Below, one piece after another: positions 1 to 49,976 of a stretch of DNA of 49,976 nt. Both the position numbers and the translations under genes were made by a program. Positions within the stretch are counted from its first letter, which is position 1. Every line of letters starts with the position of its first letter. The notes below the pieces were generated by a model, which saw only the letters and a program-made list of their open reading frames with translations, made no database searches and was not told where the DNA came from. The DNA is taken from the sequence record DRR723986_3131; one strand, written 5' to 3'.

Positions 1-50
1 AAACATAATGCTTTGTAAACCAATACACTTACTCAAATTATCAATTCTTG

Positions 51-77
51 TGTAGCGAAAAGATCACCTCATGCGTC
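51..77 (+). promoter_or_regulatory. Putative ECF-sigma promoter TGTAGCG-N16-CGTC upstream of DUF4397 gene
   Basis: TGTAGCG at 51-57 and CGTC at 74-77. The same motif and spacing recur at 3902-3928 (minus) upstream of the ECF sigma operon. CGTC is a typical ECF -10. Confidence 0.65.
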
Positions 78-113
78 TTGGTATTGATCTAAAACTAAAA
101 CCAACAAAATCGT

Positions 114-839
114 ATGATGAGTGTAAATTCATTTGCAATGAAGAATTTAAAATCACTGGCGACAGTAGCATTACTAGCCGGAACATTAGGATTAACCAGC
201 TGCTTGGATAATGACGACGACATGCTGGACTACCCAGATGCGGGTTACATTTCTATTTATAATGGCGCTCCAAGCAATGCTGGCGTCATAGTCTATGCTG
301 ATCAAAATCAGGTGAATAATTTTCCTATTAAATACAAGGAGGTTTTGGCCTACCAAAACTTCTTTCCTGGAGATAGACTATTCAAATTCTCAGATCCAAA
401 CTCTCTTACTTCCCTTTTGGAAAAAGAGTATGAAATCAAAGTAGATTCTGTTTACTCCATGTTTGTGCTGGAAGATCAAGATGAATTGGATGCTGTATTG
501 GTAGATGACGATTGGTCTGAACCAAATGCGGATGAGGCACAAATCCGAATGATTAACCTATCCCCCGATGCAGGCGCGGTAACGCTGAAACTTGATGAGG
601 TAGTTGATCCATTTTTCGAAGGGATTGCATTCAAATCAAATTCGGAGTTCGAAAGTCTGGATTCAGACACTTATAAGCTAACAGTAGTTTCAGCCACGGG
701 AGAAGTACTTGCTACCGCAACAAACGTAGAATTGATAGGAAATAGAGTTTATACGCTGGTTCTTAGAGGCTACAAGCAGTCCACAGAGAATGCTAAAAAA
801 CTTGATTTGCAATTATTAACCAACTATATAGATTACTAA
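114..839 (+). CDS. DUF4397-family lipoprotein
   Basis: Lipobox LTSC; repeated motifs (IYNGAPS, IRMINLSPDAGAV, YSMFV, YTLVLRG) typical of DUF4397. True start may be a few codons downstream (MKNLK). Confidence 0.8.
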   Translation: MMSVNSFAMKNLKSLATVALLAGTLGLTSCLDNDDDMLDYPDAGYISIYNGAPSNAGVIVYADQNQVNNFPIKYKEVLAYQNFFPGDRLFKFSDPNSLTSLLEKEYEIKVDSVYSMFVLEDQDELDAVLVDDDWSEPNADEAQIRMINLSPDAGAVTLKLDEVVDPFFEGIAFKSNSEFESLDSDTYKLTVVSATGEVLATATNVELIGNRVYTLVLRGYKQSTENAKKLDLQLLTNYIDY

Positions 840-862
840 GTAATCCCCATACCCCACAATGG

Positions 863-895
863 AAAATCCCGATCTCTATAGGTCGGGATTTTTTT
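863..895 (+). terminator. Intrinsic terminator
   Basis: AAAATCCCGA-tctctatagg-TCGGGATTTT hairpin followed by a T run, 24 nt after the stop codon. Confidence 0.75.
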
Positions 896-1280
896 GTTTT
901 TATGATTTTCCCTTCTTGAAATAACGTCGTATAAGAAAAGATGACCCAAAAAACAAGTAGTTCTGGCACACGAAGCGCCATTAAAATTATCTGTAGTTTC
1001 TGAGGTAGCGTGAGAAATTGAGTTTAAAAGCAGCCCTCACCCTTTAGACTGGCATTCATTCTCATTCTCCTGCCACAGACCGGTTTAGGAAACATAAGAA
1101 CGTTGATAGGGTAAACAAATCAACTTTAGAGATGCCTAAATCAAGGGTTTAAAAATCGTTTGAGCTCGAATAGAAAGCCCTGCTTGAGAAAGAGCTTCAA
1201 AAGTAACATTCAGGTGGTAAGACAAAAACCTCATCAGAGCGCCACTTCAAAACAGTATAAAAATCAAAACTTGCATAAAT

Positions 1281-1314
1281 AAAAATAGCACCAAGTCTAA
1301 ATCTGGTGCTATTT
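1281..1314 (-). terminator. Intrinsic terminator closing the candidate ncRNA
   Basis: AAATAGCACCA (1283-1293)/TGGTGCTATTT (1304-1314) perfect 11-bp stem; U-rich tail on the minus strand. Confidence 0.65.
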
Positions 1315-1320
1315 AATTAC

Positions 1321-1505
1321 TATGTATATCCACTATCCTTCCAGTAAGGTGCCAAAAGGGATGTAGGATATGTTAAACTTAAGAACTGAGGCCACCTTAG
1401 CCTGTCACGACAGTGTGAGAGTCTTCGGTCTTGCGGTAGCTATCGGGAGGTATTCCAACTGACAAGCAAAGAATCTAAGGTGCTGGCATCATTACGGATA
1501 ATCAT
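1321..1505 (-). ncRNA. Candidate structured RNA of about 190 nt, possibly an IS110-type non-coding end (bridge-RNA-like) without a transposase
   Basis: Two stem/internal-loop domains. Minus-strand helices: CACCUUAG/CUAAGGUG, GCUUGUCA/UGACAGGC, AUAUCC/GGAUAU, CUUUUGG/CUGGAAG. G.U pairs favour the minus strand. No ORF; followed by a terminator. Confidence 0.5.
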
Positions 1506-1622
1506 ATAATTAATCGTTGAGAACTGAAACAGATATTCAGAATTAGTCAAATTTTAAAACTTTCTAAAGGATTAAAATTGTAGGATAAGAAGGTGTACCT
1601 GATCAAAAGTAAAGTGTCTCAA

Positions 1623-3020
1623 TTACTTTCCTCCAAAATTCATCTTAAAACTCGCTCCAAATAATCCATAGGTATCTCCGTAGCCTGAGACCTGCTTCAA
1701 TTGATAATTGTAGAAAGGCATGATCACATAGTTGGCGCCTTTTGTTTCCAGTACTCGCAGATTCACTCCAAAATTCAACGTAGCAAAGGGGTAAAACCTA
1801 CCACTTTTGGACTCTAGAGAATTGTTCTCTACCACAGCCTCTTGACGGAGAGAAACGGAGGAGTTACCCATCGCATCGTTCGCATAAAAAGCCAACTGTT
1901 TCTGTACCGTGAACTCTTGAGATGCTGTTCCATTGAGCGAATAAAAGTTAGAAAAACCAGCCTGCACAGAGACAGAATTGTTTCTAGTCACAGGATATTT
2001 AACAAATACCGGAACTTCTACCTGCATCTGTTGTACTTCCAGTTTCTCCGTCTGCGGATAGTTATTCCCAAAAGACATTACCATGCTTTCTTGCTTCGCA
2101 TTTTGATTATAGTAGTTCAAGCCTAATCCAGAACCCAAGGTTAGTTTGCCAGGTAATTTTATATCTACTAGCATTCCTAGTCCGATAGAAGAAGCGGTTG
2201 CAACCTGATTATCGCTTTGGACGGCGCCAAATCCCGGAGATAAACCCATACCAAGTCCTACTGACGTTTTATCCTTTTCTATTACCGGGAAATCACTTTC
2301 GGCTACAAAAACCTCCTTTTCCTGGGGTTTTACAGATTCTTCAGCTTGAGCTAGTGCAATTTTCTCAGGTGCTTTTATCACAAGGGAAGAATTCGAAGTT
2401 TCTTCATTTTTCTCTTCCTGCAATTTGGTGATCAGTGCTTGCTCGGGCTGGTTCGCAATTGGTATTTCAGGCACTTGTACAACTGCTTTTTGATTAGCAA
2501 GCGCGGGTGATTCAGGAGAAATCGTAGCTTTTTCAGTCAGTATTGACTTTTGTTCAATATCAGGAACAATCGCTAAGGTTTTGTCTTCTGCATCTCGAAC
2601 CTCTGGAGTAAGAGTTTCTGAAGGTGTTACACCTATTGCTGGAGTCTTTGCTGGAGTCTTATCTAGATTTTTTGAATTCGATTCAATACCGGGTTCTGGA
2701 ATCGACTTTTCTACTGCAGAATCCTTAGTAGGCAATTGCTCGGAAGTAATTTCTTGTCTAATATCTGTGTTATCTGCTACCTGAACTTCACGAGCATTTT
2801 CATTAAGATTTAAAGGTAAATCAACCGAACTAATTCCTATTGCTATTAATAACAGAGAGGCTGCAACTCCTGTCGCCCAATAGGCAATAGCTTTTCGCTT
2901 GCGTTTTGCACGCATTTTCTGAAAAGCTTCCCAAGCTCCCAATTCATAGGGCACAGAGGCTTCAACCAACTTCTTTTTAAGGGAAGCAGCGATTTCCTTA
3001 TCCAGCTTATCTTCCTTCAT
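1623..3020 (-). CDS. Membrane-anchored protein with C-terminal outer-membrane beta-barrel domain (putative anti-sigma partner of the ECF sigma)
   Basis: N-terminal 'YELGAWEAF' segment, a TM helix, a low-complexity linker and a beta-barrel-like C-terminus. Overlaps the sigma gene stop, an arrangement common in Bacteroidota. Confidence 0.65.
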   Translation of the reverse strand: MKEDKLDKEIAASLKKKLVEASVPYELGAWEAFQKMRAKRKRKAIAYWATGVAASLLLIAIGISSVDLPLNLNENAREVQVADNTDIRQEITSEQLPTKDSAVEKSIPEPGIESNSKNLDKTPAKTPAIGVTPSETLTPEVRDAEDKTLAIVPDIEQKSILTEKATISPESPALANQKAVVQVPEIPIANQPEQALITKLQEEKNEETSNSSLVIKAPEKIALAQAEESVKPQEKEVFVAESDFPVIEKDKTSVGLGMGLSPGFGAVQSDNQVATASSIGLGMLVDIKLPGKLTLGSGLGLNYYNQNAKQESMVMSFGNNYPQTEKLEVQQMQVEVPVFVKYPVTRNNSVSVQAGFSNFYSLNGTASQEFTVQKQLAFYANDAMGNSSVSLRQEAVVENNSLESKSGRFYPFATLNFGVNLRVLETKGANYVIMPFYNYQLKQVSGYGDTYGLFGASFKMNFGGK

Positions 3021-3555
3021 ATTCTTTCAAGTGTAATGATACTAATTTGCGAAGCTCAGACTTTGCACGCGCTAGATAGACTCTGGAAGAGCTTTCCGTC
3101 AAGCCTAGTTTCTCGCCAATTTCTTTATGACTATAGCCTTCGATCTCGTAGAGATTGAAAACCATTTTGTGATCCTCCTGCAATAGATTAATTAGATTGA
3201 TGATGTCCTGAAATGCTAGATCCTGAAGCGCATTAACCTCATGAAATACTCCAGTTTCTTCCGCCACATCGGTTTGATTCTGAAATTTCTTCTGCTTCCT
3301 GAAATAGTCAATGGCAGTGTTTACTGTGATGCGACGTAGCCAAGCTTTCACAGACTGGAAGTCGTCAAACTTCTTGATCGATCCGAAAAACTTCATAAAA
3401 GAGTCATTCGTAATCTCATCGGCCAAGGCCTTTTCTTTAGAATAGGACAGACTGATACCCATGACATAGCCATAGTATTTTTTATAGAATACTTCTTCGT
3501 ACTTAGCCGATCGTCGTTTGCAACCTTCAATCAGCTCCTGATCAGTCCACTTCAA
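3007..3555 (-). CDS. ECF RNA polymerase sigma-70 factor
   Basis: Region 2 'WLRRITVNTAID' and region 4 'FNLYEIEGYSHKEIGEKLGLTESSSR'. Confidence 0.95.
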   Translation of the reverse strand: MKWTDQELIEGCKRRSAKYEEVFYKKYYGYVMGISLSYSKEKALADEITNDSFMKFFGSIKKFDDFQSVKAWLRRITVNTAIDYFRKQKKFQNQTDVAEETGVFHEVNALQDLAFQDIINLINLLQEDHKMVFNLYEIEGYSHKEIGEKLGLTESSSRVYLARAKSELRKLVSLHLKEYEGR

Positions 3556-3621
3556 TTCAAACCTATTAATCTATGGTTTACGACACCCAATTAGGGGTCG
3601 GAATTTTCATTTTTTAGCTAT

Positions 3622-3885
3622 TCATCTCGGCACTAATTCACCGACTTTTGTTGCTGATTCTTTCTCCCTCAAAGCTTCTCCTGCTTTATTATACACATTC
3701 TTTCCTGAGGAGTTCATACAATCTGCTATTCCTTCCAAATTTTGAGGATAGGTAGATGTAGTAACAAAACTAGCCCCTTCCATCCTAATTCCAGATCCCT
3801 TAACAATTGAGTCATTATCCGAGCCAGCATTTAGTGCGCTGCTCGCAAATATCAATATCAGATAGATCTTTAGAAGTGTCTTCAT
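3622..3885 (-). CDS. Small hypothetical secreted protein (87 aa)
   Basis: Signal-peptide-like N-terminus; co-oriented upstream of sigma and directly downstream of the ECF-type promoter. Confidence 0.55.
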   Translation of the reverse strand: MKTLLKIYLILIFASSALNAGSDNDSIVKGSGIRMEGASFVTTSTYPQNLEGIADCMNSSGKNVYNKAGEALREKESATKVGELVPR

Positions 3886-3901
3886 CTTGCTTTATTACCC
3901 T

Positions 3902-3928
3902 GACGGAAAGCTTGGGGAATACGCTACA
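3902..3928 (-). promoter_or_regulatory. Putative ECF-sigma (autoregulatory) promoter TGTAGCG-N16-CGTC
   Basis: Minus strand reads TGTAGCG tattccccaagctttc CGTC, ending 16 nt before the ATG at 3885. Identical boxes and spacer length to 51-77. Confidence 0.65.
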
Positions 3929-4018
3929 CCTTAGCCGAATTATTTTAGGAGGTGATCTGAAAAATAAAAAAATTAATTCTTCCATTTAGGCCGACTAAAC
4001 CTTTCCAAATCTCAAAAC

Positions 4019-4030
4019 TGATAAAAGTCA
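4019..4030. promoter_or_regulatory. Possible FNR/CRP-family operator TGAT-AAAA-GTCA
   Basis: Near-palindrome resembling the FNR core TGAT-N4-ATCA, about 90 nt upstream of the 601-aa gene. Confidence 0.35.
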
Positions 4031-4119
4031 CTCAGTTCACTGAGTTCTAACAGACTAATGAAAAACTGCTGAAGCTAGCTTTACTTTTTCTAAATCTAGT
4101 AAAATTCCGATCGATCAAA

Positions 4120-5925
4120 ATGCCAAATTATAGCTCCGCACATAGCTTCCATATACCTGTAATGGGACTTGGATATACAGTAGATACTCCAATCAAAGTA
4201 GCCAAGTATGGGATCTCCAGTGTAGTCTCCATAATGGATGATCACTTGCTGGAAGACATGCGTAAAATCTACTCAACTAAATATGTTCGAGAATTCATTC
4301 CTATCTCCGAATTGGAGGAAGACTACCGGGCAAAGCGTATCACGGCTTACCTCGATTTGACTCAATCAATTGTTGAAGAGCAATTCAATAAATTAGTGAA
4401 TGAAGACTGGGAAACCAATACAGAATTCCGAAAATATCTCGACCTACTACCAGAAGAATCGCCTATCCTAAACCTTGTAAAAAAAATAGAAAGCAGTCCT
4501 GAGTCTGAAAAATTCCATCTGAAAGAGGAGTTCAAATCCATGATGAATGTGGGAGCTGTAGATGTGAACATCATGACGAAAGTAGACAAAATAAATTCTG
4601 ATAAATCAGGTAAGGAATTGCCGAGGGAATACTCGGATGCCTTGTCAGCTTTAAGAGGATTTGCGCATAGCAAAGCGAATGGATCCGTAGTATTTTCCGC
4701 AGGAATGAACCCTGCTTTGTACAGTTATGCAGAACAATTCCCTGAGTTTTTCCCGAATCAATTTGGTGAAATTTCGAAAGGAATTATCCTAAAAGTGAGT
4801 GACTATAGATCAGCTTTGATCCAAGGAAAGTTCTTGGCAAAGAAAGGTCTTTGGGTTTCGGAATTCAGAATTGAGTCAGGCTTGAACTGTGGCGGACACG
4901 CTTTTGCTACAGATGGATTTCTGATCGGACAGATTTTAGAGGAGTTCAAAAGCAACAGAAATGAGCTTTTTCAAACACTTTATGAAATATGCCAAAATTC
5001 TCTGGAAAGCAAAGAGTTAAACACACTTTCAAAAAGCCCTACTTTCAGGATAACTTACCAAGGTGGAATCGGTACGGCAAGCGAAGATTCCTTCTTGCGC
5101 GAGTATTATGAGCTCGATGGAACGGGTTGGGGCAGTCCATTTCTTTTGGTCCCCGAGGCTACTTCTGTAGATGAAGACACCCTGGAGCGCTTGTTCAAAT
5201 CCAAAAAATCTGACTATTACCTCAGCGATGCATCTCCTCTCGGCGTGCCTTTCAATAACCTCCGAACATCCTCCGGAGAAGAGCAGCGCATGAAGAGAAT
5301 TGAAAATAATCGCTCAGGAAGTCCCTGCTATAAAAAGTTCCTCTCCAATAATTCTGAGTTCACAGCTAAGCCGATTTGCACTGCTTCCAGACAATACCAA
5401 TTTTTAAAATCTAAGCAGTTTGAAACAGGTGAATTTGGGTTTGAAGAGATGGAAAAAGTGAAAGCAAAAGACTGTCTTTGCGAAGGCCTCAGCGCACCGG
5501 CGATTTTAGCAGCAGGAGAAACGCCGCGTAGAAATCTTAAGGCAGTTACGATTTGCCCTGGGCCAAACCTAGCTTATTTCAAAGGCACTTTCTCACTAAA
5601 AGAAATGGTAGATCACATCTATGGAAAGTTAAGCCTCAATGTCGATACTGACCGACCACATGTTCTAGTGAAAGAGCTCCAATTATATGTCACTTATTTG
5701 AAAAAGGAATTTGAAAACAAGGTGACAGAGAAGGTTGCCAAGAGGGATGCATACTTAGAAAAATTCAGAAACAATCTGATCCAAGGAGTAGAATATTATC
5801 AGGAATTGATCGACAAAGTAGAAGTAGATTCAAGTGCAATTCTTGCAAAAATGTCTGATCAATTTTCAAAAATTAAAAGCGAAATAGAACTCTTAAGTAA
5901 GCCAGTTGAGGCTAGTCTTACGTAA
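4120..5925 (+). CDS. Conserved Bacteroidota hypothetical protein, probable FMN-linked TIM-barrel oxidoreductase-like
   Basis: Motifs 'ESGLNCGGHAF', 'QGGIGT', 'GWGSPFL' resemble nitronate monooxygenase/FabK-type FMN barrels; Cys-rich C-terminal half (PCYKK, ICTAS, CLCEG, ICPGP). Confidence 0.6.
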   Translation: MPNYSSAHSFHIPVMGLGYTVDTPIKVAKYGISSVVSIMDDHLLEDMRKIYSTKYVREFIPISELEEDYRAKRITAYLDLTQSIVEEQFNKLVNEDWETNTEFRKYLDLLPEESPILNLVKKIESSPESEKFHLKEEFKSMMNVGAVDVNIMTKVDKINSDKSGKELPREYSDALSALRGFAHSKANGSVVFSAGMNPALYSYAEQFPEFFPNQFGEISKGIILKVSDYRSALIQGKFLAKKGLWVSEFRIESGLNCGGHAFATDGFLIGQILEEFKSNRNELFQTLYEICQNSLESKELNTLSKSPTFRITYQGGIGTASEDSFLREYYELDGTGWGSPFLLVPEATSVDEDTLERLFKSKKSDYYLSDASPLGVPFNNLRTSSGEEQRMKRIENNRSGSPCYKKFLSNNSEFTAKPICTASRQYQFLKSKQFETGEFGFEEMEKVKAKDCLCEGLSAPAILAAGETPRRNLKAVTICPGPNLAYFKGTFSLKEMVDHIYGKLSLNVDTDRPHVLVKELQLYVTYLKKEFENKVTEKVAKRDAYLEKFRNNLIQGVEYYQELIDKVEVDSSAILAKMSDQFSKIKSEIELLSKPVEASLT

Positions 5926-5983
5926 CGTACTCGAGCTGTTTCAAAAATCATTTTTAACCCAGATAACCAAGAAAAGCTGAAAG

Positions 5984-6337
5984 CTAATCGAGCCATGATT
6001 CTGCCAAGTTGCGGTCACGGAAAGAAAATGCTTTCAGCTTACTTTTACACATCAAGCTATTTAAGAAAGCCACTAGGAAGCTTAGCCAGAAACTGTCTGT
6101 AAGCATCGCGTATTTGGAAAGCTTTGGTAGCATGTGAATGTCTCCGTAAATGGCATTTTTGAATGCTTCTAGGCTTTCATAACCCTTGAATGAGGTTACG
6201 ATTGCCAAAACTTTTATAGTCTTATTGGCAGCAAGCTTATCTCTCGCTATCTGTAACTCGCGCGTGTCATCAACTGTGATGACTCCATCGATCACATAGC
6301 GTAGCAGCCCTTCTTCTATAGAATAATTTACCTCCAT
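5984..6337 (-). CDS. SpoIIAA-like (STAS/SEC14) protein
   Basis: 117 aa; 'IDGVITVDD', 'KYAMLTDSFW', terminal 'AESWL' pattern. Confidence 0.7.
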   Translation of the reverse strand: MEVNYSIEEGLLRYVIDGVITVDDTRELQIARDKLAANKTIKVLAIVTSFKGYESLEAFKNAIYGDIHMLPKLSKYAMLTDSFWLSFLVAFLNSLMCKSKLKAFSFRDRNLAESWLD

Positions 6338-6398
6338 CTACCTTACTAACAACGATTGAGGCTGTTTTGATTATCGGTCAATAAATATCTAAGAATAC

Positions 6399-9005
6399 TT
6401 ACTCGGATTTAAGAATGACGGCTGGATTCGCTTTGACTATTTTCCAAATCTGCGAGCCAACAGTACCTGCGACTACCAGCAATAGAAGCACCAAACCAGT
6501 ACCTATTGGCAAAACGCCCACTCCAGAATGGAAAGCAAAAAAACTATCTAGAAAGTTAGAGATAATCAGGATAGAAAAAGCTCCACCTAATACTCCTGCA
6601 ATTCCCCAAATAATCAGGTAACGCTTGTACAATTTCACAGACAAATCTCCCATATCGGCTCCAAAAACCTTTCTGACACAGTAATCCTTGATGTGCGAAT
6701 TCATATTCAAGGAAACCAATCCAAAAAGCCCCAGCGCTGCCAATAGGACGGCAAGAATGGCCGAGAATAATAGAATATTCCTTACTCCCTCCACATCTGA
6801 AAATTCCCGCTCAAATACCTCGGTTTGCAATTTTCCCTCAAAAAGTCCTCTAGGAACTGTCTCATGCCAAATCTTTTTGACAGATGCCATAGTCGTCTCA
6901 GCACTTCCATCTGTCACTTGGAGGGTAAGGTAGTTAAATGTCGTGTCTGGAGAAGCTCTGATAACCATGGGGTCAATAGCACTTTGGAAGAAAATCGTAT
7001 GAAAATCCTCCACCACACCTACGACTGTATAGTTCACACTGTCGAGCGTTATCTTTTCGGATAGAGGAAATTCCAGTCCCAGTTGATCTAAGAAAGTTTG
7101 GTTCACAATAACCGATTCCTGCGTATCAGAAATTAAATCAGAATTGAACAAGCGGCCTTGTTTGAGCTGCAGACCCAGTAGTTCAGGATAATTAGCTTCT
7201 GCATTTAGTAGGCTTATTTCATATTTTTCTTGACCAAAATCCAACACTTCTTCCCGTATCCAATTCCCCACATAATCCTGACTTCCGCTAACTTCTGTCA
7301 CAGAAGCAAGTGCAGAAAGCTTGTTTTTGAGTGGCAAATAATCCTCCTGATTTGGCACATTCACGATGATTTTATCTGCACTAGCGTATCCCCAGTCCCT
7401 ATTCGAATTGATGTAGTTCGTCTGCACAAAAGCAATTCCGGCTACAATACTTATGATCGCCAAGGTAAATTGAAAAGTGAGCAATACACTGGTAAAAGTA
7501 CTTTTACTGCCTATTTTCTGATTGCCTTTTAGTATGTTGATAGGCTTAAAAGATGACACATAGATCGCTGGATAAAGACCGGAAATGAGGGTAATAGACA
7601 CTAACATACCACCCATAAACATCCAGATAAACGGATCTCTAAGCAGATCAATTTTCAGGTTCTTGGAGGCAATTTCATTAAAACCTGGAAGGAAAATAAA
7701 GCCAGCTAACAAACAACCCAAAATCATGGCAAATAAGCAGACCATCAGATTTTCGCTCAAAAATTGGAATACCAACTGGCTTCTTCTACTACCTATTACC
7801 TTTCGAATACCAATTTCCTTAAGTCTTTTGGAAGCCATTAACACCGAAATGTTGACGTAATTGAAAATTGCGAGAATAATAATGAATAACCCTATCGCAC
7901 CAAGCAGTATCTGTGGCCCCAGCCCTAAAAAATCTCTGACACCATTTTCAATTTCACCCACTTTATAAACCAAATCAGAGAACGCAACCAGTTCTAGTTT
8001 CTGATAGGGCTTTTCCGGATTGACTTGATTTTGAATCTTAGTCAAAGAAATAAGTCCTGACTCCATTTGTGCAATATCAGCTCCCTTCTCCACTTGGATA
8101 AAAGTCCATAATTCATCTCTCCAGCTATCTTTAAGCGAGATATCATCCGTAGAAACAGGATGCGTCTCAATATTAACCAAGAGGTCAAAGGTGAACATAT
8201 CCATATCATGCAGATCAGCCAACACTCCTCCGACTTTGTATAATTTCTCCTCCCCATTTGTCACCAAGGAAAGCTCCTGTCCTATCGGATGTGTATCACC
8301 AAAAAGTTTATCTGAAAGTTCATGGGTCAAAATCACTTGACTTGGATCATCCAATGCGCCCGGATATCCGTAATCCATTCGGTACACAAACATCTCCATA
8401 AATGTGGGATCTACATATAAGGAACGTTGATTGTAACTTTCATTCTTTTGAATCAAAATAGGAAAGTCGCGCATCACTTGAGCAGTCCGCTGAATCATGT
8501 TCAACTTATCAGGAATCATCTCTGCTAGTGGGCGTCCTACTGATCCATAAGTAACCAACCCATTCTCGCCTTCAGCGGTATAGGTCAGTTGATAAATCTC
8601 ATCCTTGTTAGGCTGGTGAAGGCCTTTAAACCAAATATTTGCTATAAACAAGTAAGCCACCATGCAGCATCCCACTGCAGCGGCAAGGCCAAACACAGAG
8701 ATGAATGTGGTTCCTTTTTGCTTAACTAGATTCCTCCAGCCAATTTTAAAGTAGTTCTTCAGCATAGCACCTTGATTATAGGATTGATAAGTTGAGTTGG
8801 ACTTTTTGATATTATTCCATCTGAAAAAGCTGAGTACATGGATAAAAAATCTAAAACGGGCGAAAGCGAGCCCCTTTTCTTCCAGATTCATGTAGAAAAT
8901 CTCATAAGCATCTCCTTGAATCTGCTCCAATCGACTGGGAGTGCAGTAGAACTCCAGAAATCGGTCAGGCCATTTGGGCGGAAAATGCTTCTGTTTAGTG
9001 TCCAT
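6399..9005 (-). CDS. MacB/FtsX-type ABC permease with N-terminal permease-prefix domain
   Basis: 'PPKWPDRFLEFYC...IQGD' prefix, then 'MLKNYFKIGWRNL', 'KEIGIRKVIG', terminal 'NPAVILKSE'. Confidence 0.92.
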   Translation of the reverse strand: MDTKQKHFPPKWPDRFLEFYCTPSRLEQIQGDAYEIFYMNLEEKGLAFARFRFFIHVLSFFRWNNIKKSNSTYQSYNQGAMLKNYFKIGWRNLVKQKGTTFISVFGLAAAVGCCMVAYLFIANIWFKGLHQPNKDEIYQLTYTAEGENGLVTYGSVGRPLAEMIPDKLNMIQRTAQVMRDFPILIQKNESYNQRSLYVDPTFMEMFVYRMDYGYPGALDDPSQVILTHELSDKLFGDTHPIGQELSLVTNGEEKLYKVGGVLADLHDMDMFTFDLLVNIETHPVSTDDISLKDSWRDELWTFIQVEKGADIAQMESGLISLTKIQNQVNPEKPYQKLELVAFSDLVYKVGEIENGVRDFLGLGPQILLGAIGLFIIILAIFNYVNISVLMASKRLKEIGIRKVIGSRRSQLVFQFLSENLMVCLFAMILGCLLAGFIFLPGFNEIASKNLKIDLLRDPFIWMFMGGMLVSITLISGLYPAIYVSSFKPINILKGNQKIGSKSTFTSVLLTFQFTLAIISIVAGIAFVQTNYINSNRDWGYASADKIIVNVPNQEDYLPLKNKLSALASVTEVSGSQDYVGNWIREEVLDFGQEKYEISLLNAEANYPELLGLQLKQGRLFNSDLISDTQESVIVNQTFLDQLGLEFPLSEKITLDSVNYTVVGVVEDFHTIFFQSAIDPMVIRASPDTTFNYLTLQVTDGSAETTMASVKKIWHETVPRGLFEGKLQTEVFEREFSDVEGVRNILLFSAILAVLLAALGLFGLVSLNMNSHIKDYCVRKVFGADMGDLSVKLYKRYLIIWGIAGVLGGAFSILIISNFLDSFFAFHSGVGVLPIGTGLVLLLLVVAGTVGSQIWKIVKANPAVILKSE

Positions 9006-9336
9006 AGGAAAAATCTAAAGCAAGCGGAGGAATCTGGTCATACATTTTATTTCGGAGAGTTTTCACTTCCTCAATAGCTGCTCGACCCGTAGCAGACAGC
9101 GTAAACAATCGTTTTCTCCTACCACCTCTTTCTTCAGTTGCCCCACCCATTTCTGATTTGAGAAATCCTTTATCCTCCAGACGATTCAAAACCGTATGAA
9201 TAGCCGAAATGTTAACCTTTCTTCCTGTCTGGTTTTTGATTTCCTCCAATACGGAAACACCATAAGCTTCCTGATCTAAAATCCCTACAGTCAAAAGAAT
9301 CAACTCTTCCAATTCACCCAAATGATAACCTTTCAT
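8995..9336 (-). CDS. PadR-family transcriptional regulator
   Basis: 'LGELEELILL', 'AYGVSV', 'LNRLEDKG', 'RGGRRKRLF'; overlaps the permease start. Confidence 0.92.
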   Translation of the reverse strand: MKGYHLGELEELILLTVGILDQEAYGVSVLEEIKNQTGRKVNISAIHTVLNRLEDKGFLKSEMGGATEERGGRRKRLFTLSATGRAAIEEVKTLRNKMYDQIPPLALDFSYGH

Positions 9337-9389
9337 ATTCGTAATCTATTTTATTTACAAAAGTAAATGTAATAGATTACTTTCATATT
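9330..9389 (-). promoter_or_regulatory. PadR promoter/operator: 40-bp inverted repeat centred on a TAnnTTTG -7 element
   Basis: GTAATCTATT (9341-9350)/AATAGATTAC (9371-9380); minus-strand TACTTTTG at 9358-9365; direct repeat CTTTCATATT at 9330 and 9380. Confidence 0.6.
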
Positions 9390-9413
9390 TGTAGAATTAA
9401 TGGGTATAAAATA

Positions 9414-9444
9414 AAAAAGACTACCTCATTACTGAAGTAGTCTT
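9414..9444 (-). terminator. Intrinsic terminator after sulfatase
   Basis: AAGACTAC/GTAGTCTT stem; the A-run on + gives a U-tail on minus. Confidence 0.6.
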
Positions 9445-9475
9445 CCAAAACTCATTGTAAACTATAAATTCTGAA

Positions 9476-11026
9476 TTAGTTTTTCTTTACGATCTCCTCT
9501 AATTCCTCCTTCATTTTTGCCATTATTTCAGCTTCCGAAGTAGATAGATCTTTCGTTTCTTTAGGATCAAGCTTAATATTGAACAGTTGATCTTCCTTGT
9601 CAAAACCTGTTTCAATAATCGGTCCCCAAGGCACCATGTCAGGCCCAGTATTTCCTGGAATGAATTTATAACCATCATTTCGGACATAAGCTAAATTGCT
9701 GAAAAGTGCTTCCTGTACTAAGCCATACCGACCTTGCCCCTCTTTTCCGATCAATACTTCCCAGTGGTTTTCTGTATCAATAGCCTGAGCAGAATCATAA
9801 GAAATATTATTCACTGCCGCGAAGGAAGCCAACAAATCCACCTGACTGAATAGTACATCCGATGTAGCCCCAGCCTTGACTGACTTTGGCCACTTTACTA
9901 TAAATGGCACACGGGTTCCAGCTTCGAACGCACTGTATTTTCCTCCTCTCAAATCTCCCGCAGCGTCGTGATCAGCGATCAATTCTCTCGCCTGATCCAC
10001 ATATCCGTCATCTAATACTGGTCCATTATCACTGGAGAAAATCACAATCGTATTTTCTTCCAAACCCTGCTCTTGCAGCAGTTTCATCAGCTCACCTACT
10101 GTCCAATCTAGCTGAACAATTACGTCGCCTCTTGGACCGAAATCAGTAGCTCCTTGGAAGCGCTCGTGAGCAATTCTAGGTACATGAATATCGTGGGTAG
10201 AAAAGTACATGAAGAATGGTTTATCGGATTCTGCTTTGATAAAATCCGTAGCCTTATCTACAAAAGTCTGTGCAAAGTCCTCATCTCGCCACATAGCTGC
10301 TTCCCCACCGGTCTGATAACCAATACGGCTGACTCCATTCACAATGCTATGATTGTGCCCATGTGACCACATCATTTTCAAGAGCTCAGGATTATCCTTA
10401 CCTGTAGGGCCGTCTCCTATTTTCTCACGGTAATTTACGGAAATCGGGTCCGCTGGATCTAATCCAACAATATGGTGATCTTCTACAAATACCGTAGGAA
10501 CCCGATCTCCTGTAGCTGGGATAATAAAGGAATAGTCAAAACCTATTTCCAAGGGGCCAGGATTCAATTCCCCATTCCAATCAGGCCCTTCGTCACCACC
10601 AAGGCCAAGATGCCATTTCCCAATCGCAGCCGTTCTATAACCTGCTCGCTGAACGACTGAGGGTAATGTCTCGACCCCTGGCCGGATTAAAGCAGAAGCA
10701 TCTCCAGCTGCTACTCCTCGTCCTTTTGCTCGCCAAGCATACTCACCGGTAAGCAGGGAATAGCGAGATGGTGTGCAAGTAGCAGCTGACGCATAGGCAT
10801 TGGAAAATAGTAAGCCATCAGCAGCTAACTTATCGATATTTGGAGTAGGGATTTTACCTCCATAAACGGAAATATCCCCATACCCTACATCATCTGTATA
10901 GATAATTAGGATGTTTGGTTTATCTTCTGAAACCTCCTTCCTACTTGGCTTTCCGGCACAGGACACTAAAAGGGAAAACCCTACCAGGGATAGAAAAGAG
11001 AAGTGTTTTTTCAATAATGAATTCAT
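9476..11026 (-). CDS. Formylglycine-dependent (S1) sulfatase, lipoprotein
   Basis: 'PNILIIYTDD', Cys-type 'CTPSRYSLLTG', 'GKWHLG', 'SDNG'; lipobox LVSC. Confidence 0.95.
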   Translation of the reverse strand: MNSLLKKHFSFLSLVGFSLLVSCAGKPSRKEVSEDKPNILIIYTDDVGYGDISVYGGKIPTPNIDKLAADGLLFSNAYASAATCTPSRYSLLTGEYAWRAKGRGVAAGDASALIRPGVETLPSVVQRAGYRTAAIGKWHLGLGGDEGPDWNGELNPGPLEIGFDYSFIIPATGDRVPTVFVEDHHIVGLDPADPISVNYREKIGDGPTGKDNPELLKMMWSHGHNHSIVNGVSRIGYQTGGEAAMWRDEDFAQTFVDKATDFIKAESDKPFFMYFSTHDIHVPRIAHERFQGATDFGPRGDVIVQLDWTVGELMKLLQEQGLEENTIVIFSSDNGPVLDDGYVDQARELIADHDAAGDLRGGKYSAFEAGTRVPFIVKWPKSVKAGATSDVLFSQVDLLASFAAVNNISYDSAQAIDTENHWEVLIGKEGQGRYGLVQEALFSNLAYVRNDGYKFIPGNTGPDMVPWGPIIETGFDKEDQLFNIKLDPKETKDLSTSEAEIMAKMKEELEEIVKKN

Positions 11027-11052
11027 GAAATATGACGAATTAATTAGTAATG

Positions 11053-11081
11053 GATAAGGCCAGAACTAGTCTGGCCTTATC
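11053..11081. terminator. Intergenic hairpin between susD and sulfatase
   Basis: GATAAGGCCAGA/TCTGGCCTTATC perfect 12-bp stem; weak U-tail, so could be an mRNA stabiliser or attenuator. Confidence 0.5.
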
Positions 11082-11108
11082 ATTTTAGCTATTCTGGTTG
11101 ATATGAAA

Positions 11109-12893
11109 TCAATAACCAGGGTTTTGTTTTAAGTTTGGATTATCAGCTATCCGGCCAAGAGAAATTGGCAAATAATATCTCTCAGGTCCAAATACGCGAC
11201 TTACACCTTCAGCATTTTTCAGGGTAATCACATATTTATCATTGTCCAAATCGTAATTAAATACCAATCCTTTTGTTCTTACATTATCCAAGTATTGAGG
11301 TGCGATTCTCCAGCGGATCAAATCCCAGAATCTTTGGCTTTCAAATGCCAACTCCACTTGTCTTTCCTGTCTGATATTTGCTTCGGTAGCTTCTGCCAAT
11401 GTAGGCATTCCTGCTCTTTCTCTCAACTCATTCAAGGCTACTAATGCTTCGCCTGTCTTACCTAAATAGAAGGCTGCTTCCGCATAATTAAGAAGTGTCT
11501 CAGCATATCTAAATACATAGAAATCCTGTCCAGATCTCCCTGAAAGAGGCTCAAGGTTCGTTTCATCTAGTTTTTTACGAAGAAGTAAGGCTGTGTTTCT
11601 TACATTTCGAGGATGACAGGATGCAGGCCACACTTCTCCATTTCTATCAAATGTGCCACTGGTAGCAGATACTCTTTCTCCCTCATCATTAGTATAGATA
11701 GTGCTGGAATGAAAATAAACCAGGCCACCTTGCCACGTAGATTCAGGATAGAATACAGAAGCTCTGAACCTTGGATCTCTTTTCCCAAAGAAGTCTTCGA
11801 TTTCCCAAGAATTAGATGCAATCAAATCATCTCTTGAAATATCAGTCCCTTTTCTTCCATCCACAAAGTCAAAAAGCTCAACAAAATCATAGAGAACAGG
11901 GAAATTTGAATTCCAAGTAGCTGCAAATCCAGCTGGAGTAGCAATATTATCCAAGGAGTGACCTTTGACTATTGGCTCAAACACTTCCGCAAAAATCACC
12001 TCATCATTTCCTTCGTCCAGGAAAAGCTGACTAAAATTCACCATCTTATCCTCATACTTCTCATAAAGAGAAAACATCCCAGACTCAATGATCTCTTTTG
12101 AAGCATTATAAGATTTTTGATAAAAATCCTGAGTACTTCCAGATGAAATCCCCACTAAACCATCCGCCTGAACGGTACTGAAATTCCCAATACTTGCTGC
12201 GTATAAGGATGCTCTAGACAAAAGCGCCAGTGCTGTATATTTATCTGCTCTTCCAGCTGCACCAGTTTTTTGATCTGGCATGGTGGCGATGATTTCATCA
12301 AGTTCTGTCACGATAAAGTTATAAATCTCCTCTTCAGTAGCCCGTGACGGATACAATTCGCTCTCAGGATCATCTACACTTTGTACTTTGGTGATTAGAG
12401 GCACCCCTCCGAATCTAATGACCATTTGAAAATAAGCATATGCTCTCAGGAATCTTGCCTCATTCATTTTTTGCAAAATGTAGGAATCATCCAAGGATTT
12501 ACTTGACCCGATATTTTCCAATAAATAGTTAATATCCCTGATCGAATTATACCCCCAATAATCGAGAGGTCCGGCACCGGATGCAGCAGTATATGATCTA
12601 CTGTAAGTGGTATTTGGCGTTTGCCAGTTGGCGAAATTAATGTGCTCAGCGCCAGCTGCTGGTATCATACCCATATTATTCTGAGCCTCACCACCTACAT
12701 CGATGAACAGCATGTCGGAGTACACGTTGGCTAGATAAGCTTCAGTTAGATTTTCATCCTCGAAAACGACGCCTTCAGAAATAAAATCAGGGGTTTTTGT
12801 AAGTTGTTCTTCACATGATGCAAAAACGATCGTCAGCAGCATCAATAGTAATATTCTTGATTTCATGATTATCATGTTTTTTCGTTTTAACAT
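11109..12893 (-). CDS. susD: RagB/SusD-family outer-membrane lipoprotein
   Basis: Lipobox FASC, 'EARFLRAYAYF', 'FGGVPL', 'RYAETLLNYAEA', 'ERQVELAFE', 'QNPGY'. True start likely 12866-12875. Confidence 0.95.
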   Translation of the reverse strand: MLKRKNMIIMKSRILLLMLLTIVFASCEEQLTKTPDFISEGVVFEDENLTEAYLANVYSDMLFIDVGGEAQNNMGMIPAAGAEHINFANWQTPNTTYSRSYTAASGAGPLDYWGYNSIRDINYLLENIGSSKSLDDSYILQKMNEARFLRAYAYFQMVIRFGGVPLITKVQSVDDPESELYPSRATEEEIYNFIVTELDEIIATMPDQKTGAAGRADKYTALALLSRASLYAASIGNFSTVQADGLVGISSGSTQDFYQKSYNASKEIIESGMFSLYEKYEDKMVNFSQLFLDEGNDEVIFAEVFEPIVKGHSLDNIATPAGFAATWNSNFPVLYDFVELFDFVDGRKGTDISRDDLIASNSWEIEDFFGKRDPRFRASVFYPESTWQGGLVYFHSSTIYTNDEGERVSATSGTFDRNGEVWPASCHPRNVRNTALLLRKKLDETNLEPLSGRSGQDFYVFRYAETLLNYAEAAFYLGKTGEALVALNELRERAGMPTLAEATEANIRQERQVELAFESQRFWDLIRWRIAPQYLDNVRTKGLVFNYDLDNDKYVITLKNAEGVSRVFGPERYYLPISLGRIADNPNLKQNPGY

Positions 12894-15800
12894 TTAAAAT
12901 CCAAGTTGTACGCCAAATGACATCGTTCTCAACAGAGGCAATTTGAAGGCATTTGCACTTGTTGCTTCTTCAGGATCAACGGCATCTTTGAAGATACCCA
13001 TGTTATTAAATGACAGTAAATTATCGCCGGACATGTAGACATTGGCATTGCTCAACCCGATTTTAGACAGAAAACTACTTGGTAAGGAGTATGAAACTGT
13101 AGCAGTTTTCAATCTTAGGTAAGTTCCGTTGTACATCCAGAAATCAGAGTTAATGTTATTCCAAGTTCTTGTACCATTTCTCTCGTATGCTGGTAGTTGC
13201 GCATTAGGATTTGAACCAATACCAGGGTTATTTGGATCCTGAGTCCAAGTATATTGCTCGTGCAATTCAAGTGGGACCTGCTCATTATTAAATGCTCCTC
13301 TATAGAGCCCTGATATATTTACATTAAACCTGGTTCCACCTTGCCAAAGCATAGCAAGACTAAAGCCTCTATAAGACAATCTTGGAGCTAGTGAATAAGT
13401 GATATCAGGATTAGTTCCATACCCAATCTGGTATCTATCAGCTCTATTTATGACACCATCTTCGTTGATATCTACATATCTGATATCACCTGGCTTTGGT
13501 CTACCATTGATGTCTTCGATTGTATATTGCTCCAAATACTGATCTACCTCAGCTTGGGTATTGAATAGTCCATCTGTTTTGTATCCGTAGGTAATATTCA
13601 CCCATCTCCCACTTAGCTGATCAAACTCGACCTGAATAGGGTCCTCAAAATTGATGTCTTCTTCATAATTCTCATAGCGCTCTCTTGCATAGGCAACGCC
13701 AGCTGTGATTTCGTATTTGAACTCACCAAAAGTTCCTTGGTTGCCTAAAGAAAGTTCAAAACCTCTGTTACTTCTAGAATCCAAGTTCACCTGAGGTAAA
13801 GCAGCTCCGAAAGTAGAAGGAAGAGATTCCAATGGAGTTCTTAGCAATCCATCTCTGTATCTGTAGAACACATCCAATGTAGAGTACAACTTCCCGTTAA
13901 ACATAGTCAAGTCTATACCTGCATTGTATAGGGTAGTGGACTCCCAAGTAATGTCTGGATTAACCAAACCCGTATTGCTAATGATCGCAGTAGGAGATCC
14001 GTCTAAGTAATAAACAGCTCCTGATGACTCTTCAAATCCTGATAGGAAGTTGAAGGAAGTATTCCCTACGTTGCTATCTACACCGGTTTGGCTATATGAC
14101 AAACGAAGTTTGAACTGATCCAACACGTCTGAAGTAGCCAAGAAATCTTCTCTGGCGATATTCCATCCGACTGATACTGATGGAAAATATCCCCATGCGT
14201 TATTACCAAATTTAGAGCTGGCATCTGCACGAAGAGTCGCTTCCAGCAAATACTTTTCGTCATATGCGTAGTTGAATCTACCTGCAAAACTTACTCTGGT
14301 ATATTGAATATCCCTACCCGTACCCGAACTTCTGGTCAATTCATTTGTACCTCCAATTTGTGGAACTTCAGTCGACAGCAAATCAGTTCTGGTCACAGTA
14401 AGTTGACGATAAGTATTATCTTCTTTCTCTCCAAAGAATAAAAATCCAAACTCATGTTTGTCAACAGCCTTTTCGTAGGTAGCATAACCTCTTGAAAGTA
14501 TTCTGTTAATTGGATCACTGAAACTACCGTAGGATCTAGAAAAAGAATTCCCTAGAAGAGAAGCTTCTAAAGTATACCCATCAAAATCTTCGGTGACAGC
14601 GTTTGGATCATACGACCATACATCATAAGGTGTAGCCAAAGCCGCTTCTTGTAAGTTTCTTGCTCTTACGTTTACTTTACCGCCTACGCTCAGACCTTTT
14701 ACAAATGGTAGTGAATACTTCAATTCTGCAGAACCAGTCAACGTATGTTGGTAGCTTTTACTGTATCCGGCAAATTTCTGATTGATTCTAGCTACTGGAG
14801 ATCGACCGCTAAAGCCTGAATAAGGCGCTCTGTCGGGATCTGGCAAGTCTGGGTTGAATAGAGGCTGGGATGTCTGAAGATCATTCCAGATGGTGGATGG
14901 ATCAATAATTGAATAATCCTTATCCTCTTTGATATATTGACCATTTAATATCAAAACAATGTTTTTGGACAAATCAATATCCATGTTATTGGTCAAAGTC
15001 AATTTCTTATAATCATAATCTCCTTTGAAAATCCCGGATTGACTGGTATATCCTACAGATGAATAATATCTGATTTTCTCACTGCCTCCTCTGAAGCTCA
15101 AATTATGACTCATCAATGGAGAACCTGTATCCTTCAATACTGCATCTACCCAATCATAGCTAGGAAGCTCCCCAGACTCGTATTGATTAAGTTTTTCCTC
15201 AGTAAATAATGTACCGTAGCTGATTGGCTGATCTGGTTTAAGAGGATCGTATTGACCATTAAATACTGCATCTCTCCCAAGTTGAATAAATCCAGCCGCA
15301 TCAACCTGCTTGGCAAAAGTCAATCTTTTCTGAGTAGCCACATATCCGTGATAATTCACAGACATCGAACCAGCCTTACCTCTTTTAGTAGTGACCAGAA
15401 TAACACCGTTACCAGCTCTAGCACCATAAATAGCCGCAGATGCATCTTTCAACACTGTCACAGTTTCGATGTCATTTGGATCTATACGATCTAAAAATGA
15501 CTCAATTCCGTCTACAATTACCAGTGGATTTCCAAAGCCTCGAATACTCAAAGTGGCATTGTCTTCACCTGGAAGACCAGGATTTTGATTGGAGATCAAA
15601 CCTGGAACCTGGCCGATCAAAAGACCTTTAACGTTCGTCGCAGGAGTTTGAACAAGCCTATCGGCTTTCAAGTCAGTCACAGATCCAGTCAGGTTACTTT
15701 TCTTCTGAGTACCATAGGCTACTACTACGACCTCATCCAAATCTCCTACATCATCCTGCAAAAACACGTCAATGAAGCTTCTACCTTCTACCGGTATAGT

Positions 15801-16157
15801 TTGAGCTTTGTAGCCAACGAAGGAATAAACCAACGAAGCACCTTCCTGAACTGTCAAGGTATATTTCCCATCAAGATCAGTGACTGTACCATTAGTGGTT
15901 CCGTATTCGATCACAGTGACTCCCGGAATCGGGAATTCTGTCTCATCCTTCACCACCCCGGTAACTTGGATTTCTGTTTTCACAGCTGAAGCTCGCAATA
16001 CATTCCCTAGGGTAGATTCACTAGCACCGACTGTTCCTTTTCCTTCAAATAATTGCTGTTGCGCCGCTAATGGTCCCAAAATGGCACATTGCATTCCAAT
16101 GCCGATCAGGAAGGTTTTGGTCAGCGATTTAGCTAACAATGGTAATTTTATTTTCAT
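12894..16157 (-). CDS. susC: SusC/RagA TonB-dependent transporter
   Basis: CarboxypepD-reg-like N-domain, 'LDEVVVVAYG', 'LKDASAAIYGARAGNGVILVTTKRG', C-terminal Phe. Confidence 0.97.
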   Translation of the reverse strand: MKIKLPLLAKSLTKTFLIGIGMQCAILGPLAAQQQLFEGKGTVGASESTLGNVLRASAVKTEIQVTGVVKDETEFPIPGVTVIEYGTTNGTVTDLDGKYTLTVQEGASLVYSFVGYKAQTIPVEGRSFIDVFLQDDVGDLDEVVVVAYGTQKKSNLTGSVTDLKADRLVQTPATNVKGLLIGQVPGLISNQNPGLPGEDNATLSIRGFGNPLVIVDGIESFLDRIDPNDIETVTVLKDASAAIYGARAGNGVILVTTKRGKAGSMSVNYHGYVATQKRLTFAKQVDAAGFIQLGRDAVFNGQYDPLKPDQPISYGTLFTEEKLNQYESGELPSYDWVDAVLKDTGSPLMSHNLSFRGGSEKIRYYSSVGYTSQSGIFKGDYDYKKLTLTNNMDIDLSKNIVLILNGQYIKEDKDYSIIDPSTIWNDLQTSQPLFNPDLPDPDRAPYSGFSGRSPVARINQKFAGYSKSYQHTLTGSAELKYSLPFVKGLSVGGKVNVRARNLQEAALATPYDVWSYDPNAVTEDFDGYTLEASLLGNSFSRSYGSFSDPINRILSRGYATYEKAVDKHEFGFLFFGEKEDNTYRQLTVTRTDLLSTEVPQIGGTNELTRSSGTGRDIQYTRVSFAGRFNYAYDEKYLLEATLRADASSKFGNNAWGYFPSVSVGWNIAREDFLATSDVLDQFKLRLSYSQTGVDSNVGNTSFNFLSGFEESSGAVYYLDGSPTAIISNTGLVNPDITWESTTLYNAGIDLTMFNGKLYSTLDVFYRYRDGLLRTPLESLPSTFGAALPQVNLDSRSNRGFELSLGNQGTFGEFKYEITAGVAYARERYENYEEDINFEDPIQVEFDQLSGRWVNITYGYKTDGLFNTQAEVDQYLEQYTIEDINGRPKPGDIRYVDINEDGVINRADRYQIGYGTNPDITYSLAPRLSYRGFSLAMLWQGGTRFNVNISGLYRGAFNNEQVPLELHEQYTWTQDPNNPGIGSNPNAQLPAYERNGTRTWNNINSDFWMYNGTYLRLKTATVSYSLPSSFLSKIGLSNANVYMSGDNLLSFNNMGIFKDAVDPEEATSANAFKLPLLRTMSFGVQLGF

Positions 16158-16365
16158 ATTTCAGTTGATTTTATTGTATCAATTTTTAGTCATTTTATGT
16201 ATGAAGTATATAGTAATAGACATGATTGTTGATTCTGCATAGGCATATTTTGGATTTTGATTTAGGTGAATTTCATTGAATTAGATATCAATCTAGAAGT
16301 GCTCACTTCAATGAGCTATTCTCATGATTATTAAAAATTTAATAGAGAGAATAACATTTGTACTT

Positions 16366-16384
16366 TTGCACTAATCTAGTGCAA
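16366..16384. promoter_or_regulatory. Palindromic operator candidate TTGCACTA-atc-TAGTGCAA upstream of susC
   Basis: Perfect 8-bp arms about 210 nt upstream of the susC start; a half-site TAGTGCA recurs at 16646-16652. Confidence 0.5.
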
Positions 16385-16759
16385 TTGTTGAATTTTAAGG
16401 CAAACGTCCTAAAAAATTTATTAAAAAAATTAAAGAAGATTTATATTCTTTTTAAAATTAATACAGGAACCAAATATAATTTTACGGATTTTCATCCTTT
16501 ATACAGAATTAGGCCCTCCTAATTGGAATACCTTTAATGGTTTTTCTGCCCTTTACCCATTGGCCTTTACATTTCCTTATTTCTACCAATTCAACTCAGA
16601 ATTCTTTACACTAAGACTCATATTGCATTTAGATGTTATTCTAGATAGTGCATGGAAAATAGGTGGGTCAGCTACTAAAACACACGGATATCATCCCCCT
16701 TGGAAAAACCCGGAGTAATCAAAGCAACATCAACTACTATAAGCTGTTTCTATAAAAAG

Positions 16760-18397
16760 TTATTTGGCAAGAACCTGCTTTTCTTCCAGCAGTACTTTCT
16801 CCAATTTCTCATACTGCAAATCCTGCACAGCCACATCACCATCAATAGCCAGTGATGCCGCCGCTGCTGCAGATTGACCTAGAATCATAAAAACAGGCTC
16901 CATCCTGATAGAACCAAAGGCAGTATGTGAACTAGAAACACACACCGGAACGAGCAAATTAGAACATTCTTCTTTTTTCGGAACAAGTGTTCCATAGGAA
17001 ATCGAATAAGGGTTTTTCGGGTGAACTCCTATATCTCCTTCATTCTGCACATAGCCATCCAACGTCACAAATCGCTGAGCATTGTGCGAATCCAGTGAAT
17101 AGGATCCCATCCCCACAGGCTCCGGAACTTCCTTTGCTCCAAGTACATCATGCTCAGTCATCACATAGGCACCTATCATTCTTCGGGCTTCGCGCACATA
17201 GATCTGGTGAGGCCAGTTGTTATTATCGACAAATTCATCTTTTGCCAAACCCCAATTTGCCATCTCTGCTCTCACCGAATCTGGCACTTTTTCATTATGA
17301 GACATGAAGTAAAGTAAGCCTTGTTGGTAGTCGGTATGCTCCTTTAAGATTTGCTTTCTTTCAGCGTAACTCGCTTCTGGATAAGCATAGTTTTTCCCTA
17401 TATAATCTGTAGAAAATGGCCCATGATTATTGGTGTCCGTCTTCAAATTTGGAATTGGATCGTATTTATCAAAAGTTTCATCCCAACCAGCAGCATAGAC
17501 TCTAGCAAGCAATTCATAGCGTGCAGGATCATATCCTTCAGGTTTTGGGAAAGGAACACGATTGTCGGGGTGCCTACTCATCGCCAGACGATAAGTATAG
17601 GCCTGAAGACGTTTGTCACCTGATCCGTTTTCCCCCGGTGGATCTGCAGAGATCTCCGGCAATAAGCCGCTGGTGGAATCTCCGGGAATCATATAAGCAC
17701 TGATGTCATTTTTGAAATAGTGTCCGTGTTGATAAACACCCACCTGTACCCCGTTCCAGGTCTCGCCATAAGTATCATTTGATTCCCGTCCCACGTGGTA
17801 GCTAACTCCAGCTGCTGCCATTAGATCACCTTCGTAGGTTGCATCTATAAAAACTTTTCCCTGATAGATATGACCAGAAAGTGTTGAGATCTGCATGATT
17901 TTGCCATTTTCCAGTTTAACTCCAGCTTCTCGATCCAGCCATTCATCACGATGGATTTCCAAATCGTATTCCGAAACAAAATTCTCAAAGACCTGTTCGG
18001 CTACATGGGGTTCAAAAATCCACATAGTTCTATTCTCGCCATCCATCGCTGGCGTACCTTGACCTTTATTTCCGTATTCCTCTTTTTTCTGCCACTTCCA
18101 AGCCGAATCCTGCTGATAATGAAGGTAGATTCGATGATAAAACTCCCTAGCCAATCCTCCTATCACAGACTTATTTCCAGTATCCGTGAAACCTAGACCT
18201 CCGGAAGACAATCCTCCTAAATGCCTATCAGGAGAAACAACAATGACTGATTTGCCCATTTTTTTTGCCTGAACTGCAGCGGTAATCGCTGCCGAGGTCC
18301 CTCCATATATAATGATGTCAGCCTCAAACTCGGAAGTATTCTCAGGTTTGCAGGAAAATAGAATTAAGATGATAAGGAGGCTAGGTAAAAATTTCAT
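16760..18397 (-). CDS. FAD-dependent oxidoreductase (FAD_oxidored family), lipoprotein
   Basis: 'DIIIYGGTSA', 'HLGGLSSGGLG', 'FIDATYEGDL', 'YVREARR', 'SIRMEP'. Start set at MKFLP (lipobox LFSC). Confidence 0.9.
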   Translation of the reverse strand: MKFLPSLLIILILFSCKPENTSEFEADIIIYGGTSAAITAAVQAKKMGKSVIVVSPDRHLGGLSSGGLGFTDTGNKSVIGGLAREFYHRIYLHYQQDSAWKWQKKEEYGNKGQGTPAMDGENRTMWIFEPHVAEQVFENFVSEYDLEIHRDEWLDREAGVKLENGKIMQISTLSGHIYQGKVFIDATYEGDLMAAAGVSYHVGRESNDTYGETWNGVQVGVYQHGHYFKNDISAYMIPGDSTSGLLPEISADPPGENGSGDKRLQAYTYRLAMSRHPDNRVPFPKPEGYDPARYELLARVYAAGWDETFDKYDPIPNLKTDTNNHGPFSTDYIGKNYAYPEASYAERKQILKEHTDYQQGLLYFMSHNEKVPDSVRAEMANWGLAKDEFVDNNNWPHQIYVREARRMIGAYVMTEHDVLGAKEVPEPVGMGSYSLDSHNAQRFVTLDGYVQNEGDIGVHPKNPYSISYGTLVPKKEECSNLLVPVCVSSSHTAFGSIRMEPVFMILGQSAAAAASLAIDGDVAVQDLQYEKLEKVLLEEKQVLAK

Positions 18398-18551
18398 GAT
18401 ATGTAGATCTTGGAAAAACTGGTTAATTGAATAGCACAAAACAACTTTCAAAATAACCTTTTTTATCCAACTGATCTATCTCACTTTGACACTATTTAGC
18501 TGAACACACAATGCCATTCCTGAACTCTAAAAATAGTCAGAAACCCATCAC

Positions 18552-19706
18552 TCATTTACTGACCAATTTCAACTTGTAAAGAACAATACCATCATCCTCG
18601 GTTTCGGACAACCCTGCGACTTTGGAAACGACAAGCTCACCATTTTTATTAACCACATTTGGAAAATTGCTGGTGATTGGAAAAGGGACATTCGTGGCCA
18701 ATTGATTGAAATCCTTGTCGAAAATCGCTGCGTAGTTAGGGTCTTTTTTGCGTGCAGCTAATCCATCTCTAGTCGGAGGCCCAAGCTGAGCTTTCTCCTC
18801 TTCCGAAAGTCCTTTATTGTAGATAGCAATGTAATAGTCTCCTGACACCAAAATATTAGTAAGATTGCCAGGTCTTTTCTTCTGATTTTCTATAAAAAAC
18901 TGCTCTGCTTTATCCAATGGAACAGAAGTAGTGGGAATCCAATCAGGTATATTTACATCCACAGTTTTTTCATACTCAAATTTATCACCCACCTTGTTAT
19001 ACACATAAATCTCTGGCGTAAACCACATGCTAAGCAACAGCTTTTCCCCATCCACCGTGTACACTGGAATAGGAAAACCTTTCACTTCATCATCTAATAA
19101 TGTCGAAGACTCAGGCAAACTTAATACCCCTAGCGTATCTCCAGTCTCCGTATCCTGAGCTTCTATGATAGGTAGATGAAGCAAAGCTTGGTAGAATTCC
19201 CCCTCTTCAAAGTTAACAGCCAAAGTCTCAGGCCAAGGTTTTGGGTAATAGATTTTACCCTCTGACTCGAACATCCCAAGTTTGGGATACATCATAAAAA
19301 CCTGATGAGAATAGGGAATCGTCACCTCACCAACTTTACTAGAATCCTGAAATCTATAGTAGCCCTTTGGTGGGTTAAAAACCGTCACATCTCCATTGAA
19401 ATATCCCAAACCTAGCGCTTGCCCCACAGGATCGATCCCTTCTTCACTGAATTTATTGTGATTAAGAATCTTTCCATCCTCATCCACTTCTACGTATTCA
19501 TAATAAGAATCCGTCGCAAGCAAGTACTTATCAGTCTTGGAATCATAGTCTAGCAACATCATTTCTCCCAAGTAATCTATCTGAACAGAATCAGTGATTT
19601 CTAGAGAAAAGGATTTTGTAATGGAATTATTTTCTTTTTTCTCTCCACAGGAAAGAAGACTTATAGCTATTGAGCTGATAAGAAAGTGAGTGAATTGGAG
19701 TTTCAT
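18552..19706 (-). CDS. Hypothetical lipoprotein, probable beta-propeller (DUF4221-like)
   Basis: Lipobox LLSC, 'LEITDSVQID', beta-rich sequence. Confidence 0.6.
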   Translation of the reverse strand: MKLQFTHFLISSIAISLLSCGEKKENNSITKSFSLEITDSVQIDYLGEMMLLDYDSKTDKYLLATDSYYEYVEVDEDGKILNHNKFSEEGIDPVGQALGLGYFNGDVTVFNPPKGYYRFQDSSKVGEVTIPYSHQVFMMYPKLGMFESEGKIYYPKPWPETLAVNFEEGEFYQALLHLPIIEAQDTETGDTLGVLSLPESSTLLDDEVKGFPIPVYTVDGEKLLLSMWFTPEIYVYNKVGDKFEYEKTVDVNIPDWIPTTSVPLDKAEQFFIENQKKRPGNLTNILVSGDYYIAIYNKGLSEEEKAQLGPPTRDGLAARKKDPNYAAIFDKDFNQLATNVPFPITSNFPNVVNKNGELVVSKVAGLSETEDDGIVLYKLKLVSK

Positions 19707-19809
19707 GGCAAAAATTAAAAAGGGGTTGTAGTGGTATGATTTTCAGAATCCTACCTAAAAAGCTAAATACTAAGAATAACTACAACTAAATAAGAATTTT
19801 TAACAAAAT

Positions 19810-20394
19810 CTAGCTAGCGATCAATTCATGAACCCGCTCACGAAGTGTAGGCACTACTTCCTCCTCAAACCAAGGATTTCTTCGCCTCCACATGAGATTT
19901 CGCGGAGAGGGGTGTACTAGTGGAATAAACTCCGGTAAGTACAAGTCGAAATTTTTAACAGTCTCCGTCAGTGTCTTCTTTTTCCTATTCCCCAAGTAAT
20001 ATTTCAAAGCATACTGCCCAATAAGTAAGGTCAATTTCACCTCCGGCATACGCTCATTCATTTGCTGGTGCCATAAAGGAGCGCATTCAGGTCTTGGTGG
20101 CAAATCCCCTCCTTTTCCCCTGCCAGGATAACAGAAACCCATAGGCATGATCCCAAAGATCTTAGGATCATAAAATTGCTCACGATCCACACCCAACCAT
20201 CTTCTTAATTCATTTCCGCTCGCATCATTCCAAGGAATTCCCGTTGCATGAACTTTGGTACCAGGAGCCTGTCCTATAATCAAAATCTTACTTTTTGGAT
20301 GTATAGAGAACACAGGCTTTGGACCAAGAGGCAAAAACTCTTTGCACATTTTACAAGCCTGAGCATCAATAACTAAAGACTCAAAACTATCCAT
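19810..20394 (-). CDS. Uracil-DNA glycosylase superfamily protein
   Basis: 'IIGQAPG', 'GIPWND', 'HPSPRN', Cys cluster. Confidence 0.92.
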   Translation of the reverse strand: MDSFESLVIDAQACKMCKEFLPLGPKPVFSIHPKSKILIIGQAPGTKVHATGIPWNDASGNELRRWLGVDREQFYDPKIFGIMPMGFCYPGRGKGGDLPPRPECAPLWHQQMNERMPEVKLTLLIGQYALKYYLGNRKKKTLTETVKNFDLYLPEFIPLVHPSPRNLMWRRRNPWFEEEVVPTLRERVHELIAS

Positions 20395-20617
20395 CAGACG
20401 ACATTTATCTTATTTATTACCACTTTTTGAATCCAAAACAGAAATTATATGAAAATCGGTTAATTATTGTAGGGAAATTATATTAAATTATTAGGCTAGT
20501 TTATTGAACAGCAACATTTTACTTTAAACAATGAGATGTTAATTCTAGTTAAATCCACCTGACCTTATTTGTTCGTATCTTATTGACATACCAATCAACC
20601 ATCTACTCATATATGCC

Positions 20618-21202
20618 ATGAAAAACACCTACCTCCTTTTCGCACTATTACTTATTATTTGCGCAGGATGCTTTTCCTCCAAAGATTATGTTACTGACTA
20701 TGACTATAATTATCAAGCATCCTTTAAGAAATATAAAACCTTTGCATTCGTAGTTCCTACGGAAAAAGATACCAGTATGATATCACCCGTATTGACGGCC
20801 ACGATAGGTGCAAGGTTAGGTTCTCAGGGATTCCGAGAGCAAGAATCCAAGCCGGATTTATTAGTCAGCTACAAAATTTTCATGGATTCGATAAGATACC
20901 GTGGCTACGTACAGCCAGAGTTTGACTATTACTTACAACGAATGAAAAATGTACCCGAGAAGGAAGATGGAGATCTAGACAAAGAACAAGAAAAAGATGA
21001 AACCTATAATCACGTAAAGTATAGCCAAAACCAAGGAATGCTGGTAGTTTATGTAATTGATAGTAAGAGAGGAAATACCATCTGGCAAGGTTATACAGCT
21101 GCCAATTTCGATTCAGAATCCCCCAACTTCCAATCGGATGTGACTCGGGCAGCATATAGAGTAATGAATGAATTCAAAGTTGTAAATCGCCTCATGGAAT
21201 AA
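20618..21202 (+). CDS. DUF4136 lipoprotein
   Basis: Lipobox, 'FKKYKTFAF', 'PDLLV', 'GMLVVYVID...IWQG'. Confidence 0.85.
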   Translation: MKNTYLLFALLLIICAGCFSSKDYVTDYDYNYQASFKKYKTFAFVVPTEKDTSMISPVLTATIGARLGSQGFREQESKPDLLVSYKIFMDSIRYRGYVQPEFDYYLQRMKNVPEKEDGDLDKEQEKDETYNHVKYSQNQGMLVVYVIDSKRGNTIWQGYTAANFDSESPNFQSDVTRAAYRVMNEFKVVNRLME

Positions 21203-21262
21203 TAAGTGAATATTTCTGAGTAAAGAATTAGTCAACTTGTGTAGTGATTCCACACATTTTTG

Positions 21263-21297
21263 AAGAGGTTCCCATATGTTTTGGAGCCTCTTTTTTA
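21263..21297 (+). terminator. Intrinsic terminator
   Basis: AAGAGGTTCC/GGAGCCTCTT stem plus T run. Confidence 0.65.
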
Positions 21298-21423
21298 TTT
21301 AAAAAAGGGCTCTAATTTGATAATATGCACCTTTTCTATCCATTTATTTATGTGGAATAATATGCAGCTAATCTTTGTGGCAATTCCTTTGAAATAGTTG
21401 ATTCAACTACAAAGAAATCAACT

Positions 21424-22272
21424 ATGAAAAAATCACTAATTGTTACAGGACTTTTGAGCGCCACAGTGATGGTCTCATGTGTATCAAAGAAAAAATACAC
21501 CGAACTAGAGGGTAATCTTTACAAAACACAAACTGAGCTTGCTACCACTGAGCAGGAAAAAGCTGAGTTAGAGGAGAAAATGCAGATCATTGAGAATAGA
21601 GTGGCTGAGTACAACGCAAGAATCAATTCTCTCCGCGATACAAATGATGCTTTGACCCTGCAGAATGAGGGCATGTACTCTTTGGAAGGTGCTACTATGA
21701 TGTCTAAAACATCAAAGGAGAAAATGAAGCAAACATTGGCTAATGTCGACCAAGCTAAACTTGCCCAAGCGCAAACATTGGAGGATTCAGTGAATCTAGC
21801 CGTAGAATACAATTTGAAAAAGAATATCACCGAAACTACAGTGGATGGTGAAGAGGATGATGTAAACATTAGCATTGACCAAACCGTGGTGATGATCTCT
21901 GTATCCGACAAACTACTTTTCAACACCGGTAGCTATAGAATCAATTCTAAAGCTGATCCATTACTGCAGAAATTGGCTGAAGTGATCAACGCTGAGCCAA
22001 GCCTACAAGTGATGATTGAAGGTCATACTGATCCAAGAACAATCTCAACGGGAGTTGTTCAGGACAACTGGGATCTTTCTGTGAAAAGAGCGACTAGTAT
22101 TGTAAGAAAGTTGCAAGAGCAGTACAATGTATCTCCTGAAAAAATGATTGCTGCAGGAAGAGCAAGTTATATGCCTATCGTGGAAAATGATTCTCCTGAA
22201 AACATGGCAATCAACAGAAGAACAAGAATTGTTTTGATTCCAGATCTGGATATGTTCTTTGCGATGCTTTAA
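21424..22272 (+). CDS. OmpA/MotB C-terminal domain lipoprotein with coiled coil
   Basis: Lipobox 'VSCVSKKKY', 'EGHTD', 'NWDLSVKRA', 'NRRT'. Confidence 0.9.
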   Translation: MKKSLIVTGLLSATVMVSCVSKKKYTELEGNLYKTQTELATTEQEKAELEEKMQIIENRVAEYNARINSLRDTNDALTLQNEGMYSLEGATMMSKTSKEKMKQTLANVDQAKLAQAQTLEDSVNLAVEYNLKKNITETTVDGEEDDVNISIDQTVVMISVSDKLLFNTGSYRINSKADPLLQKLAEVINAEPSLQVMIEGHTDPRTISTGVVQDNWDLSVKRATSIVRKLQEQYNVSPEKMIAAGRASYMPIVENDSPENMAINRRTRIVLIPDLDMFFAML

Positions 22273-22311
22273 TACATAAAAACCACCAAGTTACTTTAAC
22301 TACCACAACCT

Positions 22312-22340
22312 AAAAGCAGGCTCTAGAGCCTGCTTTTTTT
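22312..22340. terminator. Bidirectional-looking intrinsic terminator
   Basis: AAAAGCAGGCTC-ta-GAGCCTGCTTTT followed by Ts; lies between convergent genes. Confidence 0.8.
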
Positions 22341-22611
22341 GGTTAACTTTTCAGTAAATAATTTCTTTTTTCAAAAACTCATTCTTCTGACAAAGGATCC
22401 TCAGATGAATTAATTCACAAAATAAATAGTGCTGACATTGAAGTCCATTAGTATCTAGTGACTGGTCTATTGGAAGATGGATACCAAATATATTTTACAG
22501 AAGAATTGAGGTTCTGAAACGTTTTTTTTTCATCAGAAAATGCTTTTACCTATACATACAAAACCATTTTAGTCTCCGCTGATTTGGCTCAAATGTGGTC
22601 AAAATCTTATA

Positions 22612-23952
22612 CTACTTCAAATCCAAAACATCCAGTGTACCTAACGCATGTTGCATTAACACCTCCTGGAAAAACAAGGTATAAACTGCCTGAGCCTGGT
22701 CAGCCTGAGCACTCACCAATTGTTGGTTTGCGGTAGCAAGGTCTACGAAATTGGAAATCCCCAAACGAAAGCGCTCAGAAATGGCATTTAAAGCTTCCTT
22801 TGCTGCTAATACCTGAATCTCTGTATTGCTTTCCTTTTTCACTGCAGCCATATAATTTAGATAGGCCAATTTCACATCCTGATAGATTTTTCTATCCATC
22901 GACTCCTTTTGCAAAATCTGATTTTTATAGGCCACCTTACTGCTAGCTACATTGAGCTTATTCTGGAAATTATTGAAGATTGGAATGGTAAGGCTAAGTC
23001 CTAACGTATTTTGAGGATATACTTTCCATAGTTGATCCTGAAGGTTTCTATCGTCTAAGGAAGTAAAGAAAGTGTTGTAATTATAAAATGCTCCAATTCG
23101 TGGATAATACATGGATTTGATTGCTTGCATATCCTTTTTGTATGAAGTCACCAGAAGGTCCTGCTGTGTGCCATCTGCTCTATTTAACTGTGCCATTTCA
23201 TACAACTCCTGCATTTCCATACCTTCAAACTTCAACTCACCTGCTCTTGGATCTACCGCCGTTAATAATGGCACAACACCGGGCTCTAATTGCAAATATT
23301 CTGACAGGTCCCAAACATCATTTTCATACTTTAACTGTGCATCCACTAGCACGGATTCCAATCTTGCGACCTCGGATTCCTGATTGTACTTATCCGAAAG
23401 CGTACGAAGTCCAGCATCAACAAAACCTTGTATTTGCCTTAAGGTCTCCTTTTGATTATCAAGATTCTCCTGGGAAATCCGAACTATTTCCCCATCCAAA
23501 AGCACCTGAAGATACCTTCTAGCTACATCAAACATTACCTGCTGAGAAGCTCTATCAAGCCCTTTTTCTCCAGCGTCATAAGCTAATTTTGCTGACTGAG
23601 TATCCAATATTCTTCTACCCGCATTGAAAATCGGCATACTCATGTTTAGGCCCGCATTTACAATCTCATTGGTAACATTGGTAACCACAATCTCACCTTC
23701 AATCTGCTGAAATTGCTGGCCTGACTGCTGTGAGAGGGATGTATTTATATTTGCGTTTGGGAAATGGGAAAGAAAAGCTGACTGCTTCTGCACCTTCAAC
23801 ACTTCCATATTATTGGACTGAATTTGATATGCAGCATTAGCTGACAAAGCTAAATCCACCGCTGTTCTGAAATCAATTCTTAAAGTGTCTTGCGCTTGAA
23901 GTGTACCCGTCACCGTGGCTACAATAAGTACCGCTATATACTTCTTAAACAT
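22612..23952 (-). CDS. TolC-family outer-membrane efflux protein
   Basis: Signal peptide, two OEP repeats ('MPIFNAG', 'IPIFNNF'), 'ERFRLG'. Start set at MFKKY. Confidence 0.9.
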   Translation of the reverse strand: MFKKYIAVLIVATVTGTLQAQDTLRIDFRTAVDLALSANAAYQIQSNNMEVLKVQKQSAFLSHFPNANINTSLSQQSGQQFQQIEGEIVVTNVTNEIVNAGLNMSMPIFNAGRRILDTQSAKLAYDAGEKGLDRASQQVMFDVARRYLQVLLDGEIVRISQENLDNQKETLRQIQGFVDAGLRTLSDKYNQESEVARLESVLVDAQLKYENDVWDLSEYLQLEPGVVPLLTAVDPRAGELKFEGMEMQELYEMAQLNRADGTQQDLLVTSYKKDMQAIKSMYYPRIGAFYNYNTFFTSLDDRNLQDQLWKVYPQNTLGLSLTIPIFNNFQNKLNVASSKVAYKNQILQKESMDRKIYQDVKLAYLNYMAAVKKESNTEIQVLAAKEALNAISERFRLGISNFVDLATANQQLVSAQADQAQAVYTLFFQEVLMQHALGTLDVLDLK

Positions 23953-24628
23953 GGATAATCGCCTCATCTTTTTCTATTTTACCATCCAGCATGTCGATTA
24001 ATCGAGTGCCATAATCTGCATTTTCACGGGCATGTGTTGCCTGAATTAGTGTAGTTCCTTCTCTGTGCAATTCCTGAAAAACTTCCATGATTTCCTTTGC
24101 CTGTCCAGAGTGCAGATTTCCCGTAGGCTCATCAGCCAGAAGCACCCTAGGCTTACCAGCCACTGCTCTTGCGATTCCTACCAACTGCTGCTGACCTCCT
24201 GATAATTGAGCAGGGAAAAGATCTTTTTTTGCCACCATATTAAATCGGTCAAGTAGGTTGGCAATGATGCTTTTCCGCTCGTTGGAAGACACGCCTCTAT
24301 ACAAAAGTGGCGTCTCTATGTTTTCATACACCGTCAATTCATCAATCAAGTGATAAGCCTGAAAGATGTATCCAAACTCACTTTTATGAAGGGCAGCGCG
24401 TTCACGTTCTTTCATTTTGGCCAGGTTTCTATCTCCAAACCAATACTCTCCTTCGTAGTCTTCATCGAGTAAGCCCAAGATATTTAGAAGTGTAGACTTA
24501 CCTGCGCCACTTGGTCCCATGATGGTTACAAACTCTCCCTCGTTGATGGTTAGATTTATTCCTTTGAGCAAAAAAATCCGCTGAAAACGTGATTCTATAT
24601 ATTTGTCTAACTTCTTAAGTTCTATCAT
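23945..24628 (-). CDS. ABC transporter ATP-binding protein (MacB/LolD type)
   Basis: Walker A GPSGAGKST, LSGGQQQ, LADEPTGNL. Confidence 0.97.
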   Translation of the reverse strand: MIELKKLDKYIESRFQRIFLLKGINLTINEGEFVTIMGPSGAGKSTLLNILGLLDEDYEGEYWFGDRNLAKMKERERAALHKSEFGYIFQAYHLIDELTVYENIETPLLYRGVSSNERKSIIANLLDRFNMVAKKDLFPAQLSGGQQQLVGIARAVAGKPRVLLADEPTGNLHSGQAKEIMEVFQELHREGTTLIQATHARENADYGTRLIDMLDGKIEKDEAIIHV

Positions 24629-24636
24629 TAATGTAT

Positions 24637-24675
24637 GGGAAGATTTTTAAATTGAAATATTGTAAAATTATAAGT
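24637..24675. repeat. Degenerate 8-bp periodic tract
   Basis: GAAGATTT TTAAATTG AAATATTG TAAAATTA upstream of the ATPase start. Confidence 0.45.
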
Positions 24676-24697
24676 TCGTTGATTGTGACTTCACACA

Positions 24698-27097
24698 CTA
24701 TTCACTCTTTAATGTTTTCGCAGGATTCAACCTGAAAACTTTCCAGCTTCTGTACCCTATAGTCAATGCTGCCAATAACAAGACTAACAAAATCGCCACT
24801 AAGTAAGGCCATGGGGAGAATGCAACTTTATTTGCAAAAGATTGCAGCCAAGTATTGGAAAACCAAACCCCAAACCCAACCGCTAAGATTGATGCTAACA
24901 TAAGCAACTTAAAGAAATCAGAAGCTAGGACAGAAATCACATCTTTTTGTGTAGCGCCCAGCACTTTTCGTATACTGATTTCCCGAGTTCTACGAAGTGC
25001 AACATAGGAAACAAGACCAAATAAGCCCATGCATGCGATCATCACAGCAATCCCCGAAAATAAAGTAAAGATTACTCCTACCCGCTCTTCAGATCTATAC
25101 AATTTGGCGTATTCCTGATCTACAAAACGATAGTTAAATGGGCGTTCAGGGACAAACTTTTTCCAAACCTCTTCCAAGGAGGCCAATGAAGCAGCTGGAT
25201 TCCCTTCAGGTATTTTGACAAGCAGAACATTGGCATTTCCTTGATCCTTGAAAATCCCCAAAGGACCAATAGTTGAGTGCATTGAATTAAAGTAAAAATC
25301 ACCTACGACTGCTTTAATTGTCGCATTGGAGAAACCAAAATTTATGGTTTTTCCTACTGCTTCCTCTGGAGTCCAACCCATTTCTTTGACCGCTGACTCA
25401 TTAAGTATGACCGGGATTAAATCTTCACTTGCACTGGCCTCTGCTCTGGTGTAATCATTATCATTCAGATCGGTACCGGCAAGTATTTCCAAATTCAGGG
25501 TCTGTACGATATCCTCATCAGTGGAATATCCCGTGATCATAAATTCACGCTGATTGTCACCTCCTGGAAAAATAGTATATCCTGCCTTGATGTGAACCGG
25601 CATATCTCCCGCCAATGCAATGGAGTTTGCAGCGCCACTTCTTAGCATTTCAGACTTCATGGTCTCCGCTACTTTCCGCATACTATAGTGGTAAGTCAAT
25701 GCAACTACCTGCTCTCTATCGTATCCTAAATTCACATTTTGCATGTAATCCAACTGGCTCTTCACCACAAAAGTGGCAATCAATAAACCAATGGATACGA
25801 AGAATTGAAAAACCACCAGGGATTTTCTAACCCATGCTCCCCCACCTATTTTTGTCTTGTTAGCCAATGCTTTGATCGGCTCCATTCCAGATAGAATCAG
25901 CGATGGATACATTCCGGCAAGCAATCCTACAATTGCAATTAGCCCGATCAAAAAACCAATTCCTACAGGATTTATTAGGGCATTGGCACTCAAAGGCACT
26001 CCTCCTATTGAAGAGAATTTGGGTAAAACCAAATACAGGCACAATACACTCAGCACAGTAGCTGCAAAGGTGAGGAGCATAGATTCGGAAACAAACTGGC
26101 CAAATAACTGACTTCTTCCTGCTCCCATAGCTTTGCGCAGCCCCACTTCCTTATTTCGCTCGGTAGCTTCTGCTGTGGCTAAATTCACATAATTGATAAT
26201 CCCTATAGCAATCAGCAATAATGCTACAATCCCAAAAATATATAGGTAACGGATGTCTGTGCCTGGCTTGATGCTTCCGAGCGTTTGATCGCCCAAATGG
26301 ATCTGGCTTACAGGCTGCAAGTGAAAAGAAGTCTTGTACCCATATTCAGCTAAGTCTTTTCCCAAATATTTCTCTTTGACTTCCTCTACCTTGGCCTCAA
26401 AAGCTGGCAAATCCGTGTCCGGTTTTAGCTTAACATAGGTGTAATAATTACTCGGAGACCACTCAGGTTCTCTGCCATGTCTATGAGATTTGAAGGAAGC
26501 CAAAAAATCAAACACCATATGACTATTGCTCGGGAAATCTTCCATCACACCGGAAACGGTATAATCTTCTCCATCTACTTTCAGCACTTTGCCAGAAGCT
26601 TCACCTACACTTCCATAATAGCGCTCTGCAGTGCTTTTTGTTAGGACTATCTGATTTGGCTCCGCCAAAACTTGAGTAGTGTTCCCTGCCAATAAGTCAA
26701 AATCAAAAACCTTGAAATAATTTTCATCGGCAAATGCAAAAGATTCTTCTTCTTGATTGCCTTCGCCTGCATCTACCAATACAGAAGAAAAAATACTAAT
26801 ATCAAAAACCAATGTTCCTGTCTCTACTTCAGGAACTTCTTCGATTAATGTAGGAATCAGACTTGAAGGGGTAGAACTGACCAATTGGCTTTCACCCTGA
26901 GAAACAAATTCCTGATTGAACTTATAGATACGATCATAGTCCGTGTACATCTTATCGTAGCTCCACTCGTGTTGGATGTAGAGGCAAATCGCCAAAAAAC
27001 TCACGATAGCGATCGTTAGCCCTATCAAGTTGATGCCTGTGTAAAGCTTACGCTTTCTCAGATTGCGTAAGGATAATTTTAGATAGTTTTTCCACAT
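24698..27097 (-). CDS. MacB/FtsX-type ABC permease
   Basis: 'MWKNYLKLSLRNL', 'KEVGLRKAMGA', 'EISIRKVLGA', 'NPAKTLKSE'. Confidence 0.95.
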   Translation of the reverse strand: MWKNYLKLSLRNLRKRKLYTGINLIGLTIAIVSFLAICLYIQHEWSYDKMYTDYDRIYKFNQEFVSQGESQLVSSTPSSLIPTLIEEVPEVETGTLVFDISIFSSVLVDAGEGNQEEESFAFADENYFKVFDFDLLAGNTTQVLAEPNQIVLTKSTAERYYGSVGEASGKVLKVDGEDYTVSGVMEDFPSNSHMVFDFLASFKSHRHGREPEWSPSNYYTYVKLKPDTDLPAFEAKVEEVKEKYLGKDLAEYGYKTSFHLQPVSQIHLGDQTLGSIKPGTDIRYLYIFGIVALLLIAIGIINYVNLATAEATERNKEVGLRKAMGAGRSQLFGQFVSESMLLTFAATVLSVLCLYLVLPKFSSIGGVPLSANALINPVGIGFLIGLIAIVGLLAGMYPSLILSGMEPIKALANKTKIGGGAWVRKSLVVFQFFVSIGLLIATFVVKSQLDYMQNVNLGYDREQVVALTYHYSMRKVAETMKSEMLRSGAANSIALAGDMPVHIKAGYTIFPGGDNQREFMITGYSTDEDIVQTLNLEILAGTDLNDNDYTRAEASASEDLIPVILNESAVKEMGWTPEEAVGKTINFGFSNATIKAVVGDFYFNSMHSTIGPLGIFKDQGNANVLLVKIPEGNPAASLASLEEVWKKFVPERPFNYRFVDQEYAKLYRSEERVGVIFTLFSGIAVMIACMGLFGLVSYVALRRTREISIRKVLGATQKDVISVLASDFFKLLMLASILAVGFGVWFSNTWLQSFANKVAFSPWPYLVAILLVLLLAALTIGYRSWKVFRLNPAKTLKSE

Positions 27098-27103
27098 GGG
27101 CTT

Positions 27104-27176
27104 AAGATTGAAATATTGAAAAATTTAAAAATTAGAAGATTGACCATCTAAATTTTCAATTCTACATTTTAAATTC
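27104..27176. repeat. Inverted pair of degenerate 8-bp tracts in the permease 5' region
   Basis: AAGATTGA AATATTGA AAAATTTA AAAATTAG AAGATTGA, then complementary-type units CCATCTAA ATTTTCAA. Confidence 0.5.
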
Positions 27177-27188
27177 GATCCATTCTTT

Positions 27189-27203
27189 TCCACTTTTATG
27201 CCA
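27189..27203 (-). promoter_or_regulatory. Sigma-54-like promoter TGGCATAAAAGTGGA
   Basis: GG-N10-GA on the minus strand upstream of the permease-ATPase-TolC operon. Confidence 0.55.
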
Positions 27204-27204
27204 T

Positions 27205-27241
27205 AAAAAAATGCCTCTGAATAAACTCCAGAGGCATTTTT
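27205..27241. terminator. Intrinsic terminator (Gfo/DUF1080 operon)
   Basis: AAAAAATGCCTCTG/CAGAGGCATTTTTT stem. Confidence 0.7.
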
Positions 27242-27265
27242 ATACTTTTCTCCTATTTACTATCT

Positions 27266-27291
27266 CGAACATTTTTGTTCGCCAGCGAACA
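27266..27291. promoter_or_regulatory. Candidate enhancer (bEBP) site CGAACA-TTTT-TGTTCG-N4-CGAACA
   Basis: Same architecture as 36613-36638, at a near-identical distance from TGGCA. Confidence 0.6.
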
Positions 27292-27300
27292 AAACAAATT

Positions 27301-27353
27301 ATCAATGTTCAAGTTTCAAATTCAATGTTCAAGTATAATGTCAAATATCAAAG
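27301..27353. repeat. Degenerate 7-bp tandem tract (TTCAA-like)
   Basis: ATCAATG TTCAAGT TTCAAAT TCAATG TTCAAGT. Confidence 0.5.
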
Positions 27354-27407
27354 CATGCGTCCCAAGCTATAAGTATCGCGTATTGAACACTTAAACGTAA
27401 TTGAAAG

Positions 27408-27432
27408 GTCCTCGACTCCGCTCGGACTGACA
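27408..27432. repeat. REP-like element GTCCTCGACTCCGCTCGGACTGACA
   Basis: GC-rich hairpin matching, from memory, the Bacteroidota TTCGACTCCGCTCAG REP family. Confidence 0.55.
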
Positions 27433-27451
27433 CTTACTACCCTTACTAAAA

Positions 27452-27537
27452 CCTTGACTTTTGATTCTTTATTCTCAATACTTGGCTCTCAACTCTTGAA
27501 TCTATAATCTTATGTCTTGATACTATTATCTTGTTAC
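27452..27537. repeat. Degenerate 7-bp tandem tract (NTCTTGA-like)
   Basis: About 12 units such as CTCTCAA CTCTTGA ATCTATA ATCTTAT GTCTTGA TACTATT ATCTTGT, abutting the stop codon. Confidence 0.6.
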
Positions 27538-28886
27538 TAGAATTTGCGATACTTCCCTTTCAAGAACTCATTCGCTTCCTTCTCATCGAACTTGGCTTTT
27601 TTGCTATTCCAGTGAAGTGTTTGATTTGGGAATCTACCTGCAATCACACCAAGCAAAATCGTCTCAGTTAATCGGGCAGCATAAGAGAATGGCGCACTAG
27701 TTTCCGCTTTGCCCATACATGCATCTACGAACTGATGGTAATGCTTTTTGCTTTCTCCCTCGTAATCCTTCACTGGTTTGCCTAAATTGAAAGATTCAAT
27801 ATCCATCTCCACGTACTTTCCGTCCACGATTTTACGTGGAAGCTGCTGGAAGTGAGGCAAAAGTAATCTCCCCTTGTCTCCCATAAACATCGCTCCCTGA
27901 TCAGGTAATTCATCACCATTTGGAAGCTTCAAATCTGGATGCTCAGAAGGTGCTCCTGGTCCATCGTACCATATCCACTTAAGTTTCTCTGCAGTATATT
28001 CTGTACCCGGAAATTCGTAAGTCACCATATTGTGCTCTGGAAAACCAAAACCTGTTGATAGACGGCATTCATTGAGAATAGTCTCTGGTACATCAAGCTG
28101 AAGCGCATTGTATGGAGTATCAAAAATATGGACTCCCATATCTCCTAGTGTACCACAACCATAATCCATTATTTTTCTCCAGTTTCCTGGGTGATAATAG
28201 CCTTCCTTAAATGGTCTTTCAGGAGCAGTCCCCTGCCATAAGTTCCAGTCCAATGTAGCTGGTACAGGATCAGATCCAGTTGGTTCTGGACCATCATACC
28301 CCCAATTTTTAGGAGACCAAGCACGAACTGTATGAACTTTACCAATAATCCCAGACTGAATTAATAGCGTGGCAAGCTTATAATCATAGAAAGAATGAAC
28401 CTGAATTCCCATTTGGGTGACGAGGTTCTTCTTTTCTGCAATTTTCTTCATTTTACGAGCCTCTGACACATGGTGAGTCAATGGCTTTTGACAATAAACA
28501 GGCTTGTTCATTTTCATTGCCATCAAGGAAGCAGGTGCATGGGTGTGGTCTGGAGTAGACACTACTACTGCGTCGATCTCGTTTTTCATGTCCTTCAGCA
28601 TGATTCTATAATCAGTATAGATCTTTGCGTTCGGATGTAGTGCATGAGCTTTCGCCAGATTTTCGCTATCCACATCACATAGGAAAGCTACATCTACTAA
28701 TTCATGGGATGCAATGGCTCCCAAATCAGCCATCCCCATACTTCCAAGACCGATGTGCGCAGTTCTCAAACGCTCTCCAGCTTTCAAATTGGCTAAAAAT
28801 GACGGTGCTAGAGCGGCAGTCAATAAGCCTAAACCACTCTTCTTGACAAACTCCCTACGGTCTATACTTTCTATATTTTTACTCAT
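27537..28886 (-). CDS. Gfo/Idh/MocA oxidoreductase, Tat-exported
   Basis: 'DRREFVKK' Tat motif, 'IGLGSMG', 'STPDHTHA', 'YCQKP', 'DMGVH'. Confidence 0.95.
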   Translation of the reverse strand: MSKNIESIDRREFVKKSGLGLLTAALAPSFLANLKAGERLRTAHIGLGSMGMADLGAIASHELVDVAFLCDVDSENLAKAHALHPNAKIYTDYRIMLKDMKNEIDAVVVSTPDHTHAPASLMAMKMNKPVYCQKPLTHHVSEARKMKKIAEKKNLVTQMGIQVHSFYDYKLATLLIQSGIIGKVHTVRAWSPKNWGYDGPEPTGSDPVPATLDWNLWQGTAPERPFKEGYYHPGNWRKIMDYGCGTLGDMGVHIFDTPYNALQLDVPETILNECRLSTGFGFPEHNMVTYEFPGTEYTAEKLKWIWYDGPGAPSEHPDLKLPNGDELPDQGAMFMGDKGRLLLPHFQQLPRKIVDGKYVEMDIESFNLGKPVKDYEGESKKHYHQFVDACMGKAETSAPFSYAARLTETILLGVIAGRFPNQTLHWNSKKAKFDEKEANEFLKGKYRKF

Positions 28887-28914
28887 GTTTCGGTAAATTT
28901 ATTACTGGGTTATT

Positions 28915-29580
28915 TTATAATTCTTTGATACTGATATTTTTAAAACGGACTACATCCCCATGGCCTAAAAAGCCGATATGCCCAGAGCTGCGCTGCAATC
29001 CTGGATGATCTTTGTGGTCTTTTGTACCATTTTTGCTCGCTTCCAAATAGTCCCCATCCACTATCATCTCTCCATTCAGAATAATTTTTATGTGAGGATG
29101 ATTTACAATAACTTCCTGCGTGTTCCATTCTCCTACAGGCTTCAAAAAACCACGCTTAGCCGCTATTACGCCATATAGTGAGCCATGGTACTGGTATTCT
29201 TGCAGGTCTGCAAATTTATCCGCGGTATTATCCAGAATCTGCAATTCCTTACCTACATAGGCAGCATCACCTTCCAAAGGTGCATGGATTCCCAAGCCAT
29301 TGTTAGCTCCCGGAGTCAATTGAAACTCAAAGCGAAATACAAAATCTCCATATTCCTTTTCAGTGAAGAGATTTCCTCCACCAGTGCCTTTTGGATCAAT
29401 GACTATCATACCGTTCTCTGCCCGGTAGGAAGTCTTATTGCCTACCCAGCCGTCAAGATTTTCCCCATTAAAAAGTGAAACAAATCCTTTATCAGTATTT
29501 CTTTTCTGTGAACTGCAGGAAATAAAGGCGGCCGCAAAAGCGAAAATTGCTAGTACAAAGACAGAATTAGATTTGGACAT
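28915..29580 (-). CDS. DUF1080 (3-keto-disaccharide hydrolase-like) lipoprotein
   Basis: 'LFNGENLDGW', 'ELQILD', 'GEWN', 'GHIGFLGHG...FKNI'. Confidence 0.93.
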   Translation of the reverse strand: MSKSNSVFVLAIFAFAAAFISCSSQKRNTDKGFVSLFNGENLDGWVGNKTSYRAENGMIVIDPKGTGGGNLFTEKEYGDFVFRFEFQLTPGANNGLGIHAPLEGDAAYVGKELQILDNTADKFADLQEYQYHGSLYGVIAAKRGFLKPVGEWNTQEVIVNHPHIKIILNGEMIVDGDYLEASKNGTKDHKDHPGLQRSSGHIGFLGHGDVVRFKNISIKEL

Positions 29581-30100
29581 AAGAGGATTTTTGAAGCTAA
29601 TAGTTTACTCATTCTTTAAAACCAGAGTGCAATTTAACCTTTCACTCCAATTTTCAGCGATTTGACTTAATTAAAATTTTTATTTACACCTATGGGTATT
29701 TATTGATTTTTTCGGAAAAGATGGAATAGAAAAGGCTAGTAGTACACTGCCAGTAAAAAGTATAAAATCCGGAAAGCAGGCCTTTCATTTCTCTAAATCC
29801 ATGAAAATTTCAGGTCCATAAAATAGTAGACCAAGACACACAGGGATTGAAAGAGATGATTACTTCGTGGTCATTAATCCAAAATTCTCCAATACGATGC
29901 TATGATCATGAAAAATTAAACCATAAATAGCTTTGGGTGCAACCTAGGGCAAATTGTAGTAATTATTTAACCCATTGACCCCGATGGGGGGGGAACAACA
30001 TACTACTCAAATCCATTACTAACTCATTCATCTGACACCTTGCGTCCGGATCATTTCATCTCCTTTTTCGTAAGCTAAACTGCCAGTATATTGATTGCAA

Positions 30101-31165
30101 ATGGAGAAAACAGAGGCAGAAAACTATTTCAAGGGGCGTGGTTCTCAGATCAAACCAGATAATAAATTCCTGAAAAACCGCTACGTAAGCGAGCATATCG
30201 AGGGAATTGACGAACCTTTAATTCAATCTCCGCAGACGAAAATTTTTCATGAACATTCGAAGACCATCGTAAATAAGGTCACTAGTCCTGATGTGGGAAT
30301 GATTTATTCGCTCAATCCTTATCAAGGTTGTGAGCATGGATGTAGCTATTGCTATGCCCGAAATACACATGAATATTATGGTTTCGATGCTGGGTTGGAC
30401 TTTGAGAGCAAAATCATCGTCAAAGAAAATGCTGCCCCATTGCTTGAAAAGCTACTTCTAAGCCCCAAATGGCAACCTGCTCCTATCAGTCTCTCGGGTA
30501 ATACGGATTGCTATCAACCGCTGGAGCGAAAGAAGGAGATGACCCGAAGTTTGTTGAAAGTATTTGCCCGTTACCGTCATCCCGTAGGAATGATCACCAA
30601 AAACAGTTTAATTCTCAGAGACCTGGATTTGCTAAAGGATCTAGCGGAAGACAGGTTAATCAAGGTCTATATCTCTATCACTACACTTGATGAAAATGTG
30701 AGGCGGGCGATGGAACCACGAACTGCCAGCGCAGCAAAGCGCCTCCAAACTATTGAGGAACTTTCTAAAGCTGGAGTTCCTGTTGGCGTCATGTGTGCTC
30801 CAATTATTCCTGGGCTCACAGATCATGAGGTCCCAGCCATTCTCAAAGCTGCTGCCGAGCATGGCGCTCTTATGGCAGGAATGACAATGGTCAGACTGAA
30901 TGGAAGTGTGGGGCAGATCTTTGAAGACTGGATCTACAAAAACTTCCCAGATAGAGCTCCAAAAGTCATCGCTCAAATAAAATCCGTGCATGGCGGTCAG
31001 CTGAATGACTCGGATTTCGGAAGGCGGATGCGGGGAGAAGGAAAAGTCGCCGAGATGATCAATCAACTGTTTAAGACCTCCCAACGAAAATATTTCGCGG
31101 GCAGAACTATGCCTGAATTTGATCTAAGCAAGTTCAGACGGGGCGGGAATTTGAATTTGTTTTAG
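30101..31165 (+). CDS. PA0069-family radical SAM protein (SplB-like)
   Basis: 'NPYQGCEHGCSYCYAR', 'SGNTDCYQP'. Start set at ATG 30101. Confidence 0.93.
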   Translation: MEKTEAENYFKGRGSQIKPDNKFLKNRYVSEHIEGIDEPLIQSPQTKIFHEHSKTIVNKVTSPDVGMIYSLNPYQGCEHGCSYCYARNTHEYYGFDAGLDFESKIIVKENAAPLLEKLLLSPKWQPAPISLSGNTDCYQPLERKKEMTRSLLKVFARYRHPVGMITKNSLILRDLDLLKDLAEDRLIKVYISITTLDENVRRAMEPRTASAAKRLQTIEELSKAGVPVGVMCAPIIPGLTDHEVPAILKAAAEHGALMAGMTMVRLNGSVGQIFEDWIYKNFPDRAPKVIAQIKSVHGGQLNDSDFGRRMRGEGKVAEMINQLFKTSQRKYFAGRTMPEFDLSKFRRGGNLNLF

Positions 31166-31171
31166 AATAGA

Positions 31172-31393
31172 TAAGTACAAAGTATTATGTACAAGGTACC
31201 AAGTAGTCTTAAAGCTCCTTCTTCTGTCCCCTTAAAAAAGGGGAATTGGCTCAGAAGTACCTATAAGCTTAAATTTCAAAGGTGACAAAGCTTAGTAGAT
31301 CTGATTGAAGTTCAATTGAGGCAATTCCCCCTTTACAAAGGGGGCAAGGGGGATTTCAATCCGACATCCGACATCAAAAACCACGAATCAAAT
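31172..31393. repeat. Composite repeat: 7-bp tract, inverted pair of CCCCTT/AAGGGG REP-like hairpins, 7-bp tract
   Basis: TAAGTAC-type x5 (31172-31206); hairpins 31215-31248 and 31322-31354 are inverted copies; CCGACAT-type units 31361-31393. Confidence 0.6.
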
Positions 31394-33810
31394 CACTCGC
31401 TCTTAAGCACTTTGGAAGGATTAGTTTGCGAAGCTATATAAGAATGAATTCCGACTATAAGCAAGCAAATCGCCATCACTCCTAAGCCTGCAGCAACAAA
31501 TAACAGATAAGGCATATCTACCCGGGTATTGAATCCTTTTAGCCAATCATTGAGGAAATAATATGCAGGGAATATTGCAATTAGGAATGAAACTCCCACT
31601 AAGCTCATATACTCTCTTGAAATCAGGAAAAGAATCTGCTGTAGAGTAGCTCCCAATACTTTTCTTATGCTAATCTCTTTAGTACGCTGAGCAATGGTAA
31701 AACTGGAAAGTCCAAATAATCCCAGACAGGAAATCAAAATCGCCAAACCACAAGCAAAACCCAGTACATTTTTGATTTTTACATCTTCCTGATAAAACCT
31801 ATCGATTTGAGCATCGAGAAAGTTAAACGAGGCAGTTTCGTATGGATAGACTTCCAGATAGATCTGCTCCAATCTCTCCTTAGCAATCGCCAGATTTTGG
31901 TCTGAATTCAGCTTCACGTTCACTGACTGAAAATATTCTGGATTGTAGGTAAACAATAAGGGACGAATTTCTTCACGCAAAGTCCTTGAATGAAAATCTG
32001 CAACCACACCAATAATCTTCACTTTCTCTTGGCTATAGGTGACTTCTGAACCTACGGCAGCCTCCGCAGTTCCAAACCCTGCTTCTTTGACAAACTGCTC
32101 ATTTACCAATATCTCATCCACTCTGTCTATTGCATCAGTACCAGCCAGCAGAGGAATTCCATTTACTTTCACAAAAGAGGAATCCACATTCATCACCTGA
32201 ATGTACATCTCTTTTTCTGTGGTGTCCACAGGTACTTTGACATCCGAAGTCCAAAGGCTCGTAGACGATACAAGGCTACCGCTTAGACTTGCACCCTTCA
32301 CGATTGCTTCCTGATTGAAGCGATCCTGGAGTTGCAGCATTTTATCCGGATCGGACATAAATGGCAGTCTGGCGTACATCACAGCTTCCTTATCGAATCC
32401 CAGTGGCTGGCTAGTCACAAAATTGAGTTGGTAGTTCAATACCATCACTAGAATAATGAAAGCAATGGAAGATGATAATTGAATGACGGTAAGATTTTTT
32501 CTCAAAAACACCCCCAAAGAGAACTTTCCACTTCTGACCACTTCCCCTTTCAAGGCGCGCTGAGGATCATAGTTGGACAGGATCAAAGCAGGATAAATCC
32601 CCGTGATCAGCGTTAATAGTAGTGGGAATGCTGCATAAAACAGCATGTTTGGAAGTGAGAAGTATTCAATCCTGAAATCCCTCGGTAAGTAAGTTGAAAA
32701 CAGCAATTTCAGCCCTTCTACTATGCCTAGAGCTAGTATAGTGCTAATCAAAATAATCATAAATGTCTCTGCGAGAAACTGGGAAATTAATTGAAATCGC
32801 GTGCCTCCAATCGTCTTCCGTATGCCAACTTCCTTAGATCGGCTGATCGCTTGAGCTGTTTCCAAATTCACAAAATTCAAGGTAGCCAGCACCAGAATAA
32901 TCATACCTATAAAAATTAAGCCATTTAGGAATGTTTTGGAAACGTGAGTACTTCCATAATTTGGCTGAAAATGCATCTCTGAAAGTGGTTCAGTGAAAAA
33001 GCTCGTGGCGTATTTACCATCTTCTTCGGATTCCATGTTTTTTTCTATCAATGGCTGAAAAGCTGCATCCACAGATTCAGGGGACACTTCAGGAGCGAGT
33101 TTGACAAAAAGCTGACTGCTCGAATTCACCGAAGTCCAGTCATGCAGACCATACCATTCGATTTGCTCTTGCGTTCTTATGGTGCTGTAAGAAATAAAAT
33201 CATTGAAGATAAAGTCCGTATTGTCTGTATAACTAGCCACAACTCCTGTGACTTTTGCATAGATGGAATCGGAATCCACAAACATCAATTCCTGACCTAA
33301 TACATCTGAAGCTACCGAACCAGGAAAGTATTTATGCATACTTTCCTCTGAGATCACCAAAGATTCTGGCTGTAAAAGTGCCGTTTCAGGATTCCCCGCT
33401 AGCCATTTCCTTGGGAAAATTTTAAAGAAGCCAGGATCAGCAAATGTGACTTCACTAGACCTTCCAAATACTTTATTTGTATTTGGCAAAGCCACTAAAA
33501 CCTCATACATGGTGTAGAGCCGGCCTTTTTCCTCAATTCCAGAAATTTCTCCTTTAATCGCTTCTCCCAGTGGACCTGGAGTCCCCGAATTAGGAAAACT
33601 CCCTCCATCTCCCCAATCAGTAAGGGTATTAATTCGGAAAATCCTATCCTTATCAACATGGAACTGATCAAAACTATAGGAATGCGTCACCACATTGAAA
33701 ATCAAAAAGCAGATCGCAATGCCAATCGACAAACCCAAAATATGGATTGTTGCTCTTAGCTTATTTCTACGGAGATTTCTCCAGGCGATTTTGAAGTAGT
33801 TTTTTAGCAT
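31393..33810 (-). CDS. MacB/FtsX-type ABC permease
   Basis: 'MLKNYFKIAWRNL', 'KEVGIRKTIG', 'NPSKVLKSE'. Confidence 0.95.
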   Translation of the reverse strand: MLKNYFKIAWRNLRRNKLRATIHILGLSIGIAICFLIFNVVTHSYSFDQFHVDKDRIFRINTLTDWGDGGSFPNSGTPGPLGEAIKGEISGIEEKGRLYTMYEVLVALPNTNKVFGRSSEVTFADPGFFKIFPRKWLAGNPETALLQPESLVISEESMHKYFPGSVASDVLGQELMFVDSDSIYAKVTGVVASYTDNTDFIFNDFISYSTIRTQEQIEWYGLHDWTSVNSSSQLFVKLAPEVSPESVDAAFQPLIEKNMESEEDGKYATSFFTEPLSEMHFQPNYGSTHVSKTFLNGLIFIGMIILVLATLNFVNLETAQAISRSKEVGIRKTIGGTRFQLISQFLAETFMIILISTILALGIVEGLKLLFSTYLPRDFRIEYFSLPNMLFYAAFPLLLTLITGIYPALILSNYDPQRALKGEVVRSGKFSLGVFLRKNLTVIQLSSSIAFIILVMVLNYQLNFVTSQPLGFDKEAVMYARLPFMSDPDKMLQLQDRFNQEAIVKGASLSGSLVSSTSLWTSDVKVPVDTTEKEMYIQVMNVDSSFVKVNGIPLLAGTDAIDRVDEILVNEQFVKEAGFGTAEAAVGSEVTYSQEKVKIIGVVADFHSRTLREEIRPLLFTYNPEYFQSVNVKLNSDQNLAIAKERLEQIYLEVYPYETASFNFLDAQIDRFYQEDVKIKNVLGFACGLAILISCLGLFGLSSFTIAQRTKEISIRKVLGATLQQILFLISREYMSLVGVSFLIAIFPAYYFLNDWLKGFNTRVDMPYLLFVAAGLGVMAICLLIVGIHSYIASQTNPSKVLKSE

Positions 33811-33819
33811 TTATTATAG

Positions 33820-33995
33820 GATTGAAAAATTTGAATATTGGAAAATTGGAAGATTTTAGATTTTAGATTCATAATAAAATTGATTTTCAACTATATACCC
33901 CCTACACTAAAACCCTGATTCTAAAAACTTACCACTTTTTAGTTTCTACATTTTACTTTTTACTTTTCACTTTTTACTTCATACTTCGTACTTCC
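33820..33995. repeat. 8-bp tract (33820-33870) and 7-bp TACTTTT tract (33933-33995) between permeases
   Basis: ATTGAAAA ATTTGAAT ATTGGAAA ATTGGAAG; CACTTTT TAGTTTC TACATTT TACTTTT TACTTTT CACTTTT TACTTCA TACTTCG. Confidence 0.6.
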
Positions 33996-33999
33996 CCCC

Positions 34000-36444
34000 C
34001 TATTCATCTTTCAATGTCTTCACCGGATTCATCTGAGTAGCGCGATACGACTGAGCAGATACAATCAGTAATGTAAATAGTATTCCAGCAATGCCCAAAA
34101 CCGTAAAATTAAGCCAGGAAGGCCAAGATTTTATGGCAAACTGAGCTATCCAAGTTTGCATCAAATACAGACTCAGTGGCAAGCCTACCAGTACTCCAGC
34201 AATCGTAATGATCAGAAATTCTTTATTAAACATCCACGAAATACTCCAGCTAGAAGCTCCTAGTACTTTCCGAATTCCTATCTCTTTTGTACGACCTGCT
34301 ATACTCAACGCAGCCATGGCAAACAATCCCATTGCAGCTATTAGAATAGCTATACAAGCCGCCAAAAACACCATTTTGCCTAAGCGTTCATCTGCAACGT
34401 ATTGCTTTTGAACTGTCTCATCCAAGAAACTGAAACTAAACGCTTCCAAAGGAAACACTTGCTCCCATTCATTTTCCAGCATGATTCTGAATGACTCAAA
34501 GTCAGAACCATGCCCTTTCACCATCACCTTAGGGTTTGTAGCAGAGTGAATCATCAGCATATTGATACCACTGAATATAGTCTCTGGGCTTTTCGCAAGA
34601 ATAATGGGTTCAATATCTTTATAAAGTGAGTTGTGGTTGAAGTCCTTCACTACACCTACGATTTCATGATTACCGATTCTCTTGCTTGGCAGCAGTTCTC
34701 CTAATGGATCATCCCAATTCATGGCTTTGGCAAAAGTTTCGTTGATCAACACGGCACTGCTATCGGACCCTGGTGTTGGATTCAAATCGCGTCCTTTTAC
34801 TATCTCAAGGCCCAAAGTTTTTACATATTCACCGCCCACAAAGTTTAATCGAAAATTAAATTGCTCGTCTTCAGGCGTGGGAAAACCTCCGTCCCAAAAT
34901 GCATCGTCTCCATAAGTGGCGATTGTAATTCCTGCGGATTGGACTTCTGATCTTTTCTGCAATGCTTGTCTGTATAGTTCGGCTTGAGAAAAACCTTCGT
35001 TGATCGACTTTACAAAGCTGGTACTCGGCACCTCTGGAATATCGACTAACACCACCATATTTTGATCGAAGCCTAAATCATAATCTCGTATAGCCTCCAT
35101 CTGATTCACCATAATCAGCGTTGAGGCGATCATTAAGAACGAAATAAAGAATTGAAAAGCCACCAGTCCTTTTCTTAGGGCTTGCTTCCCAAAACGTATA
35201 GAGAGATTCCCTTTCAGTACTTTGATGGGCTTCAAACTGGACATGAAAAACGCAGGATAGGCTCCAGCCATCGCAGTAATCAAAATCACCAACCCTACTA
35301 AAATCAGGATTTGAACAGGTCCATAGACCAATGACAATTCCTTTTCAAACAAATCATTAAACGTCGGAATTAAAGTTTCTGCCAGAATCAACCCTAAGAT
35401 CAATGCTGCAAGTGTAGTCAAAAATGCCTCAGTCAAAAACTGGAAAACGAGCTGTCCAAAGTCTGCTCCCATAGTTTTACGTACGCCGACTTCCTTCGCA
35501 CGAGTGGTAGAGCGCCCGATAGCCATGGTGGTAAAATTGATACAGGCAATCAACAATATTAAGAAGGCAATACCAGCTAGAATCCATAGTAATGTCGGTC
35601 TGGTAGCTTCTATCATACCATAATTCGAACTTTCAGTTAGATGCATCTCCGAAATAGGCTGCAGCGTGAATACGTATTCACCTTCTACATATTCCTCTCC
35701 CAGTACTTTCTTCATCATCGCCTCGACACCGGCTTCGACAGACTCCTTTGTTTGCCCTGCATTGAGCTTCAAATAGGTATCGCCATAAACATTGAACCAG
35801 GAGTTTTGACTATCCTCATCTACACTAAAATCCAGGTTTTGATCGTTTATCAGCATCTCGAACTGGATACTGGAATTTGTTGGCAAATCTTTCAAAAGTC
35901 CAGTTACTTGGTACTCTTCAAAGTTGTCTCCCATTCTCATCCGAATGGATTTACCGATTGGATTGTCATCTCCAAAGTATTTTTTGGAAACCTCCTCCGT
36001 GATGACTACTCCAAACTTATCCTGCAATACTTGCTCTTTGGTCCCCTGAAGTAATGGAAAACTAAAAATCTCCAAAAAATCTGCTCCCACCATCAAAAAG
36101 CTTTGGTTCTGTGTGGTTTCATCATCTAGGTAAGCCTGAGCTGAGCCCCCTATCATCCGGGTGGTATATTGTACCTGAGAAAACTCACTCTCAAAAGTTG
36201 GCGCTGCGATAATAGGTGTAGAAAACGAGGTTAAATCCCCTCCTTCTTCTACCTGATGTCTTTCTATCCTGAATATCTGCTCACTTTCTTGGTGAAAAGT
36301 ATCAAAACCGCTTTCAAACTGAACAAAAAAGAAAATCAAAATACTTACCCCAAGACCTAAAGAAAGCCCAATCAAATTGATCCCGGTGTGCAGCTTGTTT
36401 TTAAAAAGGTTACGGATTGCGATTTTAAAATAGTTCTTCCACAT
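34000..36444 (-). CDS. MacB/FtsX-type ABC permease
   Basis: 'MWKNYFKIAIRNL', 'KEVGVRKTMGA', 'NPVKTLKDE'. Confidence 0.95.
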   Translation of the reverse strand: MWKNYFKIAIRNLFKNKLHTGINLIGLSLGLGVSILIFFFVQFESGFDTFHQESEQIFRIERHQVEEGGDLTSFSTPIIAAPTFESEFSQVQYTTRMIGGSAQAYLDDETTQNQSFLMVGADFLEIFSFPLLQGTKEQVLQDKFGVVITEEVSKKYFGDDNPIGKSIRMRMGDNFEEYQVTGLLKDLPTNSSIQFEMLINDQNLDFSVDEDSQNSWFNVYGDTYLKLNAGQTKESVEAGVEAMMKKVLGEEYVEGEYVFTLQPISEMHLTESSNYGMIEATRPTLLWILAGIAFLILLIACINFTTMAIGRSTTRAKEVGVRKTMGADFGQLVFQFLTEAFLTTLAALILGLILAETLIPTFNDLFEKELSLVYGPVQILILVGLVILITAMAGAYPAFFMSSLKPIKVLKGNLSIRFGKQALRKGLVAFQFFISFLMIASTLIMVNQMEAIRDYDLGFDQNMVVLVDIPEVPSTSFVKSINEGFSQAELYRQALQKRSEVQSAGITIATYGDDAFWDGGFPTPEDEQFNFRLNFVGGEYVKTLGLEIVKGRDLNPTPGSDSSAVLINETFAKAMNWDDPLGELLPSKRIGNHEIVGVVKDFNHNSLYKDIEPIILAKSPETIFSGINMLMIHSATNPKVMVKGHGSDFESFRIMLENEWEQVFPLEAFSFSFLDETVQKQYVADERLGKMVFLAACIAILIAAMGLFAMAALSIAGRTKEIGIRKVLGASSWSISWMFNKEFLIITIAGVLVGLPLSLYLMQTWIAQFAIKSWPSWLNFTVLGIAGILFTLLIVSAQSYRATQMNPVKTLKDE

Positions 36445-36536
36445 AGGAAATAGTGTTAGGTTTTAATCTTGGAGGAGACCTTTGTCCTGGAATTACTTCA
36501 TCAATCTACTGAACATAGAATTCCTTATCCCTGCTA

Positions 36537-36638
36537 TCAAATATCTGTGCCAGTAAAAAACAGTTGAAACAGCCCGAAATTGACACATAAAGCGTGTTTT
36601 CAAAAAATCAATCGGACATTTTTGTCCGCTCGTGGGCA
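36537..36638 (-). promoter_or_regulatory. Sigma-54-like promoter TGGCACAGATATTTGA plus enhancer-like CGGACA-TTTT-TGTCCG-N4-TGGGCA
   Basis: TGGCA at 36548-36552 (spacer to GA is 11, one longer than canonical); motif at 36613-36638 mirrors 27266-27291. Confidence 0.55.
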
Positions 36639-36829
36639 AAGTACACTTTATACAGATTGGCAAACCAGACGCTGGGCCACGTATTTTTAGGAATATCAGC
36701 CTCATCACCTCTTGAAATAAAAAATGGGCGTTATGAATCAGAAATTACCGAATTGCCCCGCCCTTAGTAAGGCATTAGTCGGCAAGATTTTTAATTTTAC
36801 TTTTCATCACTTTTCCATAGCCTCTACCC

Positions 36830-38095
36830 ATGTCAAAAACTGACAAGAACAGCCCAAATAAAAAACTCAACCTCACCCAAGATAGACGCGCATTTTTGCA
36901 GAAAAGCTCACTTGCTGCTTTGTCCGCTATGCTTGGGACAGACATAGTCCATGGGTTATCTATGCCAAAGGACTACATACCTATTGCCCTTCTGGCAGAT
37001 TTTGATCCTATGAAAGGAAAGAGTGATGGCATGATCATACGCAATGAAAAACCTTGGAATGTAGAGCCAGCTCCTCATCTTTTGAATGATCCAGTCACTC
37101 CTTTCGCCAGTATTTTCATTAGAAATAATGGGCTGATTCCAGAAGATGTCGATGCAGCAAGTTGGACGCTTACCATAGGAGGAGAATCGGTGGTAAAGGA
37201 AAAAACCTACGCGCTCGACGAGCTTAAAAAGAAATTCAAATCCTACACTTACCAGCTCACACTTGAATGTGGTGGAAACGGTCGAGCAGGTTTTTACCCT
37301 CCAGCATCCGGAAATCAATGGGAAGAAGGAGCTGTATATTGCTCGGAATGGACTGGAGTAAGACTGAAAGACGTGTTGGCGGATGTAGGCCTCAAGTCAG
37401 ATGCGGTTTATGTTGGTTATTACGGCAAGGATAAACATCTCAATGGAGATCCAAACAAGGTTGTGATCTCCCGAGGCGCTCCGATGTCAAAAGCTTTGCA
37501 GGATGAAACACTCCTGGCTTGGGCATTAAATGGAAAAGATATTCCTCTACAACATGGCTATCCACTTCGCTTGGTTTGTGGAGGTTGGCCCGCTTCTGTT
37601 TCAGGAAAATGGCTTCATAAACTGGTGGTAAGAAATCAGGTCCACGATGGTGAAAAAATGATGGGTGATTCTTATAGAGTACCCAAATATCCTGTAGCTC
37701 CGGGACAGGAAGTTCCTGACGAGGATATGAAAATTATAGAATCCATGCCCGTAAAGTCAATCATTACCTATCCAAAATCGGGGGCAATGTTCGACACTTC
37801 CAAGAAGCTCATGGTTCAGGGACATGCCTGGGCGGGCGAGCATGAAGTGAGTACGATGGAAGTAAGTACAGATTTCGGCGCAACTTGGAAAAAATGCAGT
37901 TTAAAAAAACCTGTCAACAGACTTGCGTGGCAACAATGGTCCATAGAATTAAACTTTCCACAGACTGGGTATTACGAGATCTGGGCAAAAGCAACTGACG
38001 ATCAAGGAATCTCCCAGCCTATGGTGATTCCTGGATGGAATCCTAAAGGCTACCTAAATAATGCCTGTCATAGAATTGCAGTAAAAGTTAGCTAA
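36830..38095 (+). CDS. Sulfite oxidase-family molybdoenzyme (SorA/SoxC-like), Tat-exported
   Basis: 'DRRAFLQK', 'FIRNN', Mo-ligand 'LECGGNGR', 'HGYPLRL', C-terminal dimerisation domain 'WNPKGY'. Confidence 0.93.
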   Translation: MSKTDKNSPNKKLNLTQDRRAFLQKSSLAALSAMLGTDIVHGLSMPKDYIPIALLADFDPMKGKSDGMIIRNEKPWNVEPAPHLLNDPVTPFASIFIRNNGLIPEDVDAASWTLTIGGESVVKEKTYALDELKKKFKSYTYQLTLECGGNGRAGFYPPASGNQWEEGAVYCSEWTGVRLKDVLADVGLKSDAVYVGYYGKDKHLNGDPNKVVISRGAPMSKALQDETLLAWALNGKDIPLQHGYPLRLVCGGWPASVSGKWLHKLVVRNQVHDGEKMMGDSYRVPKYPVAPGQEVPDEDMKIIESMPVKSIITYPKSGAMFDTSKKLMVQGHAWAGEHEVSTMEVSTDFGATWKKCSLKKPVNRLAWQQWSIELNFPQTGYYEIWAKATDDQGISQPMVIPGWNPKGYLNNACHRIAVKVS

Positions 38096-38099
38096 GGCC

Positions 38100-38615
38100 A
38101 TGAAAAACGTACCTGACAATAATTGCTCTAATTCTACTCAGGAGAAGGAAAAGCTTTTCAATGGACTGATCAAATCCGTAGCTGGTTTGGTGGGTGTGGT
38201 CATCCTACTCGTGGGGCTGGTTTTATCAGTCCTATTTCAACCTGAAATTTCTGCAAGACTTAACTCTTTGACTTCCGAAACTTCCGAAGAAAATCCAGCG
38301 CCATTAACGGATTTTTCTACTGAACTAGTGGATGGAAAAGATGTGGAAACTGGCTTACTAGCGGGAGATGGATTGGAGCTAGTGAAAGCGAATTGCACTG
38401 CATGTCACTCCAGTGCCCTGATTCTCCAGAATCGCTTTACCCGTGAAGGTTGGCATTCAAAGATTGAATGGATGCAGGAGACTCAAGGATTATGGGATCT
38501 TGGCGGAAATGAGGCTATGATTTTAGATTATCTGGCCGCAAACTATGCTCCGGAAGCTCCGAAGGGGAGACGAGTTCCACTGACTGGTATAGAATGGTAT
38601 GAGTTAAAGGATTGA
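38100..38615 (+). CDS. Membrane-anchored monoheme cytochrome c (SorB-like partner)
   Basis: TM helix, CTACH, 'WMQETQGLW'; 4 nt downstream of the oxidase. Confidence 0.88.
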   Translation: MKNVPDNNCSNSTQEKEKLFNGLIKSVAGLVGVVILLVGLVLSVLFQPEISARLNSLTSETSEENPAPLTDFSTELVDGKDVETGLLAGDGLELVKANCTACHSSALILQNRFTREGWHSKIEWMQETQGLWDLGGNEAMILDYLAANYAPEAPKGRRVPLTGIEWYELKD

Positions 38616-38617
38616 AA

Positions 38618-39154
38618 TTACAAGTTCAACTTCCCTTGAATTTTTTCTATCCAAGTATCCCTATTATCTACCACAAAATTATATTCACTGCCATCAATGG
38701 TGATAATGTGCAAGCCATTGTCAATCAATTTCGCAGTTTTTCTCTCCTGGATATCTCTAATAGCCTCATATGGAATATCTGTTTGCCCAGTGCGGATATT
38801 GAGTTTATGGGATTTAAAAATCAACTTCTCATTCGTCAGGAAAAGCCTTCCTCCTACGGCTTCTTTTCCACGAAATAAATTTGCCGGACCTAGAGATTCA
38901 ATTTCCTCATTAAGATCCAAGTCAGGGTTAATATTCTTCCCAAGGCTAACTGCAAATTTCCCAAAAAGATAAGGAAATACTAAAGTCATAATTACTCCAA
39001 AAAACACACTTTGAAACAGGATACTTTTCAAATTCAAGGCTTCCCTATCCAGGAAAAACTGGGTTAAAAAAAGGAGCAGACCAAAAACACCACCGTTAAT
39101 CGCAAATTGGATCAGTCTCTTATTCCAACTCATTTGGAGAAATTCAGTCTTCAT
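38618..39154 (-). CDS. Membrane protein with GRAM/PH-like domain
   Basis: Two TM helices, then 'ANLFRGKEAVGGRLFLTNEKLIFKSH'. Confidence 0.75.
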   Translation of the reverse strand: MKTEFLQMSWNKRLIQFAINGGVFGLLLFLTQFFLDREALNLKSILFQSVFFGVIMTLVFPYLFGKFAVSLGKNINPDLDLNEEIESLGPANLFRGKEAVGGRLFLTNEKLIFKSHKLNIRTGQTDIPYEAIRDIQERKTAKLIDNGLHIITIDGSEYNFVVDNRDTWIEKIQGKLNL

Positions 39155-39164
39155 CTATTATCAA

Positions 39165-39635
39165 TTATTTTTTAGTCTTCAATTGTTCACAACTCTCTTT
39201 TTCAATCGTGTAGGAAAGAAAAATAATCTGCCAAGCTTCTTCCTTCTTGATCAAGGTAAAGACATCCACACCGCAATGCGAGAACTCTCCGTTCAGCCTA
39301 AACTCATAGGGAACCCAAGCCATGGCCATGCCTTTATGAATTTTCACATCCATGCTCAAGGGCGTTTCCAGATAGGAATTCTGAGAAATAAGAGTCTTCA
39401 AATCATCACTAAATGACCTCATGCGCCGTCTGGCTGGACTTACGGTATTATTAACCGTCCAGATTTGCCCTTCCATAGAAGCTACTTGTTTTAACAAAAC
39501 GGTATCCTGCTTTTCTAAGGCCTCAAAAAACTGATTGACCACAGCGGTTACAGCTGCTACTTCTGTCTTTTCTATCTCCTGTGAAAAGCAATCAAAGCAC
39601 AGCGCCAGCGCGAGAATTAGGACAAGTTTTTTCAT
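39165..39635 (-). CDS. NTF2-like (lumazine-binding/DUF4440-like) secreted protein
   Basis: 'MAMAWVPYEF', 'SHCGVDVFTL...WQI'. Confidence 0.8.
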   Translation of the reverse strand: MKKLVLILALALCFDCFSQEIEKTEVAAVTAVVNQFFEALEKQDTVLLKQVASMEGQIWTVNNTVSPARRRMRSFSDDLKTLISQNSYLETPLSMDVKIHKGMAMAWVPYEFRLNGEFSHCGVDVFTLIKKEEAWQIIFLSYTIEKESCEQLKTKK

Positions 39636-39663
39636 GGATCTCAGTTTTACCCAACTAAGATAA

Positions 39664-40551
39664 TTAATCTTGACTCATACAACAGTCCTTAAACTTCTTT
39701 CCACTAACACAGGGACAAGGATCATTTCTCCCGATCGTTCTTTTCAAAGTATTATCACCATTCTGACTAGTTGCTAAATCGGTTTGAAAAACTTCAGATA
39801 GAACCTCATATAATTCAGGATGTTTTTCTTTGAAAAGCTTGGGTCGCTCAAAAAAGTACTCGCTTGCAACAGCCAGAAACTCCTGCTTATTTGTTGCTCC
39901 GTAGATATTGATATCGCTTCTTCCAGACAGCATTTCCTTCGTATTCTCAGAGATCAAATGCAGCCAAGGCAACACGGCCTGATTCTTCATAATTATCGTT
40001 GGGATACCATCGATATCTCCATCCTGCTTATCAAACAAATGCACAAATTCATGAATTCCCACATTCATTTTATCACTGGCATTCTCAAACCCCTGATGTA
40101 ATGCAGGCTTGGAAAAAATCACCACATGGTGCATCACGCCACCACTTCCCACCATACCTGAAATATTCCTTTCCTGCTCGCTAAAATCATATTTCTCGGT
40201 AAATAAATCCGGATATAAGAGCACCTCGTGCAAAGTGCTGTATTCCCAATCGGGAAAGGCGAATACCGGGATAACAGCACTGCTGGCCACTAAAAGCCGA
40301 TCTTCATCATCCACTGTAGTTTTGATACCGGTGATCCTCACTCGTTTTAAAAAACGTAGAATATCGGCTTCAAAAATAGCTTTATCCTCGTCGTCCAGTG
40401 AAGCGTAAAAATTCACTTCCTGAAGGAGATAAAGTCTCCATTTCTCAGGAAATACTTCCGGCGCATCATATCCACTTTTTATTTTCTTTGGCCGAAAAAG
40501 CAAATACAAAATTAGAGCAATGAATAACCCGACTAAAATTTTGGTGAACAA
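39664..40551 (-). CDS. MtfA/M90 zinc peptidase with C-terminal SEC-C motif
   Basis: 'HEFVH', 'YGATNKQEFLAVASEYFFE', 'GRNDPCPCVSGKKFKDCC'. Confidence 0.9.
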   Translation of the reverse strand: MFTKILVGLFIALILYLLFRPKKIKSGYDAPEVFPEKWRLYLLQEVNFYASLDDEDKAIFEADILRFLKRVRITGIKTTVDDEDRLLVASSAVIPVFAFPDWEYSTLHEVLLYPDLFTEKYDFSEQERNISGMVGSGGVMHHVVIFSKPALHQGFENASDKMNVGIHEFVHLFDKQDGDIDGIPTIIMKNQAVLPWLHLISENTKEMLSGRSDINIYGATNKQEFLAVASEYFFERPKLFKEKHPELYEVLSEVFQTDLATSQNGDNTLKRTIGRNDPCPCVSGKKFKDCCMSQD

Positions 40552-40590
40552 GAGAGTATGGTTTTGAATTATTAACGTATAAGTTTCTTA

Positions 40591-42507
40591 CTAATTCATC
40601 TTCACGAGATGCACAGCATGCCCACCTCCTGCAGCAAGTTTCACTTCGAGCTTACTTTCTGAATCAACTTCCAAATTCTTAATGGTATACGATTCCTTAT
40701 TTTCCAGAAAATGGGATTCAGCTGCATCTTCATAAAGTGTAGCCTTATACTTCCCTCCCTCTGGCAAAAAACCGAAATCCAAAGTAAGCGTTCTAGCTTC
40801 TCTGTTGGTAAGTGACCCTATAAACCAATCATCTCCTGACTGTCGAATTATACTCACATACTCGTCCAATTTCGCATCCAAGACTTTGAAACTATCGTAT
40901 TGACCAGGCATTCTTCGTATGATTTCAAAGAGATCATCCTTCTTCTTATATTCTTCGGGACTATCGGGCAGCACAGCCCATCCGGTGTAAACTGTAATTA
41001 ATTTGGCGACTTCAGCTACCACTGTACCTGGAATTTCTTCAAAAACTTTTGAACGCCCGATATGCGCAGAATTCAAACTAAACCAACCATTGCAAAGATC
41101 TAAAGGACCTGCAATCATGTTGATCAACGGTTGATTAACCGCCGTTTCAGGAAAATAGGATCGTTTGGCATCTGACTGAGAATGTCCAAACTCCTTGGTG
41201 ACAAGATTTGGGTAGGTCCTTCGATCTCCGCTTGGAGCGATTGGACTGTCATGGAAATCCACCATGAGCTTATACTTGGCACACAACTCTACCACCTTTC
41301 GAGTTTGCTCCACTTTATCTTCTGGTGTACCTTTCATAAATCCATATTTCACACCCTTGGCCCCCCAATCCGAAAACTGTTTCAGGACTCTTTCCAATCC
41401 AAATTTCTTAGCACCAATATCATTAAGATATAGGATGATCCCTATATTTTTGGCCTTTGCATATTCCATGCATTCTACGATGTCAATCCCCTCCTCTGAT
41501 GTCGTCGGATCGGATGCATCACTGAACTCAGAACCATACCAATCTGCATCTATAAGCATGTATTGAACATTGTTTTCAGATGCGAATTCAATCATTCTTT
41601 TGTGAGATTCTGTATTTGGACCATATACAAAACCATCTTCAGCCGTGTATCCCCAGACTCGCCAATCCCACATCGACCTACCCGGCTTTATCCATGAAGT
41701 ATCTTCGATTTTATTCGGTTCATTTAGATTTACCAACAAGTCAGACTCCACTAAATCACCTACTCTTTCACCTAGCATAAATGCCCTCCACGAAGTGCTG
41801 AAGGCATTGGATTGGCTGGAATAGGATGTGTTGAATTGTAAGGAATTGGTATTGGAAGAGGCGTTGATGGAAAATGGAGCCAAATCCAAAATAGCTCCCT
41901 CATGAATAGCAAGAAAACTGTCTGAGCTAAACTGCATCACAAAGGGTGGCTCCACTTTCTCCATATGTTTCGCTGAACGACGTATCGGTCCTAGGTTGTG
42001 ATGCTCATGATTGTAAGCCCAATAGTCAAAATCACGCTGGAAATTGAGTTCTGTCAATTCCTTTTCGACTTGTAAACTATCACCTATAGCATCCTTTGAA
42101 AAGACATACTGGTAAGCAAAACCTCTGTCGTAAATTCTAACTACGAGTTCATAAAAATATTGAGGTTGATCCAGCTTACTTACTTTTACCTGATATTCAT
42201 TGTAATGATTTCTCACCAATTTCTGCTTGCCGTTGACCGTTTCCCAAGTTTCATCAAATTCATTACTGGATAGTTCAGAAATAACTACATCCCGAGTAAA
42301 ATCAATACCATTTACCATCAACCCTAATGTGGACTCCTTGAGTAAAGTATCTCCTTTGAAAACTGCTAGGAATGAACTTTCATTTGAGGCATTAAGTAGG
42401 CTGATTCTCAAATCATCATTCGGTGATCGAAAATCCAGGAATTCATCAGAAGTGCAGGAGGATAAGAAAACAGCTGCCGCTATCAGCAGGCTAGGTATAA
42501 GCTTCAT
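40591..42507 (-). CDS. Glycoside hydrolase family 97 lipoprotein (atypical catalytic motifs)
   Basis: 'NLNEP', 'SWIKPG', 'AGPLD', C-terminal 'LAAGGG'. Confidence 0.88.
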   Translation of the reverse strand: MKLIPSLLIAAAVFLSSCTSDEFLDFRSPNDDLRISLLNASNESSFLAVFKGDTLLKESTLGLMVNGIDFTRDVVISELSSNEFDETWETVNGKQKLVRNHYNEYQVKVSKLDQPQYFYELVVRIYDRGFAYQYVFSKDAIGDSLQVEKELTELNFQRDFDYWAYNHEHHNLGPIRRSAKHMEKVEPPFVMQFSSDSFLAIHEGAILDLAPFSINASSNTNSLQFNTSYSSQSNAFSTSWRAFMLGERVGDLVESDLLVNLNEPNKIEDTSWIKPGRSMWDWRVWGYTAEDGFVYGPNTESHKRMIEFASENNVQYMLIDADWYGSEFSDASDPTTSEEGIDIVECMEYAKAKNIGIILYLNDIGAKKFGLERVLKQFSDWGAKGVKYGFMKGTPEDKVEQTRKVVELCAKYKLMVDFHDSPIAPSGDRRTYPNLVTKEFGHSQSDAKRSYFPETAVNQPLINMIAGPLDLCNGWFSLNSAHIGRSKVFEEIPGTVVAEVAKLITVYTGWAVLPDSPEEYKKKDDLFEIIRRMPGQYDSFKVLDAKLDEYVSIIRQSGDDWFIGSLTNREARTLTLDFGFLPEGGKYKATLYEDAAESHFLENKESYTIKNLEVDSESKLEVKLAAGGGHAVHLVKMN

Positions 42508-42937
42508 AAATAGATTGGCCGGTTAGGGAAATTCATCTTTCAGCAAATAGTAGCAGAAAGTCTAAAGGATAAACATACAAAATCTTAAAATCAACAGCGG
42601 CTAAGGTTTTATCAAAAGCAACTTGTCCTTTATAAAAAATACATGGTTTCTTAGCTACAACAGTACTGGATTTCAGCCAGTTGATCTGTAGTTTTATTTC
42701 AATAAAAAAGAATGAAATTCCTCGCCGTTGCCGGATCAACGGTTTTCTTTTCGCACCTGATCCTATTTACATTCCAACACATTCTTGAGTTAATGTTATT
42801 TTCCTTTACAGGTAGATTAGGATAAAAATATCTTAAACAGTTGTTAGGCAAAAACCTGAATAATTCACTGGTACACCTTATCAGTTTAAAGAATTAATAG
42901 AGCCTTATTGGTTTTATATTAACACCAAACTCCTTAG

Positions 42938-43531
42938 CTACTTAAAGACCTTAAAATTGAAAACCAATTTCTTGGTTTGTATCAGAGTCCGCCAGTCTAT
43001 AAAAAATAGGCAAAAAAGCAGGAAAAAGGCTAATAATAGACTTGCCAATGATTTCCAAGAAACCGCATTATCGATTATAGCCTGGACATTTTCTGCAGCA
43101 TAGGCACCCAAAAACAAGGCAAGCGTATCGCTAGTAAATTTACCTATCAGGAAAGCAGGAATAATATACTTGGGTTGGATTTTTGAAATCCCTCCACCCA
43201 GAAATAGCGGAGTGGTGGGAAGTGGCAACAAGGAATAAACAAGCACCAACAGTTGTCCCTTCCACACATTCTCTTTCATTTTTTCACCAAGAAACTGAAT
43301 GTCATTATTCTTAGACTCTTTCAGGTATTTCTTGGCAAGAAATGGGGTATAGAGCAGAAGAATATACCTGCCTAAAACAGATCCCACCACACCTATCACC
43401 ACTACCAACCAGATATTGAGCTTAAATATGATTTGGAGGAAAACCATAATCGTAAATGCCGGCAGAAACGGAAAAGGGACGATATCAAATAAAAGTGCAC
43501 CTATAAATACCAAAAGATATTGCCACCACAT
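42938..43531 (-). CDS. Multi-pass membrane protein (DedA/VTT-like)
   Basis: Hydrophobic; 'PFPFLPAFT', 'GSVLGRY', 'PLPT'. Confidence 0.7.
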   Translation of the reverse strand: MWWQYLLVFIGALLFDIVPFPFLPAFTIMVFLQIIFKLNIWLVVVIGVVGSVLGRYILLLYTPFLAKKYLKESKNNDIQFLGEKMKENVWKGQLLVLVYSLLPLPTTPLFLGGGISKIQPKYIIPAFLIGKFTSDTLALFLGAYAAENVQAIIDNAVSWKSLASLLLAFFLLFCLFFIDWRTLIQTKKLVFNFKVFK

Positions 43532-43624
43532 GCTTTATGAGTTTTGATTTATTAGTAATTACATATCTGCAATGATGCCAGTAACAGTAACATCTTCGTT
43601 TGCTGGCCTGAAGACCGATGACTG

Positions 43625-43700
43625 AAGCTGCCCCAATGCTTGCTTTAGCTTCCCCTTTTATTGCTTTGAGTTCCCTACTGGCAGGGAAGAAGGTCGACAT
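43625..43700 (-). pseudogene. Possible CsbD/YjbJ-family remnant
   Basis: One minus frame reads GNSKQ*KGKLKQALGQL, resembling CsbD 'GNWKQxKGKxKQxWGxL'. It has an internal stop and is out of frame with ATG 43700. Confidence 0.3.
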
Positions 43701-43833
43701 ATAATAAACAATCTATATGTTATGTTTTGCTGGGAATTTACGGAATTCTAAAATAGCAAGACCAAGTAGATTAATTGAGCTTAGGTCCGCTATCCAGATC
43801 TACATATTCTAAAAAACCGGATTTGATACGACA

Positions 43834-44085
43834 TTAGTAATTCAACTTCCGTTCTTTTAAAAGCTCTTTTAAAGCTTTATCATTTTTAGAATTATTGAAT
43901 AGCTTGAATGCAAAAATCAGCGGGATTAAAGTGAATAACCCTATGGTGTTTTTCCAGATGCTAAAAATTATCACCCCAATCATAACCCCAATAAAAAGCG
44001 CATTTATCAAGGAATTCGTTTTCGCTTTTTTAGCCTTGTCTAGCAGTTCCTGATCTGTTAATGCAGATAGTTCTTCTTTTGTCAT
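43834..44085 (-). CDS. Small conserved membrane protein (83 aa)
   Basis: 'LTDQELL..KK', two TM segments, 'ELLKERKL'. Confidence 0.75.
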   Translation of the reverse strand: MTKEELSALTDQELLDKAKKAKTNSLINALFIGVMIGVIIFSIWKNTIGLFTLIPLIFAFKLFNNSKNDKALKELLKERKLNY

Positions 44086-44166
44086 TTGGTAGTTTTCTGA
44101 TTATGGTTAGAAAAATAAGACTTATGCGTGGTAACCCAAGAGCAAATTTCAATAGATAAAGTTCTA

Positions 44167-44748
44167 TTACCTAAACTGCTTAGGTTTTAGATTATCACGA
44201 GCACTTTCCGCAATTTCCGCAATTCTCTTTTGCCTTGTTTCTGGTCTTTTGGCAGAAAGCACCCAATGCAGTAATAGCTTCTTGTTGGATTTACTAAGGC
44301 TATCAAAGTACTCAAAGGCACCTTGATGATTTGCTAGTTCTTTCTTTAAATCTTCCGGAATTACCAATGCTTCAATTTCATCCAAAATTTCCCAAGACCC
44401 GTTTTCTTTGGCAACTTCAATACTTTTATAGCCTGCTTCCGTCATACGTCCTTGATCAATTAAAGCTTTTACTTTATCCTTATTTATCTTGGACCAATTA
44501 CTTTTTGCTTTTCGCTTGCTGAAATACTGCATGAATTTCTCACTGTCAATTGGCCTTCTGGTGCTATCAATCCAACCAAAGCAAAGTGCTTCATCAACTG
44601 CCTCGCTCCAACTTAGGGTAGTAACTTCTGATGATGCTTTATAATATACAAGCCAAACAGACTGTTGTGACTGATGATTTTTCAATAACCATTCACGCCA
44701 ATCTGTTCGGCTTGTAGGGCAATATGTTTCTGGTTCCTTGTTAGGCAT
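44167..44748 (-). CDS. YdeI/OmpD-associated family protein
   Basis: 'WREWL..NH', 'EALCFGWIDS', 'WSKINK', 'AKRPETRQKR'. Confidence 0.92.
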   Translation of the reverse strand: MPNKEPETYCPTSRTDWREWLLKNHQSQQSVWLVYYKASSEVTTLSWSEAVDEALCFGWIDSTRRPIDSEKFMQYFSKRKAKSNWSKINKDKVKALIDQGRMTEAGYKSIEVAKENGSWEILDEIEALVIPEDLKKELANHQGAFEYFDSLSKSNKKLLLHWVLSAKRPETRQKRIAEIAESARDNLKPKQFR

Positions 44749-44859
44749 TATGTTTTCAATTGTCTAAGGATTGGGTATTTGAGGTGACCTAAAAGATATT
44801 CTAAAATTTAAAGATTATTTTGGCCAATAAATTCTACTAATCCTCATATTCACAGCTAC

Positions 44860-45363
44860 TTAATATTGGATCAAATTTAATAATGATAGTTTTTCCTTTA
44901 TTTCAACATTCTTTAATCCAAGAGTCTTTGCTATAAAGTCCGTGAAGAATATTTTATGACCGTCATTAAGAACAATTTCCGTGTAATTGTAAAAGAAGGT
45001 TGGTAGAGCATACGTCATATTTTCCTCGTCCCATTGTCCCTTATACCTAATGATTTTATTTATGTCTTTAAATCGAAATTCTTTTTCAAGCTTACCATTA
45101 TTCTCAATTCTAATTGTCTGCTTTGAATGGTTTACTATAATTTTTTTCCTTCTGTCATTCAGTTTGTATTGAAAATGTAAAACCAATTGAGGTAGTGCTA
45201 ATAATAGAAAACCAAACCCTAAAAAAAGTCCAATATCTTCTTTAGTTGCGAGAAAGTAAATAAATCCACTAAGTGCCCCAATGTGAAAAATAATTGATTT
45301 TCTAAAAACTCTCCATTCATTTTTTGGGTCAAAATCAAATTCTATTTTAAAGTCTTGCCCCAT
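44860..45363 (-). CDS. Cassette 6: hypothetical membrane protein (2 TM + PH-like domain)
   Basis: ATG 30 nt after box GTTATCCTCAAC; two hydrophobic segments. Confidence 0.7.
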   Translation of the reverse strand: MGQDFKIEFDFDPKNEWRVFRKSIIFHIGALSGFIYFLATKEDIGLFLGFGFLLLALPQLVLHFQYKLNDRRKKIIVNHSKQTIRIENNGKLEKEFRFKDINKIIRYKGQWDEENMTYALPTFFYNYTEIVLNDGHKIFFTDFIAKTLGLKNVEIKEKLSLLNLIQY

Positions 45364-45392
45364 GTTTTAATCGATTCTGTGTTTTTTTCAAA

Positions 45393-45617
45393 GTTGAGGA
45401 TAACGACCCAAGCTTAGCAAGCTCCGATAAAGCTAATGTATCTGCCGGTACTCCCAAAGTATCCAAGTAGCACAGTGCACATAAAGATGATAAATCCTTT
45501 GAGCTGAGCTTAGTAGAACGTACCGATTTTTACCAACCCCAGATTCTTGGTGAAGTTCGCACTGAAATCTGAAAAGTGGCAGTTGGCGCATTCCCCCTCA
45601 GCGATTGTTAGCAAATG
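45393..45617. repeat. attC-like site 5 (tandem, degenerate double site)
   Basis: Plus-strand boxes GTTGAGGATAAC (45393), ATTTTTACCAAC (45526), GTTAGCAAA (45607); stem AAGCTTAGC/GCTGAGCTT. Confidence 0.6.
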
Positions 45618-45619
45618 TA

Positions 45620-46009
45620 TTATGTCGCACGTTTTCTTTCCCGAATTTCGATTGCAATGAGTGTAAAGACAGTAGCGACCAATGGTATTAGGCCGAATGC
45701 TCTGTTCATTTCTCCCTTCGCTCCTTTCTCAAAAATCCCCAATATCATGGGTTCGCTACCAATCGCAACAGGCCCAAGTTCGTAAATTGCAATGTAGACG
45801 AGCATTCCAATTAACATGGTGTTCGCCGTTGTTAAATGTTTTCTAAAGAATAGGCTGAGTAGGATCCCAATAGTTAACTGGATTAAAAGAAATATTCCAA
45901 GTAAAAAAGGAGCCATACCTACTTCTCCACCTGGCAAGTTGGTCGTTCCAATCCAAATCATGAAGAATACAATTGTTAAGCCTGCTTGAAGAAAAATGTA
46001 TTTTATCAT
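45620..46009 (-). CDS. Cassette 5: hypothetical 4-TM membrane protein
   Basis: 129 aa, hydrophobic; flanked by exactly complementary GTTAGCAAA/TTTGCTAAC. Confidence 0.7.
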   Translation of the reverse strand: MIKYIFLQAGLTIVFFMIWIGTTNLPGGEVGMAPFLLGIFLLIQLTIGILLSLFFRKHLTTANTMLIGMLVYIAIYELGPVAIGSEPMILGIFEKGAKGEMNRAFGLIPLVATVFTLIAIEIRERKRAT

Positions 46010-46032
46010 GAGTTCAGTTCTCTGTGCAAGGA

Positions 46033-46095
46033 ATGTTTGCTAACTGTTTGCCTATAGTGCGTATCCCGCAGGGTATGCACTATAACCGTTGTGGC
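46033..46095. repeat. attC-like site 4
   Basis: TAAC...TATAGTGCGTATCC-cgca-GGGTATGCACTATA...GTTG; 14-bp stem with 2 G:T pairs on +. Confidence 0.8.
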
Positions 46096-46823
46096 TAGAT
46101 TTTTATTTTTAAATACTCTCCTATTTCAGAGAATCTATATTTCAATTCAATTATTGGTGTTAATGGTTTCATCACATGAGGTAGCCGGCATTCTTCTATT
46201 ATTTCAATGGAGTTCGGATAAAGGGCAAATTGATTTAGATTAAAGGTGTTGTCGCACTCATTATAATATTCAATCGCAGAATCATATTCATCTTGAGTTA
46301 ATCCCCAATCAGAGTCGTTAAGAACATCTTTAAGTTCAAGGCTTGCTTCATTATACTGCTCCTTTTTGTCTTTGAAAACCATTTCCCTGAATAACCCTGT
46401 AGTGTCAACAATCGAGTTAATATCAAGCCATTTTCCCGTTTGTGTCGAATAATTGAAATAATCTGTCCAACTAGTGCAATACGCTCCACAACCTTCGGCA
46501 CTTACGTTGATTGATAGAATTCCATTTTGATTGTAAGTAACTTGAAAGCCAAGAAAAACAATTTGGTCTCCTGCCCATCTTGTCAGAGTCGAATCAAGAT
46601 TGTCCGTTGGATATTCGTTGTCTGTAAAGCGATTCTTTAGGTCGGTATTTATCAATGAGTCTACTTTCTTATTACCTGAACTAATAATTGGAAAATTCAT
46701 CTTGTCAGATTGAATATCCTTAAATCGCTCACTTTTCTCAAGTCGAAATGTGTCGATTTGAACGCTTTGTCCAAAGGCAATTGTTCCTATGAACAACAAT
46801 ATTATCGTTAGGATTCTCTTCAT
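46095..46823 (-). CDS. Cassette 4: secreted protein, DUF4163/DUF3298 (PdaC/RsiV-like)
   Basis: Signal peptide MKRILTIILLF; 'VTYNQNGILSINVSAEGCGAY...YFNYSTQTG'. Start moved to ATG 46823. Confidence 0.6.
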   Translation of the reverse strand: MKRILTIILLFIGTIAFGQSVQIDTFRLEKSERFKDIQSDKMNFPIISSGNKKVDSLINTDLKNRFTDNEYPTDNLDSTLTRWAGDQIVFLGFQVTYNQNGILSINVSAEGCGAYCTSWTDYFNYSTQTGKWLDINSIVDTTGLFREMVFKDKKEQYNEASLELKDVLNDSDWGLTQDEYDSAIEYYNECDNTFNLNQFALYPNSIEIIEECRLPHVMKPLTPIIELKYRFSEIGEYLKIKI

Positions 46824-46863
46824 TTTCTTATGGAACAAAATGGTGCGGGTATCCATTTTTTTT

Positions 46864-46930
46864 ATGCACGCCAACGTTTGGCTATGAGCAGTAGCGTCTC
46901 ACGGGCGCTATTGCTTATAGGTTTTGTGCA
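46864..46930. repeat. attC-like site 3
   Basis: CAAC...CTATGAGCAGTAGCGTC-tcacg-GGCGCTATTGCTTATAG; 17-bp stem with 3 G:T pairs on +. Confidence 0.8.
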
Positions 46931-47493
46931 ACGTATTTTTTTGCTTCTTTTAATCCTTTCTCATATTCTTTACCGTCACGATTTTCGTCTATTACAGTAA
47001 TCCTCAAGTCAATTAATTCACCGTTATCCTTTAAAAAGAAAAATTTATAGTCTACCACTCCTGTTAAAATCATTGATACAAGAACTCCTTTCTCGTCAGT
47101 GGGAGAGATGTTAGGGTATTCATTAAATGCGATTACTTTTTTAAAATCATTGGTATTTGCTTGGTAGATGTATAGGTTATATGTTTCATTTGCTCTCGCA
47201 CCACTCCCTTGGTAAATGAGAATATCGTTGAATCCGTCAGAGTTCATGTCTTCAAACCGATTTTCAAAATACCCGTTGTAAATAGAAATAGAATCTTTTA
47301 TGATCTCTTGTCCGTTCCGGAATAAGATTATTTCAGTATTCGGTCTCGCCACGTCCATCTCATAATCCGAAAATACTTTAAGCTCAAATTGCGTTTCGCT
47401 CATCGTCCACTTAACTACGTTAATATCCTTTTGTGCATAGCAAGCAACACCTATTAAAATAAGAATTAATGACATAGATATTTTTTTGGTCAT
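46915..47493 (-). CDS. Cassette 3: secreted XAC2610-related protein
   Basis: Signal peptide; 'FEDMNSDGFNDILI...GARANETYNLYIY' Ca-binding-like motif. Start moved to ATG 47493; stop lies inside attC3. Confidence 0.55.
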   Translation of the reverse strand: MTKKISMSLILILIGVACYAQKDINVVKWTMSETQFELKVFSDYEMDVARPNTEIILFRNGQEIIKDSISIYNGYFENRFEDMNSDGFNDILIYQGSGARANETYNLYIYQANTNDFKKVIAFNEYPNISPTDEKGVLVSMILTGVVDYKFFFLKDNGELIDLRITVIDENRDGKEYEKGLKEAKKYVAQNL

Positions 47494-47559
47494 ATGCTCC
47501 AACGCTCTTCTTATGCGTATTGTCCTGAAGGGAATTGCGTATTGGTCTTCTTGCCCCAT
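47492..47559. repeat. attC-like site 2
   Basis: CAAC...TATGCG(t)ATT(g)TCC-tgaa-GGGAATTGCGTA...CTTGCC; 3 G:T pairs and two extrahelical bases on +. Confidence 0.7.
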
Positions 47560-47564
47560 GATTC

Positions 47565-48221
47565 TCATTTCATCTCTATTCTTTTTGGAGTCACTGCTCC
47601 ATCGGCAGAACGAAAATCGAATGTTACCAGATTTTCATTTTTTTCAATGTTTTCGAATAAATCTGTCAATCTCAAAACTTGATTCTCACTTATAGAATTA
47701 TCAATTTGTTTAGGTGCAAATTCAAGTATATTTTTTTTATCTGTCAAATGATCTAATAAAACTAAAGAAGTGAATGTACTGTCGGAAAAATAAAGCAAGT
47801 AGTCTTTCTCTATGTCGCCCCAAACAAATTGCTCATGGGGGATTCTCTTTATTTCCTTTCCTATTTCTTTGTTTATAAAAACCATATCTGGTGATGCACA
47901 ACATCCACTAATCCATTCGTACTGAAACAAGAGGTAGTTTTTGTACTCTTTCAAAAAACCAAGGCCTGCTCTTTGACAACCATATACCGTTTCATTTTCA
48001 CAAGATTTGAGAATCACTTTTTCCTTATTCTCAAATGTCAACCAAGAAGAATCACAGTTCCATTGCCAATAAAGTCGAGAGCCATTTTGAAAATTTTGAA
48101 TTTCACATTTATATCGGTTCTCTTCCACAATTTCCATACTGTCACAAGCGCACTCTAACTGTTGCGAAAACATTTGGAAGCTTGTTAGAAATAAAGCCAA
48201 AATAAAGATTGTCCTTTTCAT
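47565..48221 (-). CDS. Cassette 2: Cys-rich secreted hypothetical protein
   Basis: Signal peptide MKRTIFILALF; 'LYWQWNCDSSWLTFEN', 'SGCC'. Start moved to ATG 48221. Confidence 0.7.
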   Translation of the reverse strand: MKRTIFILALFLTSFQMFSQQLECACDSMEIVEENRYKCEIQNFQNGSRLYWQWNCDSSWLTFENKEKVILKSCENETVYGCQRAGLGFLKEYKNYLLFQYEWISGCCASPDMVFINKEIGKEIKRIPHEQFVWGDIEKDYLLYFSDSTFTSLVLLDHLTDKKNILEFAPKQIDNSISENQVLRLTDLFENIEKNENLVTFDFRSADGAVTPKRIEMK

Positions 48222-48225
48222 TTTA

Positions 48226-48365
48226 ATGTTTGGCAACGGTTTCGGGCTTGGCGCTCGGGCGGGTTTCGGAGCACAAAACTGTCAACCTGCACTTAACTTG
48301 AATAGAAGTAGAAAGCTCCAAGTTTCAACTTCACCCCGTCTGACGCAAAACCCGTGTTGGGGCAT
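48226..48365. repeat. attC-like site 1 (long, 140 bp)
   Basis: CAAC...CGGGCTTGGCG-c-TCGGGCGGG ... CCCGTCTGA-CGC-AAAACCCG-t-GTTG; G:T pairs on +, long variable centre. Confidence 0.8.
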
Positions 48366-48371
48366 CGTTTT

Positions 48372-49808
48372 TTATTTGTTCATTTTAATTACTCCTGCAA
48401 ATGTTGCAGCCCAAATAATTCCATTTTTGTCCTTTGTTACCTTCATTACATGAATGCTAGGAACTTCAGAGTTTTCGGGCGTATATGTTTCCCATTTATC
48501 ATTTTCTATATCGTAACGAATAAGTCCAACGCTATTTAATGCAATCCATAAAACTCCATTCTCTTCGTCAAGCAGGAAATCATTTATATCGTTCTTAGTG
48601 AATAGTTCGGAATTCTTTGGTCTAATAGAAGTCCATTCACCATTTGGTTTTAAAAGCCACATTCCTGCTTTTGTCTTGTCTTTACTGTAAAGGTCGAACC
48701 AAAAGTTACCCTTACTATCTTCAAATACTTGCGAGATTGAGCCTTTTTTTAATGGCGAGTCAGATTCGTTAAATTCAATCGTTTGGTCTTTATCAATTCT
48801 GATATTACCGTCAAATGTTCCAATCCATAAACGGTCTTGATTGTCAAGATAAACACCTGATATTTTATTGGAAGGAAGCGCTGAATTAGAGGTGTCAATT
48901 ACACTCCAATTTTCACCATCATACTTTGCCAAGCCATCCCATGAAGTCAAGAAAACATTGCCATAATTGTCTGAAAAGATTTTTCTTGGCCATTCTATAG
49001 GAGAATTGATTGAGTCATAAACAGTCCATTTATTCCCATCGAATTTATATGCGTCCCAACCTGCCGCTAACCAAATGTTGCCTTTACTGTCCGTTGCAGC
49101 ATGTCTTATTGAAGATGCTATGTTTTGGTTGTATTTGACTGGTTTAATAGCTGAATTTGTAACGTCAAAAATTTCCATTTTCTCATCAGTCATTCTTACA
49201 AGCCCATTATCTGTACCAATCCATATGTTGTTATTAGTTGAAATAACTGTTCTCGTCATATCCCATGGAAGGTCTGAGTTCGACTGAGATAAAACTGTCC
49301 ATTGAACAGACAAATCTTTTTCCTTTGAGCCTTTGATGTCTGGGGTGCCAACAGATTTAAAATTGGTGCTATTCTTAAAGTCAAATGAAACCCTTCTAAT
49401 TCCAAATTTTCCATCTTGAAAAACAAGTTCGAGAGAAACTGAGGCACTTTGAGCCTTATTGTCCTTCATGGAGGGAGTCCATTTAGGCATTGAATTAATT
49501 GCGTTTTGTAATCCAAGTTTTTCGGAAGACACATCTGTGCTGTTCTCAGAGCTTACGAGACATGAATTCCCTAATGTGTCGACTAAAATTTGAACTCTTA
49601 TTAACCCATTTAGTTTTTTGAGAGACTTCTGGTTCAAACCGCTTAGTATGCTCTCAACAGCATCTTGAGGAACTTCAGCTTTTGGTTCACCACAATCAAG
49701 ACAAAAACGGCTCAATTTACACTCATCATATTTTTCAGGATAAAGATGTTGTCCAAATACTGTTTGTACCGTCAAAAAAAGTAATCCGATTAGGAATGTA
49801 TGCTTCAT
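48372..49808 (-). CDS. Cassette 1: secreted protein, TonB C-terminal-like domain + Reg_prop beta-propeller
   Basis: Signal peptide; 'MPKWTPSMKDNK' TonB_C-like; repeated 'D.KGNIW', 'LWIGT', 'NS.LPS' blades. Confidence 0.75.
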   Translation of the reverse strand: MKHTFLIGLLFLTVQTVFGQHLYPEKYDECKLSRFCLDCGEPKAEVPQDAVESILSGLNQKSLKKLNGLIRVQILVDTLGNSCLVSSENSTDVSSEKLGLQNAINSMPKWTPSMKDNKAQSASVSLELVFQDGKFGIRRVSFDFKNSTNFKSVGTPDIKGSKEKDLSVQWTVLSQSNSDLPWDMTRTVISTNNNIWIGTDNGLVRMTDEKMEIFDVTNSAIKPVKYNQNIASSIRHAATDSKGNIWLAAGWDAYKFDGNKWTVYDSINSPIEWPRKIFSDNYGNVFLTSWDGLAKYDGENWSVIDTSNSALPSNKISGVYLDNQDRLWIGTFDGNIRIDKDQTIEFNESDSPLKKGSISQVFEDSKGNFWFDLYSKDKTKAGMWLLKPNGEWTSIRPKNSELFTKNDINDFLLDEENGVLWIALNSVGLIRYDIENDKWETYTPENSEVPSIHVMKVTKDKNGIIWAATFAGVIKMNK

Positions 49809-49827
49809 GTAATTCGTTTGTTTTTAA

Positions 49828-49966
49828 ATGCCCCCCAACACTTATAAATACCCACCTCCGCCTTCCCCCCTCTAAACCTACTAAACTTTTCTAAATCCCA
49901 CATCACCCTTTAGAGTGAATAAACCCACTTTATCCGACAACAAACGGATACTATCGAATACAAACG
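49828..49966 (-). promoter_or_regulatory. attI-like primary site and upstream direct repeats
   Basis: Minus-strand TATTTATAAGT|GTTGGGGGGCAT has no preceding palindrome; direct repeats CGACAACAAACG (49935) and CGAATACAAACG (49955). Confidence 0.55.
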
Positions 49967-49976
49967 ACTAGCTACC

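Follow-up and report, generated by a model that had tools for sequence, protein, structure and literature searches.

A probable integron-type gene cassette array beside ssb in an Algoriphagus chromosome, with a candidate recombinase encoded elsewhere

Main finding

Positions 44837-49976 (minus strand) of the stretch analysed here, the window of 49,976 nucleotides from sequence record DRR723986_3131, very probably represent an integron-type gene cassette array in an Algoriphagus chromosome (Bacteroidota, Cytophagales), which starts from an attI-like platform on the ssb side and would be served by an enzyme encoded elsewhere. The array consists of this platform and six cassettes with attC-like hairpins between them. 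The complementarity between the start box and the end box of the same cassette, which the initial annotation had pointed out, is the known textbook footprint of integrons and requires no new inference. The unusual part is the likely enzyme, which is encoded at another place in the genome and lacks the hallmark piece of integron integrases.

In the proposed mechanism, a cassette would consist of a single gene or a small number of genes without promoter and, behind them, an attC-like imperfect hairpin with ...AAC as its 5' limit and GTT... as its 3' limit. Cassettes would move as units that are cut inside the GTT; therefore, the bases downstream of each GTT would be part of the following cassette, the own GTT-side box of a cassette being found at its start. 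In the predicted excised circle, start box and end box would pair over the GTT plus six bases, i.e. nine base pairs. The array would hang on an attI-like site upstream of the housekeeping gene ssb, with no integrase beside it.

Organisation of the array

All parts of the array are read on the minus strand. The attI-like platform (49839-49976) runs past the window end, and the G of its junction GTT is located at 49839. It is followed by cassette 1 (48237-49838), composed of a gene for a 478-aa protein with Reg_prop beta-propeller repeats (48372-49808; Pfam PF07494) and of attC1 (48237-48364), which contains a 124-nt hairpin body and folds as a hairpin. Cassette 2 (47503-48236) contains a gene without Pfam family (47565-48221) and a decayed attC2 (47503-47558), which shows no fold (-4.5 kcal/mol) and has GGGGCAAG as end box, not ...AAC. 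The gene of cassette 3 (46875-47502) at 46915-47493 also belongs to no Pfam family and is linked to attC3 (46875-46929), a site of a short, 51-nt type. A short-type site, attC4 (46044-46096), is likewise found in cassette 4 (46044-46874), the gene of which (46095-46823) is preceded by a 49-nt leader that differs from the original one. Cassette 5 (45404-46043) encodes a 129-aa protein without Pfam family (45620-46009) and ends with the long attC5 of about 210 nt (45404-45615). In cassette 6 (44837-45403), the last one of the array, the gene at 44860-45363 is not followed by an intact attC, and its end box TGAGGATTAG at 44837-44846 has lost the AAC. Cassettes 2, 4 and 6, and perhaps 3, are decayed or rearranged and have probably lost their mobility.

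The layout that defines attC sites, imperfect inverted repeats in the order R''(..AAC)-L''...L'-R'(GTT..), is present after cassettes. Long imperfect hairpins that close near AAC/GTT are found in four of the five window spacers, spacer 2 being decayed, and in all six spacers of the homologous array in genome G001. Between 44837 and 38600, no AAC...GTT hairpin was detected. The genes from 38618 to 44748 were considered as further cassettes and rejected, as there are no hairpins between them; those beyond cassette 6 (OmdA-like, GH97, M90 peptidase) are separated by ordinary spacers. No integrase gene is present in the 50-kb window or, in G001, in the 7 kb upstream of the homologous array.

Homology breaks at the cassette boundaries

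The initial annotation had read each linear spacer as a hybrid produced by crossover at the GTT and had suggested testing in other genomes whether homology ends at the boxes. It does so both in other genomes and in metagenome contigs, and the hybrid reading is supported by every comparison made. Cassette 1 and its hairpin recur as a 95% identical unit in A. ratkowskyi/G291 (query 138-1742), with the G of the start GTT and the GTT behind the hairpin as its limits; in A. ratkowskyi this unit stands behind another hairpin and not behind the platform. Cassette 2 recurs in G273 and G276 (query 1740-2465), where it begins exactly at the GTT behind a different sequence. These copies are intact, with a short hairpin and an end box TTTGGCAAC that complements the start GTTGCCAAA at 9/9 positions. 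The sequence that precedes cassette 2 in G276 was considered as the 3' end of a recombinase gene, and this was ruled out by tblastn, which found no recombinase there. In G332 and in an X3 contig, the sequence in front of the cassette 4 gene is GTTGTGGCTA, which complements the cassette's own end TAGCCACAAC at 10/10 positions, while in the window and in G001 it is located behind another leader, GTTGGCGTGCAT. A 76% homologue of cassette 5 in G281 covers query 3939-4365, which corresponds to the cassette without its hairpin, and two Flavobacteriales genomes encode a cassette 1 protein with 83% identity.

The hairpins show the same pattern of recurrence. The attC1 body is present in 33 of the 123 genomes of the genus, most alignments starting at the AAC (query 1619) and ending at the GTT (1742), and the attC3 body recurs in G304, G325 and G273 at 92-94%. 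Behind one and the same hairpin body, three different start boxes are found when the window, G001 and A. ratkowskyi are compared. Cassettes 1 and 2, like the attC1 body, are found elsewhere with breaks at GTT/AAC, as independent units bounded inside the GTT core, which is typical for the mobile cassettes of integrons. G001 and the window are 98% identical up to 48242 and diverge thereafter, and metagenome contigs from other studies break from the window at 49839 (in an X5 contig), 48234/48236 and 48358/48360. The GTT is invariant on both partners, so that the cut position inside it is not readable from the sequence. For class 1 integrons, PMC3518468 gives a cut between G and TT and the consensus RYYYAAC/GTTRRRY, and a cut at G|TT would be expected here as well.

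The attachment platform and a candidate recombinase

An alignment of 15 platform copies shows that homology is lost exactly after the GTT, where a different cassette follows, as expected for an attI site that serves as the cassette insertion point at the head of an array. In relatives, the platform extends into the 5' region of the divergent ssb gene; in G001 it is repeated next to ssb, and ssb and a GH92 glycosidase gene lie upstream of the array. The conserved attI-like head is present in at least 21 of the 123 genus genomes. In sister species, the last 17-20 nt of the ssb platform are the attI core that is found after a recombinase gene, and within 755 kb of loci the attI-core 17-mer occurs only at recombinase-side attI sites and at the ends of ssb platforms. 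The ssb platforms of the window and of G001 have diverged from this core, with five or more mismatches in about 20 positions.

A canonical integron integrase, scoring above the TIGR02249 cut-off, was found in none of 123 Algoriphagus genomes, 82 of which are at least 90% complete, and in four of 201 genomes of the same bacterial family. The candidate is an IntI-like tyrosine recombinase that reaches 216 bits against a cut-off of 265 and has VchIntIA (2a3v) as its best PDB match, both by sequence and by fold. It is devoid of the 17 and 21 residues (the IntI insertions) present in canonical IntI of the same family, and carries a 175-residue N-terminal extension with two beta-beta-alpha-beta-beta-alpha modules, for which the ESM Atlas returned only unnamed Bacteroidota clusters (0.84-0.85). 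Its gene is located on another contig or megabases away from the ssb-side array. In all three Algoriphagus loci read (G036, G026 and G001), an attI site and a cassette array follow directly after the recombinase stop codon. Across 30 loci of the family, strong hairpins occur within 1.5 kb downstream of the recombinase gene in 11 and upstream of it in two; the distance between the recombinase stop and the first cassette's start box is 33-89 nt, and this box matches the end box of the first hairpin in four of the 11 loci. A Croceimicrobium MAG contains a broken relative of the recombinase gene, which is divergent from its array. Among nine ssb-platform genomes, only five encode a full-length orthologue, the other four containing only paralogues with 39-48% identity. 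The recombinase would be expected in the genome from which the window derives, by extrapolation from G001 and G332, with 98% likeness in the shared parts.

The likely acting enzyme would be a tyrosine recombinase encoded elsewhere, closest to integron integrases and lacking both IntI insertions. Its attI core is the core of the ssb site in sister species. The main alternative, considered unlikely although it retains some weight, is that the array is a dead relic (CALIN) of a canonical integrase that has since been lost, that the IntI-like recombinase is irrelevant, and that strain differences result from homologous recombination at shared hairpins and platforms. Such a history would fit the canonical IntI in four of 201 genomes of the family, the decay of several window cassettes and the four platform-bearing genomes without full-length recombinase; furthermore, hairpin bodies repeat across genomes at 80-93% identity, which offers ample homology for exchange. 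However, canonical IntI was found in none of the 123 genus genomes, and yet strains with 98% likeness have different arrays. The exchange points are located at GTT/AAC and are not scattered along the shared hairpin bodies, and the relic hypothesis is also at odds with an attI site directly after the recombinase stop codon in three of three Algoriphagus loci and with the same attI core at a second site.

Whether the integron-type array of the window belongs to a separate integron class in Cyclobacteriaceae and some other Bacteroidota is evenly balanced. This class would combine an integrase of the IntI branch that lacks the additional domain but has a duplicated N-terminal beta-alpha domain, an attI site abutting the integrase stop codon, cassette-specific end boxes of nine base pairs, and two or more attachment sites per genome, including one before ssb. 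It would be missed as a complete integron by current finders, and the window would show its ssb-side array.

Complementarity of start and end boxes

The boxes named in the initial annotation are all present where it had placed them, and all are read on the minus strand. Own boxes agree at 7/7 positions in cassette 1 (start GTTGGGG with its G at 49839, end CCCCAAC at 48356-48362) and at 9/9 in cassette 5 (GTTAGCAAA and TTTGCTAAC). In cassette 6, GTTATCCTCA and CTAATCCTCA (44837-44846) agree at 8/10 positions with TAG in place of AAC, and in cassette 2 GTTGCC and CTTGCC agree at 5/6, with AAG in place of AAC and 4/7 matches beyond the GTT. The match had been called weak for cassettes 3 and 4, in line with 0/7 and 2/7 beyond the GTT. 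In the window alone, own pairs agree at 23 of 42 positions (seven bases after each GTT), a value reached by 14 of 720 permutations. For 24 cassettes of related arrays in five genomes, own pairs agree at 128 of 168 positions (permutation mean 57.1, sd 6.8; reached by 0 of 200000). In this set, hairpin energy alone fixed the register at 12 sites, and Cr2 and the 11 sites of the window and the G001 ssb arrays were aligned by eye with knowledge of the boxes. The complementarity of own ends exceeds random pairing across related arrays. The initial annotation had also stated correctly that the two ends inside one linear spacer do not match beyond about AAC/GTT: the agreement of 55/168 is at chance level, with spacer 3 as a partial exception, where TGCAC and GTGCA are able to pair out of register.

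With a background of 22 in 2646 pairs (-10 kcal/mol, 88 kb), the energy-based hairpin finder searches for AAC...GTT pairs with a duplex of the 24-nt ends. Cassettes were split when no coding filter was applied; with this filter, the finder settled in one hairpin on inner AAC/GTT pairs and overlooked five known sites. Because of these shortcomings, a register-free test was added, for which no box position has to be chosen. It compares the 80 nt upstream of the first ATG with the reverse complement of the 63 nt around the last stop and scores the longest word that both share. For 26 units the own sum is 204, compared to 160.6 +/- 6.2 after permutation, and was reached by 0 of 100000 permutations. 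The paired box comprises nine base pairs (GTT + 6), with an own match of 71-96% at positions 4-9, and positions 10-11 are systematically unpaired. The two boxes also covary: a Bizionia homologue of cassette 1 has GTTAGGGCAC / GTGCCCTAAC in comparison to GTTGGGG.. / ..CCCCAAC in the window. The cassette 1 homologues of Croceimicrobium and Aureivirga lack a clear GTT start or a clear attC.

In silico circularisation makes the hairpin more stable, with -21.9 kcal/mol for the own-circle join compared to -17.3 kcal/mol in the linear state. In 17 of 24 cassettes, cassette 5 among them, the most stable of 24 alternative folds is the one with the own start box. The bottom strand is more stable in nine of 11 hairpins, and the site would be recognised as a folded single strand. 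Many hairpin bodies contain a common inner motif. Rfam, which holds no attC family, gave no match in the window at gathering thresholds, and MAFFT with RNAalifold on eight hairpins gave no consensus structure, the arms being misaligned. The own-end footprint constitutes good positive evidence for the spacers as genuine attC sites and for the intervening genes as mobile cassettes.

Formally, a start box and an end box that are reverse complements of each other make up a terminal inverted repeat, and the units could be transposon-like elements with 9-bp repeats that are moved by a transposase, the hairpins being terminators or unrelated repeats. This is very improbable. Apart from GTT/AAC the boxes are cassette-specific (cross matches between different cassettes, 34%), so that no single protein could read them as sequence. 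The mobile unit extends beyond the end box and takes in the whole hairpin up to the next GTT, the sites have the attC layout R''-L''...L'-R', and neither a transposase nor target-site duplications flanking the units were found. A chance or composition effect of GTTRRRY-like boxes and A+T-rich spacers can draw on the cross matches above 25%, the missing signal in window cassettes 3 and 4 and the p of only about 0.02 for the window alone, but is considered already refuted, with practically no probability left, by the two permutation tests (0/200000 and 0/100000), the 9/9 and 10/10 matches in intact relatives of weak cassettes and the covariation in a 62% homologue.

Implications

What would matter is the setting: arrays that occur throughout the genus and turn over between strains, a conserved attI and no canonical integrase in 123 genomes, together with an IntI-like enzyme without the extra domain that is placed exactly at the position expected for the integrase. 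Integron integrases are defined by this extra domain, which holds flipped-out bases of the folded attC. If the candidate enzyme moves the cassettes, the definition used for finding integrons is too narrow, many arrays classed as dead clusters may be live, and the structural rule of attC recognition needs a second solution. Integrons are held to be rare in Bacteroidota. A search of the open literature on integrons and attC sites in Algoriphagus, Cytophagales and Bacteroidota retrieved no earlier description, subscription journals being outside its coverage. For Bacteroidota, the IntegronFinder 2.0 publication (PMC9024848) lists earlier findings of integrases without cassettes only, and one complete integron, in Salinibacter.

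Comparison with known systems

The array shares with the cassettes and attC sites (59-base elements) of class 1 integrons the combination of a gene with an imperfect inverted repeat that has ...AAC and GTT... at its ends. Common to both is also the crossover in the GTT core, by which the bases after the GTT are those of the following cassette and the site is complete only in the circular form; a cassette reportedly begins with its own core-site bases, as described by Hall and Stokes in the 1990s. The paired box, however, comprises nine base pairs here and seven in class 1 integrons, there are many hairpin bodies with a common inner motif, and a canonical integrase was not found in the genus.

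Like the sedentary chromosomal integrons of the Vibrio type, which have host-specific attC repeats, the array is chromosomal, contains mostly genes of unknown function, shows one hairpin family across many cassettes and genomes of the genus (33/123) and differs in content between close strains. In contrast to the Vibrio type, the arrays are short (six cassettes in the window, at most about seven in relatives), and the boxes beyond AAC/GTT are cassette-specific despite the shared body.

A complete integron has an IntI with the IntI-specific additional domain next to its array, which is not the case here. With five spacers, four of them folding, and no integron integrase nearby, the window falls under the CALIN definition (at least two attC sites without integron integrase nearby). 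According to PMC9024848, CALINs (the name stands for clusters of attC sites lacking an integron integrase) are degraded integrons. The array resembles them in its row of attC-like sites without an integrase nearby, but differs by its conserved attI-like head (at least 21/123 genus genomes) and by a content that turns over between strains.

In integrons of the Treponema denticola type, the integrase gene has the same direction as the cassettes. The same arrangement is seen in G036, G026 and G001, where the recombinase gene, attI and cassettes are all co-directional; the recombinase itself, however, differs by the absence of the IntI insertions, by its score of 216 versus 265 bits and by its N-terminal extension.

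Organisation of the Cassette Array

The window carries a cassette array of the integron type, which occupies a second attachment site. On the minus strand, from 49976 to 44837, a non-coding platform of about 137 nt ending in GTT (G at 49839) is followed by six units, each consisting of a gene and a spacer. The cassette genes, all on the minus strand, lie at 48372-49808 (cassette 1; 478 aa with Reg_prop propeller repeats), 47565-48221 (cassette 2), 46915-47493 (cassette 3), 46095-46823 (cassette 4), 45620-46009 (cassette 5) and 44860-45363 (cassette 6), and for five of them no Pfam match exceeds the threshold. The spacers start with AAC and end with GTT, and four of the five fold, with DNA parameters, into long imperfect hairpins; folding produced no hairpin in spacer 2, and none is present 3' of cassette 6. 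At nine of 11 sites, comprising the window and six sites of a relative, the bottom strand forms the more stable fold. Past the array, from 44748 to 38618, genes and spacers are ordinary.

Many long hairpins, including the one at 48237-48364 and those of relatives, share an inner motif resembling GCTCCGAAAAC just 5' of the 3' arm. Canonical attC sites are not known to have conserved loop motifs. The propeller protein encoded at 48372-49808 crosses orders, with 83% identity to proteins of Aureivirga and Croceimicrobium (Flavobacteriales) and 60-62% to those of Leeuwenhoekiella and Bizionia.

Complementarity of Start and End Boxes

All boxes quoted in the initial annotation, which claimed that the start box of a cassette complements its own end box, are present in the window sequence. 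Over the seven positions beyond the invariant GTT, own pairs in the window agree at 23 of 42 positions, a score reached by 14 of the 720 permutations. Related arrays give a much stronger signal than the window alone. For 24 cassettes (five from the window, six from the ssb-side arrays of the compared genome G001, 11 from arrays beside an IntI-like recombinase gene in G036, G026 and G001, and two from a Croceimicrobium MAG), own ends match at 128 of 168 positions; the permutation mean is 57.1 (sd 6.8) and none of 200000 permutations reached 128. The two ends within a linear spacer, which had been described as not matching beyond about AAC/GTT, score 55 of 168 in the same cassettes, equal to the permutation mean of 57.1. 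Because the registers of 12 of the 24 sites were chosen by eye, a register-free test was added, using 26 gene units bounded solely by spacers of at least 60 nt. The own sum was 204 against 160.6 ± 6.2, and 0 of 100000 permutations reached this value. A fully automatic finder gave an own match of 6/7 or 7/7 at 12 of 21 sites, and at five of 11 in another set, despite known misses and register slips.

Counted after the G, own matches amount to 71-96% at positions 4-9, 29% at position 10, 4% at position 11 and 62% at positions 12-13; the match is thus high through position 9 before it drops, and the paired box therefore spans nine base pairs. Position 11 almost never pairs in the 24 cassettes (4% own, 4% cross), being mostly A in the starts and G in the reverse complement of the ends, which constitutes a fixed mismatch beside the nine-base-pair box.

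When every hairpin was joined in silico to the start boxes of all 24 cassettes and folded, the own start gave a mean of -21.9 kcal/mol, compared with -17.3 kcal/mol for the start now next in the row and -17.7 kcal/mol for the starts of other cassettes. The own start was the most stable of the 24 for 17 cassettes and among the top three for 19.

Homology Break Points

Homology between related arrays breaks at the GTT/AAC boxes in Algoriphagus genomes and in metagenome contigs. The nearest genome compared, G001, is 98% identical to the window until 48242 and divergent thereafter; the body of attC1, the hairpin after cassette 1, returns about 700 bp further on, behind a gene for a DMP19 family protein, with a different end box that matches the start of the DMP19 gene's own cassette. 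In A. ratkowskyi, cassette 1 and its hairpin are conserved at 95% identity over positions 138-1742 of the array, counted along the minus strand, i.e., the start GTT with its G and everything up to the GTT behind the hairpin, and are preceded by another hairpin instead of the platform. Copies of cassette 2 in G273 (95%) and G276 (88%) start exactly at position 1740, and the G273 copy is the first cassette behind a platform. The attC1 body occurs in at least 33 of the 123 Algoriphagus genomes, a lower bound since only two candidates were scored per genome, and the majority of the alignments run from AAC to GTT. Contigs from three other studies part from the window at 49839, 48234/48236, 48358/48360 and 46826/46877. 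A Bizionia genome encodes a protein 62% identical to that of cassette 1, and both boxes are altered together there, to GTTAGGGCAC and GTGCCCTAAC. The Aureivirga and Croceimicrobium homologues of cassette 1 (83% protein identity) are counter-evidence, since either the GTT start or the hairpin is unclear in them.

One hairpin body is common to many cassettes, and the six bases past AAC and GTT are cassette-specific and complementary within the cassette. Shared bodies with specific boxes would fit concerted evolution of the bodies via homologous exchange, the flanks remaining unique; exchange at both boxes would fit as well.

The copy of spacer 2 in the window is decayed; cassette 2 as it occurs in G273 and G276 ends in TTTGGCAAC, which matches its start 9/9 and is followed by a clean short hairpin. 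Cassette 4 has lost its own leader, and in G332 and a marine metagenome contig its gene is preceded by GTTGTGGCTA, matching its own end 10/10. Cassette 6 lost both AAC and hairpin, and cassette 3 has no other copy among the genomes and contigs compared.

The ssb-Linked Platform

Copies of the attI-like platform, each upstream of a divergent ssb, recur in two genomes: G001 has two complete ones and a further one that is cut, and G036 has two. Its ssb-proximal part is conserved across the genus, also where no array is present; at least 100 of the 137 bases of the distal part were found in at least 21 of the 123 genomes. In 15 aligned copies, the likeness ends right after the GTT, beyond which the cassettes differ.

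In G001 and G036, ssb and platform form tandems of two to three copies, each heading its own cassettes (G001, locus L014, G001:C3:515000-534999, at 5650-6087, about 8936-9211 and 13023-13520; G036, locus L047, at 11813-12184 and 17593-17964), and the likeness of the tandem copies begins exactly at the ssb stop codon. One of the G001 copies is cut short and joined directly to the start of a cassette, and a truncated platform is followed by MBOAT and AlgX-like genes. The first cassettes at the recombinase-side attI of G001 (L082, G001:C5, 1847-1054) and at one of its ssb-side platforms (L014, 5485-4778) share their first 13 bases (GTTAGCGGTCAG..) as well as their end box, with genes of unequal length.

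An IntI-Like Recombinase

The canonical integron integrase profile TIGR02249 scored above cut-off in none of the 123 Algoriphagus genomes (82 at least 90% complete) and in four of 201 genomes of the wider family. Many genomes carry a 454-residue tyrosine recombinase that scores 216 bits with this profile (cut-off 265) and is variously annotated as XerD, tyrosine recombinase or, at times, integron integrase. Among solved structures, the Vibrio integron integrase 2a3v is its best match in both sequence and fold. It retains the catalytic motifs and a C-terminal SPLD tail, lacks 17 and 21 residues at insertion positions of canonical IntI of the same family, and has a 175-residue N-terminal extension, predicted to form two beta-beta-alpha-beta-beta-alpha modules (mean pLDDT 80.6, pTM 0.42).

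Judged from array adjacency and a shared attI, this IntI-like recombinase, acting in trans, is probably the enzyme of the array. In G036, G026 and G001, a palindrome, a GTT and a same-direction cassette array with own matches of 6-7/7 follow within about 35-95 nt of its stop codon. With up to two mismatches, the 17-mer closing the recombinase-side attI of G001 and G036 recurs in 755 kb of loci only where the ssb-side platforms of G014, G029, G030 and G036 end; the ssb-side copies of the window and G001 have drifted from it. In the family, the recombinase was detected in 37 of 151 genomes and 32 of 132 genera. Strong hairpins within 1.5 kb lie downstream of it at 11 of 30 loci and upstream at two of 30, many loci being cut by contig ends, and at four of these 11 the first start box, 33-89 nt past the stop codon, matches the end box of the first hairpin over 9-10 nt. 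A simple link to the arrays is opposed by the distribution of full-length orthologues, found in only about 25 of the 123 Algoriphagus genomes and in five of nine platform-bearing genomes.

The ssb-side array of G332 holds a second tyrosine recombinase, opposite to the cassette direction (L125, G332:C5:248800-256800, 3827-4633, reverse strand) and with 33% identity to the IntI-like recombinase over residues 189-452 of the latter. A broken relative of the IntI-like recombinase with two stop codons (L077, 17180-17998) is oriented divergently from the cassette array of the Croceimicrobium MAG (L077, 9900-17100), which includes a homologue of cassette 1 and one cassette with 9/9 own boxes. G181 (L054/L070; L098 = G181:C37), a genome of the family, encodes a canonical IntI (327 bits), with hairpin-like sites right behind its gene, and also has the IntI-like recombinase in a short form.

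Comparison with Known Integrons

A literature search on integrons and attC cassettes in Algoriphagus and Bacteroidota found no paper on such a system, and the IntegronFinder 2.0 paper treats Bacteroidetes as nearly without complete integrons (PMC9024848). The footprint of circular intermediates, which the initial annotation had read from the boxes, is what crossover within the GTT core is known to produce (PMC3518468).

Follow-up and report, generated by a model that had tools for sequence, protein, structure and literature searches.

Near the right end of the window, a 49,976-nt stretch of an Algoriphagus chromosome (sequence record DRR723986_3131), six minus-strand genes each follow a short box, which raises the question of whether they form a gene-capture array of the integron type, as the initial annotation proposed. 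The positions that it gave are borne out. Seven 12-nt boxes on the minus strand have their G at 49839, 48237, 47503, 46875, 46044, 45537 and 45404, and the six ORFs that follow them are all co-oriented. The region is also AT-richer than the rest, as claimed, with a GC content of 0.354–0.364 in the bins covering 42001–48000 against 0.378–0.424 in the other bins of the window. The motif GTTR-N5-HAY alone is not enriched, with 60 matches in the window versus 72.4 ± 8.4 in shuffles. The boxes matter not as a bare motif but because each is the 5' end of a gene cassette.

A unit begins at G|TT and contains one ORF, after which comes a box termed R'', which ends in AAC just past the stop codon and is the reverse complement of the 5' end of the same unit. 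An imperfect hairpin follows, and the unit closes with …AAAC(C)G|TT. For 12 cassettes from the window and from G001, an A. winogradskyi genome, the complementarity between the 5' end and R'' gave a mean score of 8.3 for self pairs and 2.9 for non-self pairs, and none of 20,000 permutations matched the observed sum. It is this pairing, and not the GTTR-N5-HAY motif, that goes beyond chance. Within the window, four of the six cassettes (2, 3, 4 and 6) fail the test; a mutated R'' explains the failure in cassette 2 and a replaced leader that in cassette 4, the two of the four for which a cause was found. The unit architecture in the window is that of the integron attC. The sites had been regarded as non-canonical because they do not match GTTRRRY, but the order R''-L''-loop-L'-R' with AAC/GTT is classical for attC, and it is the recombinase that is the non-canonical part.

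The features of the array all lie on the minus strand. A conserved ssb-side region (49840..49976) ends in the attI-like docking site …TATTTATAAGTG|TT, with its G at 49839; it matches G001 at three positions, all of them next to a copy of ssb, and adjoins a divergent ssb paralog past the window end, beyond 49976. Cassette 1 (48237..49838) encodes a 478-aa secreted protein with Reg_prop repeats (49808–48372; Pfam PF07494), and its 5' box GTTGGGGGGCAT faces the R'' box ATGCCCCAAC. Its attC1 (48237..48365) is of the 131–133-nt class, with an R'' reading …CCCCAAC and the arms CGGGTTTTGCG…/…CGCCAAGCCCG, followed by AAACCG|TT. Cassette 2 (47503..48236) consists of a 218-aa lipoprotein-like ORF (48221–47565) and a short, degraded attC2 (47559–47503). 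Its R'' reads GGCAAG in the window, and the intact R'' CATTTGGCAAC is kept in the copy of A. halophilus L059. Cassette 3 (46875..47502) encodes a 191-aa secreted protein (47490–46915) followed by a short attC3 (46928–46875), in whose hairpin CTATAAGCAATAGCG/CGCTACTGCTCATAG bottom-strand G.T occurs twice; the cassette's own 5' end and R'' do not pair in the 5'/R'' test.

Cassette 4 (46044..46874) carries a 253-aa secreted ORF (46856–46095) and a short attC4 (46095–46044) with the R'' TAGCCACAAC and a hairpin fold. Its leader (46875–46827) is chimeric. In a metagenome contig of run X3 the same cassette begins with GTTGTGGCTA, a perfect complement of TAGCCACAAC, so the first ~48 nt of the window copy have been replaced. 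Cassette 5 (45537..46043) has a 129-aa membrane ORF (46009–45620) and an attC5 (45614–45537), and its 5' box GTTAGCAAACAT agrees with the R'' ACATTTGCTAAC at 10 of 12 positions. The boxes at 45537 and 45404 enclose a 133-nt unit (45404..45536) with no credible ORF. It has the same length as the long attC class and no R'' matching its 5' box, and it may be a remnant or an empty unit. Both of these boundaries lack comparative support, as G001 and the run X3 contig are collinear there. Cassette 6 (44840..45403, the end being approximate) starts with the 5' box GTTATCCTCAAC and encodes a 167-aa membrane protein (45363–44860); its 3' site is degenerate, with TGAGGATTAG downstream in place of the expected TGAGGATAAC. 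A YdeI/OmdA-family gene (44748–44167) and an 83-aa ORF (44085–43834) are possibly old, degenerate cassettes (43834..44748), a stretch in which no attC was recognized. The DNA of the YdeI gene is 79% identical to a genome of another family versus 68–72% within the genus. A conserved flank gene (43531–42938) lies downstream, and the arrays of other species end at a 197-aa 'MWWQY…' gene.

The spacers between the genes were described as palindromes of unrelated sequence. The palindromic part holds, as they are imperfect hairpins of about 57–135 nt, but most of the long ones (131–133 nt) form one homologous family with a common CTCCGAAA motif. When 17 sites were delimited and their arms aligned, they proved to be imperfect R''-L''…L'-R' palindromes with conserved AAC/GTT and a variable loop, and the window holds at least five sites of this attC type. 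The stems, read from sequence in which extrahelical bases cannot be seen, contain mismatches at intervals, most of them bottom-strand G.T, along with a few bulges of one base. Bottom-strand G.T mismatches number 26 versus 8 on the top strand (p = 0.003; 17 sites, some of them related), and the bottom strand was the more stable in nine of ten folds. Folding energy relative to shuffles is weak (z from −3.7 to +0.2, only 4 of 10 below −2). RNAalifold gave no consensus structure on a MAFFT alignment, and a simple scan for ungapped stems recovered only two sites in the array. Both arms of attC1 are 85–88% identical to an attC in a recombinase-headed array of another genome (G221), and an attC of a recombinase-headed array matches one from the ssb-linked arrays at 94.4% identity over 125 bp.

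Comparison with relatives, suggested earlier as a way to find cassette gain and loss at G|TT, located breakpoints there and revealed cassettes common to species and metagenomes. G001 is 98% identical to the window, and its cassette content differs exactly at G|T: an additional 705-bp cassette is inserted exactly at …AAACCG|T, and cassette 1 is absent with another cassette in its place. Cassette turnover is recent, since it distinguishes two genomes at 98% identity. The match of cassette 2 to A. halophilus L059 covers 726 bp at 95.2% identity and starts exactly at the G of GTTGCC, against only ~80% identity for the ssb region between G001 and A. halophilus. In L059 this cassette stands directly at the attI-like site, a different position from that in the window. 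Cassette 1 recurs at 98–99% identity in contigs of runs X5, X7 and X8, three metagenome runs from three studies, with other neighbours; these contigs always break at 49839 and continue into another attC arm. A further pair of loci, L073 and L088, have a common cassette and diverge after G|TT. The cassette boundaries are thus found at the G|TT crossover of R' in G001, A. halophilus, this pair of loci and the three-run contigs, and in G001, A. halophilus and the contigs of three metagenome runs the breakpoints fall within 2 nt of it.

The hairpins are found in varied contexts as well. The 123 bp of attC1 are 100% identical in G001 with different flanks on both sides. The attC3 hairpin is also found in runs X3 and X8, where the sequence past …CCAAAC continues differently, and run X5 contains short high-depth contigs on the 3' arm of attC1 with varied continuations. 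Two hairpin cores have different genes attached to them, the break falling right at R'' (…|AAC), and in run X8 the R'' of cassette 1 is joined to an attC4-type hairpin. Breaks at R'' are not predicted by the classical one-point integron crossover.

The array starts at a conserved attI-like site next to an additional, accessory ssb gene. In the aligned Algoriphagus loci, the docking site …AGTTGCGTATATACAAGTG|TT next to ssb is conserved and the sequence past GTT is unrelated, and three metagenome contigs break at 49839. The window copy is more degenerate than that of G001. In a chain test, a first cassette with at most one mismatch in 10 nt was found at 13 of 25 attI instances, two locus pairs among them being near-duplicates. 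The integron rule places attI by the integrase gene with divergent cassettes, whereas the site in the window adjoins ssb. One genome contains several orphan docking sites, beside ssb and beside sdh genes, plus the recombinase's own site.

A recombinase had been expected just to the right of the array. It is not there; on that side the nearest genome has ssb and housekeeping genes. Two true IntI proteins, used as tblastn queries, revealed no tyrosine recombinase across the 49,976 bp of the window or in the ssb-linked loci, and a 454-aa recombinase from G001 had no match in the loci found by the 18-mer. No IntI scored above the TIGR02249 cut-off in 121 sampled Algoriphagus genomes, single-contig ones included, and one was present in three of 151 genomes sampled from the same family; two relatives with IntI genes showed no clear array beside them. 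The search, which covered the window and the sampled genomes, located a recombinase in G001 and other relatives. In G001, …AGTTGCGTATAGCGACTCG|TT, the docking-site consensus, directly follows the stop codon of the 454-aa tyrosine recombinase, and cassettes with the same attC family come next, all co-directional. The same layout of recombinase, attI and cassettes is present in G204, G221 and G131, and an attI variant, …AATAAGTT|, stands behind a 372–382-aa recombinase class. A non-IntI tyrosine recombinase at the head of the sister arrays fits the earlier reading, which pointed to rAID clusters with a XerD-like recombinase.

By profile and structure matches, the array-heading recombinase is closest to IntI. 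It scores 216 bits against TIGR02249, whose cut-off is 265, and its best PDB match is 2A3V (E = 1e-38), with 4A8E and 5HXY second and third; its core scores 208–228 bits against NF040815, whose cut-off is 220. The IntI insertion had been named as a feature to look for. In the recombinases from relatives ~38 residues of it are missing (alignment A2, which includes two true IntI proteins). The Algoriphagus proteins measure 372–475 aa and have one to three repeated N-terminal modules. Among 401 sampled Bacteroidia genomes, 212 contain a homolog; for distant homologs, a self-complementary unit lies downstream in only 7 of 17 loci versus about 2–2.6 expected.

We consider it likely that the minus strand from 49839 to about 44840 is an integron-type mobile cassette array at an attI-like site lying upstream of the accessory ssb, probably served in trans by a Bacteroidota-specific, IntI-related recombinase. 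The proposal of an integron-like gene-capture platform, one that standard integron tools may overlook, gains support from the G|TT breakpoints, the cassettes common to species and metagenomes, and the attI-like site. A free cassette would be a circle, in whose folded attC R'' would pair with the G and the 5' end of that cassette. The crossover for both insertion and excision would lie at G|TT, with the folded bottom strand as the most likely substrate. A classical integron integrase is probably not the enzyme; the better candidate is the IntI-related tyrosine recombinase, which would head its own attI and co-directional array elsewhere in the genome. We infer that it catalyses the exchange, acting in trans on orphan docking sites with circular intermediates and single-stranded substrates. 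That the window has no recombinase in cis weighs against this explanation, as do the cassettes that fail the 5'/R'' test, the weak folding energies, the breaks at R'' and the small share of distant homologs with a self-complementary unit.

It is unlikely that the array is a classical CALIN, whose cassettes were built and moved by a canonical IntI since lost or carried on transient plasmids, the tyrosine recombinases being bystanders. The attC-type architecture, the G|TT crossover and the IntI genes in three of the 151 same-family genomes would suit such an origin, and integrase-less CALINs are described as common in the IntegronFinder 2.0 report. However, IntI is missing from all 121 sampled Algoriphagus genomes although cassette turnover is recent, and the IntI genes of two relatives have no clear array beside them. 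In several genomes, and for two recombinase classes, a non-IntI recombinase has the attI consensus immediately behind its stop codon, an arrangement that bystander recombinases leave unexplained.

Hairpin cores that are themselves mobile or exchangeable between R'' and R', so that mosaicism comes largely from core swapping or from homologous recombination between repeated cores, are quite unlikely as the main cause. The 123-bp core that is identical in the window and G001 but has other gene neighbours at both ends, its left break at |AAC, and the cassette 1 R'' joined to an attC4-type hairpin in run X8 all agree with swapping, as do the repeats of a homologous core family that break assemblies. 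This leaves unexplained why the 5' end of each gene is complementary to its own R'', and why whole gene-plus-site units stand at the attI-like site of another species. Core swapping could coexist with trans-acting cassette capture, for example through an occasional R'' crossover on the other strand. A static island of small genes with terminator hairpins, in which strain differences are ordinary deletions and homologous recombination, is highly improbable. Hairpins just past stop codons could terminate transcription and the box motif alone is not enriched, but such an island does not account for breakpoints within 2 nt of G|TT in G001, A. halophilus and three metagenome runs, for the permutation test and shuffled controls, or for the strand bias of the G.T mismatches, a pattern not expected of a terminator on the antisense strand.

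In a wider reading, which we hold tentatively at somewhat less than even probability, Bacteroidota have their own widespread integron-type lineage, sister or parallel to classical integrons, with an insertion-less recombinase, several orphan docking sites, and exchange at R'' and R'. One recombinase may then serve several orphan docking sites per chromosome, one of them tied to an accessory ssb. The repeated N-terminal modules, which faintly resemble structure-specific DNA-binding domains of UvsW and XPB, may read folded attC DNA in place of the IntI insertion. If true, such a lineage would be the reason that integron surveys find almost nothing in the phylum; according to the IntegronFinder 2.0 report, surveys define the system by IntI, and Bacteroidetes are almost devoid of integrons. 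The cassette system appears to have the full sequence logic of an integron on a recombinase type that surveys exclude by design. If the mechanism holds, it would widen the known range of integron-type gene capture, offer a testable mechanism for the rAID immunity arrays of gut Bacteroidales, and provide a natural experiment on how a tyrosine recombinase without the IntI insertion recognizes folded single-stranded sites. The accessory ssb beside the docking site would be a concrete handle on single-stranded DNA management in such recombination.

Integrons share with this system the single-ORF cassettes in one orientation, the R''-L''-variable loop-L'-R' sites with AAC/GTT, the G|TT crossover, the R'' that complements the cassette's own 5' end (the logic of a circular cassette), the bottom-strand folding bias and a dedicated first insertion site, and IntI is most similar to the catalytic core of the Algoriphagus recombinase. 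Sedentary chromosomal integrons with homologous attCs, such as the VCRs of Vibrio, may be the nearest parallel among them. Unlike IntI, the Algoriphagus recombinase lacks the IntI-specific insertion, falls below the IntI cut-off, has repeated N-terminal modules, and is co-directional with its cassettes, its stop codon being followed immediately by attI. Other differences from integrons are the several orphan docking sites in one genome and the breaks at R''.

In the published accounts of rAID-1 from gut Bacteroidales (Ross et al. 2019, bioRxiv 10.1101/471110; PMC12247911), a XerD-like tyrosine recombinase heads co-oriented short genes of low GC, and the conserved motifs between the genes are said to recall integrons. 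As defined there, the recombinase shares 44% identity or more with B. fragilis BF9343_RS08045, with close homologs reported only in Bacteroidales; the accessible portions of these descriptions do not give a crossover point, a folded site or an orphan docking site. Recombinase-headed, co-oriented arrays are common to both systems, and some Algoriphagus arrays carry immunity-type cargo, as in G001 (CdiI_3, Imm27 and DUF4304). A rAID-1 has at least two co-directional genes and a GC content of at most 41%, and the window has six such ORFs at 0.354–0.364, the rest being ~0.40. In contrast to rAID-1, the window lacks a recombinase in cis, and its six cassette proteins have no immunity-family match in Pfam; the motifs were compared by description only.

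A CALIN has at least two attC-type sites and no integrase nearby, and the window has at least five such sites and no integrase found by tblastn with two true IntI proteins over 49,976 bp. CALINs are thought, in the IntegronFinder 2.0 report (Neron et al. 2022), to be decayed integrons. The array in the window differs in having a docking site conserved across the genus and recent turnover. Archaeal XerA and the NF040815 family, named 'site-specific tyrosine recombinase/integron integrase', are similar to the Algoriphagus recombinase in its core score (208–228 bits around a cut-off of 220) and in the PDB matches 4A8E and 5HXY. XerA resolves chromosome dimers at dif. In contrast, the Algoriphagus recombinase has an extra N-terminal region, and its gene heads cassette arrays.

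The initial annotation had marked seven boxes on the minus strand of the window, and these were confirmed: with the G at 49839, 48237, 47503, 46875, 46044, 45537 and 45404, each precedes a co-oriented ORF or unit. The claim that the region is AT-richer also held, with a GC content of 0.354–0.364 in the bins spanning 42001–48000 versus 0.378–0.424 elsewhere in the window. The consensus GTTR-N5-HAY by itself is not enriched, as the window contains 60 matches and shuffled sequences contain 72.4 ± 8.4. The signal is what the boxes pair with, not the box motif alone.

Read along the minus strand, a unit consists of G|TT with the 5' box, a short leader, one ORF, the box R'', an imperfect hairpin, and …AAAC(C)G, followed by the TT of the next unit. 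R'' is located just past the stop codon, ends in AAC, and is the reverse complement of the 5' box of the same unit. In the window, where cassettes are numbered leftwards from 49839, this is seen for cassette 1 (GTTGGGGGGCAT and ATGCCCCAAC for 5' box and R'', respectively) and cassette 5 (GTTAGCAAACAT and ACATTTGCTAAC). Cassettes of the nearest genome, Algoriphagus winogradskyi DSM 15360 (G001), show the same relationship, with the pairs GTTACCACCT and AGGTGGTAAC, GTTGTGGGTA and TACCCACAAC, GTTATAGGGC and GCTCTATAAC, and GTTAGCGGT and ACCGCTAAC. For 12 cassettes, the pairing score between 5' box and R'' is 8.3 for self and 2.9 for non-self combinations, and none of 20,000 permutations reaches the observed sum. 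Such complementarity is meaningful only in a cassette that is circular or free, where the attC closes on the cassette's own 5' end, and it is the logic of the integron cassette.

The window and G001 have 70% of sampled words in common, and the part of the array present in both is 98% identical. Everything to the right of 49976 was taken from G001 and other relatives. Cassette gain or loss at G|TT in a close relative, which had been suggested as a check, is borne out by G001, where an extra 705-bp cassette is inserted exactly at …AAACCG|T before cassette 2. Cassette 1 is absent from G001, and a different cassette, coding for a DMP19-like protein, is found in its place. The 123-bp core of attC1, the hairpin site at the 3' end of cassette 1, is 100% identical between the two; the left flank differs as well, with the break right at |AAC.

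Cassette 2 is also present in A. halophilus, where a match of 95.2% identity over 726 bp begins at the G of GTTGCC. For comparison, the ssb regions of G001 and A. halophilus are only ~80% identical. There the cassette lies directly behind the ssb-proximal site and its short attC is intact (R'' CATTTGGCAAC), and in the window copy R'' is degraded (GGCAAG). Contigs from three metagenome runs of three studies (X5, X7, and X8) contain cassette 1 at 98–99% identity, and in all of them the match ends at 49839. The sequence past this point in X5 and X8 reads as the 3' arm of another attC (…GCCAAAAC|GTT), and in X7 another unit of ~713 nt is situated upstream of cassette 1. In X8, cassette 1 with its R'' is joined to an attC4-type hairpin, so that a break at R'' is seen a second time. 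A contig of run X3 carries cassettes 4 to 6 collinear with the window. There, cassette 4 begins with GTTGTGGCTA, which complements the R'' of this cassette (TAGCCACAAC) perfectly; this indicates that the first ~48 nt of cassette 4 were replaced in the window. The public runs were compared as contigs, and parts of the array without cover in them carry no meaning.

The attC sites fold with two stems, R''/R' and a mismatched L''/L', together with an internal loop and a variable loop. Fold energies are weakly better than those of shuffles (z from -3.7 to +0.2). Transition-type mismatches in the stems give a G·T pair on the bottom strand in 26 cases and on the top strand in 8 (binomial p = 0.003; 17 delimited sites, some of them related), and the bottom strand is the more stable one in nine of 10 folds. 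Both observations are compatible with a folded bottom-strand substrate. Most long attCs measure 131–133 nt and have internal motifs in common, indicating that they belong to one homologous family. With MAFFT the hairpins stayed out of register, and RNAalifold found zero pairs on that alignment, so arm-by-arm alignments were used for the attC comparison in place of a covariance model. A search of 43500–49976 against Rfam in E-value mode yielded two chance-level matches only, both to eukaryotic RNA families. A scan for ungapped stems, which is too insensitive for these sites, found two in the array (0.31 per kb) and six in the other 43.6 kb (0.14 per kb).

The right end of the window (49840–49976) corresponds to sequence upstream of a divergent ssb gene; G001 carries 2.5 copies of this gene inside its array. 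A separate ssb on another G001 contig scores higher against the SSB family model, and the array-linked gene is thus an additional copy. Using an 18-mer from the ssb-upstream region, the same arrangement was found at ~20 Algoriphagus loci and on a few metagenome contigs. The sequence …AGTTGCGTATATACAAGTG|TT is conserved at the ssb-linked loci, and unrelated sequence follows right after GTT. For 13 of 25 attI instances, the 5' box and R'' of the first cassette match with at most one mismatch in 10 nt. The ssb locus with its upstream region occurs in 98 of the 121 sampled genomes of the genus (79 of the 81 high-quality ones). Two to three copies of the ssb-plus-docking-site module, spaced a few kb apart, are found within arrays on contig C3 of G001 (loci L013/L014), at loci L082 and L088, and in genomes G241, G242, and G202. 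The right edge of the duplicated module is G|TT; the left edge, just past the ssb stop codon, is without a GTT/AAC signature.

Arrays are bounded by housekeeping genes: those for GH92, a peptidase, or an acylase at one end and for a 197-aa membrane protein at the other. By the latter marker, the array in the window may reach ~43.6 kb. Located between the array and the conserved flanking gene, a stretch of ~65 bp (43564–43627) is 76–82% identical to many places in several Algoriphagus genomes and may be a small dispersed repeat. A YdeI/OmdA-family gene beside the array (44167–44748) has 79% DNA identity to a genome of another family versus 68–72% within the genus, which suggests horizontal transfer or an old cassette. 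A third docking site in G001, also orphan, adjoins the sdh genes. It consists of the perfect palindrome ACGAAAC-TA-GTTTCGT followed by ATAGCGACTCG|TT, and the cassette next to it has a 10/10 pair. Farther from the site, this array (contig C11, 3286–4779, locus L184) holds cassettes for DUF4304, CdiI_3, and Imm27, so that some Algoriphagus arrays carry orphan immunity genes of polymorphic-toxin systems.

The initial annotation had suggested looking right of 49976 for a tyrosine recombinase. A tblastn search with two true IntI proteins found none in the window or in the G001 region, and none in the ssb-linked loci. Nor was one found with a 454-aa recombinase of G001 as query in the loci matched by the 18-mer. 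Three of 151 sampled genomes of the family, but none of 121 of the genus, encode an integron integrase that scores above the curated cut-off. Beside the IntI genes of two relatives that have them (G121 and G039), there was no clear array and no ssb.

A pattern for the long attC class was used to find further sites in G001 and other genomes. On contig C5 of G001, the stop codon of the 454-aa tyrosine recombinase is followed by …ATATACGAAACTAGTTGCGTATAGCGACTCG|TT, the same consensus as in the ssb-side site. After this attI come a cassette (5' box GTTAGCGGT, R'' …GCTAAC), an attC of the same family, and the next cassette. The same layout is seen behind homologs of 455–461 aa in three genomes (G204, G221, and G131). 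Behind recombinases of a 372–382-aa class, the site ends in …AATAAGTT|, a form similar to the variant next to some ssb genes. One cassette is common to two genomes, where it occupies the site of a 459-aa recombinase in the first and that of a 377-aa recombinase in the second. The C5 attC matches an attC of ssb-linked arrays in another species with 94.4% identity over 125 bp, and both arms of attC1 of the window are 85–88% identical to an attC in the recombinase-headed array of G221.

Two other tyrosine recombinases were observed. One of 307 aa, 33% identical to the 454-aa protein, lies in divergent orientation next to an attC and a cassette on a 1.7-kb contig of G001 (C19, L010) and recurs at another contig end (L009, start of C2); it may belong to a third class of array-linked recombinases or represent an insertion into an attC. 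The other is a frame of 338 aa with one in-frame TGA (G001 contig C2, 674602–675441), which recurs with near-identical scores in at least seven other Algoriphagus genomes of several species. It may represent a conserved pseudogene, two adjacent ORFs, or recoding.

For the array-heading recombinase, the top NCBIfam model is integron integrase (216 bits, cut-off 265), followed by the XerA/'integron integrase' model (208–228 bits, cut-off 220). The nearest solved structure by sequence is Vibrio IntI4 (Protein Data Bank code 2A3V, E 1e-38). The IntI insertion that the initial annotation proposed to check for is absent: in an alignment with the two true IntI proteins, the catalytic residues are kept and ~38 residues of the insertion are missing. 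The N terminus consists of repeats of an ~80-aa module, one in the 372–395-aa class, two in the 454–475-aa class, and three in ~550-aa proteins from other genera. The two-module region has a confident predicted fold (mean pLDDT 79.5). Foldseek detected no PDB match for the N-terminal domain at E <= 0.001, and the best VIA-align Z scores (6.8 for the T4 UvsW N-domain and 6.0 for the XPB N-domain) are below the reliable level of the tool; the possible resemblance to UvsW and XPB is a lead only.

Of 401 sampled genomes of the class, 212 carry homologs at E ≤ 1e-45, as do 130 of 199 genera; this tally includes G378, a genome with an unpublished flag that was used nowhere else. Bacteroidota make up most of the nearest clusters in the ESM Atlas. 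Distant homologs have a palindrome and …(C)TACG|TT downstream. A self-complementary unit follows at three of 17 such loci with an exact 10-nt match (0.10 expected) and at seven of 17 with one mismatch allowed (about 2–2.6 expected).

The initial reading of an integron-like gene-capture platform was essentially right. The anatomy, the breakpoints at G|TT, and the shared cassettes and sites are shown by the sequences. We propose that the cassettes in the window form an integron-type array, with an orphan attI as its docking site, on which the IntI-related recombinase described above would act in trans. Exchange between attI and attC, and between two attCs, would take place at G|TT on the folded bottom strand. 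The role of the recombinase, its action in trans, circular cassettes, and a single-strand substrate are all inferred. Three observations fit this mechanism poorly: the breaks at R'', the duplication of the ssb module with a left edge that lacks a site signature, and cassettes 3 and 6 of the window, for which no matching R'' was found.

The literature search found no paper on such a cassette system in Algoriphagus or Cytophagales, none on integrons in Algoriphagus as judged by titles and abstract openings, and none combining rAID, integron, tyrosine recombinase, and immunity by whole-word match; no title was found on an integron-like tyrosine-recombinase gene-cassette system in Bacteroidota. 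The available text on IntegronFinder 2.0 (Neron et al. 2022) gives for Bacteroidetes earlier In0 elements only, plus one complete integron in Salinibacter ruber. The interbacterial-defence clusters of gut Bacteroidales termed rAID-1 were defined around a recombinase of B. fragilis, and in the available text its close homologs are reported in Bacteroidales only (Ross et al. 2019, bioRxiv 10.1101/471110; PMC12247911). That text gives no crossover point or folded site, and rAID-1 was compared here by its published description. The array appears to be integron-like and related to rAID. Its cassette logic is common to integrons, whereas the integrase and the position and orientation of attI differ.
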